From an uncultured Gammaproteobacteria bacterium (GTDB lineage: Bacteria > Patescibacteriota > Patescibacteriia > Patescibacteriales > UBA12465), in the NCBI GenBank assembly GCA_964616855.1, contig CAZTUJ010000001.1, forward strand, positions 192,301-256,300: 64,000 nt of DNA, in the 5' to 3' direction. Below, piece by piece: positions 1-64,000 of the stretch. Each line of letters starts with the position of its first letter. Position 1 is the stretch's first letter. The position numbers and the translations under genes are program-made. The notes under the pieces are model-generated. The model saw nothing but the letters and a program-made list of their open reading frames with translations, ran no database searches and had not been told where the DNA came from.

Positions 1-1548
1 TCAATCGATTGCGTTTTATTGTTAGTGGACGCACAGGAAGGGCCGATGCCGCAAACTAAATTTGTGCTCAAGAAATCTTTGGAATTAGGTTTAAAGCCGA
101 TTGTGGTGATTAATAAGATTGATAAGCCGGCGGCTCGTCCGGTGGAGGTGGTAGAAATGGTTTATGAATTATTTTTGGATTTAGGGGCTAGCGATGAACA
201 GTTAGATTTTCCGGTAATTTATGCCGCTTCTAAGCAGGGAATTGCCAAGAGGGAATTAGCGGATGAATCAGATAATCTTAGCCCACTTTTAGATTTGATT
301 TTAACTCATGTTGCTCCCGCTTCTTCGGCGGAGGCTTTTGCCAAACCCTTACTCGCTCAGCCTTTCAATCTTGCCTATGATAACTTTTTAGGTCGTTGCG
401 CTATTTGCCGGGTTTATGAAGGTAAAATTAAAGCGGCTCAGAATGTTTTTATTGAAAATTTGGATGGTCAAACTCGGGCACGAAAAACTACCAAGCTTTT
501 TACCTTTAAAGGTGTTGGTCGTCAGGAAGTAACGGAAGCGGAAGCAGGCGATATCGTGATGGTCGCCGGCCTGGCCGATATTTATATTGGTGAGACTATT
601 GCTGAGAGTGCTGATCAACCGGCTTTACCCGCGATTAAGATTGACGAACCGACTATTGCCTTGAATTTTTTAATTAATAACTCTCCTTTTGCCGGCCGGG
701 AAGGTAAATTTGTAACTAATCGCCAGTTAAAAGAACGTTTAGAAAAAGAATTGGAAGTAAACGTCGGTCTCAAGATTGATTTTTCGGAAACTAATTATTA
801 CCGCGTTTTCGGGCGGGGAGAATTACATATTGCCATTCTCTTAGAAAATCTTCGCCGTGAAGGTTATGAATTACAGGTTTCTCAGCCACAAGTAATTATT
901 AAGGAAGAGGAGGGCGTCAAAGTTGAGCCTTTTGAAGAAGTGACGATTGACGTGCCGGAAAATTTATCAGGCGTGGTGATTGAGAAAGTTTCTAAACGCC
1001 GCGGCCAGATGACTAACTTTAAAACCCATAACAGTCAGTCCCGTCTAACCTTTGCCATGCCCACTCGGGGTCTGCTTGGTTATCGCAACGAATTTATCGT
1101 TGATACTCGCGGTGAAGGCATCCTTTGTGCTCAAGTATTAGGCTTCCAGCCTTATGCCGGAGAGATTGATAAGAATGACTTAGGCTCCATGGTCTCAATG
1201 ATCACCGGCAAGGCTTTGGCATTTGCCCTTTGGAATTTACAGGAGCGGGGCGTCCTTTACATTGCTCCTAATACGGAAGTCTACGAAGGCATGGTTATTG
1301 GTAATGTGGCCAAAGGTAATGATTTAGCGGTTAACCCGATTAAGGGTAAACAGTTAACTAATGTCCGCGCCTCTGGCTCTGATGAAGCGATTCAGCTCAC
1401 CCCACCTGTGCCTTTGACGATTGAACTCGGCTTAGGCATCATGAATGCGGATGAATATTTAGAAATTACTCCTCATAATGTCCGTTTACGCAAGCAGTAT
1501 CTTACTGAGGTTGATCGCCAAAGAGCAAAAAGAGCCAAGACTGATTAA
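1..1548 (+). CDS. typA: TypA/BipA ribosome-associated GTPase, N-terminus cut by window edge
   Basis: Frame 1 is open from nt 1 (SIDCVLLLVDAQEGPMPQTKFVLKK). It has an NKxD G4 motif (VVINKIDKP), EF-Tu/EF-G-like middle domains and a BipA-type C-terminal region (ADEYLEITPHNVRLRK). TAA stop at 1546-1548. Confidence 0.9.
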   Translation, partial: SIDCVLLLVDAQEGPMPQTKFVLKKSLELGLKPIVVINKIDKPAARPVEVVEMVYELFLDLGASDEQLDFPVIYAASKQGIAKRELADESDNLSPLLDLILTHVAPASSAEAFAKPLLAQPFNLAYDNFLGRCAICRVYEGKIKAAQNVFIENLDGQTRARKTTKLFTFKGVGRQEVTEAEAGDIVMVAGLADIYIGETIAESADQPALPAIKIDEPTIALNFLINNSPFAGREGKFVTNRQLKERLEKELEVNVGLKIDFSETNYYRVFGRGELHIAILLENLRREGYELQVSQPQVIIKEEEGVKVEPFEEVTIDVPENLSGVVIEKVSKRRGQMTNFKTHNSQSRLTFAMPTRGLLGYRNEFIVDTRGEGILCAQVLGFQPYAGEIDKNDLGSMVSMITGKALAFALWNLQERGVLYIAPNTEVYEGMVIGNVAKGNDLAVNPIKGKQLTNVRASGSDEAIQLTPPVPLTIELGLGIMNADEYLEITPHNVRLRKQYLTEVDRQRAKRAKTD

Positions 1549-1565
1549 GTTTAGCAATAGAAATA

Positions 1566-1590
1566 AAAAGCCGTGAATAACGGCTTTTTT
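1566..1590 (+). terminator. Rho-independent terminator after typA
   Basis: Stem gccgt (1570-1574) pairs with acggc (1580-1584) around a 5-nt loop. It is flanked by an A-run and followed by a T6 tract (1585-1590). Confidence 0.75.
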
Positions 1591-1681
1591 GTATCATGTC
1601 AACATATTGCCCGACCGCCTGATAACGACTATAATATTATTAGAAACACCTATTAATTTTTATTTAAGATTATTGTTTTTT

Positions 1682-2545
1682 ATGTCTAATTTACCTTTAA
1701 TTGGTTTTATCGGTCAGGGCTTTATTGGCAAGAATTACGCTGATGATTTTGAGGCGCGTGGTTTTACAGTTATACGTTATTCCCAGGAAGAGCCTTATCT
1801 CGCTAACCGCGAACGGATTGCCATCTGCGATTTTGTCTTTATTGCCGTGCCCACCCCCACCACTCCCCAAGGTTTTAGTTCCGCTATTTTAGAAGAAGTC
1901 TTAGCTTTAGTTGGTCCCGGGAAGGTTGCTGTCATTAAATCCACTATTCTCCCCGGCACCTGTGCGTCTTTGCAAGAAAAATATCCTGATCGTTTTATTT
2001 TTCATAGTCCGGAATTTTTAACCGAAAAAACTGCTGCTTGGGACGCCGCGCACCCTAGTCGTAATATTGTCGGCTATCCCGTTGATGATGCTATCTATCG
2101 GGCTAAGGCCGAAGAAATTTTAGATCTCTTGCCGCCGGCACCACTGCGTCTGGCTTGCCGGGCCAAAGAAGCGGAGTTGGTTAAATATGCGGCCAATTGC
2201 TTTTTATTTTTGAAAGTTATTTATGCTAACATCCTTTATGATTTAGCCGCTAAGGAGGGTAGTGATTGGGAAAATATTAAAGCGGGAATGGCGGCTGATC
2301 CTCGGATTGGTGCCAGTCATCTTGATCCGGTGCATGCTTCCGGCACTAATATTCAGAGCGGCCGAGGCGCCGGTGGTCATTGCTTTGTTAAAGATTTTGC
2401 CGCTTTTTTAAACTATGCCCGTGACTGCGAATTAGATTTAGCCAGTATTGATTTCTTGGCAGCGGCGGAAGCAAAAAATCTTAGCCTTTTAAATACTAGC
2501 GGCAAAGACGCAGAAATTATTGCTAGCGTCTATGGTCAAAGTTAA
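1682..2545 (+). CDS. UDP-glucose/GDP-mannose dehydrogenase family protein, short form lacking the usual C-terminal domain
   Basis: ATG at 1682 (MSNLPLIGFIGQGFIG Rossmann start); the track ORF start at 1589 is an upstream extension. Family blocks are HSPEFLTEKTAAWD, AKEAELVKYAANCFL and the catalytic-Cys block GRGAGGHCFVKD. The protein ends about 45 aa after the Cys. Confidence 0.6.
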   Translation: MSNLPLIGFIGQGFIGKNYADDFEARGFTVIRYSQEEPYLANRERIAICDFVFIAVPTPTTPQGFSSAILEEVLALVGPGKVAVIKSTILPGTCASLQEKYPDRFIFHSPEFLTEKTAAWDAAHPSRNIVGYPVDDAIYRAKAEEILDLLPPAPLRLACRAKEAELVKYAANCFLFLKVIYANILYDLAAKEGSDWENIKAGMAADPRIGASHLDPVHASGTNIQSGRGAGGHCFVKDFAAFLNYARDCELDLASIDFLAAAEAKNLSLLNTSGKDAEIIASVYGQS

Positions 2546-2547
2546 TT

Positions 2548-3867
2548 TTGTTTTCTTTCATGTTGAATAAATTGTTAAAATTGATGACCAAAATTACTCC
2601 CGCCTCTTATCGTTGGCTGTGGGAGCATGATGGCTTTAAGCGTTATTTTTTTAATACCGGCTGGATGTTTGCGGGCCAAATTTTTGCTTTAATTTTGTCT
2701 TTTTTTATTGGCGCTTGGATGGCCCGCTATCTCGGTCCAGAAGATTACGGCACTATTAATTATGCCTTAGCTTTTGCCGGACTTTTTGGTTTTATTGCCA
2801 GCTTTGGTGTGGATAGTATTTTAGTGCGGGAATTAGTGAAGAGTCCGGAGAAAAAGGAAGAGTTACTGGGTACTAGTTTCGTTCTTAAGTTGTTAGGAGC
2901 CCTGATGGCCATTATTTTTACGGTTATTGCCACTTTCATGGTTGAACAAAGCTCCTTTAACCGGATTTTAATTATTATTTTCACGACTAGTTTTATTTTT
3001 CAGTCTTTGAACGTAGTTAGTGCTTTTTTTCAATCTCGAGTAGAAGCAAAAAATAATGTCTGGTCTCAAGTTGGCGCTGGTTTGCTTAGCAGCCTCCTTA
3101 AAATTGTCTTTATTCTTTCGGGGGCGGGCTTAGGGTGGTTGATGCTGATTTTTACCCTGGATGCCGCTTGGCAGTCTTTACTATTGGTCTTGATTTATCG
3201 CCGCCGCGGTTACCGCTTAGGTGCTTGGCGTCTTCGTTGGTCTTTGGCTAGGCAAATTGTCTCGACCTCTTGGCTCCTGATGTTGTCAGCGGCTGTTTCT
3301 TTTATTTTGTTAAGAATTGACCAGGTGATGATCGGCCAAATGTTGGGCACGGTTGAAGTCGGTCTGTATGCGGTGGCCGTTAAATTTGTTGAGGTCTGGT
3401 ATTTTTTACCAGGAATCATTTCCGCCTCTCTTTTTCCGGCAATTTTGAATGCAAAAAAAACTGATATTAATATTTATCGCCGGCGCTTATTTCATTTTTT
3501 TGTGTTTATGTTGGTCTTTTCTTTGGTGGTCGCTCTCGGGACCGTGGCTTTGTCTTATTACTTAGTGGTGGGTTTATTTGGAGTCGAGTATCTCCCGGCG
3601 GTGGCAGTGTTGAGAGTTTATGCTTGGTCAAGCGTGGGTTTATTTTTAAATTGGGCTTTTTATCAGCAATTAATTGCTGAAGACCGCTTATACCTTATCT
3701 TTTTTAGTAATTTTGCGGGCATGGCCCTGAATGTTTGTTTAAATTTTTTATTTATTGCCCGTTTCGGGATCATCGGGGCCGCTTGGGCGACGCTTATTTC
3801 TTATTTATTAGTGCCAGCGATTATTTTTTGGCATTTTCAGCGCGGCAATAAGTCGATTTCGTCTTAG
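2548..3867 (+). CDS. Wzx-like polysaccharide/oligosaccharide flippase (MOP/PST family)
   Basis: 439-aa polytopic membrane protein. The N-terminal FFNTGWMFAGQIFALILSFFIGAWMARYLGPEDYG and the repeated hydrophobic helices are typical of polysaccharide biosynthesis (Wzx) proteins. TTG at 2548 or ATG at 2560. Confidence 0.7.
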   Translation: MFSFMLNKLLKLMTKITPASYRWLWEHDGFKRYFFNTGWMFAGQIFALILSFFIGAWMARYLGPEDYGTINYALAFAGLFGFIASFGVDSILVRELVKSPEKKEELLGTSFVLKLLGALMAIIFTVIATFMVEQSSFNRILIIIFTTSFIFQSLNVVSAFFQSRVEAKNNVWSQVGAGLLSSLLKIVFILSGAGLGWLMLIFTLDAAWQSLLLVLIYRRRGYRLGAWRLRWSLARQIVSTSWLLMLSAAVSFILLRIDQVMIGQMLGTVEVGLYAVAVKFVEVWYFLPGIISASLFPAILNAKKTDINIYRRRLFHFFVFMLVFSLVVALGTVALSYYLVVGLFGVEYLPAVAVLRVYAWSSVGLFLNWAFYQQLIAEDRLYLIFFSNFAGMALNVCLNFLFIARFGIIGAAWATLISYLLVPAIIFWHFQRGNKSISS

Positions 3868-3891
3868 TCTAATTATTTTACTTTTATTTTT

Positions 3892-3922
3892 AAAAAGACC
3901 GACACTGATAGTCGGTCTTTTG
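3892..3922. terminator. Bidirectional hairpin terminator between convergent flippase and GT4 genes
   Basis: Stem agaccgac (3896-3903) pairs with gtcggtct (3911-3918) around a 7-nt loop, with an A5 run upstream and a T-run downstream. Confidence 0.75.
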
Positions 3923-3938
3923 GTACTTATCTAAAGAT

Positions 3939-5039
3939 TTAGCTGATATTTAAAATCTCTTGCAGGCGTCGACGGAAATGGGCGAGGGTATAGTATTGCT
4001 GATAGCGAGCTTGGCCGCGAGCACCCATGATATTCCGTAGTTCGGGGTCAGCAATGAGAGTGTTGAGAGCGCCCGCCAGCGCCTGGCTGTCGGCTGGTTG
4101 GACAGAGAGACCATTAATTCCATCTTGGCCAACTTCTTCAACGCTGGTTTGGAGATAGGTGTTAACTATGGCTTTGCCGGCGGCCATGGCTTCCAGTTGG
4201 ACTAAGCCGAAGGCTTCACTTTTCGCGGTGGAGGGAAAGAGAAAAATGTCAGCTGCTAAGAAGAAGGGGTGAAGGTGGGCCTGGGGTTTAATGATGGTGA
4301 TTTTATCTTCTAAATTATTATCTTTAATTAATTGACGTAAGTTTTTTTCTTCCGGACCAGTGCCGATAATTAATAATTTAGCCTTAACTTCCGTCATCGC
4401 TTTGATCGCGTAGCTGAGACCTTTATAATACACTAGGCGGCCAACGGCGAGGATGAGGCTCTCCCGCTGACTATATTTTTCTCTGATTAATTGGGCTTCA
4501 GCCTGATCGCCTTGGCTGTAGTCAATATCAACACCATAGGGTACGGCACGGCATTTATCGGCAAATTGGGAGAGCAGGGGGGAGTGTTTAATAAGATTAT
4601 TGCCGCTAGTAAGGATTAGTCCCGCTCTTTTCAAGCTGGCTTTTATTAAGGGCATGACCAAAATTTTGCTAATTTTTTGGCGGACGATATCGGCGTGGTA
4701 ATAGATAACTAATTTATGTTTGGGAATGAAGGGGCAGATTAGAGCGGCCAAGGGGAAGGGGTAGTGGATGATGATACGGTCATATTGTAAACAGAGACGG
4801 CAACTGAGCCGGAAAAAATCTAAAGACAAGGGCATGCCTAAGGCCTTTCCTAAAGAGGCCGCGCGATAGACTTTAACGCCGTTGATTATTTCTTCGCTTC
4901 GCCTTCCTTTTTCTTGGCAAGCTAAGACCGCTGTTTCATCACCAGCTTGGTCGCTAAATCCTTCGGCGATGTTTTGGACCACCGTTTCAATGCCGCCGAT
5001 TACCGGATAGTATAATTTATTTATCTGTAGAATTTTCAT
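3939..5039 (-). CDS. Glycosyltransferase family 4 (GT-B)
   Basis: N-terminal MKILQINKLYYPVIGGIE and the C-terminal GT4 signature FLFPSTAKSEAFGLVQLEAMAAGKAIVNT. Confidence 0.8.
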   Translation of the reverse strand: MKILQINKLYYPVIGGIETVVQNIAEGFSDQAGDETAVLACQEKGRRSEEIINGVKVYRAASLGKALGMPLSLDFFRLSCRLCLQYDRIIIHYPFPLAALICPFIPKHKLVIYYHADIVRQKISKILVMPLIKASLKRAGLILTSGNNLIKHSPLLSQFADKCRAVPYGVDIDYSQGDQAEAQLIREKYSQRESLILAVGRLVYYKGLSYAIKAMTEVKAKLLIIGTGPEEKNLRQLIKDNNLEDKITIIKPQAHLHPFFLAADIFLFPSTAKSEAFGLVQLEAMAAGKAIVNTYLQTSVEEVGQDGINGLSVQPADSQALAGALNTLIADPELRNIMGARGQARYQQYYTLAHFRRRLQEILNIS

Positions 5040-6111
5040 GGTGGTGAATGAGGTCTATTAATTGCTTGCTAGATTTTTCCCAGCTGAAACGACGAGCATT
5101 TATCTCCCCCTGGGCGACTAAACGAGCCGCCAGTTTCGGCTGATTAAGGAGTTGATTGATTTTATCATTTATATCACTGGGATTTCTGCCATCGAAGAAG
5201 AGAACGGAATCAGCCGCTACTTCTCTAAAGGCCGGAATATCGGAACAGAGTACTGGTATTTTAGAAATTTGGGCTTCTAAAATGGGAATACCGAAGCCTT
5301 CATACAGGGAGGGGAAAATTAAGGCCTGGGCGCCGGCTAAAAGGCGATATTTTTCCTGTTCGTCCACAAAGCCGGTGAATCTAATCCCGGGGCCGGCCAT
5401 GGCTACTAACTTTTCCATCTTCTTATCCATTTTGCCAATAATCAGTAATTCACAATCTTGGAATTTACCGTTAGCCTGGAGGCGGGCCTTAATTAGGCTG
5501 CTAAGATTTTTGCGGGCTCGGGCGTTACCAATGGCAACAAAATATGGCATATTAATCGGCTCTGAAGCTTCAGTGGGCTCCTGAGAGGCGGTGGGTAGGG
5601 TGGGCAAACCTCCGTAGATGACTTTGATTTTTTCCGCCTTGATGTGTAAATGTTGACTGAGCTCGCGGCGGGAGAATTCGGAAATGGTAACAATTTCTTG
5701 GGAAAAGTTTTTAGCAAAAAATAAACAGGCGCGCCAGTACATCTTTCCTGTCAGCGAGCTTTCATTTTTAAAGATAAACGGAGCGGCATCATAGAGGGCG
5801 ACAATTTTTTTAGAAAATAGCCAGGGTGAATCCAGCGACGGACAGAAGAGGAAATCAAATTTTTCTTTTTTCAATATTTGCGGGAGACGTAATTGTTGAT
5901 AACCAAAAAGGCGTAGGCGACTAGGCTTGGAGAAGTGCTTTACTTCAAGCTTAATATGACTAGGGAGAGACTGGAGAAAGGCGGCTGATTTTTCGTTAGC
6001 AAAAACCGTGATCTCGTCTTTGGTCTCTGGCCAAGCATGCAATAAGCCGGCAAGAAAACTCTCGATGCCTTGATAGCTGGTGTAGGGCAGGGCGTTGATG
6101 GCAATTTTCAT
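5017..6111 (-). CDS. Glycosyltransferase family 4 (GT-B)
   Basis: IFPSLYEGFGIPILEAQISKIPVLCSDIPAFREVA signature. The stop overlaps the downstream GT4 start by 23 nt. Confidence 0.8.
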   Translation of the reverse strand: MKIAINALPYTSYQGIESFLAGLLHAWPETKDEITVFANEKSAAFLQSLPSHIKLEVKHFSKPSRLRLFGYQQLRLPQILKKEKFDFLFCPSLDSPWLFSKKIVALYDAAPFIFKNESSLTGKMYWRACLFFAKNFSQEIVTISEFSRRELSQHLHIKAEKIKVIYGGLPTLPTASQEPTEASEPINMPYFVAIGNARARKNLSSLIKARLQANGKFQDCELLIIGKMDKKMEKLVAMAGPGIRFTGFVDEQEKYRLLAGAQALIFPSLYEGFGIPILEAQISKIPVLCSDIPAFREVAADSVLFFDGRNPSDINDKINQLLNQPKLAARLVAQGEINARRFSWEKSSKQLIDLIHHHENSTDK

Positions 6112-6941
6112 AAAGAAAAGTTTCTTATTTTCTCTTGGCAGAAGAGAAAAATAATATAAGGAAGGCGTAATATTTTAAGAAGAGCGGCTTGAGGGCGGCC
6201 ATGATGCTTGCGGAAATAATAATCTTGGGAACGATAATAGACTCGGCGTTTAGCTAGGCTCGGGGCTAAACTTTGTCCGCCGAGATGCACTAAGCTAGTA
6301 GAGAGACAGACGGCGACGCGATATTGCTGTTGCCAGGCGCGGCGGCAGAGATCAACATCTTCAAAGTAAAGGAAAAATTGTTCATCCCAGCCCTTTAAAT
6401 CCTTAAAGGTTTCTCGTTTAATCATTAAAGCACAGCCACTTACCCAATCAACCGCTAGATAGCTTGAATCAGGTTTTGGTTCTAGATTTTTTTGCTGTCG
6501 TTTAAAGATTAATTTTTTTAATTTCGGAAAATTACCAAAAGCGGCTTTTTGATAACTGCCATCAGGCAGAGCGAGTCTCGGGGAAATAATACCCAAAGTC
6601 TCGTCTTGGCGAAAAAGATGAAGACAGTCGCTCAGAATGTCGGCGCTAATGATGGTGTCGCTATTAAGAAAGAAAAGAAAATCACCTTGAGCAATAGCCG
6701 CCCCCTGATTGTTGGCACCGGCAAAGCCCAAGTTTTTCTGATTGGCAATTAATTTTATTTTTTCACCATATTTAGCCTGGATACCTTCGGTGCTACCGTC
6801 GGCGGAGGCGTTATCAATTATGATTACTTCTAAATCATTTGGCCAGAAGCCATTTTTTTCTCCTAAAGCAAAAAGACCGTCGAGACAATTTTCGGTCAGT
6901 TTCAGAGTCTTATAGTTAATTATAATTACGGAAAAGAGCAT
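6108..6941 (-). CDS. Glycosyltransferase family 2
   Basis: MLFSVIIINYKT..., IIIDNASADGS and FLNSDT (DxD-type) motifs. There is a 4-nt overlap with the downstream gene. Confidence 0.8.
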   Translation of the reverse strand: MLFSVIIINYKTLKLTENCLDGLFALGEKNGFWPNDLEVIIIDNASADGSTEGIQAKYGEKIKLIANQKNLGFAGANNQGAAIAQGDFLFFLNSDTIISADILSDCLHLFRQDETLGIISPRLALPDGSYQKAAFGNFPKLKKLIFKRQQKNLEPKPDSSYLAVDWVSGCALMIKRETFKDLKGWDEQFFLYFEDVDLCRRAWQQQYRVAVCLSTSLVHLGGQSLAPSLAKRRVYYRSQDYYFRKHHGRPQAALLKILRLPYIIFLFCQEKIRNFSL

Positions 6942-6946
6942 AGAGG

Positions 6947-7867
6947 CTAGAGACGTAGCATTCTTTTTACTAGGTTATAAAGATGTAATTTTCTTAAGGA
7001 TAAGGATAAAATAAGTTTGCTCAAGTCTTTAATCCTCAGTATTTTTCTAATTCTCACTTGACGCTCGAAGTCAGGCGGTAAAAATTCTTTGTTAGCAATA
7101 ATAATCTTACGATAGTAGTCTTTCCAGATTTGGTCATAGTAGAGAAAATGTTTAATCTTATTTTTTTTGCCCCAGGATTCATTATCGCCGCGGTTACGGA
7201 CAATTTGAGTAGCGATAATACCAGCACTGTATTCATGGTCAGCATAAAGTAAGAGGGAGGGCAGGGGAAATAAGTCTAAGGGCTTATTAAATTTTTCGAA
7301 GATGTAATAATTTTTTTGGAATAGGCTTCTTTTAATTAGCCAATTAGAGCAGAGAGTAAGATAATAATCGATGCTTGTATAAAATTTTGTGCTCAATAAA
7401 GAAAACAATTCTCGTCGATTTGTCGCTATAAAATCCTGGTCTAGCTGTAATAAATTTTTATATTCACGCGGACTTTCTCCTCTAAAACCCAGTAAGTTGC
7501 AGATAATTAAGTCGGTATTTTTATTTTTAATAAAATTTAGAATGGTTTGCAGAGCATTTTCTGATTGTAAGTCATCATCGGAAAATACCCAGATGTAGTC
7601 ACCATCAGCCAAAGAAGCAACTTTAATAATGCCGGGTACTAATTTTCGGGGTTGATCGTCTCGGATATATTGAATATTGCAAAAATTGTTTGTAAATTTT
7701 TCTGCCACCTCCGCGGTGTTGTCACTGCTTTGGTTGTCTAGAATAAAAATATTAACCGCGGCCATCACTTCTGGGTTTTGAAATTGACGGACAATACTCT
7801 CGAGACATTCATCCAAGAATCTGGCACGATTATAGGTGGGAATGCAGATGCTAATGACTGGTTTCAT
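6947..7867 (-). CDS. Glycosyltransferase family 2
   Basis: ISICIPTYNRARFLDECLESI, ILDNQSSDNT and VFSDDD motifs. Confidence 0.75.
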   Translation of the reverse strand: MKPVISICIPTYNRARFLDECLESIVRQFQNPEVMAAVNIFILDNQSSDNTAEVAEKFTNNFCNIQYIRDDQPRKLVPGIIKVASLADGDYIWVFSDDDLQSENALQTILNFIKNKNTDLIICNLLGFRGESPREYKNLLQLDQDFIATNRRELFSLLSTKFYTSIDYYLTLCSNWLIKRSLFQKNYYIFEKFNKPLDLFPLPSLLLYADHEYSAGIIATQIVRNRGDNESWGKKNKIKHFLYYDQIWKDYYRKIIIANKEFLPPDFERQVRIRKILRIKDLSKLILSLSLRKLHLYNLVKRMLRL

Positions 7868-7868
7868 A

Positions 7869-10070
7869 TTATTTTAAATCATCAATTATCTTCTCAATCA
7901 TTTGCTGGAAGCTGAGACTGGGCTTCCAGTTGGTAATAGTTTTTAATTTACCGGCATCACCGACTAAGAAAGTTTTTTGAGGACTGAGCATGCCTTTCTT
8001 CTCTTGGACAAATTTACGCCAGTCCAAATCTAGATAATTAAAAGTAATATTGACAAAATCTTGAACGGAATGGGCTTGACCTGTAGCAATAATGAAATCA
8101 TCAGCTTTTTCTGTTCGTAAAATTAGCTGCATGGCACGAATGTAGTCATAGGCATAACCCCAGTCGACTTTGGCATTTAAGTCGCCTAAAATAAGTTGGT
8201 CGCTTTTACCATTTTTAATATCAAGGGCGCCTTTAATTATTTTCATGGAAACAAAGCTTTCGGAGCGATATTTGGACTCGTGGTTATAGAAAATGCCGGC
8301 GGTGGCGAAGAGACCATATTTTTCTCGATAGAATTTACTTAGCCAGAAGCCGTTCATTTTAGTGAGGCCATAGACAGTATTGGGGTTGCAAGGAGTTGTT
8401 TCAGTTTGAAAATTTTCAGAGTTATCTCCAAAAATCAGGGAAGAGCTGGCGTAGAAGATATGGCTAGCAGAAGAAAAAAGACGGACGCCTTCAAGAAAAT
8501 TGAGAAAAGACAAAACGTTGGTTTGGTAGCTTTGAGCGACTCTGCCATCTTCTTTTTTGTCTCTGTCTTGAGAAGAATGATGGAAGGCGGCTAAGTAATA
8601 AATTTCATCCGGTTGCCATTCCTTTAGGAAGGCGGCCACTGCTTGCTCATTATTAATATCAATTTTTTGCTGCCAGTTAGTCTCTCGGGTGCAGAGAGAG
8701 TCTTTGCCAATGCCGACTATTTTATAATCCTGCGTAGATAAATCATCAAATAAAATTTTTCCGTCTTGGCCGCCCACGCCGATAATAACCGCCTTTTTTT
8801 TATTGGATAAATCTTCTTGACTAATAATCTTAATGGTCGGCAAGGGGAAAATTAATTTACCGCCATTTTTTAGAAATTCTTGTTCCCGATTGACGATATT
8901 ATCTTGGAAGTGCCAGGGTAATACTAAGAAGTAGTCAGGCTTGGTCGCCTTTGCTTCTTTTTCGGAGACAATGGGAATAAGGGTGCCGGGAGTGCGGCGC
9001 TGAAATTTATATTCATTAACATCGGCAATACAGGTTAAATCCGCTGCCGACAGTTGGCAGTATTGTAAGATAACGTTGCCTTTAGTGGAAGCACCGTAGC
9101 CATAAACTTTATGGCCTTCTTTTTTAAGATCGGTTAGAAGTTTTTTAAGTTCTTGCCGGTGTTTTTCTGTCTGTAGGCGGAAATTTTCATAGATCGCCAT
9201 TTGGTTAAAGCCTCTTTTTTCTTCATCATCAAGAGCGTCTTTAATTAAAGATTCGGCTTCTTGGTGTTTAGAGTCACGATGAGCCAAAGTTAAGCAGAAA
9301 CTGGCACCGTTAATCTTATTAAATTCTAGATTGATTATTTTTAGTCCCGCCCGCTCCGCCATCCATTGGAATTGTTTGAGAGCATAAAATTCTAAGTGTT
9401 CATGGCAGATAGTGTCGTAGGAAACATTATCGATCATCGCTGGCAGGTAGCTTTGTTCAACCACCCAGATTCCTTTTTCGTCTAGCACCGCGGCAATATC
9501 TTTCATGATGGCTAAGGGGTCGGGTAGGTCATAGAACATGGCAATTGAGCTGATGACCTTGGCTTTTTTATCTCCCTTTAGTTTCTTTACCACCGCGGCT
9601 GAGAAAAAAGAAGCTTCTTTAACAACATCGGCCGGATAGTATTCTTGGAATTTTTCCGCAGTCGGATCAATGCCCAGTAAGTCTAATTTCCGATTACGAT
9701 ATTGAGAAAGCAGTGTGCCGTCATTACTGGCAATGTCTATAATTAAATCATCGTCAGCTAGCTCCATCCTTGCTTCTATCTTGGCCACTATTTCCCCTAA
9801 ATGTGTCACCATGGAGGAGTTCAGTCCGGAGCGATAGCCATAGTTATCACCATAAAGCTTCTCCATGCTGTAGTCGTGCTGAAGCTGGACTAAGCCGCAA
9901 TGCTGACTGGTATCTTCATGGAAACATTTAACAATAGCCAGGGGTCCGCTCTCGACCACTTCATCAACTTGGGGAAAGACGCCGGTTAAGGCCTGTTCGC
10001 CTAAGTCAAGAATAGGGACTAAATTTTCATTACCGCAGATGCGGCAACGGTTAATTTTTTGGTAGAGCAT
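7869..10070 (-). CDS. Fusion protein: NDP-hexose C-methyltransferase-like module (zinc ribbon + SAM MTase + C-terminal domain) joined to a Gmd/Rmd-like short-chain dehydrogenase/reductase
   Basis: The methyltransferase module spans aa 1-~420 (nt ~8811-10070). It has a Cys4 cluster (C9, C12, C49, C58), the SAM-fold block LIIDIASNDGTL and the TylC3-type C-terminal region YGYGASTKGNVILQY...FLVLPW. The SDR module spans aa ~425-733 (nt 7872-8798). It has GVGGQDG, YGLTK (YxxxK), FYNHES and VDWGYAYDY, collinear with the neighbouring Gmd, but SSSL replaces the Gmd STSE. Confidence 0.75.
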   Translation of the reverse strand: MLYQKINRCRICGNENLVPILDLGEQALTGVFPQVDEVVESGPLAIVKCFHEDTSQHCGLVQLQHDYSMEKLYGDNYGYRSGLNSSMVTHLGEIVAKIEARMELADDDLIIDIASNDGTLLSQYRNRKLDLLGIDPTAEKFQEYYPADVVKEASFFSAAVVKKLKGDKKAKVISSIAMFYDLPDPLAIMKDIAAVLDEKGIWVVEQSYLPAMIDNVSYDTICHEHLEFYALKQFQWMAERAGLKIINLEFNKINGASFCLTLAHRDSKHQEAESLIKDALDDEEKRGFNQMAIYENFRLQTEKHRQELKKLLTDLKKEGHKVYGYGASTKGNVILQYCQLSAADLTCIADVNEYKFQRRTPGTLIPIVSEKEAKATKPDYFLVLPWHFQDNIVNREQEFLKNGGKLIFPLPTIKIISQEDLSNKKKAVIIGVGGQDGKILFDDLSTQDYKIVGIGKDSLCTRETNWQQKIDINNEQAVAAFLKEWQPDEIYYLAAFHHSSQDRDKKEDGRVAQSYQTNVLSFLNFLEGVRLFSSASHIFYASSSLIFGDNSENFQTETTPCNPNTVYGLTKMNGFWLSKFYREKYGLFATAGIFYNHESKYRSESFVSMKIIKGALDIKNGKSDQLILGDLNAKVDWGYAYDYIRAMQLILRTEKADDFIIATGQAHSVQDFVNITFNYLDLDWRKFVQEKKGMLSPQKTFLVGDAGKLKTITNWKPSLSFQQMIEKIIDDLK

Positions 10071-10080
10071 AGATAGGCGG

Positions 10081-11103
10081 CTATTGATTATTATTTTGAA
10101 GATCGTGTTCCATCATAATTTTTACCAATTCTTTAAAACCTACTCGCGGTTGCCAATTTAATTGTTTCCTAGCTTTACTGCTGTCACCGATGAGTAGTTC
10201 TACTTCGGTGGGGCGGAAATATTTAGGGTCAATATCAATTAAAACTTTTCCGGAAAGGCGGTCCACTCCTTTTTCTTCTAAACCAGAGCCCTGCCATTCA
10301 ATTTGATAGCCGGCCAAAGCAAAGGCTTCCTCGCAAAATTCGCGGATACTGTGCGTTTCACCGGTGGCGATGACGTAGTCATCGGCTTTTTCTTGTTGAA
10401 GCATCAGCCACATGGCTTCGACGTAGTCCGGAGCATAGCCCCAGTCTCTTTTGGCGTCTAAATTACCTAAACTGATTTTTTCTTTTTTGCCTTGTTTAAT
10501 TTCCGTAATGCCAGTGGTGATTTTCCGGGTTACAAAAATCTTTCCCCGACGAGGCGATTCGTGGTTGAAGAGGATGCCGTTGCAAGCAAAGATATTATAG
10601 GCTTCACGGTGGTTGACCACGGTCCAGAAGGAGAAGAGCTTAGCCACTCCATAAGGTGAGCGCGGATAGAAAGGAGTTTTTTCAGTCTGAGGGGTTTCTT
10701 GAACCTTGCCAAAAAGTTCGGAAGTAGAAGCTTGATAGAATTTGGGTTTGATGCCGGCGTTTTTAATAGCATCTAATAGACGCAGGGTGCCGAGGCCATC
10801 AATCTCCGCTGTATATTCTGGAATCTGGAAAGAGATATGAACATGTGATTGGGCGCCGAGGTTATAGATTTCATCCGGCTGTATTTGTTCTAACAAACGG
10901 CTAAGATTGCTGGAGTCAATTAAATCACCGTAGTGAAGGTGAAAGCGGTCACCCCCAGTTTGTAAAATGTGATCAATCCTTTCAGTGTTAAAAACCGAAG
11001 AAGCGCGGCGAATACCGTGGACTTCATAGCCTTTTTCTAAGAGCAGTTCGGCCAGATAGGAACCATCTTGGCCGGTGATGCCGGTAATGAGAGCTTTTTT
11101 CAT
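10081..11103 (-). CDS. gmd: GDP-mannose 4,6-dehydratase
   Basis: [56 protein letters not shown] and [17 protein letters not shown] at 11103 is preferred over the GTG at 11121, which would overlap the upstream stop at 11114-11116. Confidence 0.9.
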
Positions 11104-11113
11104 ATTTTTTAAA

Positions 11114-12988
11114 TTAGGCACTTTTATCTTTCTTTTTAAATACTAAAGTGGCAAAGGCATAGCGGTGAGGTCCATATTGAAAATCTGGTTCAGGACAAGA
11201 CCAGTGCGGAGTATCAATGAGCTCGCAATCAGGGATGAGCTCCAGTAGCCTTATTTGTAAATCATTTTTTGTGTATAGCCTTTCATCCTCCATCGGTTTA
11301 TCCTGTCCTGCTTGCCAGTTTTCTAAATAATCACAGGTGATAATAGCTGTGCCGCCGGGTGCCAGGAGCGCGGCTATATCTTTGATAAAAGTTTCGTCAT
11401 CACCAACGTGTTCGATTACGGAAGTGGAAAAAATTAATTGGTAGGAATTGAGGATGGTTGTCGGTTTACTCATATATTCTCGTAAGGAATAATTGCTAAC
11501 CGGATCAATTTCTTCAATTTTAAGTCCCATTTTTTTCAAGCTCAAAGCGGCTGTGTCTTCGTAGCTGCCGACGCATAATATTTTTGAGGTAGTGTTTTCT
11601 GGGAGAAGGCGCCAGACAGTATCAAAAACAAAGGCTTGCTGTATATTGGCGGCGACAATTTTTTGGGCATAAATTTTTGGCGCCAAGAGAGATAACATTT
11701 TTTCCGCCGGAGCGTAGAGTTGCCTAGCCTTTTCATCAAGGATACGATTAAAGGAGTTATCGTTACCCAAGCTAATCGCTTGATATTTTATAGGAGCTAT
11801 TTCTATTTCAGTATTTTCTTCAGTCGCAGATGAGTCTCGTAGCCAAGAAAAATTTTCTTGAGGTTTTTGGAGTAAGCGGTAAACTTTGTTTTTAATTTTT
11901 CCGCGGATACTGATATTTTTTTCTGGGCGTTGATTAAAAATATTATTTAGAATGCGTTCATAGTCCCAGCATAAATTTTCTGGACTCCAATCTTGATATT
12001 TTTCCCAAAGAGGAGCGAAGCCGTTATTGGCAATTGTTAGTAAATCATTTTTTTCTACACAGATGGAGGGTTTAAGGTCGCGGATATGGCGGAACATGGA
12101 GCTGCTAGAAATGGCAATTGGTTTTTTTACCGACATTGCGACATCAACTGCACTAGATAGACCGCGGTCACCATTATCACCGTAGAGAAAGATATTAATA
12201 GTGTTGCCCGCTAGGAAGTTGCGCAATTGTTCGTCGTTTAAGAAATCGTGGGTAACGGTAAGTTTAATTTTTGGATTTTTAATTAAGGCTTGGCAATCTC
12301 TGGCAATTTTTCTAGCATTATCACCATTTTTATCAACAAAGTCGGCGCTAGGAATGTTGAATCTAATTAAAGCTTCGGGTAGGGTTTTTTCAGCGAGAGC
12401 GACAATCTTTCCAAAACCTTTATTGCTTGTACCGAAGCCAAAACTACCGATGGTGAAAATAGCGGGTGAGCCGCCGCCCTCATAGCGTTTAATCAATCTT
12501 CCTGTTTTGTAGACTAGAGGATTAAATAGTCGCAAAGATGGGTCGGGGGTGATGTAAAAATCAAATAGAGAGTTATTGAGCCGACGGTTGATTAAAAATT
12601 GATTGCGATAAGCGATGGCGTTATCAGCAACCGCTTGGGTCACTTCGTGAATAATACCAATCTGGGGAATTTTTATTTTACTAATTCTATTCCAGAATAA
12701 TCTTGGCAGTATTTTTTGGCTCAGCCAAGGCATTGTAATAGGATGGTAGTTATAGATGATACCGTCAGGCTGATGTTGTGCTATTAGTGCCTTTAACTCG
12801 TTGAGACTGGAGCATTCGGTGGGGATAAAATTATATTTTTGAGAAGATTGCAAAATATCAATAATATCTTTACCAAATTCATAAACCCCGCAATGGGTGC
12901 GGCGGTGAGAAACAAATAGTATTTTTTTATTATGGTTTAAAGGCTGTTCAAGATTATTCATAATCAAAAATTTATTGAGTTGCCCCAA
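11114..12988 (-). CDS. Two-domain protein: GT-B-like glycosyltransferase-like N-terminal region plus C-terminal class I SAM-dependent methyltransferase
   Basis: C-terminal aa ~465-560 carry [15 protein letters not shown] (a motif I-like block), [16 protein letters not shown] and [14 protein letters not shown]. The N-terminal ~350 aa have a Rossmann-like GT-B C-half pattern ([18 protein letters not shown]...[11 protein letters not shown]). Start is TTG at 12988 or ATG at 12961. Confidence 0.6.
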
Positions 12989-12989
12989 T

Positions 12990-14327
12990 TTATCTCCCCT
13001 CCCGCCCTAAGACGGTGGCAATCGTTTTTAGGGCGATGGTGGCGTCGAGATAGGGGGAGCGATGCTTAATATAATATAAGTCGTGCTGCAACTTTTTTAA
13101 AGTATCAACCGGGGAGGAGGAATGATATTCACCCGAAACTTGATCCCAGCCACTTAAGCCTGGTTTTACTAAGAGGCGGGTATTATAGAAAGGTAATTGT
13201 TTCTCCAACTCAGCCGAAAATTCTGGTCTTTCCGGACGCGGGCCGATAAAACTCATTTCACCTTTGATCACATTGATTAACTGGGGAATTTCGTCTAAGC
13301 GCGTGGAGCGCAGAAAAGAACCAATTGCGGTAATGCGGTTGTCGTTGATTGTCGTCATCGCGCCATCATTATTTTTTACCCGCATGGTCCGGAATTTATA
13401 TAATTTAAAAGCGCGGCCATTTTTACCAAGGCGCTCTTGAGTGAAGATGGCTGGTCCGGAGCTGCTTAGTTTTACCATTAAGGCAATTAGTGGCCAGAAA
13501 GGTAGGGAGAGCAAGAAGATAATAGCGGCCAGGATGAAGTCCAGGCTTTGTTTAAGAAAATCAAAATAATTTTTTTCACCTTCTTGCAGATTTTCTAGGA
13601 ACCAATCTTGATTAATACTTTCTACCGGCACCTCTTCATTGATTTGTTCATAAAAATTGGTGTAAGAAATGAAGCTAACGCGGTAGCGGAGCAGGGCAAA
13701 TAAACTACTACTAATCATTTCGTTTGCCCCTAAGTCGTCAGCCAGGACAACAATGCGGATATTTTTGGTGCGGATATTTTTTTCTAAATCGGCCAATTCT
13801 GCGGCGTGGCTGATTATTTGGACAATTTGATAACCTAAACCCGGTTTTTTAGCCAGGCTGGCCACTAGGGCAGCGGTTTTTTCATTGTTGCCGATAATGG
13901 CTAAGTTGTTTTGCCAGGCATTAGCACTAGCCAGCCAATAGGCCAGACGTCGCCATAACAAAAAAGCAGCCAAGGCGATGGCGGTAAAAATGGCTAGATT
14001 GGTTTTAGGGGCGATGTCCGCCCGGGGAAAGATATAGAAATAAAGGGCGGCCAGCAGGGAAGCAGCGATGACGCTATTGAAGGTGCGGCGGGTAAAGTTT
14101 TTAATCGCCGCCATTTGGCGGAGACTATAGAGACTATTGATATAAAAAACTAAAATAAAAATTACGAAGACACCAAAAAAATAGCGCCAATGTCCCTGCC
14201 AGTAGGGTGTTAAATCTTGTTGGCCATCAATTAGGCGGTAGCGCACAAACAGCGTTAAAGCTAAAGCGGCGTGGAGAATTAATAAATCTCCGGCTAAGAA
14301 GATTATTTTTTTCAGGCGATGTTTCAT
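12990..14327 (-). CDS. Polyprenyl-phosphate glycosyl-1-phosphate transferase (WbaP/bacterial sugar transferase family), initiating enzyme
   Basis: N-terminal TM helices plus a C-terminal bacterial sugar transferase domain (PAIFTQERLGKNGRAFKLYKFRTM, DEIPQLINVIKGEMSFIGPRPERPEF). ATG at 14327 (MKHRLKK) is preferred over the track start at 14372. Confidence 0.85.
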   Translation of the reverse strand: MKHRLKKIIFLAGDLLILHAALALTLFVRYRLIDGQQDLTPYWQGHWRYFFGVFVIFILVFYINSLYSLRQMAAIKNFTRRTFNSVIAASLLAALYFYIFPRADIAPKTNLAIFTAIALAAFLLWRRLAYWLASANAWQNNLAIIGNNEKTAALVASLAKKPGLGYQIVQIISHAAELADLEKNIRTKNIRIVVLADDLGANEMISSSLFALLRYRVSFISYTNFYEQINEEVPVESINQDWFLENLQEGEKNYFDFLKQSLDFILAAIIFLLSLPFWPLIALMVKLSSSGPAIFTQERLGKNGRAFKLYKFRTMRVKNNDGAMTTINDNRITAIGSFLRSTRLDEIPQLINVIKGEMSFIGPRPERPEFSAELEKQLPFYNTRLLVKPGLSGWDQVSGEYHSSSPVDTLKKLQHDLYYIKHRSPYLDATIALKTIATVLGREGR

Positions 14328-14412
14328 ATTTATGCCTAAATCATAGCAATAAAAATATGGAAAAGCAACCAAAAAAGAGCTCCTCGGTTTAGTGTTTTAA
14401 TTAGGGTTACTA

Positions 14413-14441
14413 TTGACATTAGTTTATAAAAATGATATAAT
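14413..14441 (+). promoter_or_regulatory. Near-consensus sigma70-type promoter for the 14479 gene
   Basis: TTGACA (14413-14418), an exact 17-nt spacer, then TATAAT (14436-14441) preceded by TGa (extended -10). Confidence 0.7.
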
Positions 14442-14478
14442 TTAGCTATGTTAAAAGTGTCTGCATTTTTATATATTT

Positions 14479-15834
14479 ATGCTTAAATTCAATAAAAAAA
14501 CTTATATTTCTGCCTTTTTTGCCCTTTCCTTTTCCTTTTCCTTTTTAGGAATGTTTTTAATTAATATTAGCCAAGTAAAGGCTTTAAGCCCAGAAATTAA
14601 TCAAGTTAAAGTTCCTGGAGAAGCAACTGTTTATTATCTCAACCATGCTACCCATCAGCGCAAGGCTTATATTAATGAGGCCGTTTTTATCGATTACGGT
14701 AATACTTGGGAGGCAGTGCGAACTATTAGTCCGGAAGAATTAGCCAATTGGCCGGAAGCACAGTTAATTAAGACTGCTGATAGTGAAGATTTATATTATA
14801 TTCAAGAAGGCAAGAAGGTGAAAATTAAGAGTTATCAGGATATTATTGACTATAAATTAAGTTCAGTTCTACCTTTAACTGTGAGTGCTTTTGAATTATC
14901 TCAATACGAAGAGCAAGGCTCTTATCAAGAAACCGGATTGCTAAAAGCGCTAGGTTTAGAAATTTCTCAATCTTTAATTAATAATCAGCAATCGGGTAAT
15001 GTCTTAGTGCCGGGCACCCTGGATAACCAAGTGATGTTGCTTCACTTTCAGGCGCGTAACGAAGCCGTATCGGTGCAAAGTCTTCGTTTCAACTCCGGCG
15101 GCCTCTATGACTCTAAGCTAGTTGATGATATTTATTTAGTTAACGCTGCTACCGGGGAACGGTTAAAGGGTCATAGCACGGTACATGATCGTGAAGTGTC
15201 GCTTTATTTGAATCAAGGCGTTTTATTAATTCCAGCCGGTGCCACCGTTGATTTACGCGTTATGCTCGATCTTAAGAGTATTAGCAGCGTCGGCGGTCAA
15301 GATTTACGCTTGCAATTGCTTAGTGCCGATTCTATTGGTGCTTCCGCCGCCGCTACAGGCAATTTCCCTTTAGTTTCCTCTACCTTTTATATGGTGGAAG
15401 CTAATTCCATTCTTGGTCGGGTAGAAGCAACAGAGAATAGTTTGAATGGTAATGGTAGTGCCCGCAATCTCGGTGTTTTTACGCTTGCCGAAACTAGCGG
15501 CCAAGAAGATGTTTATATCAAAGAGATGGTCTTTAGTAACGAAGGTACGGCGGGACGTAATGATTTAGATACTTTTAAGCTGAAAAAAGATGGTAAAATA
15601 ATTGCTTCGGCTAAGACCATGGATCGTAATCGTCTTGTTTTTGATATCTCCTATCTCCGTATACCTGCCAACACCAGAGTCCAGTTGACGCTTAGCGCTA
15701 ATCTAACTAATGATTACCAGAGCCAGAGTGCGGTTGATTTAAGTCTAGAAAGACTAACGGCCGTGGGGCGGACTTATGAGTTTTCGCTCAGCCCCTTAAT
15801 TACCAATCTTCAAGAAAGCTTCCTCTTGCCATAA
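14479..15834 (+). CDS. Secreted/anchored hypothetical protein with N-terminal YYL-KR modules and repeated beta-rich domains
   Basis: N-terminal hydrophobic signal/anchor (ISAFFALSFSFSFLGMFLINISQVKA). Two short modules follow (TVYYLNHATHQRKAYI and DLYYIQEGKKVKI), then two similar beta-rich halves. No family was recognised. Confidence 0.6.
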   Translation: MLKFNKKTYISAFFALSFSFSFLGMFLINISQVKALSPEINQVKVPGEATVYYLNHATHQRKAYINEAVFIDYGNTWEAVRTISPEELANWPEAQLIKTADSEDLYYIQEGKKVKIKSYQDIIDYKLSSVLPLTVSAFELSQYEEQGSYQETGLLKALGLEISQSLINNQQSGNVLVPGTLDNQVMLLHFQARNEAVSVQSLRFNSGGLYDSKLVDDIYLVNAATGERLKGHSTVHDREVSLYLNQGVLLIPAGATVDLRVMLDLKSISSVGGQDLRLQLLSADSIGASAAATGNFPLVSSTFYMVEANSILGRVEATENSLNGNGSARNLGVFTLAETSGQEDVYIKEMVFSNEGTAGRNDLDTFKLKKDGKIIASAKTMDRNRLVFDISYLRIPANTRVQLTLSANLTNDYQSQSAVDLSLERLTAVGRTYEFSLSPLITNLQESFLLP

Positions 15835-15840
15835 TCGCTA

Positions 15841-15866
15841 AAAACAGGCACAAATGCCTGTTTTTT
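15841..15866 (+). terminator. Rho-independent terminator
   Basis: Stem caggca (15845-15850) pairs with tgcctg (15855-15860), with an A-run before it and a T6 tract (15861-15866) after it. Confidence 0.8.
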
Positions 15867-15868
15867 GT

Positions 15869-15897
15869 TTGGCGACAAGCCTAAGTTATGATATACT
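15869..15897 (+). promoter_or_regulatory. Candidate extended -10 promoter for the 15946 gene
   Basis: ttggcg (15869-15874), a 17-nt spacer, then TGaTATACT (tatact at 15892-15897). Confidence 0.5.
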
Positions 15898-15945
15898 AAA
15901 AAGAGCTTTCCAGCTGATAAATTTTTTAATTTTAGATTTAAATAT

Positions 15946-18747
15946 ATGTGCAGTCGGACCAAGTTTTCTCTTTTTGTCCTTGCTTTAGCCCTGGGCTTTT
16001 TCTTAGTGCCTTCGGCTCAGGCGGCTGTTTGCAACACCGATACTCAAATTAATCTGGTGGCACGTGACCCCGGAGGAGCTTATATCCCCGGAGTGAAGGC
16101 GGAATTGTATTATCAGGTTATTGATGCTAATGGTAAGCCTAAGCCCGGCAACCGGGCGGCGAGTGCGACCGCCAACGCCATGACTGGTATTGCTACTTTA
16201 AAATTCCGTAATAGTGCCGCCGAAAGCGGAGTTTACGCTTTGAAAATTCAGTCAATTACCAAAGATTTTACTAGTTTTTGGTATTATGGCTTAGAGCTAG
16301 CCTGTGGCCAGCAATTAAGCCTAGAGAAGACCCTTAGTGGCTTTAATTTTGTTATTCGCGATTATAATGGCGACCTGCTTTATAATACTAATTTTAATGT
16401 CTATACTCAGCGCTACGATGTTGATGGTAATCCGATAAAGCAAACTAAAGATTTAGTAGCGACTTTAAATACTGGTAGTAGCGGCGGCGCTAAGGCCTAC
16501 GTGCCTCAGGGCAGTGTCCGCAGCCTTGATGGTAGTCAGGGTGATTATTATGTCCTCGAGCTGACGCGCAATGGTAAAAAATTTGAACTCTACGGTCTTA
16601 AAGCCGTAGACACTTTATTAACTAACGTGGAATATTATTCCAGTGCTTTTAAGGTCACTTTACGTAGTTCGGCGGGAGCCCTTTTCCCGGGAAAGACTAA
16701 AGTAGAGGTCTATGAACAGATTGTGGATGAGGATGACAACGAGGCTAAAGGAGATAAGATTGGTGAGTTTCAGACTAATGATGATGGCTATGGTATCTTT
16801 GAAAATCCTTCCGGTGTTTATGTCCTGGGAGTAAAAGGAGATAATGGCCAGTATGACTACCTCTGGGATGTAGAAATTGCGGAAGGGCAGTTGAATGAAT
16901 ATGACTGGCAGGTTGGTTCTTCATGGGAGGCGGGCACAGAAACTTGTACGGAAAATTCCAAATTTACTTTAAACTTACTGGGTGTTGGCGGTGAGGTTCT
17001 TAGTGGCTTTAAATATGAGCTTTATGAGCAAGATGTTGATATTTATAGCCGGCCAACGGCAGGCAAGAAAATCGGCAGTGGCACGACCAATGTCTCTGGC
17101 CGAGCAGAATTAAGTTTTAAGCCCGATCCTCGTAAAAATTATGCTCTCAAGATTTATGACAAAAAGGCAGATTTAGGGGAATTCTGGTTTTTTAATGCCA
17201 TTCGTTTTACCTGTTCCTATGATCGCATCGTGACTAAGAGCTTGCCTTATTTGAAAATTATTTTACGCGATGGCGCGGGTAATTTGAAGAAAGATTTTTC
17301 TTTTTCTGTCTATGAGCAGTCCTTTGATGTTGATAATAAACCGGTAAAGGATGCTAAAAAACTGATTACTTCTTTAAAGACCGGTACTAATGGGACTGCC
17401 ATTTTGTATCTCGCTCCGGCTCATGCCTATGATCAAAATAAGCGCGGTCTTTATGTTTTTTCCGCGACTTTAAATAAGAGTGTTTTTGATGCTTATAATA
17501 TTGCTGTCACCGCTGACAAGAACGCGACCTTTGAATATATTTTTAGTGACCTCTCTGTTAGCGTTAAGACGGCCGCTGGTCAGGCGGTCGGTAATAAGGA
17601 TGTGCGCCTTTACGAACAGATTAAAAACGGTTCTAGTTACAGTTTAGGCAACTTGTTAAGCAGCGGTAAGACCGATAGTTCCGGCAACTTGCATTTAGAA
17701 TATCCCGCCGGTACTTATGCCCTAGTAGTCAGCGACGCCTTTAAACGCGACAATATTTTTTGGAACGCTATTTTGAAAGACCGTCAAGCTAACCGGGCGA
17801 CAATTAGTCTTAACGTAACGCGGGTATCTTTAGCCAGCACTTTAGGTGAGTTAATGCCGGCTGGGACTTTGCTTAAAATTTATTCTTTATATGAAAGCGA
17901 GGGCGCTTATTATAAAGATAAAGAAGTGGGTAGTGTTAAATTAGCCGCCAACAAACAGGGAGAGATACAATTGGCCGCTGGTCCTTATCTCATCTCCTAT
18001 ATTGATAAAACTAAGGGTGAGTTTGGTCAAGCTTTTTGGGCGCAGAATAATAAGATTCAGACCTTGAGCTTGAAGATGGATAAGAGCCAGCAGATTATTG
18101 CCGGCCAGAAGTTTAGTTTGAGCAAACCGGCTCTTTCTACTTTAAATATGATTGTTCCTGCCAGCAGCGCTCAAAACCAGACAGTGACGGCCAGTGGCTC
18201 CTTAAATAAGCGTTTAGCTGGCAATATTCTCTTACAAGTTGAGGATAAGGGACAGGCCTGGTATCTTAATCCCAAAGATTTGAAGCGTTATTATTTGGCT
18301 GATGGTGCGGCCGCTTATCAGATTATGCGTCGCGCTGGTGTCGGCATTACTGACGCTGACTTGCGTAAGATTCCTATTGGTATCGATAATCGTTTTGCCA
18401 AGAATGATAGCGACGGCGATCTTTTACCAGATGGTTTAGAGGTAGCGATTGGCACCGACCCCAAAGATAGTGATTCTGATAATGATTCTTATCTTGATGG
18501 CGAAGAATTACGCTCAGGCTTTAATCCTAGTGGTAAGGGTAGCCTGCACTTTGATTCTTCTTTTACCAATAACCAGAAGGGTAAGATTTTGTTACAAGTG
18601 GAGAAGAATGGTGAAGCTTGGTATGTTAGCCCCCAGGATGCTAAGCGTTATTATTTAGGAAATGGCGATTTAGCTTTTCAAATTATGCGCTACCTTAGCT
18701 TGGGTATTAGTAATAAGAATTTAGATAGCATCAGCGTCGGTCAATAA
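15946..18747 (+). CDS. Large secreted repeat protein (about seven ~100-aa beta-sandwich-like modules, an Asp-rich calcium-binding-like linker and a duplicated C-terminal module)
   Basis: Signal peptide FSLFVLALALGFFLVPSAQA/AV. The recurrent signature xxYEQ..D..G/N.P appears as AELYYQVIDANGKP, FNVYTQRYDVDGNP, VEVYEQIVDEDDNE, YELYEQDVDIYSRP, FSVYEQSFDVDNKP, VRLYEQIKNGSSY and LKIYSLYESEGAY. The linker reads DSDGDLLPDGLEVAIGTDPKDSDSDNDSYLDGEE. Confidence 0.75.
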   Translation: MCSRTKFSLFVLALALGFFLVPSAQAAVCNTDTQINLVARDPGGAYIPGVKAELYYQVIDANGKPKPGNRAASATANAMTGIATLKFRNSAAESGVYALKIQSITKDFTSFWYYGLELACGQQLSLEKTLSGFNFVIRDYNGDLLYNTNFNVYTQRYDVDGNPIKQTKDLVATLNTGSSGGAKAYVPQGSVRSLDGSQGDYYVLELTRNGKKFELYGLKAVDTLLTNVEYYSSAFKVTLRSSAGALFPGKTKVEVYEQIVDEDDNEAKGDKIGEFQTNDDGYGIFENPSGVYVLGVKGDNGQYDYLWDVEIAEGQLNEYDWQVGSSWEAGTETCTENSKFTLNLLGVGGEVLSGFKYELYEQDVDIYSRPTAGKKIGSGTTNVSGRAELSFKPDPRKNYALKIYDKKADLGEFWFFNAIRFTCSYDRIVTKSLPYLKIILRDGAGNLKKDFSFSVYEQSFDVDNKPVKDAKKLITSLKTGTNGTAILYLAPAHAYDQNKRGLYVFSATLNKSVFDAYNIAVTADKNATFEYIFSDLSVSVKTAAGQAVGNKDVRLYEQIKNGSSYSLGNLLSSGKTDSSGNLHLEYPAGTYALVVSDAFKRDNIFWNAILKDRQANRATISLNVTRVSLASTLGELMPAGTLLKIYSLYESEGAYYKDKEVGSVKLAANKQGEIQLAAGPYLISYIDKTKGEFGQAFWAQNNKIQTLSLKMDKSQQIIAGQKFSLSKPALSTLNMIVPASSAQNQTVTASGSLNKRLAGNILLQVEDKGQAWYLNPKDLKRYYLADGAAAYQIMRRAGVGITDADLRKIPIGIDNRFAKNDSDGDLLPDGLEVAIGTDPKDSDSDNDSYLDGEELRSGFNPSGKGSLHFDSSFTNNQKGKILLQVEKNGEAWYVSPQDAKRYYLGNGDLAFQIMRYLSLGISNKNLDSISVGQ
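16030..18060 (+). repeat. Coding tandem array of about seven divergent ~100-aa modules
   Basis: The Y-E/T-Q...D..N/G.P signature listed above recurs about every 100 aa. The repeats are visible at the protein level only. Confidence 0.6.
18220..18744 (+). repeat. Duplicated ~55-aa C-terminal module (18220-18383 and 18580-18744) flanking an Asp-rich linker (18403-18511)
   Basis: GNILLQVEDKGQAWYLNPKDLKRYYLADGAAAYQIMRRAGVGITDADLRKIPIG aligns with GKILLQVEKNGEAWYVSPQDAKRYYLGNGDLAFQIMRYLSLGISNKNLDSISVG. Confidence 0.8.
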
Positions 18748-18748
18748 T

Positions 18749-19747
18749 ATGATGGCATCAACTCCAGTTCAATTCACTTGGCCACCGATTGGTCAGGATC
18801 GAGCCGCTGCTTTTTTAGAAAAAAGTTTAACTGCCGGTAATATTGCTCAGACCTATATTTTTGCTGGTCCGAAAGATTTAGGTAAAGCCAGTCTAGCTTT
18901 AGCCTTTGCCCATAATTTATGGCGAACAGACGGGGTGGCCGCGGGTGACGATAACTTTGAGAGTCTTAATAGTGATCTTTATATTTTGGAAAAAGAGACG
19001 GATAAGAAGCAGATTGGGGTCGAGCAGGCTCGTGACTTTATCAAGCGCTTGTCGCTCAGCTCATTTCTTAATTCCTATAAGATTGGTATTATTAAAGAGG
19101 CTGAGACTTTGTCTGCAGAAGCGCAAAATGCTCTCTTAAAAACCTTAGAAGAACCACGAGAGAAAGTGATTATTATTCTTTTAGTTGAAGAATTAAGCGC
19201 TTTAATGCCCACGATTGCTTCCCGTAGCCAAATTTTGTATTTTTATCCCGTGGCTAGTTCTTCGGTTTATGACTATTTATTGGCCAGTCTGGACATCAAG
19301 CGTTCTTTAGCTAAAGATTTAGCCGCCGCTGCTTTAGGCCGACCCTTACGGGCGCGGCAATGGGCAGAGGATAAAGAGGCTTATCAAGAGCATCTTGACC
19401 GCGTGCGCCTTTTATTTGATTTTTTACAAATATCTTTAGCGGAACGTCTGGCTGTAATTGCGGCGGCGGGCACAGAGACCAGTCTTAGTCGTGAGACAGC
19501 TGAGGAATATTTGGCTGGCTGGGAGAGTCTCTGGCGCGATTATCTACTTTTATCTTTAGGCCAGACCGACCGTCTCCGTTATCCTTTTTTATTGCCTGAT
19601 TGGCAAAAATTTACTTTAGCCCCGACAGAAACAGAACGCCTTCGTCACGCTTTGGCTTGCCTGAGCCAATTGCGCCAAGCCCGCGCCTTCCTTCAAGGCT
19701 TTGTTAATCCTAAAAATGTTTTAGAAAGTTTAGCGATTTATTTTTAA
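18749..19747 (+). CDS. holB: DNA polymerase III delta-prime subunit
   Basis: AQTYIFAGPKDLGKASLALAFAHNL (a degenerate P-loop typical of delta-prime), NALLKTLEEP and SRSQILYF motifs. Confidence 0.8.
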   Translation: MMASTPVQFTWPPIGQDRAAAFLEKSLTAGNIAQTYIFAGPKDLGKASLALAFAHNLWRTDGVAAGDDNFESLNSDLYILEKETDKKQIGVEQARDFIKRLSLSSFLNSYKIGIIKEAETLSAEAQNALLKTLEEPREKVIIILLVEELSALMPTIASRSQILYFYPVASSSVYDYLLASLDIKRSLAKDLAAAALGRPLRARQWAEDKEAYQEHLDRVRLLFDFLQISLAERLAVIAAAGTETSLSRETAEEYLAGWESLWRDYLLLSLGQTDRLRYPFLLPDWQKFTLAPTETERLRHALACLSQLRQARAFLQGFVNPKNVLESLAIYF

Positions 19748-19751
19748 TATT

Positions 19752-20870
19752 ATGTCTCATCTCAAATTATTAATCTTACTGCTCGCGGTCGCCCTCCTCG
19801 GCTCTGCCTGCACTATCTCTCTCGGCTCTGGTGGCTTGTCTAATAGTGCTGGTGTTAATGACGGTGGCGTTTGGCTTAGCGGTGACAAGGGTAGCACTTG
19901 GAAGCAATCATCTTTAATTCCGACCATTAGTGGCAAGCCTCAAAGTTTGGGCGGCGTTGATGTTAATGTTATTACGGCTGACCCTCAAGATAGTGCGGCC
20001 GTTTATCTGGGCACCGCTGGTAAGGGGCTGTACTATACTTATAATATTAGTAAGGGTTGGAATGAGGTAAAGAATTTGGGGCAGGGCACAATTAATGATG
20101 TAAAAGTGGACCCTAAAGAAAAATGTTCTATCTACGCGGCTATTACCAATCGTCTTTATCGTTCTGTTGATTGCGGTCGTACTTGGCAACAGGTCTATTA
20201 TGACAACAATCCCGGCGTCAGTGTTTCCGCTATCGCCATTGATCATTATAATAGTAATAATATTTATATTGGCACTTCTCGTGGGGATATTATTAAAAGT
20301 ATTGATCGAGGAGCATCTTGGCGCACTATCCAACGCGTTAATGAGGCTCTTGCTCGTTTGATTATCTCCCCCCAAGACAGTCGTTTAATCTTTGTGGCGA
20401 CGGTTAAGAATAATATCTACAGCTTTAATTCTAATTCCGTCACTAACGCCGGTGATTCCGCTAACGTGGAGCAGAATTTTTCTGTAGAAAATTGGACCGA
20501 TTTAAGTACAATTTTAAAAGACTTTAAGCTTGGTTCAGGTTTTCGCGATATTGTTATTTGCGCGGCGGACGGAAGTTTGTTCTTGGCAACCGATAAAGCC
20601 ATCGTGCACTCTCCTGACCGGGGTATCACTTGGGAAAACATTAAGTTGATTACTCCGGAGAAAGACGCTATTATTAACGCCGTGGCCGTTAATCCTAAAA
20701 ATTCCCAAGAAATATATTACGTTACCAATACCACCTTTTTCCGTTCTTTAGATGGAGGTGTTACCTGGACAACGAAGAAGCTCAATACTACTCGTGCCGG
20801 CTGGGAGCTCTTAATTGATATGAATAACCCCGATATTATCTATTTGGGGACTAAAAAATTAGAACAATAA
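19752..20870 (+). CDS. Secreted (possibly lipid-anchored) BNR/Asp-box beta-propeller protein, Ycf48/sortilin-like
   Basis: Signal peptide ending LLGSAC. Five Asp-box repeats are present: SGDKGSTW, SVDCGRTW, SIDRGASW, SPDRGITW and SLDGGVTW. Confidence 0.7.
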   Translation: MSHLKLLILLLAVALLGSACTISLGSGGLSNSAGVNDGGVWLSGDKGSTWKQSSLIPTISGKPQSLGGVDVNVITADPQDSAAVYLGTAGKGLYYTYNISKGWNEVKNLGQGTINDVKVDPKEKCSIYAAITNRLYRSVDCGRTWQQVYYDNNPGVSVSAIAIDHYNSNNIYIGTSRGDIIKSIDRGASWRTIQRVNEALARLIISPQDSRLIFVATVKNNIYSFNSNSVTNAGDSANVEQNFSVENWTDLSTILKDFKLGSGFRDIVICAADGSLFLATDKAIVHSPDRGITWENIKLITPEKDAIINAVAVNPKNSQEIYYVTNTTFFRSLDGGVTWTTKKLNTTRAGWELLIDMNNPDIIYLGTKKLEQ

Positions 20871-20884
20871 ATAAATATAATTTT

Positions 20885-21439
20885 ATGAATCCTTACCTTG
20901 CTGCTAAACAATCAGACTTTGAAGGCGTTCTTGATTTCTTCAAGCGCGATATTGGTTCTTTACGAACCGGCCGGGCTAATCCGGCGGTCTTAGATAATAT
21001 TCAAGTTGAAGCTTATGGCGTCATGAATCCGCTGAACGCTGTTGCTAATATCGCTGTAGCTGATGCCCGCTCCATTACGGTCTCCCCTTGGGATAAGGGG
21101 GTTTCAAAAGCAATTGAAAAGGCTATTATTGAAGCTGATTTAGGTTTAGGCGTTGTTAATGAAGGCGATAAAATTCGTCTGACTGTCCCGGCTTTAACGG
21201 AAGAGACTCGGAAAGAGACGGTAAAAAAATTGAATGAAAAGATGGAGAAGGCGCGTATTATTATTCGTCAGGCTAGGGAAGAAGTTCGTAATGCGATTGA
21301 AAAGGCAGCGGAGGAGAAAGCGATGTCGGAAGACGAGAAGTTCCGGGGGATGAAAGAATTAGACGAATGTGTAGCTAAGAAAAATGAAGAATTGAAGGAA
21401 TACCGTGACCGCAAAGAGAAAGATATAATGGAAATTTAA
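20885..21439 (+). CDS. frr: Ribosome recycling factor
   Basis: 184 aa, with DFFKRDIGSLRTGRANPAVLDNIQVEAYG and LTEETRKE typical of Frr. Confidence 0.95.
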   Translation: MNPYLAAKQSDFEGVLDFFKRDIGSLRTGRANPAVLDNIQVEAYGVMNPLNAVANIAVADARSITVSPWDKGVSKAIEKAIIEADLGLGVVNEGDKIRLTVPALTEETRKETVKKLNEKMEKARIIIRQAREEVRNAIEKAAEEKAMSEDEKFRGMKELDECVAKKNEELKEYRDRKEKDIMEI

Positions 21440-21442
21440 TTT

Positions 21443-22585
21443 ATGATTACTACTTTAATCTTCATTTTGGTTTTATCGGTCTTAGTGTTCGCTCATGAAC
21501 TCGGTCATTTTTGGACTGCCCGGAAATTGGGCGTTAAGGCGGAGGAATTTGGTTTTGGTTTTCCACCTCGGGCTTTTGGTTTTTACCGAGATATTAAAGG
21601 TAAATGGCGTCGTTTTGGTGGTAATCGTGCTTTGGAAGATTTACCGGCGGAACAGGCACCGGCTGATACCGTTTATTCTTTAAACTGGTTACCAATCGGT
21701 GGTTTCGTTCGCATTAAGGGTGAGAACGGTGAAGGCAAACAGGACCCTGATAGTTTTGCCGCTAAGTCTTTGTGGCGCCGCGCTTTAATTTTGTCTGCTG
21801 GTGTCATTATGAATGTTATTTTAGCAGCGATGTTGCTTTCTTTGGGTTACATGATTGGTTTGCCTCAAGGCATTGATGATGTCCGACCTTCAGCCCATAT
21901 TACTAAAGCCGAGGTTATTGTGATGGAAACTTTAGCAGACTCACCTGCTCAGCGCGCTGGTTTGCAGGCGGGGGATGTGATTGTGTCGGTTAACGGTGAA
22001 GAGGTAAATAGCAGTGAAGCACTCCAAGCCCTAGTAGCGGCTAGTAATGGCCAGACAACCGAATTTTTAATCAAGGGACAAACGGAGGAAAAAAGTTTGC
22101 AGATTACCCCAGAAATTATTAGTAGCACGGGTAAGCCTGGTATTGGTGTTTCAATCTACGCTTCCGGAACCGTACGTTATCCTTTCTTCATCGCTATTTG
22201 GGAGGGAATTCGCGCTACTGGTTTGATGTTTTGGGCAATTATCGTGGCTTTTGCTGTTTTGATTAGAGATTTGTTTTTAGGGGTGGGCGTGGGTGGTCAA
22301 GTAGCCGGCCCAGTGGGGATTGCTACTTTAACGGGGCAGGTGGCAGGACTAGGCTTTGCTTATCTTTTGCAATTTATGGCTTTGCTCTCCCTTAACCTTG
22401 CTTTAATTAATATTTTGCCCTTTCCCGCTCTTGATGGTGGTCGCCTCCTTTTCTTATTGATTGAAAAGTTTAAAGGCAAACCAGTACGGCAGTCGGTCGA
22501 AGTCTTAATTCATACTATTGGTTTTTGGTTACTGATTCTGCTGATTATCGTGGTTACTTATAAGGATATTGTTCGTTTATTTTGA
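21443..22585 (+). CDS. rseP: RseP-type site-2 metalloprotease (M50) with PDZ domain
   Basis: HELGHFWTARKLGV (HExxH in TM1), the PDZ-like segment SPAQRAGLQAGDVIVSVNGE, and the C-terminal LNLALINILPFPALDGG motif. Confidence 0.85.
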   Translation: MITTLIFILVLSVLVFAHELGHFWTARKLGVKAEEFGFGFPPRAFGFYRDIKGKWRRFGGNRALEDLPAEQAPADTVYSLNWLPIGGFVRIKGENGEGKQDPDSFAAKSLWRRALILSAGVIMNVILAAMLLSLGYMIGLPQGIDDVRPSAHITKAEVIVMETLADSPAQRAGLQAGDVIVSVNGEEVNSSEALQALVAASNGQTTEFLIKGQTEEKSLQITPEIISSTGKPGIGVSIYASGTVRYPFFIAIWEGIRATGLMFWAIIVAFAVLIRDLFLGVGVGGQVAGPVGIATLTGQVAGLGFAYLLQFMALLSLNLALINILPFPALDGGRLLFLLIEKFKGKPVRQSVEVLIHTIGFWLLILLIIVVTYKDIVRLF

Positions 22586-22630
22586 TTCACTTATTAATTT
22601 GGCCACTGAATAATTTTGGCCCCGAACTAT

Positions 22631-22954
22631 ATGAAAATTAACTTGAAAGCTACTCGTCTAGAATTAACTGATGCTATTTATGACTATGTGCAGACGAAAA
22701 TTGATATGTTGGAAAAATATTTAGGCGATACGGTTGTTATTAATTGCGATGTTGAACTCGAAAAGGCGGTTGGCGGTCAGCATAAAGGTGAAATCTTTCG
22801 GGCCGAAGTTAACTTGCAGATTCCCAAGGAAATTTTACGGGTAGAGAAAACGGAGGCAGATTTATATAAGGCGATTGATAAAGTTAAGGACCATCTGGAG
22901 GAAATGATTATTAGTCACCGTGAAAAGCAGCGTGATCAGAGAAGGGGAAAATAA
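22631..22954 (+). CDS. hpf: Ribosome hibernation promoting factor / RaiA family (short form)
   Basis: MKINLKATRLELTDAIYDYVQTKIDMLEKYL is an S30AE-family N-terminus. ATG at 22631 is preferred over the track start at 22616. Confidence 0.8.
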   Translation: MKINLKATRLELTDAIYDYVQTKIDMLEKYLGDTVVINCDVELEKAVGGQHKGEIFRAEVNLQIPKEILRVEKTEADLYKAIDKVKDHLEEMIISHREKQRDQRRGK

Positions 22955-22981
22955 ATAAAATTATTCATTTATTACCTGTGG

Positions 22982-23010
22982 AAAACAGACGCCTTCTGCG
23001 TCTGTTTTTT
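22982..23010 (+). terminator. Rho-independent terminator ending the holB-to-hpf block
   Basis: Stem cagacgc (22986-22992) pairs with gcgtctg (22998-23004) around a 5-nt loop, followed by a T6 tract (23005-23010). Confidence 0.8.
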
Positions 23011-23033
23011 GTTTTCCCCTTTATTTTTGCATC

Positions 23034-23092
23034 TTGCTCGCATACACAATATATAGTATAATAGTTATTAATTATCACACTATATGTTGATA
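23034..23092 (+). promoter_or_regulatory. Candidate nrd promoter overlapped by two NrdR-box-like palindromes
   Basis: Box 1, acacaatatatagtat (23044-23059), matches the published NrdR-box consensus (approximately acaCwAtATaTwGtgt) at 15 of 16 positions by eye. Box 2 is weaker: acactatatgttgata at 23077-23092 matches 12 of 16, or the register two nt upstream. A possible -35 ttgctc (23034-23039) sits 17 nt upstream of TATAAT (23057-23062), which overlaps box 1. Confidence 0.55.
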
Positions 23093-23121
23093 TATTATTT
23101 TTTAAGTAATTTCTTTATTTT

Positions 23122-24426
23122 ATGAATCAAGCAAGCGTAAATAATGATAAATACCACTTTTTGGTGCAGAAAAGGAACGGATCAGTTGTTCCTTTTAATC
23201 TGGATAAAATTGGTAATGCTATTTTTAAGGCCGCGGCCGCTACTGGCCTAGAGTCGCGGGAAGAGGCTGACAGCTTAGCTCTTCAAGTCGCTGATAAATT
23301 ATTGGCTCAGGCGACGGGTGAAACCGCTGCTTTTTGCCCCTCGGTAGAAAGTATCCAAGACTTGGTGGAGGAAGTGTTAATGGCCAGTCCTTTTCCAGAA
23401 GTCGCTAAAGCCTATATCCTCTATCGTGAAAAAAGAGCAGCCATGAGAAGGCGTGATCTTTTTAAGAAAAGAGTTAATTTAAAACCCTACGAGTATCCGG
23501 AGCTTTATGAATATGTCAGCGCCATTCGCCATTCTTATTGGATTCATACAGAATTCAATTATTTGAGTGATATTCAGGATTTTAAAACGGCTGTTAATGA
23601 AGCCGAGCGTCACGCCATTAAGCATTCAATGTTGGCGATTGCTCAGATTGAAGTGGCGGTCAAAGCTTTCTGGGGCGATATTTATAAAAAAATACCAAAA
23701 CCGGAAGTGGCAGCGGTGGGCTTTACTTTTGCCGAAAGCGAAGTGCGCCACATGGATGCCTATTCCCACCTTTTAGAAATTCTCGGTTTGAACGAAGAGT
23801 TTGCCAAGATTAAAGAAATGCCTGTCTTGATGGAGCGGGTGGAGTATTTGGAGAATGCGGTCAGTACGGCCAAGAGCGAAGAAGATAAAGATTATGCTTT
23901 AGCTATTCTGTTGTTCTCTCTTTTTATTGAACATGTTTCTCTTTTTTCTCAATTCTTAATCATGATGTCTTTTAATAAGCATCGGAATTTGTTTAAGGGT
24001 ATTTCCAATGCTGTTGAAGCGACCTCTAAAGAAGAGCAGATTCACGGCCTTTTCGGTATTGAAGTGATTAATTTAATTAAGACCGAGCACCCGGAGTGGT
24101 TTGATGATGATTTTAAGGGCCAGATTCTCCAAGCTTGCCGCCGCGCTTTTGAGTCAGAACAGAAAGTAGTCGATTGGATTTTAGAAAAAGGCGAACTGGA
24201 TTTCTTGCCTAAAGCGGTCATTATTGAATTTATTAAAAACCGTCTCAATAATTCCTTAGCTAGCATCGGCTTAGAACGGATTTTCACAGTTGACGATAAA
24301 TTGCTGGAACAGACGGAGTGGTTTGATGAAGAAGTGGTCACCACCAAGCATGGCGATTTCTTCGTGAAGCGCTCGATTAACTATAACAAGCGGAGTCAAA
24401 GCATTACCGGCGATGATCTGTTTTAA
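23122..24426 (+). CDS. nrdB: Class I ribonucleotide reductase beta (radical-generating) subunit with N-terminal ATP-cone
   Basis: aa ~13-108 form an ATP-cone (FLVQKRNGSVVPFNLDKIGNAIFKA...VAKAYILYREKRAAMRRR). The ferritin-like core has metal ligand blocks AESEVRHMDAYSH (ExxH plus a Tyr 4 residues after the His), LFIEHVSLFSQF and SKEEQIHGLFG. Confidence 0.85.
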   Translation: MNQASVNNDKYHFLVQKRNGSVVPFNLDKIGNAIFKAAAATGLESREEADSLALQVADKLLAQATGETAAFCPSVESIQDLVEEVLMASPFPEVAKAYILYREKRAAMRRRDLFKKRVNLKPYEYPELYEYVSAIRHSYWIHTEFNYLSDIQDFKTAVNEAERHAIKHSMLAIAQIEVAVKAFWGDIYKKIPKPEVAAVGFTFAESEVRHMDAYSHLLEILGLNEEFAKIKEMPVLMERVEYLENAVSTAKSEEDKDYALAILLFSLFIEHVSLFSQFLIMMSFNKHRNLFKGISNAVEATSKEEQIHGLFGIEVINLIKTEHPEWFDDDFKGQILQACRRAFESEQKVVDWILEKGELDFLPKAVIIEFIKNRLNNSLASIGLERIFTVDDKLLEQTEWFDEEVVTTKHGDFFVKRSINYNKRSQSITGDDLF

Positions 24427-24456
24427 TTCTTTTATTAATTTTAAATTATATTTTTT

Positions 24457-26136
24457 ATGCAATGGTTAAATGAATATTCACGGTCTTTCTTAGCAAAAGG
24501 CTATCTTAATAAAGGAACAGACGCCGAGCAGCGGATTAGAGATATTGCTAATAGCGCGGAAAAGATTTTAAATAAGCCCGGTTTTGCCGATAAATTTTAT
24601 GACTATATGTCTCGTGGCTACTATTCTCTGGCCTCGCCCATCTGGTCTAATTTCGGCCTGTCCAAGGGTTTCCCTATTAGCTGTTTTTCCTCTTATTTAG
24701 GAGATGATATGGGCCAGATTCTCTTTACCCAAGCAGAAGTGGGTATGATGAGTAAGTATGGCGGGGGTACGGCTGGCTATTTCGGAGACTTGCGGGGCCG
24801 GGGTACGGCTATTAAAGATAACGGCACCTCCTCAGGGGCGGTACATTTTATGCAACTCTTTGAAACCCTGGTTAATGTTGTTAGCCAAGGTTCAGTCCGC
24901 CGCGGTCACTTCGCTCCTTATTTGCCGGTGGAGCACCCTGATATTGAAGAGTTCCTGAATTTGGGTACAGAAGGTAACTCCATTCAAGAGATGACCTACG
25001 GTGTTACTGTAAGTGACCAGTGGCTTACAGATATGGAAAATGGCGACAGTCAGAAGCGGGCCATCTGGGCGAAGATTTTACAGAGACGCAGCCAGATGGG
25101 CTACCCTTATATCTTTTTTACCGATACAGTTAATAACAACACTGTTGATGTTTATAAGGATAAGAAACTGAAAATTAACGCCAGTAATCTTTGTTCGGAA
25201 ATATTGTTACCCTCTAATGAGCAGTGGTCCTTTGTGTGCGATCTTTCTTCTTTAAATCTCCTTTACTATGATGATTGGAAAAATACGGATGCCGTGGAAA
25301 CTTTGGTATATTTCTTAGATGCCGTCATGAGTGATTTTATTAGCCGCTTGGAAGAAATGCGCGACAGTAATGATTCCCGCAAACAGCAGTCCTTTACTTT
25401 TATGAAGAGAGCTTATGATTTTGCTACCCAGAATCGGGCTTTAGGTTTAGGGGTTTTGGGTTGGCACTCTTTATTGCAGAGCAAGATGATGCCTTTAGAT
25501 AGTCGGGAGAGCGCCCGTTTGAATGTGGCAATTTTCAAAGATATCCAAGAGCAGGCCTACGCCGCTTCGAAGAAGATGGCGCTTGAATACGGCGAGCCGG
25601 AAGTTTTAAAGGGTTATGGTCGCCGTAATACTACTTTAATGGCGATCGCTCCGACCACCTCTTCCGCTTTTATTTTAGGTCAGGTTTCCCAGAGCATTGA
25701 GCCGATTTGGTCTAACTGCTACGTTAAAGATATTGATAAGATGAAGGTGACAATTAAGAATAAGCAACTAGAGAAATTATTAGAAGAAAAAGGACAGAAT
25801 TCTAAAGAGGTTTGGGCAAGTATTCGTGATAATGATGGTTCAGTTCAGCAGCTATCTTTTTTAAGTCCAGAGGAGAAGGAAATCTTTAAGACTTTCCAGG
25901 AAATTAGCCAGAAGGTTATTATTGAGCATGCGGCCGCCCGTCAAGCCTATATTGATCAGGGTCAATCTCTCAACTTAGCTATCAATCCGGCTGTCCCCGC
26001 TAAGGAAATTAACGCTTTATATATGTATGCCTGGAAGTTGGGCATTAAGACCCTTTACTACCAGCACAGCATTAATGCCGCTCAACAGTTCGGGCGTTTA
26101 AAAGATTTACAGAATTGTCAGTCTTGCCAGTCCTAG
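24457..26136 (+). CDS. nrdA: Class I ribonucleotide reductase alpha subunit, short form without ATP-cone
   Basis: 559 aa. Active-site blocks are FPISCFSS, INASNLCSEILLP (Asn-x-Cys-x-Glu) and FVCDLSSLNL, with a C-terminal redox pair CQSCQS. No ATP-cone-like N-terminus is present. Confidence 0.85.
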   Translation: MQWLNEYSRSFLAKGYLNKGTDAEQRIRDIANSAEKILNKPGFADKFYDYMSRGYYSLASPIWSNFGLSKGFPISCFSSYLGDDMGQILFTQAEVGMMSKYGGGTAGYFGDLRGRGTAIKDNGTSSGAVHFMQLFETLVNVVSQGSVRRGHFAPYLPVEHPDIEEFLNLGTEGNSIQEMTYGVTVSDQWLTDMENGDSQKRAIWAKILQRRSQMGYPYIFFTDTVNNNTVDVYKDKKLKINASNLCSEILLPSNEQWSFVCDLSSLNLLYYDDWKNTDAVETLVYFLDAVMSDFISRLEEMRDSNDSRKQQSFTFMKRAYDFATQNRALGLGVLGWHSLLQSKMMPLDSRESARLNVAIFKDIQEQAYAASKKMALEYGEPEVLKGYGRRNTTLMAIAPTTSSAFILGQVSQSIEPIWSNCYVKDIDKMKVTIKNKQLEKLLEEKGQNSKEVWASIRDNDGSVQQLSFLSPEEKEIFKTFQEISQKVIIEHAAARQAYIDQGQSLNLAINPAVPAKEINALYMYAWKLGIKTLYYQHSINAAQQFGRLKDLQNCQSCQS

Positions 26137-26144
26137 AATATATG

Positions 26145-26181
26145 AAAAATCCGCGCTTTGTTAAAAGTCGCGGATTTTTTT
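26145..26181. terminator. Hairpin terminator between convergent nrdA and small membrane gene
   Basis: Stem atccgcg (26149-26155) pairs with cgcggat (26169-26175), with additional inner pairing, an A5 run upstream and a T7 run downstream. Confidence 0.75.
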
Positions 26182-26202
26182 GTTGGGTCTGTAGCGGTGG
26201 CG

Positions 26203-26466
26203 TTATTCTTTTTTTACCCTTATTAACCCCAGCATCAAACCAATAAGACTGGCGGCGAGGTTGGGGTAGGAAATACCCGGCCAGATTCCAATGGCTAGTC
26301 CGAGAAAGACGAGAAATAGAATTACCAGGGAAAAAATGAAAAAACCTTTTAATGCCGCTTTTGATTTTAATGTAAGCAGGCGAATGCTTGTACCGATGAT
26401 TATGCTGACGGTCAGCATGCCAGCAATAATCCATAATTGCCAGAGTTCAAAATTTTCTACTAACAT
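26203..26466 (-). CDS. Small hypothetical membrane protein (87 aa, about 3 TM helices)
   Basis: Hydrophobic segments WQLWIIAGMLTVSIIIG, GFFIFSLVILFLVFLGLAIGIW and LAASLIGLMLGLI. The terminator lies downstream. No family was recognised. Confidence 0.45.
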   Translation of the reverse strand: MLVENFELWQLWIIAGMLTVSIIIGTSIRLLTLKSKAALKGFFIFSLVILFLVFLGLAIGIWPGISYPNLAASLIGLMLGLIRVKKE

Positions 26467-26619
26467 ATGTCGTGTTTTTAAGGTGGATATAAAATGAACT
26501 GACTTGGTTTTAACATTTTCTTATAAAAGAGTCAATATTTATTAAATACAGAAAGCATATTATACTGAAATAAGCGCTTTTGGCGTAATTTTTGTCATTT
26601 AGCGTTTAATTATCTATTT

Positions 26620-29364
26620 ATGAATATCTTGAACAAAATTCTAGGTGATCCTAATGATAAAATCATTAAAGAAATCAGGAAAGTTGTTGATAAAATCAAT
26701 GTTCTAGAGACTGATTTTCAGGCTTTAGAATTGACTCAACTGCAGGAAAAAACCGCTGATTTTAAAGAAAGATTGAAAGCAGGCACCAGTTTGGATGAAC
26801 TTTTACCGGAAGCTTTTGCTAATATGCGCGAGGCCTCACGGCGGATTTTAGGTCAGCGTCATTATGATGTCCAGTTGATTGGTGGTATTGTTTTGCACCG
26901 TGGCCAGATTGCGGAAATGAAAACCGGTGAAGGTAAGACTTTGGTGGCCACTTTGCCTTTATATTTAAACGCCTTAGAAGGTAAGGGGGTACACTTAATC
27001 ACCGTTAATGACTATTTGGCCCGAATTGGTGCTGGTTGGATGGCCCCTCTCTATTTTGCTCTTGGTTTAAGCACTAGTGTCATTGTTCATGACGCTGCTT
27101 TTCAGTATGACCCGGAATATAACGACGAGAGTCAGTATGATGAGCGCTTGCGCCATTTCCGTCCTATTTCCCGTCGGGCCGCCTATTATTGCGATATTAC
27201 TTACGGTACTAATAATGAATTTGGTTTCGATTATCTGCGCGACAATATGGCCTATAGCCTAGATCAAACTGTCCAGCGCTCTTTGCATTATGCCATCGTT
27301 GATGAAATTGATTCTATCTTAATTGATGAAGCTCGCACCCCTTTGATTATTAGCGCTCCTGCCGAAGAGTCGGGTGATAAGTATTTGAAATTTTCACAGT
27401 TGGTGCAGAGATTGACTGAAAATGAAGATTATAATGTTGATGAAAAATTAAAAGCTGCTACTTTAACCGAAGCTGGTATTAATAAGATTGAAGAATGGTT
27501 AGGCGTCGGTAATATTTATGTTACTGGTGGCGTTAAAGATGTTCATCACCTTGAGCAAGCTTTGAAGGCGATGGTTTTATTCCATCGTGACCGTGACTAT
27601 GTCGTTAAAGACGGGGAAATTATCATCGTTGATGAATTTACCGGCCGCATGATGCCAGGACGGCGCTATAGCGAAGGCTTGCATCAGGCAATTGAAGCTA
27701 AAGAAGGGGTTAAGGTGCAGAAAGAATCGCAGACCATGGCCACCATTACCTTCCAGAATCTATTTCGTATGTACGGCAAGCTTGCTGGTATGACCGGTAC
27801 AGCTTTAACCGAGGCGGAAGAATTTTTCAAAATATATAAATTAGAAACAGTCGTTATCCCGACCAATAAGCCCAACGTCCGTAAAGATTTAAATGATTTA
27901 ATCTATCGCACGGAAGAAGATAAGTTCACAGCTGTTATTAAAGAAATCAAAAGACGTAATGAATTAGGCCAGCCGATTCTCATTGGTACAATTTCCATTG
28001 AAAAGAATGAAATTTTAGCGGGGATGATGGAGAGGGAAGGTTTGCGTCCACAAATGTTGAACGCTAAAAATCACCAGAAAGAAGCGGAGATCATTTCTCA
28101 GGCGGGACGTCCGGGGGCTATCACGCTAGCCACGAATATGGCCGGACGTGGCGTCGATATTATTTTAGGAGGTAATCCCGATGCTGACGATGTCGCTGCC
28201 ATCGCTGTTGCCAAAGAAGAACAGGAACGAGTCCGGGCTTTAGGTGGCCTGCATGTTATTGGTACCGAGCGTCATGAATCTCGTCGTATTGATAATCAGT
28301 TGCGTGGTCGCGCTGGTCGTCAAGGCGATCCTGGCTCTTCCCAATTCTATGTTTCTACCGATGATGACTTGATGCGTATTTTTGGTGGTGACCGGATGAA
28401 ATCAATGATGAAGACTTTGAAATTACCGCCAGATGTACCGATTGAAAATGGCATGATTTCCAAGTCTTTAGAATCCGCTCAGAAGAAGGTGGAAGGTAAT
28501 AACTTTGATATCAGAAAACATTTAGTTGAATATGATGATGTGATTAATAAGCACCGGGAGGCTATCTATCGCCGCCGCCGGGAAATTTTGGAAGCGGCTG
28601 AACTTGATACCGAAGCAAATAGGGCTGTTCCTTTGGAGAAATTTGGGGCAATGGTTAAAGTCCAGGTTGATGAAGAAATTGCTAAAATTGTTAGCTTCCA
28701 TACCGCCGGTGATAAAGCGGAGGAATGGAACTTGGCAGAGATTGCCGAAACGATGCGAGCAATGTTCAACGCCGGTCCAGAGTTAATGGAGAAGTTAAAG
28801 ACTATTGCTGGGGCGGGTAATGATGAGGGCCGTCAGGCTGTGCTTGATTATTTGAAACAAAGCGCCGTCGACGCCTATAGCGCTTTGGTAGAAAAATTTG
28901 CTCAAGCCAATATTGATTTTGCTGATGTTGCTAAAGGGATGCTTTTACGCTCGATTGATCAGATGTGGGTTGAGCATTTAGAGACCATGGATTATATGCG
29001 CCGTGGTATCGGTTTACGCGGCTATGGCCAGCGCGATCCCTTGGTGGAGTATAAGCGGGAAGCTTTCCGGATGTATCATGAATTGCTCGATCTTATCCGC
29101 CAGCAATTAGTCTATTCTGTTTATCGCACAGCGGACGCTTTGCAAATGGCCCCAGCCGCTCTTTTAAAGTTAGGAGAAAGCGAGCAGCCTAAGAATTTAC
29201 GCTTGGAGGGCGCACCCAAAGAAATGGAAAAATTAAGTGCCAAGCGCGATAACTTTGATTTAGTCAGAGAAAAAGCTAAGGATGAATCTGGCCGCACTAT
29301 TGGTCGCAATGATCCCTGTCCTTGTGGGAGTGGGAAGAAATATAAGAAATGTTGTGGAAAATAA
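26620..29364 (+). CDS. secA: Preprotein translocase ATPase SecA
   Basis: MKTGEGKTLVATLP (Walker A), the DEID block (VDEIDSILIDEARTPLIIS), TNMAGRGVDI, and the C-terminal zinc motif CPCGSGKKYKKCCG. Confidence 0.95.
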   Translation: MNILNKILGDPNDKIIKEIRKVVDKINVLETDFQALELTQLQEKTADFKERLKAGTSLDELLPEAFANMREASRRILGQRHYDVQLIGGIVLHRGQIAEMKTGEGKTLVATLPLYLNALEGKGVHLITVNDYLARIGAGWMAPLYFALGLSTSVIVHDAAFQYDPEYNDESQYDERLRHFRPISRRAAYYCDITYGTNNEFGFDYLRDNMAYSLDQTVQRSLHYAIVDEIDSILIDEARTPLIISAPAEESGDKYLKFSQLVQRLTENEDYNVDEKLKAATLTEAGINKIEEWLGVGNIYVTGGVKDVHHLEQALKAMVLFHRDRDYVVKDGEIIIVDEFTGRMMPGRRYSEGLHQAIEAKEGVKVQKESQTMATITFQNLFRMYGKLAGMTGTALTEAEEFFKIYKLETVVIPTNKPNVRKDLNDLIYRTEEDKFTAVIKEIKRRNELGQPILIGTISIEKNEILAGMMEREGLRPQMLNAKNHQKEAEIISQAGRPGAITLATNMAGRGVDIILGGNPDADDVAAIAVAKEEQERVRALGGLHVIGTERHESRRIDNQLRGRAGRQGDPGSSQFYVSTDDDLMRIFGGDRMKSMMKTLKLPPDVPIENGMISKSLESAQKKVEGNNFDIRKHLVEYDDVINKHREAIYRRRREILEAAELDTEANRAVPLEKFGAMVKVQVDEEIAKIVSFHTAGDKAEEWNLAEIAETMRAMFNAGPELMEKLKTIAGAGNDEGRQAVLDYLKQSAVDAYSALVEKFAQANIDFADVAKGMLLRSIDQMWVEHLETMDYMRRGIGLRGYGQRDPLVEYKREAFRMYHELLDLIRQQLVYSVYRTADALQMAPAALLKLGESEQPKNLRLEGAPKEMEKLSAKRDNFDLVREKAKDESGRTIGRNDPCPCGSGKKYKKCCGK

Positions 29365-29368
29365 ATAT

Positions 29369-29782
29369 ATGAAAATTTGTAGTGCATGTCTATTGGGGGT
29401 TAAATGTCGCTACGATAATAAAGGCAAGGCAAACGAGAAGATATTAGAATTATCAAAAAGAGAAGTCTTGATTCCTATTTGTCCCGAGCAATTAGGTGGC
29501 TTACCAACTCCGAGGGAAGCCGCCGAACAAATGGGTAAAAAGATTATTACAAAATCAGGGGAAGATGTTACGGATAGTTTTAAGAAAGGCGCTAAGGAAG
29601 TCTTAAAGATAGCTAAGCTATACGGTATTAAGGAAGCAATCCTGAAACAAAAAAGTCCTTCTTGTGGGTGCGGTCAGGTTTATGATGGGGGTTTTTCCGG
29701 GAAAATTATTAAGGGCAATGGTATTACAGCCTCTTTATTAGAAAAGAATGGGATTAAAATAATGACTGAGGAAGATTTATAA
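29369..29782 (+). CDS. DUF523 family protein (2-thiouracil desulfurase TudS-like)
   Basis: MKICSACLLGVKCRYDNKG...PICPEQLGGLPTPR...KSPSCG is the conserved Cys pattern of DUF523. ATG at 29369; the track start at 29282 overlaps secA. Confidence 0.65.
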   Translation: MKICSACLLGVKCRYDNKGKANEKILELSKREVLIPICPEQLGGLPTPREAAEQMGKKIITKSGEDVTDSFKKGAKEVLKIAKLYGIKEAILKQKSPSCGCGQVYDGGFSGKIIKGNGITASLLEKNGIKIMTEEDL

Positions 29783-29834
29783 AATTTTTAAGCCATAGTA
29801 ATAAAGTTAATGAAGGCTGTGAAAAGCAAAAAGT

Positions 29835-30290
29835 ATGAATTATTCTCTAAGTAAAGAAGCCTCTAAATCTTTTATTCAATTTTTTTCAGCTTCCTGGCTA
29901 GCTTTTATTGGCCTCTCTCCTTATTTCTTAGTGGCGATGGCCTTGATTGATTTAAATGCTGACTTCGGTTTTGCCTTATATGGTATTCTGTTTGATTATT
30001 TAAGTATCCCGTTTGCCTTAGTAGTTATTTTCTTTATTTTTAAAAAGAATTTGCTCAGAGTTGATTTTTTTAAAAAGTTTGTGGCGGAAAATGTTAAGAA
30101 AGTTTTTCTATCCGGAGTCATCCTTTTTTACTTAATCAGCTTTATTTCCATTATTATTAATATCAATAGTTTTTTTCCAGTCTTAATGATTGTTTTCTTT
30201 TCATTTTTTGCCTTTCCCTTTATGTGGGTCTTATTAAAATTTGGTTATAATTTTTTTAAGAGGATGAATGACTCCATTAAAGATATTTAA
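29835..30290 (+). CDS. Hypothetical polytopic membrane protein
   Basis: 151 aa, very AT-rich, with 4 hydrophobic segments. No family was recognised. Confidence 0.45.
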   Translation: MNYSLSKEASKSFIQFFSASWLAFIGLSPYFLVAMALIDLNADFGFALYGILFDYLSIPFALVVIFFIFKKNLLRVDFFKKFVAENVKKVFLSGVILFYLISFISIIININSFFPVLMIVFFSFFAFPFMWVLLKFGYNFFKRMNDSIKDI

Positions 30291-30325
30291 GATTTGTAAT
30301 TTTTGCCCGCCTGATCATTTCCTAT

Positions 30326-30757
30326 ATGATTCATAAAAGTTTGCCCGCTGTTTTTAATCCGAAGTTTGCTGTTGTCAGTTGCTATTTAGAAAATGATGGC
30401 GATATTTTACTCCTGCGCCGGCAAGACCATAAACCAGAAGGAAACTCTTGGGGATTGCCTGCTGGTAAGATTGACGACGGCGAAGATAAAATGTCGGCGA
30501 TGGTGAGAGAAATTTTTGAAGAAACAGGCCTGCTCATTGATTCAAAGGACCTAGAATATGTCGATAAGATTTATGTCCAATATCCTGACTACCATTTTAT
30601 TTATCATTCTTTCCGTTTAGTTTTAAAGTCAAAACCGCCCATTAAGATTAGTCCGAATGAACACAAAGAATACGTCTGGTTATCACCGCAAGCAGCCTTA
30701 GACCTAGAATTAATTAGAGATCTAGATGCTTGTATTAAAGATTTCTACGGTGTTTAA
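30326..30757 (+). CDS. NUDIX hydrolase
   Basis: Nudix box GLPAGKIDDGEDKMSAMVREIFEETGL. Confidence 0.8.
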   Translation: MIHKSLPAVFNPKFAVVSCYLENDGDILLLRRQDHKPEGNSWGLPAGKIDDGEDKMSAMVREIFEETGLLIDSKDLEYVDKIYVQYPDYHFIYHSFRLVLKSKPPIKISPNEHKEYVWLSPQAALDLELIRDLDACIKDFYGV

Positions 30758-30792
30758 TAATTATTCTCCGCTGGCGTTACCTTAAATTTTTT

Positions 30793-31311
30793 ATGAATTG
30801 GCAAAAGCTTTCCGAAGATCAAATTAAAGACGGTTGGCGCAAGATTCTTGCCCGTACTTTTCTGATGCCAAACGGCAAAGAAGCTGTCTTTGAAATTGAA
30901 CAAGAGCCGGAGATAGCTTGTGTGGTTGCCTTTACTCCCGACGAGAGGATTGTGATTGCCAAACAGTTTCGTCCCGGTCCCGAAAAGGTTTTGTGGGAAT
31001 TACCTGGCGGTATTATTGATCCAGGAGAAACGCCAATCGCGGCCGCTAGCCGAGAACTTTTAGAAGAGACTGGTTATCAGGGGGAGATGGAATATATTGG
31101 CACCGCTTATGACTGTGCTTATTCCACAGGTCGCCGTCACTGTTTCATTGTCAAAAATGCCCAAGTCGTGCAAGCCCAAATGCCAGAAGAAAATGAATTT
31201 ATTACCGTGGAAACTCTGGATTTACCTGCTTTTCGTCATCTCCTGCGGAGCGGAGAGCTAACTGATCCTGGAGTTGGCTATCTGGCTTTAGATTATTTGA
31301 ATCTATTATAG
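30793..31311 (+). CDS. NUDIX hydrolase (ADP-ribose pyrophosphatase-like)
   Basis: Nudix box ELPGGIIDPGETPIAAASRELLEETGY. Confidence 0.8.
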   Translation: MNWQKLSEDQIKDGWRKILARTFLMPNGKEAVFEIEQEPEIACVVAFTPDERIVIAKQFRPGPEKVLWELPGGIIDPGETPIAAASRELLEETGYQGEMEYIGTAYDCAYSTGRRHCFIVKNAQVVQAQMPEENEFITVETLDLPAFRHLLRSGELTDPGVGYLALDYLNLL

Positions 31312-31316
31312 AATTT

Positions 31317-31973
31317 ATGTCTGAAAAGCAATTAAATTTTCTTAATATCTTTGAAACTTCTAAAAAAGAAGAGGCGTCTTCATCTGAATCGGAATATTTA
31401 GTTAAAAATGGAGAGAACGATTATGAAGATCCGCTCGTTTTTGATTTAGAGGAAAAAAGATTAAGGGAGGAAGCAGAATTAATTTCTCGAAAAGAAAGAG
31501 AAAAGAATGAATTAGAATTAAAACGAAGTCAGCGCCAGCGATTATTAGATTCTCATTCACCTCGTCACCCATCTGATTTTCAGTCCGTCTTACCAGAAAT
31601 ACAGCAGTATGCCGAGAGATCGCGTTCATATCGTGCTGTTTATGAAAGTTCTTCTCCAGAGCAAAAATCAGAGCTTTATCCACGCTTAGTTTGGCCAGAT
31701 ACTTACGAAGAGCCGGAATATCGCGAAAGTGCCCGCCTTTATATTAATTATCTAGAAGCAGTAAAGAGGGAAAGGGAAGAACAATCCGAGAATAAAATGA
31801 AATCCTCATTTTCAAAAAAGAAGAAGGAGAAGAAGACGTTGACTCCTACTAAGAAGCAGGAAAAAGTTATTATTAGAAGATCATTAGTCGAAGCTGATGC
31901 CCAGGAGGATGATGACGCACCCAATCCTTATGGCGATATCTATCCTTATAGTCGAAATTGGCGCTCTAAGTAA
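31317..31973 (+). CDS. Hypothetical highly charged (E/K/R/S-rich) probably disordered protein
   Basis: 218 aa with no hydrophobic core segments, low-complexity runs (KKKKEKK, REREEQSE) and scattered Tyr/Pro motifs. Confidence 0.5.
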   Translation: MSEKQLNFLNIFETSKKEEASSSESEYLVKNGENDYEDPLVFDLEEKRLREEAELISRKEREKNELELKRSQRQRLLDSHSPRHPSDFQSVLPEIQQYAERSRSYRAVYESSSPEQKSELYPRLVWPDTYEEPEYRESARLYINYLEAVKREREEQSENKMKSSFSKKKKEKKTLTPTKKQEKVIIRRSLVEADAQEDDDAPNPYGDIYPYSRNWRSK

Positions 31974-31996
31974 TTTTTAAAATTATTTTATAAATA

Positions 31997-34927
31997 TTGA
32001 ACGATAAGTCTATGTCTACTGCAAATGATAAGAATGTTTCTGAAAGTCTCAGTTTTCCCGAAGCTGAAGAAAAGGTATTAGCTTTTTGGCGGGAAGGCGG
32101 GATTTTTGATAAGTCTCTTACTAAGGAGGCGCCTAAAGGCGATTACGTCTTTTATGATGGGCCTCCTTTCGCTACCGGCACTCCTCATTATGGTCACCTA
32201 GTTGCTAGCGTGATGAAGGATGTGGTTCCGCGCTATCAAACAATGCGGGGCTATCGGGTGGCGCGGAAGTGGGGCTGGGATTGTCACGGTTTACCGATTG
32301 AAAATATTGTTGAGAAAGAATTAGGCACAAAGAGCAAGAAGGATATCGAAGAGCTTGGCATTGGCAAATTTAACGATCTCTGCCGCTCCAAGGTGTTAAC
32401 CTATGCTGCTGAATGGGAGAAAGTTATTGGTCGCCTTGGTCGCTGGGTTGATTTTGCTAATGCTTACAAGACCATGGACTTGGATTACATGGAAAGCATT
32501 TGGTGGACCTTCAAGCAGTTATGGGATCGAGATTTAATTTACAAAGACTATCGCTCAATGCATATTTGTCCGCGTTGTGAAACCACTCTTTCTCAATCAG
32601 AAGTAACTGAAGGCTATAAAGATATTAAAGACTTATCAGCGATTGCTAAGTTTGAATTAGTCGATGAACCTGGAACTTTCGTGCTCGCCTGGACTACCAC
32701 CCCCTGGACTCTAATCGGCAATGTTGCTTTAGCGGTAGGGAAAGATATTAATTATGTAAAAGTGAAATTAGAGGATTCTTTATATATCGTGGCGAAAGAG
32801 CGCTTATCAGAAATTTTTAAGGAAAAATCTGCTGACATTATTTCCGAATGTAAAGGCTCTGATTTAATAAGCAAAGCGTATAAACCCCTTTTCAATTATT
32901 ACTCTGAGGATGAGAATTTAGAAAATCATCAAAACGGCTGGAAAATCTACGCCGCTGATTTTGTTACGACTACTGATGGCACGGGGGTAGTTCACATTGC
33001 GCCTGCTTTTGGTGAGGATGATATGAATTTAGGGAGGCAGGAAAAATTACCCTTTATTCAGCATGTTGGTTTAGATGGTATTTTCAAACCGGAGGTTAAG
33101 GACTTTTTAGGTTTACACGTTAAACCTTTGGAGGATCACATGGCTACTGATATTGAGATTATTAAATATTTAGCTGGTCATGGCTTGTTGTTCCATAAAG
33201 AAAAATATGAACATAGTTATCCGCATTGTTGGCGTTGCGACACCCCTTTGATTAATTATGCCACCTCTTCTTGGTTCGTGGGTGTCACCAAGATTAAAGA
33301 GCGTCTTTTGGATACGGCCAAGGAAATTAATTGGTCACCAGACTATATTAAAAATGGCCGATTTGGCAACTGGCTGGAAGGGGCACGTGATTGGTCAATT
33401 TCCCGTCAGCGTTTTTGGGCGAGCGCCATTCCGATTTGGGAATGCCCCTCCGGCCATCATCATGTTGTTTCTTCTGTTAAGGAACTGGAAGAGAAAACAG
33501 GGCAGAGGATTGACGATATTCATAAAGATAAAGTTGATGATCTGAAATTTGCCTGTGCTGAGTGTGGAGCAGAGATGAAGCGCATCCCCGATGTTATTGA
33601 TTGCTGGTTTGAATCTGGTTCTATGCCTTATGCGCAATTACATTATCCTTTTGAGAATAAAGACAAGCTGGAGGCTGATTTTCCCGCTCAGTTTATTGCT
33701 GAAGGCGCGGATCAAACAAGGGCTTGGTTTTATTATTTACACGTCATTGCTGGTGGTGTCCGCGATAGCCATGCCTTCCAAAATGTTATTGTTAACGGGA
33801 TTGTTTTAGCCGAAGACGGCAAGAAAATGTCAAAGAAGCTTAAAAATTATCCCGACCCTTCGCTGGTGATGGAAAAATATGGAGCGGATGCTTTGCGCGC
33901 CTATCTTCTGTCCTCACCGGTAATGCAGGCAGAAAATCTTAATTTTTCTGAAAGTGGTGTCCAAGAAGCTCTGCGTAAGAATGTTATGACCTTATGGAAT
34001 GTTTATCGCTTTTATGCGACCTACGCTCCTGACTATGATAATCGTGAAGTGGTGACTGATAATATTTTAGACGCTTGGATTCTAGCGAAGTTCAAAACTT
34101 TATTAGCTGAGGTTGCGCAAGCGATGGAAAAATATAATTTACCTAAAGCCGTGCGCCCGATTACCGAATTTATTGATGAATTATCAACTTGGTATTTACG
34201 CCGCAGCCGTGAGCGCTTTAAGAGTGAGGATGAAAATGATAAGCAGGCGGCTTTAGCGATGTCCCGTTTTGTTTTATTGGAATTAGCTAAAGTGATGGCT
34301 CCTTTCTTGCCTTTTGTCGCGGAAAGGTTGTGGCAAGAAGTCTCAGGACGTAGCTTTCAGCAACGCAATGAGTCAGTGCATTTAGAGAATTGGTCAGAAC
34401 TAGGCGATTTGAGTCCGGAGGAAAAAGAAATTTTAGCGAGAATGACTTTAACTAGGCAGGCGGCGGAAAGCGGTTTGTCTGCTCGCGATAGCGCTGGTAT
34501 TAAAATCAGACAAATGTTGAGTGCCGCTAACTTTCAGGGCGGTGGCGATTTGCCGGAGCTTTACCAGGAGCTTTTAGCGGAAGAGCTTAATGTCCAGACA
34601 ATCTCTTGGTTGGGCGGAGAAGGGAATTTAAGTTTAAATTTAGATACCGTTATTACCCCTGAACTGCAGTTAGAGGGTAATAAGCGTGAGCTTATCCGCA
34701 CCATTAACGCTTTAAGAAAAGAAGCCGGTTTAACCGTTGCCGATAAGATAGAGATTTGGCTTGATGGTTCTGAGATGGCCCTAAGTTGGCTCAGCGCGGC
34801 TAGCGAAGAGATTAAAAAGGCGACTTTAGCCCCTAGTCTCCAAAGTGGCAAGGCGGATAAGGCTTTGGCGGTTAAGAGCCTAAAATTAGAATCAGGGAAT
34901 TTGGAAATTCAAATCGTCCAAATTTAA
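31997..34927 (+). CDS. ileS: Isoleucyl-tRNA synthetase (type 2-like)
   Basis: PPFATGTPHYGH (HIGH region), the CP1 editing region (TTTPWTL), and KMSKKL (the KMSKS loop). TTG at 31997 or ATG at 32012. Confidence 0.95.
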   Translation: MNDKSMSTANDKNVSESLSFPEAEEKVLAFWREGGIFDKSLTKEAPKGDYVFYDGPPFATGTPHYGHLVASVMKDVVPRYQTMRGYRVARKWGWDCHGLPIENIVEKELGTKSKKDIEELGIGKFNDLCRSKVLTYAAEWEKVIGRLGRWVDFANAYKTMDLDYMESIWWTFKQLWDRDLIYKDYRSMHICPRCETTLSQSEVTEGYKDIKDLSAIAKFELVDEPGTFVLAWTTTPWTLIGNVALAVGKDINYVKVKLEDSLYIVAKERLSEIFKEKSADIISECKGSDLISKAYKPLFNYYSEDENLENHQNGWKIYAADFVTTTDGTGVVHIAPAFGEDDMNLGRQEKLPFIQHVGLDGIFKPEVKDFLGLHVKPLEDHMATDIEIIKYLAGHGLLFHKEKYEHSYPHCWRCDTPLINYATSSWFVGVTKIKERLLDTAKEINWSPDYIKNGRFGNWLEGARDWSISRQRFWASAIPIWECPSGHHHVVSSVKELEEKTGQRIDDIHKDKVDDLKFACAECGAEMKRIPDVIDCWFESGSMPYAQLHYPFENKDKLEADFPAQFIAEGADQTRAWFYYLHVIAGGVRDSHAFQNVIVNGIVLAEDGKKMSKKLKNYPDPSLVMEKYGADALRAYLLSSPVMQAENLNFSESGVQEALRKNVMTLWNVYRFYATYAPDYDNREVVTDNILDAWILAKFKTLLAEVAQAMEKYNLPKAVRPITEFIDELSTWYLRRSRERFKSEDENDKQAALAMSRFVLLELAKVMAPFLPFVAERLWQEVSGRSFQQRNESVHLENWSELGDLSPEEKEILARMTLTRQAAESGLSARDSAGIKIRQMLSAANFQGGGDLPELYQELLAEELNVQTISWLGGEGNLSLNLDTVITPELQLEGNKRELIRTINALRKEAGLTVADKIEIWLDGSEMALSWLSAASEEIKKATLAPSLQSGKADKALAVKSLKLESGNLEIQIVQI

Positions 34928-34931
34928 TTTT

Positions 34932-34960
34932 TAGACAAAATCTCGTTTTTTTGCTATAAT
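34932..34960 (+). promoter_or_regulatory. Strong candidate promoter for the lemA operon
   Basis: tagaca (34932-34937, 5 of 6 to TTGACA), a 17-nt spacer, then TGcTATAAT (tataat at 34955-34960). Confidence 0.6.
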
Positions 34961-34965
34961 TATAA

Positions 34966-35016
34966 GGCTAATTTATTAAATTAGCCGGCAAGGGAATTGA
35001 TTCCCTGGTCCCGGCC
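34966..35016 (+). promoter_or_regulatory. Structured 5' leader (two hairpins) upstream of lemA
   Basis: Hairpin 1: ggctaattt (34966-34974) pairs with aaattagcc (34978-34986). Hairpin 2: agggaa (34991-34996) pairs with ttccct (35001-35006), nested inside gccgg (34984-34988)/ccggc (35011-35015). The outer stem of hairpin 2 competes with the 3' arm of hairpin 1. No U-tract follows. Confidence 0.4.
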
Positions 35017-35026
35017 ACATTAAATT

Positions 35027-35584
35027 ATGACTATTTGGATTATTCTCGGCCTCATCGTACTTTTAGCTTTAGTGCTGATAGCGATGTATAATGGCCTTAT
35101 TCGTGTTAAGAACCGCGTTGACGAAGCTTGGAGTGATATTGACGTTCAATTAAAGAGACGCCATGATTTGATTCCTAACCTTGTTGAGACTGTTAAAGGC
35201 TATGCTGCCCATGAACAAGTGACTTTAGAGAACGTGATTAAAGCCCGTAATGAGGCGATGAACGCTCAAGAGAGCCGTGATCCCAATGCGGTCTTAAAAG
35301 CAGAGAATGCACTTTCTTCTACCTTGAAGTCAATTTTTGCTCTTGCGGAAAGTTATCCGGATTTGAAGGCTAATCAGAACTTCTTAGAATTACAGAGAGA
35401 ATTAACTGATACTGAAGACAAGATTATGGCCTCCCGCCGCTTCTATAATACTAATGTCCGTGATTTCAATACTAAGCTTCAAGTTTTTCCGACTAATATC
35501 TTCGGCCGAATGCTCGGCTTTAAAGATTATTCTTTCTTTGAAGCAGCCGAATCGGAAAAGGAGCCAGTGGCCGTTAAATTTTAG
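35027..35584 (+). CDS. lemA: LemA family membrane protein
   Basis: N-terminal TM helix followed by YNGLIRVKNRVDEAWSDIDVQLKRRHDLIPNLVETVKGYAAHE and RRFYNTNVRDFN, typical of LemA. Confidence 0.85.
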   Translation: MTIWIILGLIVLLALVLIAMYNGLIRVKNRVDEAWSDIDVQLKRRHDLIPNLVETVKGYAAHEQVTLENVIKARNEAMNAQESRDPNAVLKAENALSSTLKSIFALAESYPDLKANQNFLELQRELTDTEDKIMASRRFYNTNVRDFNTKLQVFPTNIFGRMLGFKDYSFFEAAESEKEPVAVKF

Positions 35585-35606
35585 GATTATTTAATAATTA
35601 AAATAT

Positions 35607-36365
35607 ATGTGGATTTACATTGTTGTTGCTTTCATCATTTTAATTCTCGCTTTTTTAAAGCAGGTTAATCAGTATGAACGCGGAGTGGTCTTTACCATGG
35701 GTCGCTATTCCTATGTTATGCAACCTGGTTGGCGTCTTTTAATTCCGGTTTTTCAGTCTTTCCGCAAAGTTGATATCCGGGTGAAGGCGGTTGATGTTCC
35801 TGATCAGAAGGCGATTACTCGTGATAATGTTTCGGTTACCGTGAATGCGGTTATTTATTATAAAGTGGCGGCGGCGGAAAAAGTTATCATTGAAGTTGAA
35901 AATTATCAATATGCCATTTCGCAGTATGCGCAAACCACTATGCGCAACATCGTTGGTGAAGTTACCTTGGATGAATTACTAGCTCAGCGCGACAAAATTG
36001 CTGATCGCATCAGAGAAATAGTGGAAAAGGAAACGGGTGATTGGGGTATCCAAGTTAATAATGTGGAATTGAAGGATGTATCTTTGCCTGAATCAATGGA
36101 AAGAACGATTGCTAAGCAAGCAGAAGCAGAAAGAGAGAAGCGGGCAGTGATTATTAACTCTGAAGGTGAATTAGCGGCCTCCACCAACATCTCCCAAGCC
36201 GCTAAAGTGTTAGCAGAGACTCCTGGCGCCTTGCATTTACGCACCTTGCAGGCGATTAATGATATTTCTTCAGATAGTTCTAATACCGTAGTTTTCCTGA
36301 CACCAGTAGAAGTATTGAGAGCCTTTGATGGCTTTGCTAAAAAAATGACCCAAGACAATAAATAG
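35607..36365 (+). CDS. SPFH/band-7 (stomatin-like) membrane protein
   Basis: N-terminal TM helix, then VNQYERGVVFTMGRY, DVPDQKAITRDNVSVTVNAVIYYKV and AKQAEAEREKRA. Confidence 0.85.
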   Translation: MWIYIVVAFIILILAFLKQVNQYERGVVFTMGRYSYVMQPGWRLLIPVFQSFRKVDIRVKAVDVPDQKAITRDNVSVTVNAVIYYKVAAAEKVIIEVENYQYAISQYAQTTMRNIVGEVTLDELLAQRDKIADRIREIVEKETGDWGIQVNNVELKDVSLPESMERTIAKQAEAEREKRAVIINSEGELAASTNISQAAKVLAETPGALHLRTLQAINDISSDSSNTVVFLTPVEVLRAFDGFAKKMTQDNK

Positions 36366-36375
36366 GGAATTAAGT

Positions 36376-37293
36376 ATGACAAACTTATATTCATATAGTG
36401 CTGTCAATAAGCGAAAAACCTGGTTTTTAATGACCGGGTTTTTCATCTTTATCATGCTGGTCGGTTACGTCTTCGCTCAGGTGATGGATGAGCCCGGCAT
36501 TGTCTATTTAGCGGTGATTATTAGTGTGGTAATGAGCTTTGTCAGCTATTGGTATAGTGACAAAATTGTTCTATCAATGTCTGGCGCTAAAGAAGTGGAT
36601 AAAAATAGTGGTCGCGAACTTTATCGCCTGGTAGAGAATCTTTGTATAGCCGCCGGTTTGCCCGTGCCCAAAATTTATATTATTGAAGATAGCGCCCCCA
36701 ACGCTTTTGCTACTGGCCGTGATCCTGAGCACGCCGCTATCGCTGTTACCTCTGGTATTTTAGGAAAATTGGAGAAAGTCGAGTTAGAGGGAGTGATTGC
36801 CCATGAGCTTTCTCATATTGGTAACCGCGATATCCTTATTTCTACCATCGCTACCGTGTTGGTAGGAGTGGTGGTGTTGTTAGCCGATTGGTTCCGGCAT
36901 TGGTCATTTTTAGGTGGCCGCCGAAATAATAGCGACAGCAATAATAATAATCAGTTGGGGATGATTATGGTGGTCTTAGCCCTCGTCTTTGCCATTTTGG
37001 CTCCAATTTTTGCTCAACTCTTGCAATTAGCCGTTTCGCGCAAAAGAGAATTTGCCGCCGATGCCGATGCCGCTCTGTTAACCCGTTACCCGGAAGGATT
37101 GGCGCGAGCCTTAGAAAAACTTAGTGCTGACCGTGAACCCTTGGAAGCGGCTAATCGGGCCACCGCTCATATGTATATCGTCTCTCCTTTTAAAGGAAAA
37201 GAGGGTAAAGGTCAGATTTCTTGGTTTACTAAAATGTTTATGACTCATCCGCCGATTACTGAAAGAATTGCTAAATTGCGTGGCTCTTTATAA
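36376..37293 (+). CDS. htpX: HtpX-type M48 zinc metalloprotease
   Basis: PNAFATGRDPEHAAIAVTSGIL, the HELSHIGNRD (HExxH) motif, EFAADADAA and the C-terminal THPPITERI. Confidence 0.9.
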   Translation: MTNLYSYSAVNKRKTWFLMTGFFIFIMLVGYVFAQVMDEPGIVYLAVIISVVMSFVSYWYSDKIVLSMSGAKEVDKNSGRELYRLVENLCIAAGLPVPKIYIIEDSAPNAFATGRDPEHAAIAVTSGILGKLEKVELEGVIAHELSHIGNRDILISTIATVLVGVVVLLADWFRHWSFLGGRRNNSDSNNNNQLGMIMVVLALVFAILAPIFAQLLQLAVSRKREFAADADAALLTRYPEGLARALEKLSADREPLEAANRATAHMYIVSPFKGKEGKGQISWFTKMFMTHPPITERIAKLRGSL

Positions 37294-37297
37294 ATAT

Positions 37298-38359
37298 ATG
37301 GATATTAAGGATTTTGAAAATCGTCATGATTGGCTGAAAGTTTGGTCAGGTAAATGGAGCTTTCATTCTTGCTCTCAGTTTGGCGAGATGTGGTCTGTTC
37401 GTCCGGCTATAGGTGGCGTTCCGGCTTATCCTTACGTCGTTTACATTCACCGGCAGACTAGCAGTGATTGTTGGGTGAGTCAGCTTGATCGTGATAATTT
37501 TTGTCATCTTCTGAGATCAGAAATTGAACAAGATGAGAATCGAGCTCAGTCTTTAGCGGATTCCCTAAAATCAAGTACTGACAATACCTTGGCTTTTATT
37601 AAAGAACACTCCGAACAGAAAGTTGACCGGTTAATTTATGATAATTTTTGGGAGCATATCGCTGTTTATTATTTAGCCCATATTTACATTAAGTATATTG
37701 TTGATTATCTTTCTCCTGAGCAGTTGGAAAAATATCTACCCATTTTTGAAGAGGCGCGGGTTTATGCCGAGCCGGTTTTTCATGAACAGGAACTTTTCAT
37801 GACTATTATTGCCGAGCAAATTGCCCAGTCTAACAAGTTAGCTACGGAATTAATCCTTTGCACTACTAAAGAAGAATTACACTCTTATTTTCAAAAAGGG
37901 ATTCTACCAGCGGTGGCATTATTGCAACAAAGATTTGAATTGTCTGCCCAATTTTTTTCCAGAGGCCAACGGCAAGAATTTATTGGTGCGGAGGCCGAGC
38001 GGGCAGAGTCTATTCTCTTGCCTGAACCCGGAGAGCACTTGCTCAAAGGGCAGACCGCCTATCCTGGCCAAGCTCGTGGCCGGGTGCGGATTGTCCGCGA
38101 TCCCTTACATTATCAAGGTGACTTTGTTGAAGGCGATATTTTGGTTACCGGTATGACCAGGCCGGAATATCTACCTTTCATGAGAAAGTCGGCCGGTTTC
38201 ATTACTGACGCTGGCGGCATTCTTTCCCATGCGGCGATTACTGCTAGGGAATTAAAGAAGCCTTGTATTATCGGGACGCAGACGGCTACAAAAGTATTAC
38301 AGGACGGCGACTGGGTGCTCATGGATGCTGATTTAGGGACGGTTACAAGAATAAATTAG
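37298..38359 (+). CDS. Protein with unknown ~240-aa N-terminal region and C-terminal PEP-utilizing-enzyme mobile (phosphohistidine swivel) domain
   Basis: C-terminus reads GQARGRVRIVRDP...GDILVTGMTRPEYLPFMRKSAGFITDAGGILSHAAITARELKKPCIIGT, the PpsA/PPDK swivel signature with the His. No ATP-grasp or PEP-binding TIM domain is present. ATG at 37298, 4 nt after the htpX stop. Confidence 0.7.
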   Translation: MDIKDFENRHDWLKVWSGKWSFHSCSQFGEMWSVRPAIGGVPAYPYVVYIHRQTSSDCWVSQLDRDNFCHLLRSEIEQDENRAQSLADSLKSSTDNTLAFIKEHSEQKVDRLIYDNFWEHIAVYYLAHIYIKYIVDYLSPEQLEKYLPIFEEARVYAEPVFHEQELFMTIIAEQIAQSNKLATELILCTTKEELHSYFQKGILPAVALLQQRFELSAQFFSRGQRQEFIGAEAERAESILLPEPGEHLLKGQTAYPGQARGRVRIVRDPLHYQGDFVEGDILVTGMTRPEYLPFMRKSAGFITDAGGILSHAAITARELKKPCIIGTQTATKVLQDGDWVLMDADLGTVTRIN

Positions 38360-38382
38360 TTAGTAAATAAATTATATAATTT

Positions 38383-39333
38383 ATGAATACTCAAGAAATT
38401 TACGAATTAGCAATTAGTCAAGGATTGAAAGCAGATTTACGCGGGGAAGCTTTTGTGCAAAAGCATTTAGATAAGCTGAAGAAAAAATATGAAGATTTAA
38501 GTGAAAAAGAAAAGCTCGCCTTTGACCAGGAGTCTTTGTCTAATCCCTATTCCGATTCGCGCGTTCTTTTTGCCGGCGCCCCTAAGGATGTAAAAAAGAT
38601 TTTGGCTGGCATTGATATTGAGGGACCGGAATTATTATATGCCCAGCAGCGTGGTGATATTGATTTAGTAATTGCCCATCATCCTGAGGGCTTGGCCCTG
38701 GCTGATATTTCCACAGTGATGCATTTACAAGCTCAAGTTTTAGCTCAGTATGGTGTGCCGATTAATGTAGCCGAATCCGTTATTCAACCGCGGATTTCCG
38801 AAGTGACACGTGGAGTTAGTCCCATTAATCATCAGCGCGCGGTTGATTTTGCCCGTTTGCTTGGTTTAGATTTTATATGCTTGCATACGCCCGCCGACAA
38901 TTTATCGGCACAATTTGTGATTAAAGCCATTGAGCAGGAAGGTGATAAGCTGGAAACAGTGGGCGAGTTGGTTGATTTTTTAAAAACTATTCCTGAATAT
39001 GCAGCGGCAGAAAAGTTGAAGGCTGGTCCTAAAATCTTCGCCGGCACACCTGAGCGTAGTCTAGGTAAAGTCGTCGTCACTGAGTTTACCGGTGGCACTA
39101 GTGGTTCCAAAGATATTTATGAAAAGATGTCTCAATACGGGATTGGTACTGTTATTGGCATGCACATGAATGAAGAACACCGCAAAGAGGCGGAGAAATA
39201 TCATATTAACGTTATTATCGCCGGGCATATGTCTTCGGATTCTCTAGGTATGAATTTACTTTTAGATGAAATTGAAAAACAGGGAATTGAAATTATCCCG
39301 ATTTCTGGCTTAATTCGAGTAAAGCGTTTCTAA
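38383..39333 (+). CDS. NIF3-like (DUF34) putative dinuclear-metal protein
   Basis: DLVIAHHPEG, ICLHTPADN and IIAGHMSSDSLG resemble the His-rich NIF3 metal-site blocks. This was assigned by eye only. Confidence 0.45.
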   Translation: MNTQEIYELAISQGLKADLRGEAFVQKHLDKLKKKYEDLSEKEKLAFDQESLSNPYSDSRVLFAGAPKDVKKILAGIDIEGPELLYAQQRGDIDLVIAHHPEGLALADISTVMHLQAQVLAQYGVPINVAESVIQPRISEVTRGVSPINHQRAVDFARLLGLDFICLHTPADNLSAQFVIKAIEQEGDKLETVGELVDFLKTIPEYAAAEKLKAGPKIFAGTPERSLGKVVVTEFTGGTSGSKDIYEKMSQYGIGTVIGMHMNEEHRKEAEKYHINVIIAGHMSSDSLGMNLLLDEIEKQGIEIIPISGLIRVKRF

Positions 39334-39337
39334 ATAT

Positions 39338-39363
39338 AAACTCCGCCGCAAGGCGGAGTTTTT
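39338..39363 (+). terminator. Rho-independent terminator ending the lemA operon
   Basis: Stem ctccgcc (39341-39347) pairs with ggcggag (39352-39358) around loop gcaa, followed by a T5 tract. Confidence 0.85.
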
Positions 39364-39437
39364 AGAACTTAATAATCATTATCGCTTATTTCTGTCAAGA
39401 TTTAATTATATTGGCGGATATATTATACTAAGAGCAT

Positions 39438-40022
39438 ATGCTCGCTTACCTTCACGGCCGAATTTTGGCTAAAAGCAACAATTATCTAATATTAGAAGTA
39501 AATAGCGTCGGCTACCAAATTTTTGTGGGTGAGGCTTTTTTATCGTCTTTGAAAGTGGGGGAAGAACAGGAATTTTACCTTTCTCACCAGGTACGCGAAG
39601 ATGCCTCCGACTTATATGGTTTCCGGAATTTATCGGAGTTAGAACTGTTCCAATTATTACTTTCTGTTTCTGGCGTTGGCCCGAAATCAGCTCTGGGCGT
39701 TTTATCAATCGCTTCCGCTGATGATATTCGTGAAGCGGTTATCCGCGGCGACGCCGCTTTACTCACTAAGGTCGCTGGCATTGGCAAAAAGACGGCGGAA
39801 AGAGTGGTGTTGGAGTTAAAAAATAAGATTGCTAAAAATATCAATGGTGCTATTTTAGGAGCGACTTTGCCAGCCGGTCTCAGTGATGAGCTTGATGCTT
39901 TAATGTCACTCGGCTATTCCTTGCCTGACGCTCGTACCGCTCTAAATGATTTAGATCCCAGTCTTAATGATAGCGGCGAGCGCGTCAAAGCTGCTTTGAA
40001 GAAATTGGCACGAAAGTCATAG
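39438..40022 (+). CDS. ruvA: Holliday junction branch-migration complex subunit RuvA
   Basis: MLAYLHGRI...VNSVGYQIFV, and the HhH motifs SVSGVGPKSALGVLS and KVAGIGKKTAERVVLELK. Confidence 0.9.
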   Translation: MLAYLHGRILAKSNNYLILEVNSVGYQIFVGEAFLSSLKVGEEQEFYLSHQVREDASDLYGFRNLSELELFQLLLSVSGVGPKSALGVLSIASADDIREAVIRGDAALLTKVAGIGKKTAERVVLELKNKIAKNINGAILGATLPAGLSDELDALMSLGYSLPDARTALNDLDPSLNDSGERVKAALKKLARKS

Positions 40023-40053
40023 TTGATTAATTAGCTTAATTGAATTGAATTAT

Positions 40054-41490
40054 ATGGGTAAAAATGAAAAAAAAACAATTACTAAACAAGCAGTTGATTT
40101 TCCGGCTTGGTATCAAGACGTGGTTCGAGAGGCAGAGCTGGCAGAGACTTCTGAAGTCAGAGGCTGCGGTATTGTCAGGCCCTATGGTTTAAAAATTTGG
40201 GAGTTAATCAAAGCTGAGCTTAGCCGTAAATTAGAAGATGACGGCGTTGAGAATGTTTATTTTCCAATTTTTGTGCCCTTGGAAAATTTAGAAGCGGAAA
40301 AAGATCACGTGGAAGGATTTTCCCCGGAATTGGCCGTAGTTACTCATGCTGGCGGCGAAGAATTAGTTAACAAGTTAGCTATTCGCCCCACCAGTGAGGC
40401 GGCGATGTATCGAACTTACGCTAAGTGGATTCAGAGTTATAAAGATTTGCCCTTACGTTTAAATCAATGGGCTAACGTTGTTCGTTGGGAGAAACGTCCA
40501 CGTGCCTTTCTCCGTTGGAGCGAGTTTTTATGGCAAGAAGGTCATACTGTTTTTGCTTCTGAAGAAGAGGCTAGGGCAGAGGTAAAGAAGATGCTTGATA
40601 TCTATCGCTCTCTTTATGATTTTCTAGCTATCCCTACTTTTACCGGTCGTAAGTCAGAAAGTGAAAAATTTGCGGGAGCGGTTATGACTTTAACGGCCGA
40701 AGTAATGGCCAAGGACGGCAAAGCGATTCAGGGGGCTACTAGCCATTATTTAGGTACTAATTTTGCTAAAGTGTTTGATGTGAAATATCTTGGGGCTGAT
40801 GGGGAGACTCATTTAGGGCATCAAAATAGCTGGGGCTTGTCTTGGCGTTCAGTCGGGGCTGTTGTGATGGTTCATGGCGATGACAACGGTTTACGCCTAC
40901 CGCCTAATATTGCTCCTTTGCAAGTTGTGATTGTGCCGATCTATAAAGATGATTCTTCAAAGGATAAAGTTTTAAATTATTGTGAGAAAATCAATAGCTC
41001 TTTAAAGGGCAAATATCGTTTAAAAACTGATTTGCGCGATGCTCAAACTCCTGGATTTAAGTTTAACTACTGGGAAGTACGCGGTGTGCCTGTCCGTTTA
41101 GAAATTGGCTCCAAGGAAGCTGATGCTAATAAAGTCACTATTTTCCGCCGGGACAATGACACCAAAGAAGAAATTGATTTAAGTGAACTACCGAATCGTC
41201 TGGAGAAATTAATGCAAGAAATTCATGTTAATCTCTATAATCAAGCTTTAGCTTTTTCTGAGAAAAATATTCACCGAATTGAAAGCTGGGAAGAAATTGG
41301 CGAAAAAACTGGCTGGTTTGAAGCTAGCTGGAGCGAAGAGGCTGATACCGAAAAACAATTGAAAGAAAAATACGGAATAGTTTCCCGGGTGTTGTTAAGC
41401 GGCAAGGAAGGGGAAGCGCCTAAGAATAAAAAATGTTTTATCAGCGGCAAGCCGGCTAAGCACGATTGGCTTTTTGCTAAATGTTATTAA
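40054..41490 (+). CDS. proS: Prolyl-tRNA synthetase, archaeal/eukaryote-like type
   Basis: FPAWYQDVVREAELAETSEVRGCGIVRPYG, class II motifs (IRPTSEA, FLWQEGHT), no bacterial INS editing domain, and a C-terminal ...FAKCY. ATG at 40054 (a TTG at 40045 is also possible). Confidence 0.9.
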   Translation: MGKNEKKTITKQAVDFPAWYQDVVREAELAETSEVRGCGIVRPYGLKIWELIKAELSRKLEDDGVENVYFPIFVPLENLEAEKDHVEGFSPELAVVTHAGGEELVNKLAIRPTSEAAMYRTYAKWIQSYKDLPLRLNQWANVVRWEKRPRAFLRWSEFLWQEGHTVFASEEEARAEVKKMLDIYRSLYDFLAIPTFTGRKSESEKFAGAVMTLTAEVMAKDGKAIQGATSHYLGTNFAKVFDVKYLGADGETHLGHQNSWGLSWRSVGAVVMVHGDDNGLRLPPNIAPLQVVIVPIYKDDSSKDKVLNYCEKINSSLKGKYRLKTDLRDAQTPGFKFNYWEVRGVPVRLEIGSKEADANKVTIFRRDNDTKEEIDLSELPNRLEKLMQEIHVNLYNQALAFSEKNIHRIESWEEIGEKTGWFEASWSEEADTEKQLKEKYGIVSRVLLSGKEGEAPKNKKCFISGKPAKHDWLFAKCY

Positions 41491-41502
41491 TCTACCCTCC
41501 AT

Positions 41503-42549
41503 ATGTTCAATAAACTTATTGGAAAATTTAGCCATGACCTCGGCATTGACCTGGGTACTAAGAATACCTTAATCGTGATGAGCGAGAAGGGTTTGGTTGT
41601 TAACGAACCTTCGGTGGTGGCTATTAATAAACGGACTAATGAAATTCTGGAAGTCGGGACGGCTGCCAAGAAAATGGTGGGCAAGACTCCGGCGCATATT
41701 GAAGCTATTAAGCCTTTAGTAGACGGGGTGATTTCTGATTTTGAAGTTACGGAAAAAATGTTGAAATACTTTATTAATAAAGTTCACCAAGAACATTTTG
41801 CCCTTATTCCTCGCCCTCGCGTGGTTATTGGCATTCCTTTAGATTTAACCGAAGTAGAGAAGAAGGCGGTAGAAGACGCCGCTCGTTCAGCGGGTGCGCG
41901 CAAGGTCTATTTAGTAGAGGAGGCGATGGCTTCGGCGGTGGGCGCTCATTTGCCGGTGACAGAGGCAACCGCCACGATGATTGTCGATATTGGTGGTGGC
42001 AGCACAGAGATTGCCGTTATTTCTTTGGGCGGCGTGGTTACTTGGAAATCGTTGCGTTTGGCTGGTAATGAATTTGACAGCAATATCATTGAGTACATCC
42101 GTGAAGAATTTAATATTTTAATTGGTGAGCAGTTGGCGGAAGAAATAAAGATTACTATCGGTTCGGCTATTCAAAATGGCGAGACCCAAGAGATGGAGGT
42201 TCGCGGTCGGGATTTAATTAACGGTTTGCCTAAAGCGATTATTGTTAATGATAAGCAGATTAGGGAAGCGATTGGCCGGACAGTGGGTAAAATAATTGAG
42301 AACATCAAGACTATTTTAGAAACCACCCCGCCAGAACTTGTTTCTGATATTTATGAAAGTGGGATTTACTTATCTGGCGGTGGCGCTTTACTCCGAGGCT
42401 TAGATCAGGCTATTTCTTCAGCCGCCAAGATTCCCGTGAAGATCGTTGATGATCCTTTAACTTGCGTTGTTCGTGGGGCTGGTATCTTGATTAGTGATCC
42501 GGAACTATTATCCAAAGTCACTTTAAATAATGTTTCTCTGGACAAATAA
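41503..42549 (+). CDS. mreB: Actin-like rod-shape protein MreB
   Basis: LGIDLGTKNTLI, NEPSVVAI, MIVDIGGGSTEIAVISLGG and IYLSGGGALLRGLD. mreC and mreD follow. Confidence 0.9.
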   Translation: MFNKLIGKFSHDLGIDLGTKNTLIVMSEKGLVVNEPSVVAINKRTNEILEVGTAAKKMVGKTPAHIEAIKPLVDGVISDFEVTEKMLKYFINKVHQEHFALIPRPRVVIGIPLDLTEVEKKAVEDAARSAGARKVYLVEEAMASAVGAHLPVTEATATMIVDIGGGSTEIAVISLGGVVTWKSLRLAGNEFDSNIIEYIREEFNILIGEQLAEEIKITIGSAIQNGETQEMEVRGRDLINGLPKAIIVNDKQIREAIGRTVGKIIENIKTILETTPPELVSDIYESGIYLSGGGALLRGLDQAISSAAKIPVKIVDDPLTCVVRGAGILISDPELLSKVTLNNVSLDK

Positions 42550-42552
42550 TTT

Positions 42553-43362
42553 ATGCGTCTGCCTTGGAAATCAAGAAAATTTTGGCGTTGGTTGGCGGCA
42601 ATCGTTTTTATTTTTCTCTTGCACTTTTTAGGAGCTTCTCGCCCCTTAGAAAATTATTTAAGCGTTGCTATCCGTCCTTTGGGGCGCTCTCTGCATCGTC
42701 TTGGTTCTTGGTTTCAGGGGCAACCATCCGATTCTTCGGCTGAAGAATTAGCAGCGGCCCTTAGCCGCACTCAGGAACAGCTGGCTCGGGCGACCGTTGA
42801 TCAGGCGCAATTACAGCTTTTACTAGAAGAGAATGCCAAGCTTCACCAGCAGCTTGATTTTTTAAATAATAACCATTATCGCGCTGTGAGCGCTAATATT
42901 GTTTCCCGTCAAAATCTCTTTGATGCCGCCGAGAATGCTCAAGATATTATTTTAGACAAGGGGGCTAATGATGGCCTTCATCCCGGTTTAGGTGTAATTA
43001 ATGAATCAGGAGTGATTATTGGTAAAATTGTAGAGGTAAAAGATAATAGTGCTCGTGCTTGTTTAACTACTAGCGCTGATTGTCAGTTAGCGGCCGCTAT
43101 TATTAACGGCAGCCGTACGATTGGTTTGTCGGAAGGGGAATTAGGACTGACTATTAAGATGAATTATATCCCCCAGATGGAAAAAATCTCCCCTGAAGAT
43201 ATTGTTATTACTTCCGGTTTAGGTGATAGCATTCCCCGTGGTTTAGTGATCGGTCGAGTTTCTCAGGTGAATAATCAGAGCAATGAAATTTGGCAAGATG
43301 TCACTATTGAGCCGGTGGCCTCTTTGCATGATTTAACTGTCGTTTCTGTGGTTTTACCCTAG
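42553..43362 (+). CDS. mreC: Rod-shape protein MreC
   Basis: N-terminal TM helix, a coiled-coil (LQLLLEENAKLHQQLDFL), a beta-barrel region (VINESGVIIGKIVEV, VITSGLGDSIPRGLVIGRV) and its position after mreB. Confidence 0.8.
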   Translation: MRLPWKSRKFWRWLAAIVFIFLLHFLGASRPLENYLSVAIRPLGRSLHRLGSWFQGQPSDSSAEELAAALSRTQEQLARATVDQAQLQLLLEENAKLHQQLDFLNNNHYRAVSANIVSRQNLFDAAENAQDIILDKGANDGLHPGLGVINESGVIIGKIVEVKDNSARACLTTSADCQLAAAIINGSRTIGLSEGELGLTIKMNYIPQMEKISPEDIVITSGLGDSIPRGLVIGRVSQVNNQSNEIWQDVTIEPVASLHDLTVVSVVLP

Positions 43363-43365
43363 TTT

Positions 43366-43905
43366 ATGTCTAAAAAGATTGCCAACATTGTTTTTTTATT
43401 AATTGCTGCCGGCTTTTTGGCTTTAGCTCAATTTTCTTTAATCAGCGCCTTACCTTGGCCCTGGAGTAATTTTAATCTCGCAGTCATTTTTTATATTTTC
43501 GCCTTTTTAGCCTTAGGTCGTGATCAAGCTTGGTTGCTGGCGGCTGCCTCTGGTTGGTTTTTGGATGTCTGGAGTTTTCAGCCCTTTGGCGTCTCTTTAC
43601 TATCCTTAACTCTAAGCGCTTTAATTGTCTATCTAGTTTTAGAGAATTTCCTTACCAACCGTTCCTTATATTCCTTTTTACTTTTAACGGTGATTGGTTT
43701 ATTTGCAGAAACAGTTCTCTATAATATTTTGCTAACTATTTTTGACTGGTCAGGGGCGGCTGGAAAGTTTTTCCTTTTTAACGGTGCCTTTTGGGAATCT
43801 TTAGCTTGGAGTTTATTATTAGGTTTATTGGTTGTTGGCCTCTTTTTTAATCTTCTGGCATCGGCGAGTCACCGGCTTAAGCCTTTCTTTTTGAAACGTC
43901 GCTAA
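43366..43905 (+). CDS. mreD: MreD-like polytopic membrane protein
   Basis: 179 aa with about 5 TM helices, immediately after mreC (tag-ttt-atg junction). Assigned mainly by position. Confidence 0.55.
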   Translation: MSKKIANIVFLLIAAGFLALAQFSLISALPWPWSNFNLAVIFYIFAFLALGRDQAWLLAAASGWFLDVWSFQPFGVSLLSLTLSALIVYLVLENFLTNRSLYSFLLLTVIGLFAETVLYNILLTIFDWSGAAGKFFLFNGAFWESLAWSLLLGLLVVGLFFNLLASASHRLKPFFLKRR

Positions 43906-43936
43906 TTTATGTTATGATATTAGCAGTTTTACTTTT

Positions 43937-44929
43937 ATGAAATACGATATTATTACAATTGGTGGTGCCACTAAGGACATTGCTTTTTTAACCGCTGAGG
44001 GTGTCTTAATTGATAATCATCGCGATATCCTTAGACAGAAACTTTTAGCCTTTGAGTATGGCGCTAAAATAACAATTGACCATTTTCACAACCTTTTTGG
44101 AGGAGGAGCCGCTAATGCGGCCGTCAATTTTGCTTCTTCTGGTTTTCAGGTTGCCTGTTTAGCTCGGATTGGGGCTGATGATAGCGGTCAGGCCATCGTC
44201 GATAATCTTAATAAGCAGGGGGTGGCAGTTGATCTCCTTTCTCAAGATCGTAGCGCCGCCACGGGCTTGTCTTTTATTTTAGTGGCTAAGGGCGGGGAGC
44301 GTATTATCTTTACCAGCCGTGGCGCTAATGATAATTTAAAGATCGGCGAGAGTGACCGTAAAATTTTAGCGGGGGCAAAGTGGCTTTATCTCGCCTCTTT
44401 GTCTGGTAATTGGTTAAAAAATATTAATTATATTTTTACCCAAAGTGGACCGAAGATTGCTTGGAATCCAGGGCTGTCTCAATGTCAGGCGGGTTTAAAA
44501 AAACTAGCTCCATTTTTAAAGAAGACCGATGTTTTTTGTATTAATAAAGATGAAGCAATTGAGCTTGTTTTAAGCGATTCCCGTTATCATGGTCAGAGTC
44601 CGGATTTTTTAAACAGTGTTAAAAATCTATTATTGGCCTTAAAAGAAAAAGTTTCAGGAATTGTTCTGATCACCGATGGCCAATATGGCGCTGATGTTTA
44701 TGACGGCAAACGTTTTTATCATCAGGCGGTGTTAAAAGAGAAAAAGCGTGTCGATATCACGGGTGTCGGGGATGTCTTTAATTCTTCTTTTGTCGCCGGT
44801 TTAGAAATTACCAAAGGAGATATTAAAAAATCTTTATATTTAGGAGCAAAAAATACGGCTTCAAAAATTGCTTATTTCGGTGCTCAAAACGGCTTACTTG
44901 ATTTAAGAAAAATAAAGAAATTTAATTAA
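43937..44929 (+). CDS. PfkB-family carbohydrate kinase
   Basis: DIITIGGATKDI, GGGAANAAVNFASSG, and the anion-hole/catalytic motif DITGVGDVFNSSFVAG. Confidence 0.8.
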   Translation: MKYDIITIGGATKDIAFLTAEGVLIDNHRDILRQKLLAFEYGAKITIDHFHNLFGGGAANAAVNFASSGFQVACLARIGADDSGQAIVDNLNKQGVAVDLLSQDRSAATGLSFILVAKGGERIIFTSRGANDNLKIGESDRKILAGAKWLYLASLSGNWLKNINYIFTQSGPKIAWNPGLSQCQAGLKKLAPFLKKTDVFCINKDEAIELVLSDSRYHGQSPDFLNSVKNLLLALKEKVSGIVLITDGQYGADVYDGKRFYHQAVLKEKKRVDITGVGDVFNSSFVAGLEITKGDIKKSLYLGAKNTASKIAYFGAQNGLLDLRKIKKFN

Positions 44930-44936
44930 TAGCTAT

Positions 44937-45389
44937 ATGATTAATGGTGTTATTGTTAGAGAGTTAAAGAAATTTGCAGATGAGCGTGGTTGGTTGACGG
45001 AAATCTATCGACGCGATGAGACTGACTCTAGCCCAGCGATGTCTTACGTAAGCCTTACTTTACCGGGAGTAGTTAGAGGGCCACACGAACATGTTTATCA
45101 GAGTGATTATTTTGTTTTTATTGGTCCCGGCCGTTTTCGTCTTCACCTTTGGGATCGCCGGTCTGACTCTAGTACTAAGGGAGAAAAAATGGAAATAGAA
45201 GTGGGTGAGGGCAATCCTTGTTCAGTCTTGGTGCCACCGGGCGTGGTACATGGTTATCAGTGTATTTCTGAAATTCCCGCTCTCTCAATTAATTTACCCG
45301 ATAAGCTGTATAAAGGCGTGGCTAAAAATGACGATATTGACGAAATTCGCTGGGAAATTGATCCCGCTAGTCCGTATAAAATCAGTTAA
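44937..45389 (+). CDS. RmlC-like cupin (dTDP-4-dehydrorhamnose 3,5-epimerase family, short)
   Basis: FADERGWLTEIYR, VVRGPHEH and PPGVVHGYQC are collinear with RmlC motifs, but the protein is only 150 aa. Confidence 0.6.
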   Translation: MINGVIVRELKKFADERGWLTEIYRRDETDSSPAMSYVSLTLPGVVRGPHEHVYQSDYFVFIGPGRFRLHLWDRRSDSSTKGEKMEIEVGEGNPCSVLVPPGVVHGYQCISEIPALSINLPDKLYKGVAKNDDIDEIRWEIDPASPYKIS

Positions 45390-45398
45390 TTTTTAAGT

Positions 45399-45794
45399 AT
45401 GTGTATTTTTTGCCAAATCGTTGCTGGAGAAATTCCGTCTTACAAAGTTTACGAAGATGAGCGTGTTTTCGCTTTTCTAGATATCAAGCCGGTACATCCA
45501 GGTCATATTTTAGTGGTTCCTAAAAAGCACGCCGCTAATTTAGAAGAGATATCAGCTGACGATTTACAGGCGCTTATTTTAGTTGTTCAGAAAATGGGCC
45601 GGCTTTTAAAAGAGCGTTTAGGCTATCCAGCCTATAATGTTTCGGAAAATAATGACCCTTTGGCTGGGCAGGAGATTCCGCACCTGCATTTTCACCTAAT
45701 TCCGCGTCTAGCCGGTGATGGCCTTGCCCCTTGGCGCAAAGAAGAGTATGCTCCGGGGGGGATGGAAGAGGTATTAAAGAAATTAACGGATTAA
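45399..45794 (+). CDS. HIT-family nucleotide hydrolase/transferase (Hint-like)
   Basis: CIFCQIVAGEIPSYKVYEDERVFAFLDIKPVHPGHILVVPKKH and the histidine triad HLHFHLIP. Confidence 0.9.
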   Translation: MCIFCQIVAGEIPSYKVYEDERVFAFLDIKPVHPGHILVVPKKHAANLEEISADDLQALILVVQKMGRLLKERLGYPAYNVSENNDPLAGQEIPHLHFHLIPRLAGDGLAPWRKEEYAPGGMEEVLKKLTD

Positions 45795-45798
45795 TTTT

Positions 45799-46764
45799 AT
45801 GAATTTACTCGTTACCGGCGGGGCTGGCTTTATCGGCTCCAATTTTATCCACTATTGGCTGGCTAAGTACCCTGAGGATAGTATTATTAATCTTGATATT
45901 CTCAGCTATGCCGGTAATTTGAATAATCTTTTAGATATCTCCACCAATCCCCATTACCATTTTATTCAAGGAGATATTGCTGATAGTGCTTTAGTTGATA
46001 GTCTAATGCCGGGCATCGATGCCATTGTTCACTTTGCCGCTGAAAGCCACGTTGATCGCTCAATTGTTAATAGCGCTGATTTTGTCCATACTAATGTTGA
46101 AGGTACACGAGTTTTACTGGACGCGGCTAAGCGCCATGGCGGCATCCGCTTCCATCATATTTCTACGGATGAAGTTTTTGGAGCTTTACCTTTAGACGGG
46201 TCTAAGTTTTCCGAGACTACACCCTATGATCCTCGTTCTCCCTACAGCGCTTCTAAAGCTTCTTCTGACCACTTGGTGCGCGCTTATTTCCATACGCATA
46301 AATTACCAATTACGATTTCCAACTGCTCCAATAATTACGGCCCCTACCAGTATCCTGAGAAATTAATTCCTTTATTTATTACTAACCTTATTGACGGCAA
46401 GAAAGTACCGGTTTACGGACAGGGAAGTAATGTGCGTGACTGGATTCATGTTGATGACCATAATCGTGGCGTTGATTTAATCTTGCATCAAGGGAAAATT
46501 GGTGAGACTTATTGTCTGGGTGGAGATAGTGAACGCAGTAATTTAGAAATAACCAAAAATATCTTATCTTTAATGGCGAAAGATGAAGACATGATTACTT
46601 ATGTTGAAGATCGTCTCGGTCACGATTTGCGCTATGCTATTGATTTTTCCAAGGCAAAAACAGAGTTAGGTTGGGAGCCTTTAATTCCTTTTACGGAAGG
46701 CCTGCAAGCGACTGCTGCCTGGTATCGTGATCATGAAGCTTGGTGGCGGCCATTAAAGAAATAA
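45799..46764 (+). CDS. rfbB: dTDP-glucose 4,6-dehydratase
   Basis: LVTGGAGFIGSNF, HFAAESHVDRS, ISTDEVFG, YSASKASSDH, and the C-terminal RYAID...GWEP...T..WY. Confidence 0.9.
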   Translation: MNLLVTGGAGFIGSNFIHYWLAKYPEDSIINLDILSYAGNLNNLLDISTNPHYHFIQGDIADSALVDSLMPGIDAIVHFAAESHVDRSIVNSADFVHTNVEGTRVLLDAAKRHGGIRFHHISTDEVFGALPLDGSKFSETTPYDPRSPYSASKASSDHLVRAYFHTHKLPITISNCSNNYGPYQYPEKLIPLFITNLIDGKKVPVYGQGSNVRDWIHVDDHNRGVDLILHQGKIGETYCLGGDSERSNLEITKNILSLMAKDEDMITYVEDRLGHDLRYAIDFSKAKTELGWEPLIPFTEGLQATAAWYRDHEAWWRPLKK

Positions 46765-46794
46765 TATTTTGCTATTTAGATAATTTATACATAT

Positions 46795-47223
46795 ATGTCC
46801 AGCAAGAAAATTTTTATCTTAGAGGATGACGTCAATATTCTCTATGGCCTAGAGGCTCAATTCAGTGCTGATGAATTTTTAGTAGAGTCCAGCGAAGGCG
46901 AGGAAGACTTGGAAGAATTGCTGAGCAATATCCGCAGCTTCAATCCTAATTATTTAATTTTGGATTTAATTTTACCTAAGCTCGACGGTTTCGAGGTAGT
47001 GAAGAGAATTAAGGAGGATGAGGAAACGAGCGAGTTGCCAATTTTTATTTTCACCGATTTAAGTGATGAAGACAGCAAGAACCGGAGTTTGGAGTTGGGG
47101 GCTGATTATTATTTTATCAAAGAAGAGTTTGATACTTACGAGTTTGCCGAAAAAGTGAAAAAAATTATTGGTAATCAGGAAAAAGAGGAGGAAGAAGAGT
47201 CCGCGGACACTTACGAAGATTAA
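46795..47223 (+). CDS. Stand-alone response-regulator receiver domain with acidic tail
   Basis: ILEDD acidic pocket, phospho-acceptor context YLILDLILPKLDG, IFIFTD (Thr) and YYFIKEE (Lys). There is no output domain, and the C-terminal tail is EKEEEEESADTYED. Confidence 0.8.
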   Translation: MSSKKIFILEDDVNILYGLEAQFSADEFLVESSEGEEDLEELLSNIRSFNPNYLILDLILPKLDGFEVVKRIKEDEETSELPIFIFTDLSDEDSKNRSLELGADYYFIKEEFDTYEFAEKVKKIIGNQEKEEEEESADTYED

Positions 47224-47333
47224 TTTTTGGAATTTTACTTGATTTGACTCCTCGGCTTGATTCGGGGTAATATATAGAGCTATTAAGAGGATTTTCTTGT
47301 CTCTTAAATTTTTGTTTGATTCTAGCATAATTT

Positions 47334-48341
47334 ATGTTTATAAAGCGTATCGGTATCGATTTAGGCACTACTTACACCTTGGTATATTTACCGCGGCGGG
47401 GGATTGTAATTAACGAACCTTCAGTGGTAGCTGTTTCCATTGATGACAATAAAATTTTAGCTGTTGGTAACGAAGCTAAGGATATGTTGGGTCGCACCCC
47501 TGATACTATTGTCGCGGCCCGCCCCCTTAAAGACGGAGTAATTGCCGATTATCGCACCACTGAAGCGATGATTCGTTATTTTATTAACAAAACTTTAGGC
47601 GGCATTCGCCTTTTCCGACCTGAAGTAATGGTGGCAGTACCGGCGGGTATTTCTTCCACGGAAAGGCGCGCGGTGATTGAGGCTACCATCGCCGCCGGGG
47701 CTAAGGCAGCTTATATTATTAAAGAGCCCGTGGCGGCCGCGATTGGGGCTGATATTCCGATTGGTTCTGCGACTGGTCACATGATTATTGACATTGGCGG
47801 TGGCACCGCAGAAATGGCCGTTATTTCTCTGGGCGGCATTGTCGCCTCTACTTCTGTGCGCGTGGGCGGCAATAAATTTGATGCCGCTATCTTAGAGCAT
47901 ATTCGTAAGAAATATAATTTAGCAATTGGCGAGCGCACGGCTGAGGAGATTAAGATTAATATCGGCTCCGCTCTTTACGTTGAAGATAAGTTGTATATGG
48001 AAATTCGCGGCCGGGATATGGTAACCGGATTGCCGCGCAGTATCACCGTTTCTAGCGATGACGTCACGGAAGCAATCCAGAATGAGTTGGAAGCAATTGT
48101 GGCCGCGGCCAAGAAAGTTTTACAGAAGACTCCTCCCGAGTTGGCGGCTGATATTATGGATAAAGGCATTATTCTTTCTGGAGGTAGTTCTTTGCTCCGC
48201 AATATGGATCAGCTCATTGCTCGCACCACTGGTGTCCCGGCTTATGTGGCTGATGATGCTCTCTTGTGCGTTGCCAAGGGAACCGGCATCGCTTTAGATA
48301 ACCTTGATTCTTATAAGCGTAGTATTTTAGCGACTAAATAG
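47334..48341 (+). CDS. mreB: Second MreB/Mbl-type actin homolog
   Basis: IGIDLGTTYTLV, NEPSVVAV, MIIDIGGGTAEMAVISLGG and IILSGGSSLLRNMD. By eye it is roughly half identical to the mreB at 41503. Confidence 0.85.
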   Translation: MFIKRIGIDLGTTYTLVYLPRRGIVINEPSVVAVSIDDNKILAVGNEAKDMLGRTPDTIVAARPLKDGVIADYRTTEAMIRYFINKTLGGIRLFRPEVMVAVPAGISSTERRAVIEATIAAGAKAAYIIKEPVAAAIGADIPIGSATGHMIIDIGGGTAEMAVISLGGIVASTSVRVGGNKFDAAILEHIRKKYNLAIGERTAEEIKINIGSALYVEDKLYMEIRGRDMVTGLPRSITVSSDDVTEAIQNELEAIVAAAKKVLQKTPPELAADIMDKGIILSGGSSLLRNMDQLIARTTGVPAYVADDALLCVAKGTGIALDNLDSYKRSILATK

Positions 48342-48352
48342 TTTTTATCTAT

Positions 48353-49564
48353 ATGGTTATTGGTATTGACGCTTCACGCGCCAACCGCTCTCTCCGCACG
48401 GGTACGGAATGGTATTCCTTCTATATCATTGGACACCTAGCGGCGCTTGATCGGGAAAATCAATATATTCTCTACCTCGATAAGGAACCGGCGGCTGACT
48501 TAGCTGCAGTTTTAGCTCCTTATTCTAATTTTAGTTTTAAAATTCTACATTGGCCTTGGCGTTATTTTTGGACCTTGGGTCGTTTTTCTCGGGAAATGCT
48601 ATTTCATCGCCCTGATGTTTTATTTGTACCAGCTCACTCTTTGCCTTTGATTCATCCTCGACGTACGGTTAATACCATTCATGATATCGCCTTTGCCCGC
48701 GAGTGTGGACTCTATCAGAAAAAATGTGTGCGTTTGGAAACTAAGGTTGGTAAAAATTTATTAAATGTTATTACCCGCTTGTTAACGCGCGGCCGCTATG
48801 ACTCTAATTCTTTGGATTATCTAGTTTGGTCAACCTCTTACGCGCTGAAGCATGCTTGGAAAATTATTGCTGTTTCCTCTTTTACTAAGCAGGAAATAAT
48901 TTCTGTTTATTCTGAGCGTTACGCCGATAAGATTAAGGTCGTTCATAACGGTTATCAGCGTTCTCTTTATTCGCCGGTAGCGGCTACACCGGAACGCCAT
49001 AAAATTTTAGAAAAATATGGTTTAGAGGAGCCCTTCTTTCTCTATGTCGGCCGTTTGGAAAAAAAGAAAAACACCCCCGCTTTAGTGGAATCATTTTCAG
49101 TTTTTAAGGAGGCCCATCCAGGTGATAATTATAAATTAGTTTTAATTGGCAACGCCGGTTTCGGTTATGATGAGGTTAAATATATTATTGAAGAATATAA
49201 TCTGACCCGTTCGGTTGTAATGCCGGGCTGGGTAGCTGAAGAAGATTTGCCCGCGATTTTCAGCGCCGCCACGGCCTTTATTTTTCCGTCCCTCCATGAG
49301 GGCTTTGGCATTCCCGTTTTACAGGCAATGGCTTGTGGTGTTCCAACTCTAGTTTCTGATTTGCCCGTGCTTAAAGAAATTGCCGGTGAAGCTGCTCTTT
49401 ATTTCAATCCTCGCGATCGCGCGGCTATGGCGGCGGCGCTAATTGCTATCAGCAGTAGCACTGAGCTACATCATCGCTTATCGGCTCAAGGCCTAATTCG
49501 TGCTCAGCAGTTTAGCTGGGAACAATCTGCCCGCGAAACTCTCCAGGTTTTAACAGGGAAATAG
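48353..49564 (+). CDS. Glycosyltransferase family 4
   Basis: IFPSLHEGFGIPVLQAMACGVPTLVSDLPVLKEIAG. Confidence 0.8.
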   Translation: MVIGIDASRANRSLRTGTEWYSFYIIGHLAALDRENQYILYLDKEPAADLAAVLAPYSNFSFKILHWPWRYFWTLGRFSREMLFHRPDVLFVPAHSLPLIHPRRTVNTIHDIAFARECGLYQKKCVRLETKVGKNLLNVITRLLTRGRYDSNSLDYLVWSTSYALKHAWKIIAVSSFTKQEIISVYSERYADKIKVVHNGYQRSLYSPVAATPERHKILEKYGLEEPFFLYVGRLEKKKNTPALVESFSVFKEAHPGDNYKLVLIGNAGFGYDEVKYIIEEYNLTRSVVMPGWVAEEDLPAIFSAATAFIFPSLHEGFGIPVLQAMACGVPTLVSDLPVLKEIAGEAALYFNPRDRAAMAAALIAISSSTELHHRLSAQGLIRAQQFSWEQSARETLQVLTGK

Positions 49565-49610
49565 ATAATTTTTTGTCTTTTTTTAATATTTTCTTGGTCT
49601 CCTTTAATCT

Positions 49611-49638
49611 TTGAATAAGTAATTAAATATGTTATGAT
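49611..49638 (+). promoter_or_regulatory. Candidate promoter for the protease gene
   Basis: ttgaat (49611-49616), a 16-nt spacer, then tatgat (49633-49638). An aaaggtg SD-like element precedes the ATG at 49648. Confidence 0.35.
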
Positions 49639-49647
49639 AAAGGTGTT

Positions 49648-51687
49648 ATGAAACGATTCGTGACATCTTTTTTTGCATTTTTGCTTCTCATGGTTCCAGC
49701 TGCTGGTGCCAGTTTTTTGCCGAACGATAGCTACTATCATAATCAATGGTATTTGACGCGCGTGCAGGCGCCTGCTGCTTGGGAAAAGGCAAATAGTAGT
49801 CCTAATATAAAAATTGCAGTGGTTGATGCTGGCGTCCAAATTGATCACCCTGATTTAGAAGGCAACATTTGGGTTAATACTAAAGAGGTGCCTGGTAATA
49901 AGATTGATGATGACCATAATGGTTTTATTGATGATGTAAATGGTTGGGATTTTGTGGAAAATATACCTGATCCTTCACCTAAATTTGATGAGGGTTGGAC
50001 GGAGTCTGGGGTTTCCCATGGGACGATGGTTGCTGGGATTATTGCCGCTACTGGTAATAATCGCCAAGGTATTACCGGAGTAACTTGGCGGGCTCAGATT
50101 ATGCCTTTGCGTGCCTTAAATGATAAGGGGGAAGGGCGTGTCGGCGCCGTCGTGCGGGCCATTGATTATGCGGTTCATAACGGAGCGGATATTATTAATT
50201 TAAGTTTTGTTGGTTTCAACTATAGCCAAGCTTTACAAGATGCCATCCAGCGGGCTTACGATGCCGGGGTAATTGTTGTCGCGGCCGCCGGCAACGAGCA
50301 GGAAGATGGGGAAGGTTATAATACTGATAAGCATCCGATTTATCCCGCTTGTTATGACGGTAAAAACGGGGAGAACATGGTGATTGGTGTGGCCGCCACT
50401 GATGCTCTTGATCAGAAAGCTGATTTTTCTAGCTATGGCTTTAAGTGTGTAGATGTTGCTGCTCCTGGCGTCAGTTTTTTTAGCACCATCACCTACGGGG
50501 GCAATCCCATGGAAAGAGATAAATACTATGATGGCTTTTGGTCAGGTACCTCCATGGCGACACCAGTTATTAGTGGTTCACTCGCTTTAGTAGCGGAAGC
50601 TAATCCGCAGTTGAAGCCTACTGAGGTTGTAAATATTCTTTTGCAATCAGCTGACAATATTAGTCGCCTTAATCCTGTTTATTTAGGTCAGCTTGGTTCG
50701 GGTCGTGTTAATTTAGATAGAGCTTTAAATACCGCTCAAGAAAAATTATACGCTCATCTTGGTCGTCTTCTGATTAGTCCTGAATCTGGTCTCCCAATGG
50801 CCAGTAGTAGTCCGGAGCTAAACATTACGGATAGAGGTGGCTCTGTTTTGCATCATTGGCCAGTGAGCGAGGCCGCTGGTGGTGTGTTTGCTTCCGGTGA
50901 TGTTGATGCTAATGGTGAAGATGAGGTGATTAGTGCCGCCGCCTCCGGTCAGGAACCTTTTGTCAGTATCTACGGACCGGATGGCACTTTGCGTGGACGT
51001 TTCTTAGTTTTTGATCGGCGCTTTAAAGGCGGTTTCAGTTTAGCGGTGGCCGATATTAATGATGATGGTTTTGAAGAAATTATTGTTGGGGCTGGCGCCG
51101 GCGGCGGACCGCATGTCCGAATTTTTGATCATAAAGGACGTTTGCGCGGTCAATTTTTTGCTTTTGAAAATAATTTTCGCGGCGGGGTGAATGTGGCAGC
51201 GGGTAATATCGATGGCCAAGGAGCGGCGGAAATTATCGCTGCGCGTGGCGTGGGCGGAACTCCAGAGATTAAGATTTTCGATCGGCGTGGTCTTTTACAG
51301 GGACAATTTTTTGCTTTTGAAAATAAATTTCGCGGTGGCCTGAATGTGGCAGTGGCTAATATTGATGGACGTAATAATCGTAATCAAGACGAAATTATTG
51401 TTGCCCCCGGTGCGGGAAGAGAGCCGTTGATTAAAGTATTTTCCAATAAAGCGGTGTTGAAATCTTCTTTTTTAGCCTTTGGTCGTAACTTTCAGGGCGG
51501 GGTGAATGTAGCGGCGGGCGATATTGATAATGATGGTCGCGCTGATATTGTTACCGGTGCCAGTGCTGGGGCCATGCCGCACGTCCGGATCTTCAGTGGT
51601 CAAGGTGAACTTAAAGAATCTTTTTATGCTTTTCCCGACGGTTTTACCGGCGGTGTCAATCTTAGTGTTATTGATTTTATCAATTAA
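49648..51687 (+). CDS. Secreted subtilisin-like (S8) serine protease fused to a C-terminal FG-GAP/integrin-alpha-like beta-propeller
   Basis: Signal peptide. The catalytic triad contexts are VAVVDAGV (Asp), SHGTMVAG (His) and GTSMATP (Ser). At least five ~51-aa repeats of F.AF...F.GGVNVAAG(D/N)IDGDG..EII...G.GG.P.(V/I)(R/K)IF follow. Confidence 0.85.
   Translation: MKRFVTSFFAFLLLMVPAAGASFLPNDSYYHNQWYLTRVQAPAAWEKANSSPNIKIAVVDAGVQIDHPDLEGNIWVNTKEVPGNKIDDDHNGFIDDVNGWDFVENIPDPSPKFDEGWTESGVSHGTMVAGIIAATGNNRQGITGVTWRAQIMPLRALNDKGEGRVGAVVRAIDYAVHNGADIINLSFVGFNYSQALQDAIQRAYDAGVIVVAAAGNEQEDGEGYNTDKHPIYPACYDGKNGENMVIGVAATDALDQKADFSSYGFKCVDVAAPGVSFFSTITYGGNPMERDKYYDGFWSGTSMATPVISGSLALVAEANPQLKPTEVVNILLQSADNISRLNPVYLGQLGSGRVNLDRALNTAQEKLYAHLGRLLISPESGLPMASSSPELNITDRGGSVLHHWPVSEAAGGVFASGDVDANGEDEVISAAASGQEPFVSIYGPDGTLRGRFLVFDRRFKGGFSLAVADINDDGFEEIIVGAGAGGGPHVRIFDHKGRLRGQFFAFENNFRGGVNVAAGNIDGQGAAEIIAARGVGGTPEIKIFDRRGLLQGQFFAFENKFRGGLNVAVANIDGRNNRNQDEIIVAPGAGREPLIKVFSNKAVLKSSFLAFGRNFQGGVNVAAGDIDNDGRADIVTGASAGAMPHVRIFSGQGELKESFYAFPDGFTGGVNLSVIDFIN
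50880..51684 (+). repeat. Coding tandem repeats (period about 153 bp) encoding FG-GAP blades
   Basis: For example, 51151-51215 and 51304-51368 differ at only 7 of 65 nt by eye (caattttttgcttttgaaaataa...gaatgtggcag...gatgg). Confidence 0.8.
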
Positions 51688-51691
51688 AAAT

Positions 51692-52714
51692 ATGTCTAAA
51701 CAAGTAATTTTTGACAAGAAAAATGTATTAGTAGCGGGTGGCGCCGGTTTCATCGGCTCTCATTTGTGCGATGAACTGGTTAAAACCTGTAAGGTTATCT
51801 GCGTTGATAATTTTTCTACTAGCAGCGAGGGCAACATTGATCACCTTCTATCTAATCCGGATTTTGTTTTTATTAATCATGATATTAGTAAGCCCATCAA
51901 CTGGTTGGCTTTACCGGAGCTGAAGAAGTTTAAGCTTGAATTCCAAGGTCTGCAGGAAATCTATAACCTGGCCTGCCCGATGTCACCTAAGAATTTTTTG
52001 AATAATCGTCTGGCCACTTTAGCCGCTAATTCTTTAGGGGTGTTAAATATGCTTGATCTGGCTCTAGCTTTTAAATCAAAAATACTTCATTTCTCTTCCT
52101 CAGTTGTTTATGGCCCCCGTCAGACTGAGGCTTCTGATCATAAAGTTGCTGAGGGCGAGTTAGGATTAATCGATCATTTGTCTTCACGTAGTTCCTATGA
52201 TGAGGGTAAGCGCTTCGCTGAAACTCTAGTCGCTAATTATCGCGATATTTTTCAATTGGATGCGAAAATTTTACGTCTTTTTCGGGTCTATGGTCCGCGC
52301 ATGGAGCTGGATGATGAACAGATGATTCCTGACTTTATTAACAATGCTTTAGATGGTAAAGATTTAGTAATTTTTGGCAATGAACGCTTTTCTTCTTCTT
52401 TTTGTTATATTGATGATGCTATTGATGGTGCTTTGAAGTTCATGCACTCTAAGCATCAGGGGCCGATTAATATTGGTTCAGATGTGGATGTTAATTTAAC
52501 AGATTTAGCGATGATGATTATTCAAGAAACTTCTTCTGATTCCAATATTGCTTATACTGATAGTCGTATCTTCGTCAGCGAATTAGCTTTACCTGATATT
52601 AAATTAGCTAAAGAAGAATTGGGATGGATGCCAGTGGTAACTTTGGAGAATGGCTTAAAGAAAACAATATTTTCTCTTCAGGCGCAGAAGCGTTTGCGCA
52701 GCTTTCAATCCTAG
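51692..52714 (+). CDS. UDP-glucuronate decarboxylase-like (UXS-type) NAD-dependent SDR
   Basis: ATG at 51692 (MSKQVIFDKKNVLVAGGAGFIGSHLCDELV...CVDNFSTSSEGN). Also YDEGKRFAE (YxxxK) and RLFRVYGPRM. The track start at 51524 overlaps the protease gene. Confidence 0.7.
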   Translation: MSKQVIFDKKNVLVAGGAGFIGSHLCDELVKTCKVICVDNFSTSSEGNIDHLLSNPDFVFINHDISKPINWLALPELKKFKLEFQGLQEIYNLACPMSPKNFLNNRLATLAANSLGVLNMLDLALAFKSKILHFSSSVVYGPRQTEASDHKVAEGELGLIDHLSSRSSYDEGKRFAETLVANYRDIFQLDAKILRLFRVYGPRMELDDEQMIPDFINNALDGKDLVIFGNERFSSSFCYIDDAIDGALKFMHSKHQGPINIGSDVDVNLTDLAMMIIQETSSDSNIAYTDSRIFVSELALPDIKLAKEELGWMPVVTLENGLKKTIFSLQAQKRLRSFQS

Positions 52715-52729
52715 TAATTTAAATTTTAC

Positions 52730-52758
52730 AAAAACTCCCGTGTAAGCGGGAGTTTTTT
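52730..52758. terminator. Bidirectional hairpin terminator between convergent genes
   Basis: Stem ctcccg (52735-52740) pairs with cgggag (52747-52752), with an A5 run upstream and a T6 run downstream. Confidence 0.8.
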
Positions 52759-53815
52759 AGTTGGTTTTTACTATTTTTTTGAAAGCCGCCGCTAAAGCGG
52801 TGCTATCTCCGGGCGGCACCAGGGTTAAATCTAGGAAGGGAGAAAGCTCAGGGATGCCACCGATATCAGACGCGAGGCCGCGGAGGCCATGGCTCGCTGC
52901 TTCCCAGAGACTAGTAGGGGAATTTTCATAGACTAAAGAGGGAACCACGACAACATCAGTTTTGTTTAGGAGTTGTTCGACGCCAGCTCGGTCTAAATTG
53001 TCAAGATAAGAGACATTACTATAGTTAGTGCTTTCTTTTTCCAACCAAGGGGAAAGACTACCTTTACCGGCAATCGTTAAATTTGCCTCTTCGTTGTTAA
53101 GAGTGGCTTTCTGCCAGGCGGCGAGTAGTATGGCTAGACCTTTATGTTTTTCGGCTTGGCCAATGAAAGCAAAAGCTACCGGTTTATTAAGAATTTTCGT
53201 TTCTTGACGCTTTATCTGGAAATTAAGTCGGACTTCGCTTTTTTGTTTTTTAAAAAATCCTTTTTTTTGATGAAGCGTCAGTAACCACTGAGAAGGGGAA
53301 ATAATGTTTTTTGCCCCCTGGATTGACCAGCGGGTACCGATTTGATAGCAACGGGCAAGCAGGGAATCAATAATTTTTTCTTCTCCCCAATACATTAGTC
53401 CTGAGGGGTGGAGCAGTTGAATATCATGTAAAATATGCTCATGTTTAATTTGATGTTTGGCCAAGAGGCGGGGCAAGTAAAAACCAAGGCCGATGAGATT
53501 ATGGGTAATAACTAAACTTGGTTTGCGCTCTTTGATTATTTTTTTTAATTGGTGGTGATGCCAGGGATAAAGGAGTTGTCCTAGATGCCAGATTATTTTT
53601 TGTAGATTATTGTAAGTAGAAAGTCGTTCGTAGTGGGAATTAAGATAATAAATATCTTTTTCTTGAGAACGTTCAGCTCCCGGAAGTTTAGTAGTGATAA
53701 TAAAAACTTCGTGGCCGGCAGTACGCAAATCATTAGCCATTTTGTGGGCCACAATTTCTGCGCCACTATTACGGCCGTAAGGAGGATAAAGATTGTTGGC
53801 TATGCCGATAATCAT
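52757..53815 (-). CDS. Glycosyltransferase family 4
   Basis: MIIGIANNLYPPYGRNSGAEIVAHKMA, and the C-terminal VVVPSLVYENSPTSLWEAASHGLRGLASDIGGIPE. Confidence 0.75.
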   Translation of the reverse strand: MIIGIANNLYPPYGRNSGAEIVAHKMANDLRTAGHEVFIITTKLPGAERSQEKDIYYLNSHYERLSTYNNLQKIIWHLGQLLYPWHHHQLKKIIKERKPSLVITHNLIGLGFYLPRLLAKHQIKHEHILHDIQLLHPSGLMYWGEEKIIDSLLARCYQIGTRWSIQGAKNIISPSQWLLTLHQKKGFFKKQKSEVRLNFQIKRQETKILNKPVAFAFIGQAEKHKGLAILLAAWQKATLNNEEANLTIAGKGSLSPWLEKESTNYSNVSYLDNLDRAGVEQLLNKTDVVVVPSLVYENSPTSLWEAASHGLRGLASDIGGIPELSPFLDLTLVPPGDSTALAAAFKKIVKTN

Positions 53816-53818
53816 AAT

Positions 53819-54997
53819 TTAGTAATTTTCTGAAAATTCGTCCAAGATGCGGTCAGCCACTTTTTCCCAAGCATACTTTTCTTCTACTAGCGTGCGGGCG
53901 GCTTTTGCCATTTTTTGGCGGAGATTTTCATCTTGAATTAGGGTGTTAATTTTAGCGGCAAGATCGCCGACATCACCAGGCTCACAACGCAAACCCTGTT
54001 CGCCGTCCCTAAAGACGCTGCGCACCCCGGGCAAGTTACTAGCGATTACTGGCAGGCCACAAGCCATAGCTTCAATTAGGACTAAGCCGAAGGCTTCATG
54101 AGCGTTGATAGAGGGGAGAACTAGAATATCAGCACTCTGGTATTGGCGGATTAATTCTTCTTCAGTGACGCGTCCGAGAAAATTAACTTGCCGTTTGATA
54201 CCAAGACTGTTTACCTGGGCTTCATATTGAGAGCGCAAATCGCCATCGCCGATAATATTAAGGCTAACTGAGGATTTAAGCATGGGTAGAGCTTTAAAAA
54301 GGACACTTAAACCTTTGAAATAATGAGCACTGTCCAAGCCACCCACAAAGAGCAGGGTGTGTCCGCCTCTTTTAATAAAGCGTCGCGTGACAAAGTTAAC
54401 GATATCAGCGGCGCGGGCATTAATACCTTTTTCCGCACCACTAATTTTCGGACGAAAGATTTCCGTTTCTACACCGAAGGGGACAGCTTTTATTTTTTCT
54501 GGATACATTCTGGTAATTGCCGCTAGTTGCCCATTTTCAGCGTAGTCTAAAGTGCTGACAATAATTTTTTCCGCCCTTTTCATTAATTTTGTTAATAAAC
54601 AGCGTGAAGGTAGGGCTAGCAATTTTTTAGCCCCGCGCAGGGCAGGCGTGTCCATGTGGTAATGAATAATTAATCTTTGTTTTTTGCGAAAACGGCTGAG
54701 AAGAAAGATTAACAAATCGGCACCGAAAAAAGGATAATGCAGGTAGATTAAGTCATAGGATAAGAGGCGAAAGGGGAGGGTAAGAGGGAAGGCGCCATGA
54801 CCAGCGCGGAGGCGTGGTCGAAGAAAAACTAAACGTTGGACGCCTATTGGTGCTTGAGGATTTTTTTCATTTTGGGGCGCTAAAGAGAAAGTCGTGAGCT
54901 GATGTTCTCGACTTAAGATTTCTCCTAAACGATAAGCGCTCTGGCCGATACCACCGGCATAGGGTGGAAAGGCGCAGACGATTTGAGCTATTTTCAT
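53819..54997 (-). CDS. Glycosyltransferase family 4
   Basis: MKIAQIVCAFPPYAGGIGQSAYRL, and LVLPSINAHEAFGLVLIEAMACGLPVIASNLPGVRSVF. Confidence 0.8.
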   Translation of the reverse strand: MKIAQIVCAFPPYAGGIGQSAYRLGEILSREHQLTTFSLAPQNEKNPQAPIGVQRLVFLRPRLRAGHGAFPLTLPFRLLSYDLIYLHYPFFGADLLIFLLSRFRKKQRLIIHYHMDTPALRGAKKLLALPSRCLLTKLMKRAEKIIVSTLDYAENGQLAAITRMYPEKIKAVPFGVETEIFRPKISGAEKGINARAADIVNFVTRRFIKRGGHTLLFVGGLDSAHYFKGLSVLFKALPMLKSSVSLNIIGDGDLRSQYEAQVNSLGIKRQVNFLGRVTEEELIRQYQSADILVLPSINAHEAFGLVLIEAMACGLPVIASNLPGVRSVFRDGEQGLRCEPGDVGDLAAKINTLIQDENLRQKMAKAARTLVEEKYAWEKVADRILDEFSENY

Positions 54998-55013
54998 AGA
55001 AATTTTTCCGAGA

Positions 55014-55334
55014 TTATTGTTTAAGGGTAATGGTGCGCACCAAGTCGGTTAGTTCTTTTTCTAACTTACTGATTTTTAGACGCAGTTTAAAGATAAAATA
55101 AAACAAGCTAATAACGGCGAGGTAAAGTAAAAAGTTGATGCCAGAGCCGGAAAAGCCTGCGCTAACCAGGACTTTATCCAGTAGACGGATGAAGATAATG
55201 GCTATTCCACCTAAGGACCAGAAAGCTAACCAGAAGAGGAATTCATTACCTCCGATCTGGCCTTTTTTCTTCTGGACTAAGAGTCTCCAGATAAAGATAG
55301 CAATAAATGCTAGAGCGATTGCTTGTTGTAACAT
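55014..55334 (-). CDS. Small membrane protein, DUF2304-like
   Basis: 106 aa with four hydrophobic segments and a C-terminal amphipathic KLRLKISKLEKELTDLV. The size, topology and GT neighbourhood fit DUF2304. Assigned by eye only. Confidence 0.45.
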   Translation of the reverse strand: MLQQAIALAFIAIFIWRLLVQKKKGQIGGNEFLFWLAFWSLGGIAIIFIRLLDKVLVSAGFSGSGINFLLYLAVISLFYFIFKLRLKISKLEKELTDLVRTITLKQ

Positions 55335-55337
55335 ATT

Positions 55338-55366
55338 TTGACAAAGATTATTATCTATTATAGGAT
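55338..55366 (+). promoter_or_regulatory. Weak candidate promoter in the divergent intergenic region
   Basis: TTGACA (55338-55343), a 17-nt spacer, then taggat (55361-55366). Confidence 0.3.
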
Positions 55367-55389
55367 AAAAAGATTTCTAGTTCATTTTA

Positions 55390-55836
55390 TTGTTCAATCC
55401 TAATATTCACATCATGAAACAATTATGGAAAAGCCAGGCTTTAGGGCTGCTTTGGTTTTTGATTATTTATACCCTTATTCGCTTAGTTTTGCGACAGCCG
55501 GCGGCCGCTATTCAGGATGCAGAAATTTTGATAATTGTTGGGTCAGCTTTGGCTTTTTGTTGGCTGACTTTAGCTTTTATTAAAGAGAGCTTATCAGGCT
55601 TATCGGCTTCTTTGAATTTAAGTGTGACTACTATTTTTTTCTTTTTCAATTGGGGTGACTTTGGTTTTTTGAAAGCTGAGATTGCCCTGGGCTCATTATT
55701 AATCGTATCGGTAATTATCTTCGGATATGAATTAATAAAAGCTTTGCAAAAAGAGAGGGAAGCTTGGTTTCCGGTGTTGATAAATGTGACCGTTCTCCTG
55801 TTTTTCTTATTTTTAATGGAGAAGATGGTCTCATAA
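55390..55836 (+). CDS. Hypothetical polytopic membrane protein
   Basis: 148 aa with about 4 TM segments. TTG at 55390 or ATG at 55414. No family was recognised. Confidence 0.45.
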   Translation: MFNPNIHIMKQLWKSQALGLLWFLIIYTLIRLVLRQPAAAIQDAEILIIVGSALAFCWLTLAFIKESLSGLSASLNLSVTTIFFFFNWGDFGFLKAEIALGSLLIVSVIIFGYELIKALQKEREAWFPVLINVTVLLFFLFLMEKMVS

Positions 55837-55869
55837 GTTCCTTCAACTTTTCAGCCTAAAAACTGAAAG

Positions 55870-55897
55870 AAGGGCGTTCGCAAGAGCGCCTTTTTTT
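55870..55897. terminator. Bidirectional hairpin terminator
   Basis: Stem ggcgtt (55873-55878) pairs with agcgcc (55885-55890) with one G-U pair. It is followed by a T7 run and preceded by a second small hairpin (tttcag/ctgaaa, 55848-55868). Confidence 0.7.
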
Positions 55898-56555
55898 ATT
55901 GACTAATTTTTTGGATGAACAGATCTTTGAGAATGCGGATGCCGCCAGAAAATTTCTGACCGTATTTATGATAGGTAACGGTAATCGGTACTTCTTTTAT
56001 CCGCCAGTGGCCACGGCTCAGTTTAATTAGGATTTCGCTACAATGGGCCATTTCGTTATTTTCAATACGGAAACTTTGGGCTACTTCTTTGGTATAGGCG
56101 CGGAAACCACTTTGGGGATCGCTAGTCTTGACGCCAAAGAAACGGTTGACTAGGCGTCCTAGCGGCCAGATGAGGTATTTTTTTAATTTTGGTAAATCCG
56201 ATTTTTTTCCTAAGAAGCGGGAGCCGAAAACAACGTCAGCCTCACCTTTTTTAATAGGAGCAACGATGTCGGCAATTTCTGAAGCCGCAAATTGGTCGTC
56301 GGCATCAAAGTGGACAATAATATCTGCTCCTAACTTTAAAGCATAGTCACTGCCGGTCTGTAAAGCCGCACCCTGACCGCGGTTAATCGGATGTCTTAAT
56401 ACAAAAACGCCGGCTTCTTTTGCCAGGGCGCTTGTCCGGTCGCGGGAACAATCGTCTACTACTATCACTGTATCTACTAAGTCTTTGACCTTGTCAACGA
56501 CGGAACGGATATGTTTTTCCTCATTCCAGGCAGGAATGACGCAGGCTACTTTCAT
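55896..56555 (-). CDS. Glycosyltransferase family 2, polyprenol-phosphate sugar synthase-like (DPM1/GtrB-type)
   Basis: MKVACVIPAWNEEKHI, VIVVDDCSRDRT, HFDADDQF (DxD) and VVFGSRF, in a compact 219-aa single-domain protein. Confidence 0.85.
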   Translation of the reverse strand: MKVACVIPAWNEEKHIRSVVDKVKDLVDTVIVVDDCSRDRTSALAKEAGVFVLRHPINRGQGAALQTGSDYALKLGADIIVHFDADDQFAASEIADIVAPIKKGEADVVFGSRFLGKKSDLPKLKKYLIWPLGRLVNRFFGVKTSDPQSGFRAYTKEVAQSFRIENNEMAHCSEILIKLSRGHWRIKEVPITVTYHKYGQKFSGGIRILKDLFIQKISQ

Positions 56556-57661
56556 ATTTTTTTACGGATTTGGGCCCAGGCAGCAATCTCTTCAATATTA
56601 ATTAAGCCTAGTTCGGCTTTAGCCAGGGCCTCTTGAATCAGCGGTTGATAGCCGGCTTGGAGGCGTCCGTCTGGCAGGAAGCGCATAATTTCAAAAATTG
56701 CTGTTTTGGGAGCGATATTGCCTTGGCGGCAGTGTTTACAACCATGGTTTTGGAATAGTTTTTTCGGCCAGAAATTACGGACCGAGGGCCAGGCACTCAG
56801 TATAGTTTTTTTAATTTCCGGACCAGGGTCAAAGCTGTGTAGGCAACGAGTACAAGGACGTTTGAATAATTTTTGGGCACTGATAAAAATTAATTGTTCG
56901 GCAATAGCGGCGGCACTTAAGCCGGTGCGGCGAAGAATTTTAACCGCGCTCGCAGCATCTTTAGCACTTAAGGTGAGAATGACTAAGCGGCCAGTCGCGG
57001 CCAGGCGGAATACATTTTTTAAATCTTCTGAGTTTAAAGGAGCGTCGATTCCGATTAGCTCGCTATCAAAACGGGCAACTCTTTCCAGAGCTGTGGTAGG
57101 ACTAGAATATTTTTGCAGATTGATAGTATTAATTCCGGAGAGAGGGTTGACGGGGTAAGTCTCTAGAGAGTAGGCGCTGCGTCCAGCGGCTGCCAAGGAA
57201 AGTAGGGAATAATAGGTGCTGGTGGCGCCATTTTCTTCGGGTGAAACAATAATAATAACCCCGGCTCTTTTTTTAATTCCTTGGCGATAAATTTCTTGTT
57301 GTTCTTTATTGGCACCAAGGGCAGATATTCTTTTTATGAATGGAGTTTCTGAGCTGAGAGTAATAATTAATTTTTCGCCTTCACGAGAAGGGAGGAGGGT
57401 AGCGCGGCCGCTAATTAGATTTTGTTTGTCGGTGATCTTAAAACGTTTGTTTGCAAATAGTTCATTTTCAGAGGCGCCAACCAGTCGGCGAAAGGTCTCA
57501 GCGACGCTGATTTCTGTTTCTCTATCAAGGCGGAGATAATCTGTGTTTTCTCCGCGCCCGCAAGTACAAACTAAAGTCGCCCCCTTTTTTTCTAAGTGGA
57601 GATGGCTGTGGCCCTTTTCTTGGGCATAGCGACAGATGGTCTTGGCGATTTTTTCTGACAT
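56552..57661 (-). CDS. GspE/PilB-family secretion-ATPase homolog with degenerate nucleotide-binding motifs (predicted pseudo-ATPase)
   Basis: Collinear with the GspE/PilB N2 and C-terminal domains. The Walker A position reads SPEENGAT (nt 57221-57244) instead of GPTGSGKT. The Asp-box reads ETYPVN, Walker B reads LIGIDAPLNSED instead of (V/I)(M/L)VGEIRD, and the His-box reads GRLVILTLSAKD instead of GHLV.STLHTN. The tetracysteine CTRC...CKHC is retained. There is a 4-nt overlap with the downstream GT2. Confidence 0.7.
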   Translation of the reverse strand: MSEKIAKTICRYAQEKGHSHLHLEKKGATLVCTCGRGENTDYLRLDRETEISVAETFRRLVGASENELFANKRFKITDKQNLISGRATLLPSREGEKLIITLSSETPFIKRISALGANKEQQEIYRQGIKKRAGVIIIVSPEENGATSTYYSLLSLAAAGRSAYSLETYPVNPLSGINTINLQKYSSPTTALERVARFDSELIGIDAPLNSEDLKNVFRLAATGRLVILTLSAKDAASAVKILRRTGLSAAAIAEQLIFISAQKLFKRPCTRCLHSFDPGPEIKKTILSAWPSVRNFWPKKLFQNHGCKHCRQGNIAPKTAIFEIMRFLPDGRLQAGYQPLIQEALAKAELGLINIEEIAAWAQIRKKI

Positions 57662-57786
57662 AATCTCATTATATCATTATCCGCTTGATTTTTAAAATGG
57701 CCAATAATATGATATTATATATAAATAAGATGGCAGCAATAGAGTTTGGCAGCTATTTTTGATTTTTTTAGTTATTTTCCTAATTT

Positions 57787-58221
57787 TTGGCAAAATTTAT
57801 TAAATTTATGGCTTTTTCTTTTTACAGCCGTTGGTATACTTGGCGGCGAGCTCTGGGCGTTTTTTTAAGCTCCTATTGGCGTTATCGCCCTAATCGTCGC
57901 TATTTAGTGTTAGCACTTATTATCCAGGTCGTACTTTGGTTCTTCGCTTATAGGATTTTTGCCACCGTCGGTCAAGATCTTTTTGTCGCCCATTATAATG
58001 TTGACTTCGGTATTGACGCTATTGGAGACGGTCGCCGGGTTTTCAGCTCTCCGCTTTTAGCACTAGGCGTTATTGTCCTTAATTTTTTATTAACGGCTAT
58101 TTTTGCTCGGCGCGAGCATTTTCATTTTCTCAGTCACGCTTTCGGTTTACTAACAGTCTTTACTCAAATTTTAGCAGCCTTAGTTTTAATGTCTCTTTAT
58201 TTGATAAATTTTCTCGCCTAA
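57787..58221 (+). CDS. Hypothetical membrane protein preceding mraY
   Basis: About 3 TM segments. TTG at 57787 or ATG at 57808. No family was recognised. Confidence 0.45.
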   Translation: MAKFIKFMAFSFYSRWYTWRRALGVFLSSYWRYRPNRRYLVLALIIQVVLWFFAYRIFATVGQDLFVAHYNVDFGIDAIGDGRRVFSSPLLALGVIVLNFLLTAIFARREHFHFLSHAFGLLTVFTQILAALVLMSLYLINFLA

Positions 58222-58227
58222 CCTTTT

Positions 58228-59277
58228 ATGCTTATTTTCTACATTGTTAAAATTCTATTGTTATCCGCTTTAGCTTTTATTTTTGCCATGGCTTGTACAC
58301 CCGCTTTAACCAATTTTTTATATAAGTATAAGCTAGGCAAGCAAATCCGTAATGGTGGGGATACCCCAATTTTTAGTAAGCTTCATGCGCATAAAGCCGG
58401 GACGCCGACGATGGGTGGAATTTTAATTTGGGGAACGGTTTTAGTTTTTATGGTGCTTTTTTCTTTTTTGGCTGATGTTATGCCTGGTGATATTTTTAAA
58501 TATTTGAATTTTTTCTCCCGCTCAGAAACTTTGTTGCCTTTAGGGGCCTTAGTGGCGAGTGCTATTATTGGTCTATTGGATGATTGGCTTGATGTCAGCG
58601 GCCGTGGTGTTTTTGGCGGTGGGGGGTTAAAACTGAAACATCGTCTTTTGATTTATGCCTTAATTGCCGCGGCTGGCGCTGCCTGGTTTTATTTTAAACT
58701 TGATTGGACGGTTTTTCATATTCCTTTTTTCGGTAATTTTGAAATTTCTTGGTGGTATATCCCGGTATTTATCTTTGTCATTGTGGCCACTTCTTTTTCT
58801 GTTAACGAAACAGATGGCCTCGATGGTTTGGCTGGTGGCACTTTGATGATTGCTTTTGCCGCTTATGGTATCATCGCCTTTGCTTTGGGTCGCTATGAAT
58901 TAGCGGCTTTCTGCGGAGTTATTATTGGCGCCTTACTCGCCTTTCTTTGGTTTAATATTCCTCCCGCCCGTTTTTATATGGGGGATACGGGTGCCATGAG
59001 TCTCGGAGTGACTTTAGGGGTGATTGCGATGTTGACCAATAGCGCTCTCTTTCTGCCTTTGATTGGCCTGATTTTTTTAATTGAGTCTTTGTCAGTAATT
59101 ATTCAGATGCTTTCTAAAAAGTTCCGTGGTAAAAAGGTGTTTTTGTCCTCGCCTATCCATCACCATTTTCAAGCTTTAGGTTGGCCAGAGTCAAAAATTG
59201 TTATGCGTTTCTGGGTGATTGCCTCCATGGGTGCCGTTTTAGGACTATTAATCTTTTTAGCTGATAGGCAGTGGTAG
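58228..59277 (+). CDS. mraY: Phospho-N-acetylmuramoyl-pentapeptide transferase
   Basis: HAHKAGTPTMGG, LLDDWLD, NETDGLDGLAGG, FYMGDTGAMSLG and SSPIHHHFQ. Confidence 0.95.
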   Translation: MLIFYIVKILLLSALAFIFAMACTPALTNFLYKYKLGKQIRNGGDTPIFSKLHAHKAGTPTMGGILIWGTVLVFMVLFSFLADVMPGDIFKYLNFFSRSETLLPLGALVASAIIGLLDDWLDVSGRGVFGGGGLKLKHRLLIYALIAAAGAAWFYFKLDWTVFHIPFFGNFEISWWYIPVFIFVIVATSFSVNETDGLDGLAGGTLMIAFAAYGIIAFALGRYELAAFCGVIIGALLAFLWFNIPPARFYMGDTGAMSLGVTLGVIAMLTNSALFLPLIGLIFLIESLSVIIQMLSKKFRGKKVFLSSPIHHHFQALGWPESKIVMRFWVIASMGAVLGLLIFLADRQW

Positions 59278-59284
59278 AAAATTT

Positions 59285-60439
59285 ATGAAAATAATGAAGA
59301 AGCTAAAAAATTTTTTAGCGCCGAGTGCGCAAGAGCATGAAGCCGACCCTTGGTTCCTTTTGGGCGTGGGGAGTTTGTTGCTGATTGGCTTGGTGATGCT
59401 TTCTAGCGCCTCTTCGGTGGTATCTTACGCTCGCTTTGGCAACACCTATCATTATTTTTTTCATCAATTAATCGCCGCTTTTATCGGCGTGGGTCTCTTC
59501 TTTGTTTTTTACCGAATTGATTATCGTTTTTGGCGGCGTTACGCTTTGTGGGCTTTAATTTTTTCGGTCGTTCTTTTGGTGTTAGTTTTTATTCCCGGAT
59601 TGCGGGCCGAGCACGGTACCGCGCGTAGCTGGATTATCGTTTTTGGCCAGTCTCTCCAGCCGGCGGAATTTGTTAAATTAGGTTTTTTGATTTATCTAGC
59701 TACCTGGCTAGAGGCGAAAAAAGGGCAGCTAAAGGAGGCCGGTAGCGGTATCATGCCTTTTCTTAGTAGTCTGTTGATTATCGCCGCTTTAATGCTCGCT
59801 CAGCCAGATTTGGGAACTTTATTTATTATTCTTTTTGCCGCTTTTGCTGCTTTCTTTGTAGCCGGAGGTAAATTTTCCCATATTGTTCTTACGATGGTGC
59901 TGGGGGCTTCGGCTTTAGCCCTTATGTTCTATGCCAGCTCTTCTTATCAAAGCGATCGTTTTCGCTGTTATCAAGACCCCGCTTACGATATTCAAGAGGA
60001 GTGTTATCAGATTAATCAATCTTTGATTGCTGTCGGTTCTGGCGGCTGGCTAGGCCGAGGGCTTGGGCAAAGTCGGCAGAAATTTATGTATTTGCCGGAA
60101 GTTTGGGGTGATTCCATCTTTCCAATTATTGCCGAAGAGGTTGGTTTTATCTTTAGTGCTCTTTTGATCGCCCTCTATGGATTAATATTTTACCGTGGCT
60201 TGAAAATTGCCAAACACGCTCCAGATATTTATGGCAGTGCTCTGGCTACTGGTATTATTGCTTGGTTAGCTGTTCAAACTTTTTTAAATATCGGGGGCAT
60301 GATTAATTTAATTCCCATGACCGGCGTGCCCTTGCCCTTTGTTTCTGCTGGGGGCTCTTCAATTTTATCTACACTAATGGCCATCGGCATTCTGGCTAAT
60401 ATCAGTAAGCATAGTAAATATGAAAGACGCGGCAAATAA
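59285..60439 (+). CDS. ftsW: SEDS-family peptidoglycan glycosyltransferase (FtsW by dcw context)
   Basis: SLQPAEFVKL, QPDLGT, SDRF, LPEVWGDSIFPIIAEEVGF and IPMTGVPLPFVSAGGSS. Confidence 0.85.
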   Translation: MKIMKKLKNFLAPSAQEHEADPWFLLGVGSLLLIGLVMLSSASSVVSYARFGNTYHYFFHQLIAAFIGVGLFFVFYRIDYRFWRRYALWALIFSVVLLVLVFIPGLRAEHGTARSWIIVFGQSLQPAEFVKLGFLIYLATWLEAKKGQLKEAGSGIMPFLSSLLIIAALMLAQPDLGTLFIILFAAFAAFFVAGGKFSHIVLTMVLGASALALMFYASSSYQSDRFRCYQDPAYDIQEECYQINQSLIAVGSGGWLGRGLGQSRQKFMYLPEVWGDSIFPIIAEEVGFIFSALLIALYGLIFYRGLKIAKHAPDIYGSALATGIIAWLAVQTFLNIGGMINLIPMTGVPLPFVSAGGSSILSTLMAIGILANISKHSKYERRGK

Positions 60440-61517
60440 GTTAATAGTTATTTCTGGTGGTGGCAGCGGTGGGCCGAGCACAGCGCCTTTGGCTTTGGCG
60501 GTCGCTTTCCGGAACTTGGATGCGTCCGCTCGTTTTTTATTTATTGGTAATGATCCTAAATTAGAAAAAGATTTGTTTGCAGACATTTTTCAGTCTTTAG
60601 GGGCTAATTATTTGGCTTTACCGGCGGGGAAGTGGCGACGTTATTTTTCTTTATTTAATATTTTGGATTTTTTTAAGATTTTAAGCGGTTTCATTCAATC
60701 TTATTTCCTTTTTCGGCGTCTGCGCCCGGCTTTAATTATTTCCGCTGGTTCTTTTGCAAGTGTACCGGTAGTTTGGGCGGGACGTTTCTGCGGAGCAAAA
60801 ATCTTAATTCATCAGCAGGATGTTCGTCCGGGTTTAGCTAATCGTTTAATGATTCGGGCAGCTGACCGGGTCAGTGTTGCTTTCCCCAAGTCTTTAGCTG
60901 ATTATGGTAATCGCGCCGTTTTGATTGGCAATCCTAGCCTCAGCTCTGTTTCCGCTGCTGACCAGGAAAGAGTGAGAGGAAAATTTAACTTAGTTTCCAG
61001 TCATCCTTTGCTTTTGGTAACGGGTGGCGGCACTGGCGCCTTAGCCCTTAATCGCTTATTTTTTGAAGCTCTGCGTGATTTACCCGCTGATTGGCAGATT
61101 ATTCATCAAACTGGTATTGGTAAAGGGGAGGGCGCCCCTAGTCGTTTCGCCTATCAGGCAATTGAGACCTTATCCCATGAAGATTTTAAAGCTCTTTTGT
61201 CTTTGGCGGATATGGTGGTTTCGCGGGCCGGTTTAGGAGTGATGACGGAGTTATCGATTCTAGCCAAGTCTTGCTTGCTTTTGCCAATTCCTCATTCCCA
61301 CCAAGAAGATAACGCTGCCTACTTTGCCGAAAAACAAGCGGCCATCGTTTTGAATCAAGAGGGTTTAAAAGCGGCGAGCTTAGCCACAGAATTGCGAGAA
61401 TTGTGGGCGGATAAAAATAGACGTCAATCATTATCTAACAATATCCAGGGATTGTTGCCAGCGGACGCGGCTGACCGGGGGGCCTTGTTAATTCGGGAAA
61501 TATTAAAGGGAGTTTAA
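60420..61517 (+). CDS. murG: UDP-GlcNAc:lipid I GlcNAc transferase MurG
   Basis: VISGGGSGGPSTAPLALA (G-loop), VPVVWAGRF...ILIHQQD, LLVTGGGTGA, and VSRAGLGVMTELS...LLPIPHS..DNA. Confidence 0.85.
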   Translation: MKDAANKLIVISGGGSGGPSTAPLALAVAFRNLDASARFLFIGNDPKLEKDLFADIFQSLGANYLALPAGKWRRYFSLFNILDFFKILSGFIQSYFLFRRLRPALIISAGSFASVPVVWAGRFCGAKILIHQQDVRPGLANRLMIRAADRVSVAFPKSLADYGNRAVLIGNPSLSSVSAADQERVRGKFNLVSSHPLLLVTGGGTGALALNRLFFEALRDLPADWQIIHQTGIGKGEGAPSRFAYQAIETLSHEDFKALLSLADMVVSRAGLGVMTELSILAKSCLLLPIPHSHQEDNAAYFAEKQAAIVLNQEGLKAASLATELRELWADKNRRQSLSNNIQGLLPADAADRGALLIREILKGV

Positions 61518-61520
61518 TTT

Positions 61521-62924
61521 ATGAATATTTTGCACTATCAAAAATTTTATCTGCTGGGCATTAAAGGTGTGGGCATGACCATGTTAGCGCAATTTTTACG
61601 AGCCCAAGGCAAGGAGGTTGGCGGTGTTGATGTCGCCGATGTCTTTATGACTGATCAGGTCTTGCGCCGGGCCCATATTAAGGTGCGTGTTGGTTTCGAT
61701 GCCGCTTGTTTACCTAAGGACGCGGTAATTATTTACTCCAGCGCCTATACCGAAGAAAATAACTCGGAAAGAGCTTATTTGTCGGCTCATCCGGAAAAGT
61801 TTAAAAAATTTCCAGTTTTAAATTATGCGCAAGCGATCGGCGCTCTTTTTAGCTCCTATCAGGGCTTAGCGGTTTGTGGCAGCCATGGCAAGACCACAAC
61901 CGCGGCTTGGCTGGGCTTTGTTTTAAAACGAGCTGGCCTTGATCCTAATATTTTAGTTGGTGCCCGCGTACCCCAACTTAAGGGTAGTGCTGTTTTAGGG
62001 TCTTCTCCTTATTTTATTGCCGAAGCCGATGAATATCAGAATAAACTTCAATATTTCCAACCTCACGGTATTATATTAAATAATATTGATTTTGATCACC
62101 CCGATTATTTTAAAAACAAGCGGGCTTATTTCCAAGTCTTTGTTGATTTTATTTCGAAATTGAAAAAGAGCGGATTCTTAGTGGCAAATGCTGGCGATGC
62201 TCAGATTAGAAGTTTATTACCTGCGGTCAAAGGAAAGATATTTTCTTACGCTCTAGCGGAATCAGCCCCGAAGGGTCTTACTGTTTCTTTGTTGGCTCAT
62301 TCCTTGCGTCAAGAAAAAACTTGGCAATATTTTCAAGTTAATGATTGGGGAGAATTTAAAATTAGTTTACTAGGTCGACATAATGTAGAAAATGCTTTGG
62401 CTGTTTTAGCTGGTGGCCTAGCCCTTAACTTAGATCCTCGGACTTTAAAGAAGCATTTAGCCGCCTTTAAAGGCGCATCCCGTCGAGCGGAACTACTCGG
62501 CCGTTATCGAGGGATCCCAGTATTTGATGATTACGGGCATCATCCTACGGAAGTAAAGGCGACACTACAAGCTTTTAAGGAAACTTATCCGGACAAACGT
62601 TTAGTGGTAATTTTCCATCCTCACACCTTTACTCGCACCAAGGCTTTGTTTGCAGATTTTGTAAATAGTTTCTCCGCTGCTGATGTTTTAGGTATTTTAG
62701 AAATATATGGTTCGGCTCGGGAAAAACAGGGAGGTATCTCCAGTAGTGATTTAGTGGCCGCCCTTAAAAAAAATGGGAGAAAAAAACCGGTGGTCTATTT
62801 GTCTGATTTTGATCAGGCCCTGAATTGGCTGCGTAAGACTTTAGACCAAAATGATGTTTTACTGTTGATTGGCGCCGGTGATATTTTCCGTATAGGCAAA
62901 AAATTACTTGAAAAAAAGAACTGA
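61521..62924 (+). CDS. murC: UDP-N-acetylmuramate--L-alanine ligase
   Basis: FYLLGIKGVGMTMLAQFL, VCGSHGKTTT, EADEYQ, NIDFDHPDYF and DDYGHHPTE. Confidence 0.9.
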   Translation: MNILHYQKFYLLGIKGVGMTMLAQFLRAQGKEVGGVDVADVFMTDQVLRRAHIKVRVGFDAACLPKDAVIIYSSAYTEENNSERAYLSAHPEKFKKFPVLNYAQAIGALFSSYQGLAVCGSHGKTTTAAWLGFVLKRAGLDPNILVGARVPQLKGSAVLGSSPYFIAEADEYQNKLQYFQPHGIILNNIDFDHPDYFKNKRAYFQVFVDFISKLKKSGFLVANAGDAQIRSLLPAVKGKIFSYALAESAPKGLTVSLLAHSLRQEKTWQYFQVNDWGEFKISLLGRHNVENALAVLAGGLALNLDPRTLKKHLAAFKGASRRAELLGRYRGIPVFDDYGHHPTEVKATLQAFKETYPDKRLVVIFHPHTFTRTKALFADFVNSFSAADVLGILEIYGSAREKQGGISSSDLVAALKKNGRKKPVVYLSDFDQALNWLRKTLDQNDVLLLIGAGDIFRIGKKLLEKKN

Positions 62925-62961
62925 CAGCAAATTTAAGACTGTTGGTTTATATTTTATCGAT

Positions 62962-63281
62962 ATGAAAAAAATATATAGATACTTAATATTTAGTGTTCTA
63001 GCGATATTGGTGGTTGGCGTTGCTTGGTTTTTTGACTTTTCGCCATCATCTTTAGTTAATAGATTGTTACAAATTAATCGAGTTGAAGCCGCCGTGCCCG
63101 GAACTCTTATTAAGACTAAGGATATTTCCTCTGTTTATTATTTGGGTACAGATAATAAGCGTTACGTTTTTCCTTCCGATTAACAAATAATACTTTTGCT
63201 AGTACTAATGGTGTTGGGTTGTGGGAGTATCAGTCATCTGATAATGTCTTTTCTAACAATATAATTATACCGCCAAGATAA
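62962..63281 (+). pseudogene. Decayed gene remnant: N-terminal fragment of a YYL-KRY-module surface protein, then an out-of-frame beta-helix-like fragment
   Basis: ATG at 62962 gives a TM anchor (YLIFSVLAILVVGVAWFF) and ...ISSVYYLGTDNKRYVFPSD, then TAA at 63181-63183. A different frame (63186-63281) reads NNTFASTNGVGLWEYQSSDNVFSNNIIIPPR*, which resembles a parallel beta-helix repeat. Confidence 0.4.
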
Positions 63282-63303
63282 ATAGTTTAGATTTTAAGTT
63301 CAA

Positions 63304-63337
63304 GAAAAAATCCGGCCATTGGGGTCGGATTTTTTTC
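63304..63337. terminator. Bidirectional hairpin terminator
   Basis: Stem atccggcc (63310-63317) pairs with ggtcggat (63323-63330) with one G-U pair, flanked by an A6 run upstream and a T7 run downstream. Confidence 0.75.
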
Positions 63338-63351
63338 TTCACTTTTTAAAT

Positions 63352-64000
63352 TTACATTTTGTTTAAAATCGCCTGGGCGATGAGAATTTTCCCAGGGTTG
63401 AGGCTGCTCCCGAATTCAGTCAGAATTTTGTGCTGTTCGCTAGCAATGTCTTCGATACTGCTTTGCTTCGTCCACAGTCTGATCGTTTTTATGGCGGCTA
63501 CTGTTGGCCAGACTTCTTTATGGTTAATGTGATTGCTTATGAGAGCATCATATACCGTGATTCCTTTCTCAAGGTTGCTGATAAGGCTAATCAGTAGCAT
63601 CCAGTGGCGACGGCAGAAGCGATAATTCGCTTTTCCTATTTCATCATCACCGTTGCTTCGATTTGCTTCTTTGAAGATTTTTGTCTTGTTGGTAAAGTCC
63701 GCAGACGCAAACTCCTTTTCCAACAATTGAGCGTGGCGTTCAGCTAATTTATGTCGCCGGCCGTTTTGTTTTTTAGCCAGGGGCATAAGTTTTTTAATTT
63801 CCGCATCAGTCTGCAAGCTGGCGACTACGCGGTTGAAGCCGGCATCGTTGAGCCAAGCCAGGGAACGTACCGCTCCTAAGAGTTCGGGTATTTGTTCTTC
63901 CGGGCTATCGAGGAAGTAGCTGCTGATTTTATCAGCGATATTCACTTTTTCAGTTTTGGTGGCATTTTTCCATTCTTGCCCCAATTGCAGAATTTCTGCC
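63352..64000 (-). CDS. Hypothetical protein, N-terminus beyond window end
   Basis: The reading frame stays open past the track start (63984) to nt 64000 (...AEILQLGQEWKNATK). It is soluble and probably helical, and no family was recognised. TAA stop at 63352-63354. Confidence 0.5.
   Translation of the reverse strand, partial: AEILQLGQEWKNATKTEKVNIADKISSYFLDSPEEQIPELLGAVRSLAWLNDAGFNRVVASLQTDAEIKKLMPLAKKQNGRRHKLAERHAQLLEKEFASADFTNKTKIFKEANRSNGDDEIGKANYRFCRRHWMLLISLISNLEKGITVYDALISNHINHKEVWPTVAAIKTIRLWTKQSSIEDIASEQHKILTEFGSSLNPGKILIAQAILNKM

Follow-up and report, generated by a model that had tools for sequence, protein, structure and literature searches.

The window (the whole 64,000-nucleotide stretch of contig CAZTUJ010000001.1 that was analysed) carries a minus-strand operon, the first gene of which encodes a priming polyprenyl-phosphate glycosyl-phosphotransferase (Bac_transf; 12990–14372, minus strand; PF02397, 201 bits; TIGR03025, 353.6 bits). 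It is followed on the same strand by the gene for a conserved cluster protein of 624 amino acids (11114–12988), the C-terminal end of which is weakly methyltransferase-like (weak PF13489 match). This gene overlaps the start of gmd; its product gave no NCBIfam match and no PDB match, and a counterpart of 612 amino acids occupies the equal position in locus L003 of Candidatus Falkowbacteria. The gmd product (10081–11121, minus strand; 346 amino acids) was assigned as a true GDP-mannose 4,6-dehydratase on the basis of its scores against TIGR01472 (555.7 bits, cutoff 415) and PF16363 (497.6 bits) and its intact STSE block, and dehydratase activity is predicted for it. A spacer of exactly 10 nt (10071–10080, minus strand) separates the gmd stop codon from the ATG of the next ORF (7869–10070, minus strand), which is the subject of this report. 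Downstream of it are four glycosyltransferase genes (3939–7867, minus strand) assigned by Pfam as two of family GT2 (6947–7867 and 6108–6941) and two of family GT4 (5017–6111 and 3939–5039), and then a Wzx-type flippase gene (Polysacc_synt; 2548–3867, plus strand; PF01943 and PF13440) that is convergent with the operon. The order of the glycosyltransferases and the position of the flippase are equal in L003 and in L001 (assembly GCA_041742295.1). Annotation of the ORFs in the first 22.6 kb of the window yielded neither rmlA nor rmlB, the syntenic loci L001 and L003 showed neither, and an Rfam scan of the window returned no match. Taken together with the explanation developed below, the cluster is fairly likely to be a Wzx-dependent surface-polysaccharide operon.

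The ORF downstream of gmd is a single unbroken ATG ORF of 733 amino acids that joins two modules, as the first-pass annotation had described from the reading frame and translation. Pfam located in the N-terminal half a Cys4 zinc ribbon (Methyltransf_13, PF08421; residues 9–73, positions 9852–10046, minus strand; 50.5 bits against a cutoff of 31.3) with cysteines C9, C12, C49 and C58, a class I SAM methyltransferase core (Methyltransf_23, PF13489; residues 104–246, 9333–9761, minus strand; 53.5 bits) with the motifs IDIASNDG (111–118) and ICHEHL (221–226), and a TylC3-type C-terminal domain (Methyltransf_14, PF08484; residues 253–411, 8838–9314, minus strand; 170.8 bits). A ten-residue linker, SQEDLSNKKK (residues 417–426, 8793–8822, minus strand), the coding sequence of which contains an A8 run, leads into a Gmd-like extended SDR domain (residues 427–733, 7872–8792, minus strand), where PF16363 (GDP_Man_Dehyd) matched residues 429–727 with 227.9 bits. 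In this domain SSSL (residues 542–545, 8436–8447, minus strand) stands at the place of the STSE block of Gmd, with Leu545 at the position of the catalytic Glu, and YGLTK (8358–8372, minus strand) retains Tyr567 and Lys571 of the SDR triad. The combination of Methyltransf_13/14 with GDP_Man_Dehyd, the missing Glu and the 10 nt spacer all agree with the earlier description. The E-values of the matches were at or below 1e-50 for both halves. In the AF2 model of the fusion the mean pLDDT was 91.4 and the pTM 0.67, so that the inter-domain geometry is not confidently placed.

The N-half matched the sugar 3-C-methyltransferases MtmC (185 bits), KijD1 (164 bits) and TcaB9 (151 bits) by sequence, and Foldseek gave target-normalised TM-scores of 0.88–0.92 to the same three proteins (4RVD, 5T64 and 3NDI). 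Its placement in a sugar methyltransferase family thus stood, and by these matches it is a TylC3/TcaB9-type sugar C-methyltransferase for which catalysis is predicted. It has the zinc ribbon, SAM core and C-terminal domain in common with TylC3, TcaB9, KijD1 and MtmC, with 27–29% identity and 150–185 bits; its second zinc knuckle, however, is CX8C instead of CX2C. Among the TcaB9 residues named as mutated in PDB titles (Y76, H181, Y222, E224 and H225), Y76, E224 and H225 are kept in the alignment, whereas H181 and Y222 are replaced by Asp181 and Cys222. The members that have been characterised all belong to antibiotic pathways of actinomycetes and have dTDP-2,6-dideoxy or 3-amino sugars as substrates, whereas the clade of the N-half is encoded next to gmd in polysaccharide clusters and forms fusions with Gmd or Gmd-derived domains. 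C5-methyltransferases such as NovU also belong to the TylC3 family. The sole addition from a viral fold search was a Klosneuvirus multidomain methyltransferase.

The C-half is collinear with the adjacent Gmd (36% identity), and the motifs GVGGQDG, YGLTK, YNHES and VDWGYA were all found. Gmd is its nearest relative in sequence and fold: PDB matches scored 183 bits (1N7G) and 173 bits (1RPN) for Gmd, 71 bits (2PK3) and 40.6 bits (6X3B) for the GDP-6-deoxy-D-lyxo-4-hexulose reductase Rmd, and 42 bits or less for dTDP-glucose dehydratases and RmlD. Against TIGR01472 the C-half reached 200.7 bits, below the equivalog threshold of 415, and the other profiles scored lower (dTDP_gluc_dehyt 64, rmlD 33.5 and NF047922 21.8 bits). 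The label of an Rmd-type Gmd paralogue given in the first-pass annotation was therefore dropped, and orthology to Rmd was rejected on the same scores: the fold alone is common to the two (target-normalised TM-score of 0.85 to 2PK3 for the Rossmann fold), although the predicted reaction, NAD(P)H-dependent reduction at C4 of a GDP-4-keto-6-deoxyhexose, is that of Rmd. The lineage of the C-half is Gmd-derived and its substrate would bear an extra C-methyl group. An epimerase-reductase of the GFS/Fcl type is also unlikely in view of the NF047922 score and the variable, often aliphatic, residue at the position matching Glu.

By its motifs, the C-half falls in a distinct clade that descends from Gmd and lacks the Glu, a large family of proteins of ∼314 amino acids. 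It is 47–59% identical to the 120 best free-standing members and shares with them GxxGQDG, (S/A)S(S/A)x with a residue other than Glu at the last position, YGxxK, YNHES and (V/I)DWGYA; GxxGQDG, YxxxK, NHES and DWGYA are also common to Gmd. Of the 120 best homologues, 115 were readable at the Glu position and had L, H, M, R, S, F or I there; at 72 genomic loci the residue was L, H, R, M, K, V or Q, and E occurred in neither set. In contrast, GxxGxxG, the Ser, Tyr and Lys of the triad, NHES and an Arg are invariant in the family across phyla at ∼45–60% overall identity (the Tyr and Lys are numbered Y144 and K148 in the alignments A1 and A2 of the family), a pattern characteristic of a functional NAD(P) enzyme, from which redox activity is predicted. 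The C-half itself keeps Ser543 together with the Tyr and Lys, although its SSSL does not match the dehydratase signature Thr/Ser-x-Glu. Glu135 of RmlB, a homologous enzyme, is the C5-proton base (PMC9415975), and the title of a PDB entry for human GMD E157Q states that the crystal contains unreacted GDP-Man; with Leu545 in place of the Glu, the C-half would be unable to dehydrate. Like its family, it also differs from Gmd in the loss of ∼11 residues after strand β2, which are present in the window's own Gmd, and of a 16-residue segment containing FRPxEV. The β2 loop helps Gmd to hold NADP, and a domain that has lost it would be expected to exchange its cofactor, as reductases do. Of the six residues of GMD that contact GDP (PMC9415975), the alignment showed N179, V190 and K193 to be kept in the C-half and the other three to be altered, R218 to Val and R279 and E282 by replacement of their loop. 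Annotation pipelines call members of the Glu-less family 'GDP-mannose 4,6-dehydratase', which is a mis-naming.

The fusion is genuine, and neither chance nor an artefact. Proteins with the same domain order were found in databases, and the in-frame junction of the window is kept in L001/P0001 (93% identity) and L005/P0002 (77–80% identity); in all three assemblies the protein is fused in frame and 733 amino acids long, with linker sequences and A-run contexts that differ among them. A second, independent fused lineage (P0009 and P0018) carries a different linker. Neither a stop codon for the methyltransferase nor a Met for the SDR was present near the junction in any frame, and the only in-frame start-like codons are a TTG at L410, within the conserved FPLP motif, and a GTG at V432, within GxxGxxG, so that no separate start is evident for the SDR half. 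The merging of two genes by a sequencing or assembly indel within the A8 run would be compatible with the presence of this homopolymer in the linker and with the two genes, overlapping by 4 nt, of relatives at 56–68% identity; against three diverged assemblies that are all in frame, the absence of an alternative stop or start and the independent lineage with another linker, it is hardly credible and was rejected.

The closest unfused relatives, from Candidatus Falkowbacteria (CP066698.1, L003/L006), have an orthologous operon that is arranged as in the window, starting at the priming transferase and ending at Wzx, but with gmd, the methyltransferase and the SDR as three separate genes. The methyltransferase is 68% and the SDR 56% identical to the respective half of the fusion, and the two genes overlap at ATGA instead of forming one ORF. 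The methyltransferase stop and the SDR start likewise overlap in the unfused loci L006, L007, L014 and L017. From this comparison the linker appears to be the scar of a former stop/start overlap, and it is probable, as part of the explanation as a whole, that the fusion arose in frame from such adjacent genes in a Candidatus Falkowbacteria-like (Patescibacteria) lineage. The first-pass annotation had named a stop or frameshift splitting the ORF in related genomes as evidence against the fusion; the ORF is intact in the two nearer assemblies and divided into two genes in the more distant relatives, a state that corresponds to the letter of that description yet leaves the fusion in the present lineage standing.

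Unfused, this gene pair is widespread, and the fused form seen in the window is rare. At 60 of 72 species-representative loci the methyltransferase gene was directly upstream of the Glu-less SDR gene on the same strand; beyond these adjacent loci, one of the 72 was fused and three had a methyltransferase within 8 kb. A true gmd was present in the same locus in the window and in 27 other loci. Within 8 kb of the Glu-less SDR, gmd or manC was found at 29 of 71 loci and rmlA or rmlB at eight, five of which also had gmd or manC, so that 24 loci were associated exclusively with GDP-pathway genes versus three with dTDP-pathway genes; 42 of the 71 had neither gmd nor manC within 8 kb, many of the contigs being short. 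Fusions of this methyltransferase clade to true Gmd also occur, as Gmd–methyltransferase in about 19 clusters and as methyltransferase–Gmd in P0077, P0081 and P0118. At L089 a Glu-less SDR gene lies directly upstream of a Gmd–methyltransferase fusion, and at L087, another locus with this fusion, there was no SDR within 6 kb. The adjacency and the fusion suggest functional coupling of methyltransferase and SDR, a partnership that the fusion would hard-wire, and the independent fusions of the methyltransferase clade to true Gmd together with the conserved gmd–methyltransferase–SDR operons strengthen the link to GDP-4-keto-6-deoxymannose.

Several loci extend this pattern in other directions. A remote methyltransferase and Glu-less SDR pair of Azospirillum thermophilum adjoins rfbCBDA. 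In a few cases, such as L032 and L050 (Micromonospora carbonacea orthosomycin cluster), a Glu-less SDR stands without any methyltransferase, so that the SDR is not strictly tied to methylated substrates. A link to evalose through the orthosomycin-type cluster of L050 was considered and set aside: there is no TylC3 methyltransferase within 8 kb and the literature consulted assigns 2-deoxy-evalose to a dTDP route, so that L050 gives no support for C-methyl specificity. On a Phyllobacterium plasmid a 48%-identical methyltransferase lies in a cluster with gmd, manC, manB and a rhamnan-synthesis-F gene; this GDP-rhamnan-type cluster has no Glu-less SDR in its 19 kb, and the link is suggestive only.

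Overall, we think it reasonably likely that the bifunctional fusion C-methylates the product of Gmd and then reduces it at C4, feeding a Wzx-dependent surface polysaccharide. In this scheme the upstream Gmd would convert GDP-D-mannose to GDP-4-keto-6-deoxy-D-mannose, and the N-half, with SAM, would methylate a carbon beside the 4-keto group, most likely C3, as suggested by its family membership, its fold and the retained Glu224, His225 and Tyr77. The C-half, with its Ser/Tyr/Lys triad and GxxGxxG motif, would then use NAD(P)H to reduce the 4-keto group, a role to which the retained triad and the gene context point. The product would be a GDP-6-deoxy-3-C-methylhexose, for which GDP-3-C-methyl-D-rhamnose (D-evalose) is the simplest candidate, and the four downstream glycosyltransferases would use it. 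The methyltransferase–SDR pair thus probably makes a GDP-linked C-methyl-6-deoxy sugar; the position of methylation (C3 or C5), the stereochemistry at C4 and the GDP specificity are what we infer. Of the single-polypeptide route proposed in the first-pass annotation, two of the three steps remain in the fusion, and the Gmd step belongs to a separate protein. The candidate sugar has precedent, since 3-C-methyl-D-rhamnose is documented as an O-antigen sugar according to references given in PMC7203242 and PMC5644692.

A comparable published scheme is the GDP-virenose pathway proposed for Coxiella burnetii (CBU_0689 gmd, CBU_0691 TylCIII-like and CBU_0688 fcl-like; PMC3539893), in which the Gmd product is likewise C-methylated by a TylC3-type enzyme and reduced at C4 as a GDP sugar. 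It differs in being in silico only, in using separate genes and in ending with an epimerase-reductase of the GFS/Fcl type instead of a Glu-less Gmd paralogue. This in silico paper was the only one found on the subject; the literature searched held no characterised GDP-sugar C-methyltransferase and no assay of any protein from the present methyltransferase clade or the Glu-less SDR family.

Other functional readings were weighed against the same data. The pair might act on a dTDP-linked or other non-GDP 4-keto-6-deoxyhexose while the adjacent gmd serves another sugar of the same polysaccharide, as would be compatible with the dTDP sugars used by every solved homologue of the N-half, with the retention in the C-half of only three of the six GDP contacts, with the eight loci that have rmlA or rmlB nearby and with the pair beside rfbCBDA in A. 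thermophilum. We regard this as unlikely: rmlA and rmlB were not called among the annotated ORFs of the first 22.6 kb of the window or in L001 and L003, exclusive association favours GDP-pathway genes by 24 loci to three, fusions in both orders tie the methyltransferase clade to the Gmd product, and the C-half is much closer to Gmd both in the PDB (183 versus 42 bits or less) and by profile (200.7 bits for TIGR01472 versus 64 for dTDP_gluc_dehyt and 33.5 for rmlD). The nicotinamide cofactor of Gmd is tightly bound, and an SDR descended from it could in a redox-neutral cycle use tight NAD+ to oxidise C4 of GDP-mannose or GDP-D-rhamnose, hand the intermediate to the methyltransferase for methylation at C3 and re-reduce it, the product being GDP-3-C-methyl-mannose or GDP-3-C-methyl-rhamnose. 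Neither external NAD(P)H nor, strictly, Gmd would be required, which suits the 42 of 71 loci without gmd or manC within 8 kb; a fusion would ease the back-and-forth handover between two sites, and a non-6-deoxy sugar, 3-C-methyl-D-mannose, exists in the Helicobacter pylori O-antigen (PMC12961483). The true gmd 10 nt away in the window and present at 27 other loci, the repeated fusion of the methyltransferase clade to true Gmd and the family-wide loss of the ∼11-residue loop, which fits an exchangeable cofactor, make this cycle quite improbable.

A catalytically dead C-half that mediates oligomerisation or docking to Gmd, with the 4-keto group reduced by the methyltransferase domain or by another enzyme, would accord with the loss of a catalytic residue, which is typical of pseudoenzymes, and with the absence of an SDR within 6 kb at L087 and some other Gmd–methyltransferase loci. 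Ketoreductase activity at C4 has been reported within MtmC-type enzymes themselves (PMC3539893), so that a separate reductase is no logical necessity. Such a scaffold is nevertheless very unlikely, given the confident Rossmann fold (0.85 to 2PK3) and the invariance of GxxGxxG, the triad, NHES and the Arg across phyla at ∼45–60% identity, with variation confined to the dehydratase-specific Glu (L, H, M, R, K, V or Q). The preferred reading remains methylation of the Gmd product followed by reduction at C4.

C-methyl-branched 6-deoxyhexoses such as evalose (3-C-methyl-rhamnose) and virenose, the class of sugar named in the first-pass annotation, occur in virulence- or symbiosis-linked O-antigens and in antibiotics, and in the literature searched no GDP-linked route to these sugars had been defined biochemically. 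The present finding points to a concrete module for such a route, composed of Gmd, a TylC3-type methyltransferase and a Glu-less Gmd paralogue, and the recurrent gene fusions support the order of the pathway unusually well. The fused protein would be a handy single construct for tests of the chemistry and for the enzymatic synthesis of GDP-C-methyl sugars; if the redox-neutral cycle were true, it would instead be a two-domain C-methylation machine that borrows a hydride without Gmd turnover or external reductant. The locus also suggests that a Patescibacteria lineage with a small genome devotes resources to an elaborate, modified surface glycan. The three-activity module was seen in many bacterial phyla and in at least one archaeal genus (Methanoregula).

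The fusion is a single uninterrupted ORF opening with ATG (7869–10070, minus strand, 733 codons), as the first-pass annotation had described it. Pfam assigned Methyltransf_13 (residues 9–73), Methyltransf_23 (104–246) and Methyltransf_14 (253–411) to the N-terminal half, which is thus of the sugar methyltransferase type recognized earlier, and GDP_Man_Dehyd (429–727, 228 bits) to the C-terminal half, in the order that had been expected. The gene directly upstream (10081–11121) is a true GDP-mannose 4,6-dehydratase gene (gmd), scoring 556 bits with TIGR01472 (cutoff 415 bits), whereas the C-terminal half reached only 201 bits; the gap between the two genes is exactly the 10 nt noted before. The proposed collinearity of the C-terminal half with the neighbouring Gmd was borne out by 36% identity and by retention of GVGGQDG, YGLTK, YNHES and VDWGYA, and SSSL does stand at the position of STSE in Gmd, with Leu545 in place of the catalytic Glu.

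The top solved relatives of the N-terminal half in a PDB sequence search were MtmC (185 bits), KijD1 (164 bits) and TcaB9 (151 bits), all of them dTDP-sugar 3-C-methyltransferases. Among the five mutated TcaB9 residues named in PDB entry titles, Tyr76 (Tyr77 in the window protein), Glu224 and His225 are kept, while His181 and Tyr222 are changed to Asp181 and Cys222. The structure prediction that had been suggested was carried out with AlphaFold2 on a 120-sequence alignment (mean pLDDT 91.4, pTM 0.67); the N-terminal half superposed on MtmC, KijD1 and TcaB9 (target-normalized TM-scores of 0.88–0.92) and the C-terminal half on Gmd structures (about 0.75–0.85) and on the reductase Rmd (2PK3, 0.85). 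No solved chain covering both halves was present among the structure matches.

The C-terminal half had been taken for an Rmd-type reductase, an assignment that was rejected: its top solved relatives are Gmd enzymes (1N7G, 183 bits; Pseudomonas 1RPN, 173 bits), compared with 71 bits for the known reductase 2PK3 and 40.6 bits for 6X3B, and on these scores it is Gmd-derived. A search with this half alone gave 599 proteins with E values of 1e-20 or better, the best 120 of which are free-standing, about 314 residues long and 47–59% identical to it. The dehydratase position could be read in 115 of these 120 (five fell outside the motif search pattern) and was occupied by Leu (77), His (30), Met (3), Arg (2) or Ser, Phe and Ile (one each), and by Glu in none of the 115. 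The GxxGxxG motif, Ser, Tyr144, Lys148, NHES and Arg179 are invariant in alignments of this Glu-less family, a pattern that fits an active NAD(P) oxidoreductase with a specific loss of dehydratase chemistry. Such a loss is supported by the role of Glu135 in the homologous enzyme RmlB, where it takes off the C5 proton (PMC9415975), and by human GMD E157Q, which according to its PDB title was crystallized with intact GDP-mannose. Compared with Gmd, the family lacks an 11-residue segment after β2 and a 16-residue FRPxEV segment. After β2, where many family members carry Asp, the window protein reads Gly-Lys-Asp. Of the six GDP-contacting residues of GMD listed in PMC9415975, N179, V190 and K193 are kept in the C-terminal half, which has Val for R218 and a different segment in place of the R279/E282 loop. 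The named proteins among the best 120 are mostly annotated 'GDP-mannose 4,6-dehydratase', and no curated NCBIfam model for the family was found; the assignment made here corrects a widespread mis-annotation.

The same 733-residue architecture occurs in two other assemblies, as P0001 (93% identity to the window protein; locus L001, GCA_041742295.1) and P0002 (77% identity); the fused ORF of P0002 is also that of locus L005 from a Candidatus Falkowbacteria bin (about 75–80% identity). In all three fused assemblies the junction is in one frame, PLPTIKII(S/G/D)Q(E/A)DL(S/L)(N/K)KK(K/R)AVIIGVGGQDG, and varies by synonymous and nonsynonymous changes as well as in the length and context of an A-run, which in the window is an A8 within 8790–8830. 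The only in-frame start-like codons nearby are a TTG (L410) that belongs to the conserved FPLP motif and a GTG (V432) that belongs to GxxGxxG. The fusion is therefore real, and an assembly artefact can be excluded for practical purposes. Since the methyltransferase stop overlaps the reductase start in the closest unfused relatives (L006 from Candidatus Falkowbacteria CP066698.1, and L007, L014 and L017 from Patescibacteria or Parcubacteria-group MAGs; ...TTATGA... in L006 and L007), the fusion is, judging from these junctions, the scar of a small indel between genes with overlapping stop and start. A second fused lineage (P0009 and P0018; 44% identity, longer linker, His at the Glu position) stands apart, and hence such a fusion arose at least twice. 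Fusion in itself is a minor, lineage-specific elaboration.

Other proteins with the same domain order, for which a database search had been proposed, were found in a survey of the best full-protein matches combined with an exhaustive search that covered 1.84 billion representatives. Fusions of three types were seen. Type A, methyltransferase followed by Glu-less SDR, comprises the window protein, P0001, P0002, P0009 and P0018, and a few odd variants (P0259, P0262, P0377) are also without Glu; type B, true Gmd followed by methyltransferase, comprises about 19 clusters, including P0050 from Patescibacteria; type C, in which a GQIG-type Gmd-like domain that retains Glu follows the methyltransferase, comprises P0077, P0081, P0118 and about 25 representatives. 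The order as such is not rare; its Glu-less version is. At locus L089 a Glu-less SDR (48% identity to the C-terminal half, AASSMIFG) lies directly upstream of a Gmd–methyltransferase fusion. The three activities are therefore joined in various ways, the classical signature of consecutive pathway steps. Type C representatives lie within P0241–P0305, some exceeding 1000 residues with extra C-terminal regions (P0244, P0249) and P0256 carrying a long Asn/Thr-rich insert; they are possibly of eukaryotic or giant-virus origin. The Klosneuvirus KNV1 protein A0A1V0SJ68 (743 residues) matched the methyltransferase half structurally. A B12-binding radical SAM gene just upstream of the Gmd–methyltransferase fusion in two Patescibacteria-type loci (L087, 4348–5952; L089, 3369–4946) is a hint that the same sugar or glycan undergoes an additional C- or O-modification.

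A family-alignment scan with one genome per species gave 80 loci, 72 with a Glu-less member, from bacteria including Patescibacteria, Omnitrophota, Verrucomicrobia, Planctomycetes, Bacteroidota, Proteobacteria, Cyanobacteria, Acidobacteria, Chloroflexi and Actinomycetes and from the archaeon Methanoregula. A TylC3-type methyltransferase lies immediately upstream on the same strand in 60 of the 72, is fused in one (L005), lies elsewhere within 8 kb in three and was not seen nearby in eight, one of these on a truncated contig. Locus L003 (Falkowbacteria) shows one-to-one synteny with the window (priming Bac_transf, 612-residue protein, gmd, methyltransferase, SDR, two GT2, two GT4, convergent Wzx), with methyltransferase and SDR as separate genes and with one additional hexapeptide-repeat gene and one additional methyltransferase gene. 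Judged by its closest loci, the window probably comes from a member of the Patescibacteria that resembles Candidatus Falkowbacteria. In the remaining eight of the 80 loci (L055, L058, L070, L072, L075, L076, L081, L082) the protein is a Gmd-like paralogue with Glu in place (e.g. FHASSSEIFG), its score intermediate between those of true Gmd and of the Glu-less family; the paralogue follows true gmd directly in L075 and L082 and ends longer ORFs (429–800 residues) in L070, L072 and L076. At L050 (Micromonospora carbonacea DSM 43168) a Glu-less member (7761–8921, plus strand; FYAASSHVFG, 39% identity) has no TylC3-type methyltransferase within 8 kb and sits in an orthosomycin-type cluster with an EryCIII-like GT, a GT2, a nucleotidyltransferase, a 4,6-dehydratase-like SDR and a methyltransferase–PhyH fusion; possibly this protein is a GDP-sugar 4-ketoreductase of the same pathway under a wrong name.

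In the proposed pathway, Gmd would supply GDP-4-keto-6-deoxy-D-mannose, the N-terminal half would methylate a carbon alpha to the keto group with SAM, and the C-terminal half, as a putative reductase, would reduce C4 with NAD(P)H as the presumed cofactor. The resulting GDP-6-deoxy-C-methylhexose would be the substrate of the GT2 and GT4 enzymes encoded downstream, within a pathway that depends on Wzx. The sequences establish the domain identities, the loss of Glu, the fusion and the coupling of the genes; the nucleotide of the substrate, the position of the methyl group, the reductase activity, the cofactor and the product stereochemistry (evalose, or the talo or gulo series) are inferred. Methylation would have to precede reduction because TylC3-type chemistry requires a 4-keto group. 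C3, rather than C5, is the likelier site by analogy, since all solved relatives of the N-terminal half are C3 enzymes and 3-C-methyl-D-rhamnose is a known O-antigen sugar, attributed to Azorhizobium, Phyllobacterium and Burkholderia andropogonis in work cited by PMC7203242 and PMC5644692. Known producers of this sugar include Azorhizobium caulinodans HAMBI 216/ORS 571, Phyllobacterium trifolii PETP02 and Robbsia andropogonis. A methyltransferase sharing 48% identity with the N-terminal half is encoded on a plasmid of Phyllobacterium zundukense, within a gmd/manC/manB/rhamnan-synthesis-F/ABC-transporter cluster.

Within 8 kb of 71 Glu-less loci, gmd or manC was found at 29 and rmlA or rmlB at eight; 24 had GDP-pathway genes only, three dTDP-pathway genes only, five both and 39 neither. 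That the pair acts on a dTDP sugar is unlikely, a reading weakened by the lack of rml genes among the annotated window ORFs and by the Gmd fusions of the methyltransferase. A redox-neutral cycle of oxidation, methylation and reduction would account for the many loci without gmd, but we consider it unlikely. The C-terminal half is unlikely to be a dead scaffold, a reading at odds with its invariant triad and cofactor motif. At L092 (Azospirillum thermophilum plasmid NZ_CP029359.1, 6977–9249) the genes of a remote methyltransferase and SDR pair, the stop of one adjoining the start of the other, are immediate neighbours of rfbC, rfbB, rfbD and rfbA; the SDR, named 'GDP-mannose 4,6-dehydratase' in RefSeq, has Lys at the Glu position (ANSAKIF) and 24–28% identity to the window SDR and Gmd, and the pair may represent a dTDP-linked version of the module.

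The preferred GDP-linked route resembles the scheme of Gmd, TylC3-type methyltransferase and reductase that was put forward in silico for the virenose of Coxiella (PMC3539893); there, however, the genes are separate and the last enzyme is GFS-type, whereas the window has a fused methyltransferase and Glu-less Gmd-derived SDR. A 2026 preprint still terms the virenose pathway uncharacterised (PMC13252051), and neither an assayed GDP-sugar C-methyltransferase nor an assayed Glu-less family member was found in the literature. The enzyme families in the module are known and their GDP-linked combination is uncharacterised; the module provides a neat and testable way to make rare branched sugars, and no new principle is involved.

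Between the priming transferase and gmd, a 624-residue protein (11114–12988, minus strand), the stop of which overlaps the gmd start, matches only Methyltransf_23, weakly and at its C-terminal end, and has no NCBIfam or PDB relative but a 612-residue counterpart at the same place in L003 (3890–5728). A UDP-glucose/GDP-mannose dehydrogenase-like ORF (1589–2545, plus strand) of only 318 residues matched the N-terminal and central domains, with no C-terminal domain match; this short form appears to be conserved, since L001 has a 322-residue version. An Rfam scan of the 64 kb window at gathering thresholds gave no RNA family and no tRNA. From ∼14.5 to 52.7 kb, the plus strand carries most of the ORFs of at least 150 residues. 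Adjoining the polysaccharide cluster is a 933-residue protein (15946–18747, plus strand) whose one match, to a bacterial TSP3 repeat, is below threshold, and the 451-residue ORF preceding it (14479–15834), which has no family match, may represent the polymerase or ligase that is otherwise missing.

Follow-up and report, generated by a model that had tools for sequence, protein, structure and literature searches.

Overall-activity control of a class I ribonucleotide reductase (RNR) by an ATP-cone on its radical-generating subunit (beta) has a described precedent (PMC5794259, PMC8350387) in the NrdAi/NrdBi enzyme of Leeuwenhoekiella blandensis, which is represented by structures 5OLK, 6SF4 and 6SF5 (Rozman Grinberg et al. 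2018 eLife, 2019 JBIC; Hasan et al. 2021). Its NrdB comprises an ATP-cone, a short linker, a ferritin core and a flexible tail, and its genes are ordered nrdB–nrdA. L. blandensis also encodes a class II RNR. Cone-bearing NrdB sequences in RefSeq numbered 93 in 2018 (PMC5794259). The class Id beta subunits of Flavobacterium johnsoniae and Aggregatibacter actinomycetemcomitans (6CWO/6CWP/6CWQ, 8DQ3) carry no ATP-cone, and these enzymes therefore lack this overall-activity control. The class Id catalytic subunits (alpha) of Actinobacillus ureae and F. johnsoniae (6DQX, 6DQW) have a minimal cone-less architecture with a C-terminal CxxC, and the median length of class Id alpha is about 565 aa (PMC9531940). 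In Facklamia ignava, NrdB is composed of glutaredoxin, ATP-cone and NrdBi. ATP-cones sit on the catalytic subunit in Pseudomonas aeruginosa (NrdA; 5IM3) and Prevotella copri (NrdD; 8P23), and the dATP-induced cone–cone contacts of P. aeruginosa are of the same kind as those in L. blandensis.

We analysed a 64 kb stretch of DNA, hereafter the window, that carries an nrdB–nrdA pair with 30 nt between the two genes (Table 1). An ORF check returned the gene order and both sets of coordinates exactly as the original prediction had given them, and its description of a class I RNR with the cone on beta and a minimal cone-less alpha agreed with Pfam, with the match of NrdB to 5OLK and with NCBIfam TIGR02510. 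We conclude that nrdBA is a self-contained, ordinary two-gene operon for an aerobic class Id (NrdAi/NrdBi) RNR. The reading as a whole, namely a class Id operon on a Patescibacteria chromosome with a Mn2(IV,III) beta, an activity switch in the cone on beta and probable repression by NrdR, is one that we hold with high confidence.

Table 1. Features of the nrdBA locus, with coordinates counted from the first nucleotide of the window
Feature	Coordinates	Strand	Evidence or note
Terminator hairpin of upstream hpf, 5' boundary of the nrdBA unit	22980..23010	+	Folding
Putative sigma-70-type promoter: TTGCTC (23034-23039), 17-nt spacer, TATAAT (23057-23062)	23034..23062	+	Sequence inspection
NrdR-box-like palindrome 1, ACACAATATATAGTAT	23044..23059	+	Overlaps -10 hexamer
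NrdR-box-like site 2, ACACTATATGTTGATA	23077..23092	+	Separated from box 1 by a 17-bp spacer
nrdB, class Id radical-generating subunit (NrdBi), 434 aa, N-terminal ATP-cone	23122..24426	+	
ATP-cone domain of NrdB, aa 15-106	23164..23439	+	PF03477
Ferritin-like metal-binding core of NrdB, aa 117-391	23470..24294	+	PF00268 (Ribonuc_red_sm), E 1.4e-57
NrdB flexible C-terminal tail, aa 403-434, containing Y421 and ending in SITGDDLF	24328..24423	+	pLDDT <50
nrdA, class Id catalytic subunit (NrdAi), 559 aa, without ATP-cone	24457..26136	+	
Intrinsic-terminator hairpin closing the nrdBA operon	26144..26180	+	Folding, U-tract after it

The hpf hairpin at the 5' boundary has a 13 bp stem and a 5 nt loop followed by a U-tract (ΔG −16.7 kcal/mol, z −5.09, equalled by 0/200 shuffles) and was kept in relatives (alignment A1), and the hairpin closing the operon folded at ΔG −19.3 kcal/mol (z −5.83, again equalled by 0/200 shuffles). 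A simple promoter/terminator scan missed both hairpins, which were confirmed by folding, as well as the promoter. The interval from hpf to secA contained nrdB, nrdA and one small membrane ORF only. Rfam and tRNA scans of the 64 kb window returned no matches, and therefore no known riboswitch or leader RNA precedes nrdB. A Pfam scan of window ORFs of at least 150 aa (plus hpf) identified no NrdI, second RNR, NrdR, thioredoxin or glutaredoxin. No flavodoxin-like match was present in ORFs of this size, no NrdI gene adjoined the operon, and a CxxC motif scan of window ORFs of at least 50 aa yielded no thioredoxin or glutaredoxin candidate. The absence of a second RNR, NrdR and NrdI applies to the window, which represents about a tenth of the genome.

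The L. blandensis cone-NrdB (5OLK) was the best PDB match of the window NrdB (E 3.5e-185; 65 % identity over 420 aligned positions), which bears out its choice as precedent in the original prediction. Shared features included the domain order of NrdB, the gene order, the metal ligands, the Lys/Trp/Tyr/Thr signature, the cone motifs, the cone–cone interface residues and the C-terminal tail. The differences were the host, Flavobacteriaceae as opposed to Patescibacteria, an N-terminal extension of approximately 41 residues, reportedly disordered, that is present in flavobacterial NrdA but absent from the window NrdA (about 596–601 vs 559 aa), and NrdR-box-like sites, which occurred in the window and related CPR loci and were absent from all flavobacterial loci that could be scanned. 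The F. johnsoniae and A. actinomycetemcomitans beta subunits belong to the same subclass, with cores 41–55 % identical to that of the window NrdB (TM 0.91–0.93). Unlike the F. ignava protein, the window NrdB lacks a glutaredoxin domain; its cone is preceded by just 14 residues, and no glutaredoxin or thioredoxin gene was found in the window. By its motifs the window cone is of the same two-nucleotide subtype as those of P. aeruginosa and P. copri, but it sits on beta.

The full ATP-cone predicted at the NrdB N-terminus, ahead of the ferritin-like core, was recovered by Pfam with 85 bits (cut-off 25.8; E 5.2e-24), spanning profile positions 3–87 of 88. An AlphaFold model of NrdB (pLDDT 76.6) superposed on all four 5OLK chains with the cone included (392–394 columns, TM 0.87–0.93) and on class Id beta structures (TM 0.91–0.94), confirming the ferritin-like R2 fold. 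The cone block (pLDDT 79–92) aligned with 5OLK throughout and had the beta-hairpin and four-helix fold of ATP-cones, with strands 14–16 and 22–24 and helices 27–40, 46–63, 75–88 and 92–109. The motifs VxKRxG, KIxxAI, VExIQDxVExxLM and VAKxYIxYRxxRA were common to NrdB, 5OLK, 5IM3 and 8P23, and K17, R18, F25, K29, Q79, D80, E83, M87, K96, Y98, I99, Y101, R102 and R109 were invariant or nearly so in 76 sequences. A putative nucleotide-binding set (K17, R18, K29, I30, Q79, D80, E83, Y98, Y101, R102 and R109) was likewise common to 5OLK, 5IM3 and 8P23; R109 corresponds to L. blandensis R102, a gamma-phosphate contact. From motif identity across these three structures, as opposed to a residue-by-residue comparison, we infer that the dATP-contacting residues are conserved. 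Loss of the nucleotide-binding residues, which the original prediction had named as a finding that would refute it, was not seen: the conserved nucleotide-binding motifs were kept. Of the residues described at the L. blandensis beta4 interface, D73, M80, K89, I92, I93 and R95 correspond to D80, M87, K96, I99, L100 and R102 in the window, and an acidic residue given as Asp76 in the paper and as Glu in the 5OLK sequence corresponds to E83. These positions were conserved in 72–76 of the 76 sequences, with either L or I at position 100.

In the NrdB core, residues E177, K181, W184, E207, H210, Y214, E270, T301, E305 and H308 were invariant in 76 relatives. Their L. blandensis counterparts are E170, K174, W177, E200, H203, Y207, E263, T294, E298 and H301, the window numbering being that of L. 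blandensis plus seven. The six metal ligands (E177, E207, H210, E270, E305 and H308) follow the pattern E/E/H/E/E/H, with Glu and not Asp as the first ligand, and the predicted motif ESEVRHMDAYS was present, E207 and H210 forming the ExxH and Y214 lying four residues past the His. Class Id is diagnosed by the pairing of a universal Tyr at the radical position with Glu, not Asp, as first metal ligand, and further features a Trp in helix B and a Thr that keeps the Tyr off the metals, whilst a Lys three residues ahead of the Trp marks the characterised Mn2(IV,III) subgroup (PMC6754362, PMC8463856). The earlier view that the cofactor could not be decided from sequence was thus too cautious, as the Tyr/Glu pairing, Lys181, Trp184 and Thr301 were all present and invariant in the 76 relatives. 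Because every class Id signature residue is present, a Mn2(IV,III) cofactor can be assigned to NrdB by homology. In the C-terminal tail, which was near-identical to that of L. blandensis, Y421 and F434 were invariant, and by analogy with class I RNRs in general we take it to be the alpha-binding and radical-transfer tail.

NrdA matched the class Id alpha equivalog TIGR02510 at 745.2 bits against a cut-off of 602.25 (aa 2–558, model positions 16–559 of 560), and matched 6DQX and 6DQW with E values of 9.7e-212 and 6.3e-177. Judged by similarity scores, chance origin of the NrdB and NrdA matches is excluded (E 3.5e-185 for 5OLK and 9.7e-212 for 6DQX). The predicted length of 559 aa held, as did the lack of a cone (no Pfam match to PF03477 in NrdA), but the protein does not begin directly with the catalytic barrel (E 1.5e-98, Pfam): aa 4–70 gave a weak match to an N-terminal all-alpha domain (PF00317, 30.9 bits against a threshold of 28). 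C76, N244, C246, E248, C261, the Y534–Y535 pair and a C-terminal C554xxC557 were present, and we take the catalytic Cys/Asn/Cys/Glu/Cys set and the Tyr-Tyr radical-transfer pair to be equivalent to their counterparts in E. coli numbering. Eight positions (Y534 left out of the count) were conserved in 70–73 of 73 relatives, and all nine positions, including the Y534/Y535 pair, aligned with 6DQX; class Id alpha features were drawn from this alignment and from secondary citations.

Inspection of the region 5' of nrdB revealed a putative promoter; five aligned relatives shared an invariant TATAAT and, in the upstream hexamer, an invariant TTG. A consensus scan was silent here because the −35 hexamer matches at only 3 of 6 positions; the conserved TATAAT suggests the assignment. 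Box 1 differs from ACACWATATATWGTGT by one mismatch, was the sole site with two or fewer mismatches in 64 kb, and was found as an identical 16-mer 5' of nrdB in three relatives (L003, L005 and L008). Box 2 has four mismatches but keeps C at box position 4 and G at position 13; it is weak, and insignificant if taken alone, but was conserved in L003, L004, L005 and L008. Members of an NrdR regulon carry a pair of 16-bp palindromic boxes that overlap the promoter or transcription start site. Here the two boxes are offset by 33 bp, and their spacer falls inside the 14–17 bp found by experiment to be functional for NrdR boxes (PMC12051234). Both boxes were retained in four relatives even though synonymous divergence was saturated. 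A box with three or fewer mismatches occurred in 13 of 80 nrdB upstream regions (12 retrieved loci plus the window), against an expectation of 0.004 per region or about 0.3 in 80. The window contained no NrdR-like ORF (Zn-ribbon plus cone), and neither did the sequence within 10 kb of nrdB in the 80 genome loci. Given the conserved TATAAT and the two NrdR-box-like sites, transcription of nrdBA is probably also repressed by NrdR through candidate boxes that overlap the promoter.

By homology to the characterised enzymes, alpha2 would reduce ribonucleoside diphosphates via a cysteinyl radical, with the C-terminal CxxC pair of alpha re-reducing the active site. Superoxide would most likely be the oxidant that converts the dimanganese site of beta2 into a stable Mn2(IV,III) cluster, and this cluster rather than a tyrosyl radical would start radical transfer, with Thr301 keeping Tyr214 off the metals. 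The ATP-cone on beta would switch overall activity. With ATP bound, the beta dimer would enter an active alpha2beta2 complex, whereas in the dATP-bound form, with two nucleotides in each cone, pairing of the cones via helices 3 and 4 would give a beta4 tetramer whose complexes with alpha2 (alpha2beta4 or alpha4beta4) would all be non-productive. Repression by NrdR at the two boxes, if it occurs, would mean that dATP/ATP is sensed twice via ATP-cones. This mechanism is already described, so that nothing new on how RNRs are regulated comes from the locus. The Patescibacteria/CPR lineage is usually regarded as one of anaerobic fermenters, for which a superoxide-dependent enzyme would be an odd fit.

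The host is a Patescibacteria (CPR) bacterium and not a flavobacterium: the closest named homologues were from Patescibacteria, and the window MreB fell in a cluster with Parcubacteria/Patescibacteria. Cluster metadata placed window proteins on a 626,278 bp NCBI contig. The gene order holB–frr–rseP–hpf–nrdB–nrdA–secA was kept in four relatives (L003, L004, L006 and L008), and a fifth on a short contig (L005) kept rseP–hpf–nrdB–nrdA. The cone was present in all 120 best protein clusters. The nrdB–nrdA pair with its cone was present in all 80 retrieved species-representative genome loci, of which at least 31 were labelled Patescibacteria and 35 Bacteroidota, mostly Flavobacteriaceae; the sample is biased, as loci were picked by similarity to a CPR query. 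Among viral contigs, 76 of the 80 best loci carried the cone, usually with nrdA directly 3'. The arrangement had been called uncommon, which was true of RefSeq in 2018 but no longer applies: with every one of the 80 genome loci and 76 of the 80 viral loci carrying it, the cone-bearing pair is not rare. It is possible, though doubtful, that the cone-on-beta design has its main reservoir in Patescibacteria and their phages and not in Flavobacteriia. Nesting of flavobacterial cone-NrdBs within CPR, which would point to CPR-to-Flavobacteriia transfer, appeared in a midpoint-rooted neighbour-joining tree of full-length proteins but was lost on outgroup rooting of the core domain, and a CPR group had a bootstrap of only 40/100; we make no claim of such transfer.

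The cone was the fastest-evolving part of NrdB, being 47 % identical to its L. blandensis counterpart where the core is 70 % identical and having a dN approximately five times that of the core, and its oligomeric output could therefore differ in detail. This divergence, together with secondary loss of the cone in two viral relatives (L092 and L124), would also fit a cone that is no longer a dATP off-switch, being either a structural relic or a domain with an output other than the L. blandensis beta4 tetramer. We consider this unlikely, as dN/dS across the cone was 0.059 (against L003, at a dS of 0.8), reflecting purifying selection, the nucleotide-binding motifs and described interface residues were conserved or conservatively replaced in the 76 sequences, and no genome locus lacked the cone. 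The same selection on cone codons argues against translation from a start past the cone (Met87 or Met108), whereby the cell would make a cone-less NrdB. No Shine–Dalgarno motif precedes the ATG at 23122, and a 348 aa database protein (P0031), 89 % identical over the 80 % of the NrdB query covered, was called without the cone. However, genes of this genome normally lack a Shine–Dalgarno-like motif, which just 4 of 48 window genes have, and the AT-rich sequence ahead of 23122 is typical of window genes. An in-frame TAA lies four codons 5' of this ATG. The cone was in frame and conserved in every relative, and the promoter and boxes sit 5' of 23122. We rejected P0031 as evidence and treated its cone-less form as a probable gene-calling artefact, its length being 434 minus 86, as expected from a gene call at Met87. 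The downstream start that the original prediction had named as a refuting outcome was not favoured, and we regard it as extremely improbable.

The Tyr at the canonical radical position (Y214) could point to a different cofactor: a tyrosyl radical beside a diiron or dimanganese site, as in classes Ia and Ib, or the Mn/Fe site of class Ic. This is very unlikely, in that the first metal ligand is Glu where classes Ia and Ib have Asp, class Ic has Phe where NrdB has Tyr, and the Lys, Trp and Thr of the Mn2(IV,III) subgroup are present and invariant; in addition, the nearest solved structures to NrdB were class Id throughout and no NrdI gene adjoins the operon. Beyond this Mn2(IV,III) class Id assignment, the 302 viral contig stretches that encode relatives, and the few viral sequences that branch within the CPR group, raise the question of whether the operon is recent phage or mobile-element cargo as opposed to the housekeeping RNR of the host. 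The GC content of the locus (0.40–0.43) is in line with its surroundings, its flanking genes are core housekeeping genes, and the window showed neither integrase nor phage genes. Attachment sites, or sister genomes in which hpf and secA adjoin with the operon missing, were likewise not seen. Furthermore, the frr–rseP–hpf–nrdB–nrdA–secA order holds in relatives down to 76 % NrdB identity. Among viral relatives, the nearest reaches just 64 % identity. Recent mobile cargo is thus highly improbable, and a resident chromosomal operon is the reading we prefer.

We found no papers on class Id or cone-NrdB enzymes in CPR bacteria in the literature searched. It is possible, but doubtful, that this cone-regulated Mn2 class Id enzyme is the only RNR in the approximately 0.63 Mb Patescibacteria genome. 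If so, it would run against the general statement of 2018 that any species with a cone-NrdB also encodes another RNR, and would tie the dNTP supply of a supposedly fermentative episymbiont to oxygen or superoxide and to manganese. By homology, the locus would place an oxygen- or superoxide-dependent manganese enzyme in organisms generally regarded as anaerobic fermenters. Two ATP-cone sensors also appear to be combined here, one acting at the promoter (NrdR) and one on the enzyme itself (the NrdB cone). Cone-on-beta class Id RNR has been published as a mostly flavobacterial curiosity; in this Patescibacteria lineage it forms a stable, syntenic chromosomal operon, and the design is common across CPR groups and viral contigs.

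The nrdB and nrdA genes lie 30 nt apart, exactly where the original prediction had placed both ORFs. Pfam searches identified an ATP-cone at aa 15-106 of NrdB (E 5.2e-24, 85 bits vs gathering score 25.8) and the ribonucleotide reductase (RNR) small-chain domain at aa 117-391 (E 1.4e-57). NrdA displayed the RNR barrel domain (E 1.5e-98), and the same search found no ATP-cone in its 559-aa product. The alpha subunit is therefore short and cone-less as predicted, but does not begin directly with the barrel, as a weak match to the N-terminal all-alpha domain (30.9 bits vs 28) precedes it at aa 4-70. NrdA scored above the NCBIfam equivalog cut-off for class Id alpha (TIGR02510; 745 bits vs 602), and its best solved relatives were the class Id alpha structures 6DQX (E 9.7e-212) and 6DQW. 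For NrdB, the best solved relative was the cone-bearing NrdB of Leeuwenhoekiella blandensis (5OLK; E 3.5e-185, alignment aa 15-434), with 65 % identity overall (cone 47 %, ferritin-like metal-binding core 70 %); the remaining top solved relatives were all class Id beta (6SF4/6SF5, 8DQ3, 6CWO/6CWP/6CWQ and 8DQ4/8DQ5). An AlphaFold2 model of NrdB with 32 homologues as input (mean pLDDT 76.6) fitted all four 5OLK chains (392-394 columns, target-normalised TM 0.87-0.93). The Pfam, TIGR02510 and 5OLK matches bear out the reading of the pair as a class I RNR with the cone on beta and a minimal alpha. This locus adds a member from a Patescibacteria (CPR) lineage to a known system, the class Id RNR with an ATP-cone on NrdB.

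Genes and candidate regulatory features of the nrdB-nrdA locus
Feature	Position	Strand	Details
Terminator hairpin of upstream hpf	22980-23010	+	U-tract; dG -16.7, z -5.1
NrdR-box-like site 1, ACACAATATATAGTAT	23044-23059	+	One mismatch to consensus; overlaps TATAAT
TATAAT, perfect	23057-23062	+	17 nt after TTGCTC; between hpf hairpin and nrdB
NrdR-box-like site 2, weaker	23077-23092	+	17-bp spacer from site 1
nrdB	23122-24426	+	434 aa, ATG start
nrdA	24457-26136	+	559 aa, ATG start
Hairpin after nrdA	26144-26180	+	U-tract; dG -19.3, z -5.8

The cone carries the motifs VxKRxG, KIxxAI, VExIQDxVExxLM and VAKxYIxYRxxRA, which are common to the solved, two-nucleotide cones of P. aeruginosa NrdA (5IM3), P. 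copri NrdD (8P23) and L. blandensis NrdB (5OLK). In L. blandensis, the dATP-induced cone-cone interface and an internal salt bridge involve D73, an acidic residue at 76, M80, K89, I92, I93 and R95, and the gamma-phosphate contact is R102. The window counterparts of these residues (D80, E83, M87, K96, I99, L100, R102 and R109) were invariant or conservatively replaced across 76 sequences. Compared with L003, the nearest relative (96 % identical in amino acids; dS about 0.8-1.1), the cone codons had a dN/dS of 0.059 and the core 0.008; the cone is evolving faster than the core, yet at this value is therefore translated and constrained. An in-frame TAA lies 4 codons upstream of the nrdB ATG, and no Shine-Dalgarno motif was found before that ATG. 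Across the window, a Shine-Dalgarno-like motif was present 7-16 nt upstream of only 4/48 genes, and most starts, nrdB included, were preceded by an AT-rich 'AATTT'-type context, which suggests that most translation initiation in this genome does without Shine-Dalgarno pairing. Two ways in which the original prediction might have failed are thus countered: a cone without nucleotide-binding residues by the shared motifs, and a start downstream of the cone by the upstream stop, the cone dN/dS and the local norm of Shine-Dalgarno-less starts.

The original prediction also regarded the cofactor as undecidable given the Tyr at the radical position. In class Id, however, this Tyr is kept universally, and the hallmark is a Tyr/Glu pairing, the first metal ligand being Glu in place of Asp; a helix-B Trp is strictly conserved, a characterized subgroup carries a Lys three residues ahead of it that points at the metals, and a Thr hydrogen-bonds the Tyr, which is held ~7 Å from Mn1 (PMC6754362, PMC8463856). 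Alignment of the metal-ligand and radical-site residues showed all ten signature positions in the window NrdB (E177, K181, W184, E207, H210, Y214, E270, T301, E305 and H308; L. blandensis numbering +7), each invariant in 76 full-length relatives. A Mn2(IV,III) cofactor has been demonstrated for the L. blandensis, F. ignava and F. johnsoniae enzymes and, because the class Id signature is complete and invariant, is assigned to the window NrdB by homology rather than by measurement. The alpha subunit has C76, N244, C246, E248, C261, a Tyr pair (Y534-Y535) that aligns with 6DQX, and a C-terminal C554xxC557; eight of these positions (Y534 left out of the count) were conserved in 70-73 of 73 relatives. 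Flavobacterial NrdA has a ~41-residue N-terminal extension, reported to be disordered in L. blandensis, whereas CPR NrdA, including that of the window, lacks it.

By homology to the systems described in PMC5794259 and PMC8350387, beta2 loaded with ATP would join alpha2 in an active alpha2beta2 complex. With two dATP per cone, the cones would pair via helices 3 and 4 to give beta4, which would bind alpha2 only as quasi-symmetric alpha2beta4 or alpha4beta4, and these would be unable to reach the asymmetric geometry competent for radical transfer. The radical initiator would be Mn2(IV,III), which superoxide would generate from Mn(II)2 without NrdI. NrdR, if present, would add transcriptional repression at rising dATP.

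Site 1 was the sole NrdR-box match at ≤2 mismatches within the 64-kb window, and its spacing from site 2 falls inside the 14-17 bp that works for four NrdR proteins (PMC12051234). The promoter/box segment was nearly invariant in four relative loci from GTDB species representatives (L003, L004, L005 and L008), even though synonymous sites of the coding region were saturated. Of 80 regions upstream of nrdB, 13 had a box with ≤3 mismatches (about 0.3 expected), none of them in a scannable flavobacterial locus. These patterns point to probable NrdR control of nrdBA. The case is less complete at box 2 and for NrdR as the regulator, no nrdR gene having been identified in the window.

The named closest NrdB homologues belonged to Patescibacteria (Falkowbacteria, Parcubacteria, Paceibacteria, Saccharibacteria, Nomurabacteria and Kerfeldbacteria), and a window MreB fell in the same 90 % cluster as Parcubacteria/Patescibacteria proteins. 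The window proteins are carried by a 626,278-bp NCBI contig. Apart from nrdB-nrdA, the window holds housekeeping genes, among them BipA, glycosyltransferase clusters, holB, frr, rseP and hpf, with secA, ileS, ruvA, proS, mreBCD, mraY, ftsW, murG and murC following in that order 3' of the pair; GC content was uniform throughout. Neither a Pfam scan of window ORFs of at least 150 aa (plus hpf) nor a CxxC motif scan of those of at least 50 aa turned up a second RNR, NrdI, Trx or Grx. The order holB-frr-rseP-hpf-nrdB-nrdA-secA was conserved in L003, L004, L006 and L008 (NrdB identity 76-96 %), and the 4.9-kb contig of L005 kept rseP-hpf-nrdB-nrdA. On this synteny, nrdBA is a stably inherited chromosomal locus rather than recently acquired mobile cargo.

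Among the best 120 protein clusters related to NrdB (57-96 % identity, all but one at least 66 %), both domains were present in all except one apparent truncated gene call. NrdB relatives were encoded in 588 stretches from GTDB species representatives, and all 80 of those retrieved had a cone-bearing NrdB with a cone-less NrdA after it, of 556-601 aa in loci where the contig holds the gene intact. Going by their record titles, these were 31 Patescibacteria, 35 Bacteroidota (mostly Flavobacteriaceae), nine 'uncultured bacterium', three archaeal-labelled MAGs and two others. A further 302 IMG/VR viral contig stretches encoded NrdB relatives; the cone was present in 76 of the best 80 (L083-L162), mostly with a 568-aa NrdA 7-25 nt downstream. 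In an outgroup-rooted neighbour-joining tree of the NrdB core, the window grouped with L003-L008 (bootstrap 100) and Flavobacteria were monophyletic (bootstrap 95), whilst the relation of CPR to Flavobacteria had a bootstrap of only 40. Of the four cone-less viral forms, the two included in the tree, L092 and L124, branched among cone-bearing ones, which suggests secondary loss. In a Kerfeldbacteria MAG (L014), a class II B12-dependent RNR, NrdJ (7225-9717, +; NF006417, 1138.6 bits vs cut-off 961), lies directly upstream of cone-nrdB/nrdA, so that two RNR classes adjoin in a CPR genome, consistent with the published remark that species with a cone-NrdB possess other RNRs too. Our literature search found no paper treating this arrangement in CPR; the modest novelty lies in the setting, namely a cone-on-NrdB design widespread in CPR bacteria and phages, with conserved synteny and probable NrdR boxes.

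Five 'uncultured bacterium' MAG loci (L033, L042, L053, L054 and L064; GC about 35 %) had a single in-frame TGA inside the nrdB cone, with a normal TAG or TAA stop beyond it (nrdB at about 9941-11260). Their nrdA was likewise split under table 11, and NrdR-like boxes lay upstream; this fits lineages reading UGA as a sense codon (code 25-like). Three archaeal-binned contigs (L031, L040 and L067; Methanosarcinales and Woesearchaeota MAGs) carried a bacterial-type cone-nrdB, and in L040 and L067 nrdA follows it. L031 and L067 had NrdR-like boxes and branched beside a Peregrinibacteria sequence. These contigs are either CPR DNA that was misbinned or the outcome of a transfer into DPANN archaea.

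Within the window, nrdA and secA are separated by a small hydrophobic ORF on the opposite strand (26203-26466, -; 87 aa), which apparently has several membrane-spanning stretches and has a counterpart at the equivalent place in L003 (E 6e-34). The regions 41503-43905 and 47334-48341 hold two MreB paralogues (of 348 and 335 aa, each scoring about 450 bits against PF06723) together with mreC and mreD, a notable set of rod-shape genes in a bacterium whose genome is ultra-small. Glycosyltransferases, C-methyltransferase-type enzymes and sugar dehydratases/epimerases form two large clusters (3939-14372, -, and 43937-54997) that together occupy ~1/3 of the window. GC skew was positive throughout, and the + strand holds most genes. 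Two ORFs overlap the end of the preceding gene: 29282-29782 that of secA, and 51524-52714 that of a subtilase gene. Since the Pfam matches set in only at aa 33 and aa 68, respectively, the true starts probably lie downstream, at ~29378 and ~51725. Several sizeable ORFs matched no Pfam family or only a sub-threshold one: 14479-18747 (+), 29835-30290, 31317-31973 and 63352-63984 (-). Among them, just upstream of holB, are ORFs of 451 and 933 aa; in the larger, a weak bacterial TSP3 repeat was the only match.

Follow-up and report, generated by a model that had tools for sequence, protein, structure and literature searches.

When five genes stand almost end to end between one promoter and one terminator, must their products serve a common function? 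The question is raised by a 64,000-nt stretch of DNA from an uncultured Gammaproteobacteria bacterium (the whole of it referred to here as the window), in which lemA, an SPFH/Band-7 gene, htpX, a gene for a solitary protein with a phosphohistidine swivel domain (the swivel gene) and a NIF3-like gene follow one another at intervals of 22, 10, 4 and 23 nt. The initial annotation saw here a LemA-SPFH-HtpX membrane quality-control trio to which the swivel and NIF3-like proteins might supply a phosphotransfer- or metabolite-linked input. The reading that we regard as probable is a different one: a promoter-to-terminator unit built up in layers, with the swivel gene as a recent insertion that stands outside the protease module and specifies one half of a dikinase of the HpeH/PpsA kind.

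The unit and its boundaries

The five open reading frames, their spacing and their family assignments are present as first described, on the evidence of ORF coordinates and Pfam matches (Table 1). LemA scores 202 bits against PF04011 (threshold 26.2), the SPFH protein 147.8 bits against PF01145 (Band_7; threshold 23.6), and the NIF3-like protein 31.7 bits against PF01784 (cutoff 23.4); HtpX aligns over its full length with NF003425 at 342.4 bits, slightly below the cutoff of 355. None of the five proteins matches a PADLOC anti-phage defence model at E <= 0.001.

Table 1. Features of the lemA-to-NIF3 unit, in window coordinates
Feature	Position	Strand	Basis
Sigma-70-type promoter, extended -10, TAGACA-17-TGcTATAAT, 5' of lemA	34932..34960	+	scan 11/12 plus TG
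Structured 5' leader, hairpin GGCUAAUUU-AUU-AAAUUAGCC then GC-rich segment	34966..35020	+	-20 kcal/mol, z = -2.5
lemA, 185 aa, N-terminal transmembrane helix	35027..35584	+	PF04011, 5e-60
SPFH/Band-7 (stomatin/prohibitin-like) membrane protein, 252 aa	35607..36365	+	PF01145, 4e-43
htpX, M48 zinc metalloprotease, 305 aa, HELSH motif	36376..37293	+	PF01435 (Peptidase_M48), 5e-32
Terminator-shaped RNA hairpin in htpX codons 13-23	36413..36444	+	-18.8 kcal/mol, z = -6.2
Solitary substrate-domain plus His-swivel protein, 353 aa	37298..38359	+	PF00391, residues 278-347; TDAGGILSH311 invariant
NIF3/DUF34-like protein, 3rxy type, 316 aa, HHP, HTPAD, GHMSSD motifs	38383..39333	+	PF01784 (DUF34_NIF3), 1.5e-7
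Intrinsic terminator hairpin at the unit's end	39338..39363	+	-17.6 kcal/mol, z = -5.9

Both proposed boundaries hold up. The promoter is the region's top-scoring site; promoter-like sites overall are not above chance (20 found against 14.5 +/- 3.7 expected). Its sequence is unchanged in five close relatives, L081, L165, L167 and L169 among them, and many more distant relatives have a recognisable promoter of the same architecture 5' of lemA. The entire ileS-lemA intergenic region is identical to that of the sister contig L081 at 97 of 99 positions, even though dS in the flanking genes is ~0.8-0.9. Conservation of the structured leader stops at the near clade, and the leader has no match in Rfam. 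The terminator (a 10-bp stem closed by GCAA and followed by U residues) was missed by the consensus scan because its T run is short; relatives retain a hairpin and U tract there. Close relatives keep the stem and vary the loop; distant relatives have a different stem plus U tract at that position. With promoter and terminator conserved in this way, co-transcription of all five genes as one unit is plausible, and the initial proposal of a single transcript is upheld as a probable one.

The swivel gene would probably be expressed by read-through from the lemA promoter, since there is no room for a promoter of its own. A second hairpin may bear on this: the terminator-shaped element early in htpX consists of A5, a 13-bp stem and U5, is present in every one of 12 near relatives (L090 and L091 show compensatory changes) and, for most members of the near clade, is more stable than its synonymous-codon shuffles (per-sequence fraction 0-0.03); distant HtpX homologues with the same encoded peptide lack it. 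It could limit read-through into the swivel and NIF3-like genes.

How much weight can the packing of the unit bear? Tight spacing within boundaries that relatives conserve at both ends, a swivel start only 4 nt past the htpX stop (so that co-expression is very likely) and an order kept in L081 all speak for one functional module. The spacing, however, is not distinctive. The unit sits within a run of same-strand ORFs of ~38 kb (14479-52714), mostly 1-30 nt apart, in which the 99- and 104-nt gaps that flank it rank among the larger ones. In compact, co-directional genomes of this sort, tight spacing and a common promoter do not imply a functional module. The comparison that quickly settles the matter is one of presence and absence in close relatives.

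Gene order around htpX

Eighty metagenomic loci were retrieved with HtpX, and 56 of them are informative. In 52 of the 56, htpX has a same-strand lemA upstream of it; an SPFH gene stands between the two in just 11, all of the near clade; a NIF3-like gene lies downstream of htpX in seven, and the swivel gene in none. The lemA-htpX association that the initial annotation named is therefore real; in this group the pair is robustly conserved and has repeatedly received insertions of other genes, and it is the unit's sole conserved partnership. Elsewhere among the relatives, htpX is followed by unrelated cargo (an IS200/RayT-like ORF, a methyltransferase or a U32 peptidase) or directly by ruvA. The full five-gene order is found in the same species (L163, L164) and in L081, and beyond near-identical genomes it does not recur; only lemA-htpX recurs widely. 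An order confined in this way to one lineage and its sister contig is essentially the outcome that had been named in advance as counting against a five-gene module. Retention of the order in L081 is uninformative here because the whole of that contig's neighbourhood is syntenic.

The NIF3-like gene lies directly 3' of htpX (25-41 nt) in L085, L091, L122, L165, L167 and L169. This adjacency is restricted to a clade in which ileS, ruvA and proS are equally syntenic, and so it carries no specific functional signal. The protein itself is similar to PDB 3rxy (4e-33 over residues 56-310, i.e., 255 residues); against the YbgI/SA1388 equivalog TIGR00486 it scores 23.8 bits, below the cutoff of 130.6. 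Its HHP, HTxxD and GHxxxD motifs stand at what we take to be the positions of the family's dinuclear-metal ligands.

The history of the swivel gene can be read from relatives that do without it. (Its start is taken as the ATG; a TTG at 37268 would overlap htpX, and the homologues begin at ATG.) Four of them (L165, L167, L169 and L170), with HtpX 96-97% and NIF3 92-95% identical to the window's, have an htpX-NIF3 spacer of 37-41 nt and no swivel gene. In the more distant outgroups L085, L091 and L122, NIF3 likewise comes straight after htpX, which makes the difference a gain here and not a loss elsewhere: the htpX-NIF3 spacer has recently received the swivel gene, as a single-gene insertion. 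No target duplication or inverted repeats are recognisable at the insertion site.

A gene missing even from such close relatives is poor material for a five-part module, and the evidence from its own family points the same way: at 0 of 81 swivel-family loci is there a NIF3 or SPFH gene, or an adjoining lemA or htpX (the nearest approaches are a lemA-htpX pair ~10 kb off in L061 and a lemA 2 kb off in L080), and solitary family members elsewhere lie in unrelated gene contexts. The proposal that the swivel and NIF3-like proteins extend the quality-control module and bring a phosphotransfer input to it is unsupported, and we consider it very improbable.

Is the insertion, then, anything but a passenger, the decaying remnant of an array that sits in an operon by chance? 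There is one copy of it, near neither an array nor an ATP-grasp gene, and it is the fastest-evolving gene of the unit: its dN of 0.0875 compares with 0.002-0.023 in the four others (4-50 times faster), and its product is 85% identical in amino-acid sequence to that of L081, where its neighbours are 97-100% identical. Yet dN/dS is 0.068, which denotes purifying selection and is comparable to that of ileS (0.058); the frame is full-length with its catalytic motif intact; the 54 substitutions are spread evenly and not clustered in one domain; and the AlphaFold2 model is of high confidence (pLDDT 93.4). On the strength of dN/dS, the model and a His motif invariant across 31 homologues, the swivel gene looks functional, and a non-functional hitch-hiker is hardly to be credited.

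The layered reading that we favor can accordingly be laid out as follows: 1) lemA and htpX, the conserved core, form a pair for membrane-protein quality control; 2) between them, in this clade alone, lies a gene for an SPFH scaffold; 3) the NIF3-like metal protein after htpX is part of a locally conserved housekeeping backbone, ileS ... ruvA-proS; 4) the swivel gene is the recent insertion.

The swivel protein and its proposed partner

What kind of protein has been acquired? Its only Pfam match is to PF00391 (PEP-utilizers mobile domain; 83.5 bits, threshold 23.1, E = 8e-24), and covers the C-terminal residues shown in Table 1 only. There it carries the catalytic-His loop T/SxxGGxxxH, as defined in PMC12167813, from T303 to H311, with T303, G306, G307 and H311 invariant across the 31 homologues. 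The best Foldseek matches of the model are structures of rifampin phosphotransferase (RPH; 5fbu, 5fbt, 5hv1; E = 1e-13, probability 1.0) over 266-272 columns, well past the ~100 residues of a swivel domain; TM-scores are low (0.39-0.42) because domain orientations differ, and the N-terminal domain is about half the size. By sequence, the NCBIfam models PRK08296, PRK06241, RPH, PigC and RedH match the C-terminal domain only, and for the N-terminal ~230 residues the only match to a solved structure is a weak one by profile to Enzyme I (residues 154-345 with residues 30-224 of the Enzyme I N-terminal domain, E = 1e-10). The predicted fold resembles the substrate-binding and His-swivel half of RPH and of the two-component dikinases (HpeH, PpsA).

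The protein is neither PEP synthase (PpsA) nor pyruvate phosphate dikinase (PPDK): it reaches 104.6 bits with NF005057 (cutoff 598) and 89 with TIGR01418 (cutoff 740). The names "PEP synthase" and "pyruvate, water dikinase" that databases attach to this family are over-annotations. Such proteins in Patescibacteria and DPANN archaea would be RPH/HpeH-like dikinase halves rather than gluconeogenic enzymes, a distinction that affects metabolic reconstructions.

The family is large (proteins of ~350 aa), confined to Patescibacteria and DPANN archaea, and usually found in tandem arrays of up to ~12 paralogues or in giant fusions. A stand-alone PPDK_N gene is present in 29 of 82 sampled loci, about a third; in L082 it adjoins a swivel-family gene; the homologue P0006 (56% identical) lies directly 3' of a 316-aa PPDK_N gene and is followed by five further swivel genes; and among the in-frame fusions one of 3761 aa (L017:8981-20263) joins one PPDK_N to eight PEP-utilizers domains. 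We infer that His311 is pyrophosphorylated or phosphorylated by a distinct PPDK_N ATP-grasp protein, the gene for which would lie outside the window, and that the swivel domain would carry the phosphate from there to a putative substrate bound by the N-terminal domain.

Could the protein instead work alone, as a phosphotransferase from a phosphorylated metabolite to an acceptor or, with a protein as its substrate, as a phosphocarrier in the manner of Enzyme I? HpeH by itself moves phosphate from 4-phosphoacetophenone to acetovanillone (PMC12167813). The 64-kb window holds no PPDK_N ATP-grasp gene (and no second swivel gene), solitary copies elsewhere also lack PPDK_N within 10 kb (e.g., L011 and L012), and the stretch aligned with Enzyme I includes the helical HPr-binding subdomain. 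That alignment is driven mainly by the swivel part, however, no HPr-like or PEP-binding partner was seen, and linkage to or fusion with PPDK_N in many genomes argues against independence. We consider a partner-free function unlikely.

With a partner acting in trans as the preferred reading, a broader one suggests itself, though we lean somewhat against it: the swivel gene may be a dispersed module of a large Patescibacteria/DPANN system, of which we found no description, in which one highly conserved, stand-alone PPDK_N (~315 aa) charges up to a dozen swivel paralogues, encoded in tandem and in some genomes fused into single giant ORFs. Were each module to act on a small molecule of its own, the system could serve ultra-small symbionts, which have little biosynthesis, as a means of scavenging or trapping many substrates, and the window would be evidence that a stress operon can take up and express one such module by itself. 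The family's arrangement in arrays and fusions may mark an unexplored phosphorylation system in organisms of little-known physiology.

Relation to known systems

For the older layers of the unit, comparisons are close at hand. The LemA-HtpX pair is found here in the same arrangement as in 52 of 56 relatives. The combination of an SPFH scaffold protein with a membrane protease (here HtpX) recalls HflKC-FtsH, stomatin-NfeD and QmcA: SPFH proteins are known to partner or modulate membrane proteases, and multicopy QmcA/YbbK restores a double mutant in ftsH and htpX (as cited in PMC2636767). The unit differs from stomatin-NfeD in having no NfeD gene, and from HflKC-FtsH in that its SPFH protein falls far below the equivalog cutoffs for HflK and HflC (69.9 against 159, 39.4 against 134), which rules out either identity. 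The NIF3-like protein shares the 3rxy match (deposited as "NIF3 protein") and its metal-ligand motif positions with the NIF3/DUF34 family of YbgI type, but belongs to a divergent subfamily with an extra N-terminal extension of ~55 residues.

The swivel protein can be set against three kinds of enzyme. With PEP synthase and PPDK it shares a homologous central phosphohistidine swivel domain (PDB 8a8e, 5e-22, residues 232-349 only), but it has neither their ATP-grasp (PF01326) nor their PEP/pyruvate TIM barrel (PF02896). RPH, the fused form of the dikinase type, is its top structural match, which takes in part of the RIF-binding domain as well as the swivel domain, and the His-swivel domain is C-terminal in both; RPH, though, is a single chain of ~865 aa with a fused ATP-grasp and ~20% identity to the window protein, which NCBIfam RPH models score at 46-57 bits against cutoffs of 999-1700.

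The closest parallel is with the two-component dikinases, of which HpeHI, PpsAB (phenylphosphate synthase) and CreHI are characterised, and whose architecture and mechanism have been described (PMC12167813). In these, and in AcvAB, the ATP-grasp component is separate and the second component consists of a substrate domain followed by a C-terminal His-swivel. The differences are that the catalytic His of HpeH is residue 581, which makes the N-terminal domain of the 353-aa window protein much the shorter; that neither Pfam nor sequence comparison links the protein to the substrate domain of HpeH or PpsA; and that the window offers neither a partner nor an aromatic-catabolism context. The likenesses are the common T/SxxGGxxxH motif and RPH-like fold (PMC12167813), the lack, two residues before the His, of the Thr that is regulatory in PEP synthase, and a PPDK_N gene that adjoins the swivel family in other genomes.

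Boundaries of the lemA unit

The five genes (lemA, SPFH, htpX, the "swivel" gene, whose 353-aa product carries a PEP-utilizers mobile, or phosphohistidine swivel, domain, and a NIF3-like gene) lie in the ORF listing where the initial annotation had placed them, and all five of its family calls stand up to comparison with Pfam (see the table). HtpX falls slightly under the NCBIfam equivalog cutoff (342 vs 355 bits); the NIF3-like protein matches PDB entry 3rxy at 4e-33. The TTG start at 37268 that the ORF listing gives for the swivel gene was rejected in favor of the ATG at 37298, because 30 homologues align from the latter.

Promoter and terminator, proposed at the outset as the boundaries of the unit, are conserved in relatives and have been upheld in that role. 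The total number of promoter-like sites in the 7.5-kb scan is not above chance; it is comparison with relatives that lends weight to each signal. Five close relatives share the promoter unchanged, and its extended -10 architecture also precedes lemA in many relatives further removed. The terminator was missed by a consensus scan because its U run is short; close relatives keep the stem with differing loops, and in distant relatives a different hairpin and U tract replaces it at the same place. The two flanking intergenic regions are about 94-98% identical to those of L081, a sister contig with the same five-gene order (97 of 99 positions at 34928-35026; 98 of 104 at 39334-39437), despite near-saturated synonymous divergence in the genes beside them (dS 0.74-0.91). 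This argues for strong constraint on the promoter and a structured leader at one end, and for constraint on the terminator and a conserved block before ruvA at the other. That block (TTGTCAAGATTTAAT ... AGATATATTATACTAA) is kept even in relatives whose HtpX is only 69-77% identical. Rfam yielded nothing meaningful, either for the whole window at gathering thresholds or for the leader at E <= 1.

Tight spacing had also been remarked on. The gaps between the five ORFs are real (in order, 22, 10, 4 and 23 nt) but not informative per se, since they are embedded in a run of ~38 kb (14479-52714), with about 35 same-strand ORFs, mostly 1-30 nt apart, that include ileS, ruvA, proS, mreB and mreC (the last two as called in the syntenic L081). 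Very compact genomes typically have such runs, and operon inference from spacing alone is therefore unreliable here.

A second terminator-shaped RNA hairpin lies within htpX. All 12 of the near relatives examined keep it; where their peptide varies, the changes are compensatory, and fourfold-degenerate sites in its stem are fixed (ACC, GGG). Conservation of the peptide can explain it only in part, because synonymous-codon shuffles are less stable (-6 to -10 kcal/mol, vs -15 to -22 for the native near-clade sequences, to which this excess stability is confined) and the hairpin is missing from distant homologues although they encode this peptide. It may serve as an mRNA element or as an attenuator coupled to translation; that, with translation uncoupled from transcription, it attenuates transcription onward through htpX and the downstream genes is speculation.

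Features of the unit (window coordinates) and giant swivel-family fusions in other genomes (locus:coordinates)
Feature	Location	Strand	Description
Promoter	34932-34960	+	TAGACA-17-TGcTATAAT; top-scoring site in 7.5-kb scan
lemA	35027-35584	+	Pfam LemA, 5e-60
SPFH	35607-36365	+	Pfam Band_7, 4e-43
htpX	36376-37293	+	Pfam Peptidase_M48, 5e-32
Terminator-shaped RNA hairpin	36413-36444	+	A5, 13-bp stem, U5; htpX codons 13-23; -18.8 kcal/mol, z = -6.2
Swivel gene	37298-38359	+	Pfam PEP-utilizers mobile domain, 8e-24, residues 278-347 of 353 only
NIF3-like gene	38383-39333	+	Pfam DUF34_NIF3, 31.7 bits
Terminator	39338-39363	+	Folds at -17.6 kcal/mol, z = -5.9
Giant fusion	L017:8981-20263	+	3761 aa; one PF01326 (PPDK_N), eight PF00391; Woesearchaeota MAG; Pfam-checked
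Giant ORF	L065:1438-8490		Fuses one PPDK_N with many substrate-plus-His-swivel modules (Pfam domain check confined to L017 ORF)
Giant ORF	L022:8201-14185		As L065
Giant ORF	L061:8303-12928		As L065

Gain of the swivel gene

Is the five-gene order a functional module, as the initial annotation proposed? Gene order was read from both sides. Seen from HtpX (80 metagenomic loci, 52-87% identity, neighbors placed by tblastn), lemA is upstream on the same strand in 52 of the 56 loci that extend 1.5 kb or more upstream, and directly adjacent in 32; SPFH intervenes in 11, all belonging to a near clade that has retained upstream ileS as well. Among the 56 loci reaching 1.2 kb or more downstream, a NIF3-like gene follows htpX in seven (directly in three) and a swivel gene in none. 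What follows htpX varies among relatives: a 129-aa and a 352-aa ORF, a small membrane protein and a methyltransferase, a U32 peptidase, or ruvA directly. Insertion there is recurrent, with unrelated cargo (L087:6929-8364, L110:6929-7537, L131:1310-2306, L096:1435-1977); sequence motifs label the L110 cargo an IS200/RayT-like ORF and that of L131 a methyltransferase. Seen from the swivel family (81 loci from GTDB genomes and metagenomes), NIF3 and SPFH are found in none, lemA lies within 2-10 kb of swivel genes in only two, and solitary family members have contexts unrelated to the unit.

Four close relatives reached through the 90% cluster of the NIF3 protein (L165, L167, L169, L170; LemA and HtpX 96-97% identical, NIF3 92-95%) have the order ileS-lemA-SPFH-htpX-NIF3-ruvA-proS-mreB-mreC without the swivel gene, the htpX-NIF3 spacer being 37-41 nt. 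NIF3 also directly follows htpX in the more distant outgroups L085, L091 and L122, which makes the swivel gene a gain. It starts 4 nt past the htpX stop, and before NIF3 the former spacer has kept its 3' end (TATATAATnTATG). The insertion shows no target-site duplication or inverted repeat; among GenBank phages and IMG/VR viral contigs no full-length swivel relatives were found, and in GC and GC3 the gene is like its neighbors. Outside its own species (L163, L164), the swivel gene occupies this site only in L081. The proposal of a five-gene module was to fall if the order proved not to be conserved, and, since the order is absent beyond this lineage and L081, that is essentially what was found: a true module is highly improbable.

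The unit is instead an ordinary composite operon. Its five genes are probably co-transcribed from the conserved promoter to the conserved terminator that bracket lemA-SPFH-htpX-(swivel)-NIF3. LemA, SPFH and HtpX would act jointly in membrane-protein quality control, as established family knowledge and the lemA-htpX conservation measured here suggest; NIF3, a member of a locally conserved backbone, would share the transcript, and the swivel gene, once inserted, would use the transcript of the lemA unit.

Is the swivel gene a dead hitch-hiker? It is the fastest-evolving gene of the unit, yet clearly under purifying selection: relative to L081, dN is 0.0875 and dN/dS 0.068 (85% amino-acid identity), vs 0.002-0.023 and 0.002-0.015 for the other four genes (97-100%), and the 54 substitutions in its product are evenly spread along the length. 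That it is merely carried along, without function, is scarcely credible. Two side observations concern the divergence of the neighborhood. SPFH is 100% identical to its L081 counterpart but only 86-87% identical to those of the swivel-less L165, L167 and L169, a pattern unlike that of both its neighbors. The dS of the swivel gene (1.29) and of NIF3 (1.55) relative to L081 exceeds that of the six flanking genes (0.74-0.91); recombination with a more divergent donor could account for the raised values over 37298-39333.

The swivel family and its known counterparts

The swivel family (~350 aa) is well conserved, with 1049 matches, full-length at 40-56% identity, whose named sources are Patescibacteria and Nano-, Woese- and Micrarchaeota. 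The TDAGGILSH311 loop, with the catalytic histidine, is invariant in the alignment, as are charged residues of the N-terminal domain (K132, D136, R154, E158, E165, E193, R212). NCBIfam models (PEP-synthase, RPH, PigC/RedH, PRK08296) match only the last ~110 residues. PADLOC gave no match for any of the five proteins of the unit, and a defense-system reading was dropped for that reason.

The product would need a trans-acting ATP-grasp protein to phosphorylate its substrate. The 64-kb window holds neither a gene for the ATP-grasp domain PPDK_N (PF01326) nor a second swivel gene; with the PPDK_N of L082 as query, the protein collection returned at least 7964 matches (~315-aa PPDK_N proteins), and none of the 120 listed is on the source contig (626,278 bp). 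An alternative that dispenses with the partner, in which the swivel protein is an independent phosphotransferase or an Enzyme-I-like carrier, is unlikely: the family profile does align weakly with the Enzyme I N-terminal domain, helical subdomain included, and HpeH, the swivel component of a two-component dikinase, can by itself shuttle phosphate (PMC12167813), but an HpeH-like reading fits because PPDK_N adjoins or is fused to swivel genes elsewhere. The 56% identical homologue P0006 directly follows a 316-aa PPDK_N gene and precedes five more swivel genes, and stand-alone PPDK_N is found in 29 of 82 loci (35-78% identity, mostly >55%).

The 81 loci hold 231 swivel ORFs (median 476 aa). Tandem same-strand arrays of 6-12 swivel genes, 1-1.5 kb apart (L031, L014, L065, L026, L023, L082 and others), occur in Patescibacteria and DPANN genomes, and several are a single in-frame ORF. 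Paralogues of one array have the swivel domain in common, and parts of the N-terminal domain more weakly; from their sequences they look like a diversified set of substrate modules. The non-swivel genes that recur beside them encode a ~315-aa family marked by an RH..H motif (10 loci), TrmB-like regulators (eight), HAD hydrolases (six), Sua5/YrdC (four) and DUF5674 (three); the representative of a separate two-locus cluster, an L002 ORF, matches His_Phos_1. The searchable literature yielded no account of swivel-gene arrays, whether from DPANN or from Patescibacteria (Candidate Phyla Radiation, CPR), which does not prove them undescribed, nor any of giant multi-swivel fusions or of arrays with a stand-alone ATP-grasp gene; rph-like genes of these bacteria were met only as a tally in a resistome survey (PMC8651080). 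Any real interest thus lies outside the window, in the giant fusions and in the multi-swivel arrays, roughly one in three of the sampled loci having a stand-alone ATP-grasp gene.

The inserted gene itself probably encodes a short version, specific to Patescibacteria and DPANN, of an enzyme type already known. The AlphaFold2 model (pLDDT 93.4, pTM 0.89) finds its best PDB matches in structures of rifampin phosphotransferase (RPH; 266-272 columns, E = 1e-13), the match spanning part of the RIF-binding domain besides the swivel domain. The architecture resembles that described for HpeH, PpsA and CreH, substrate-binding plus swivel (PMC12167813); in dikinases of the HpeH/PpsA type the ATP-grasp component (HpeI, PpsB) is on a separate protein, the swivel histidine is charged from ATP, and the beta-phosphate then goes to the substrate (PMC12167813).
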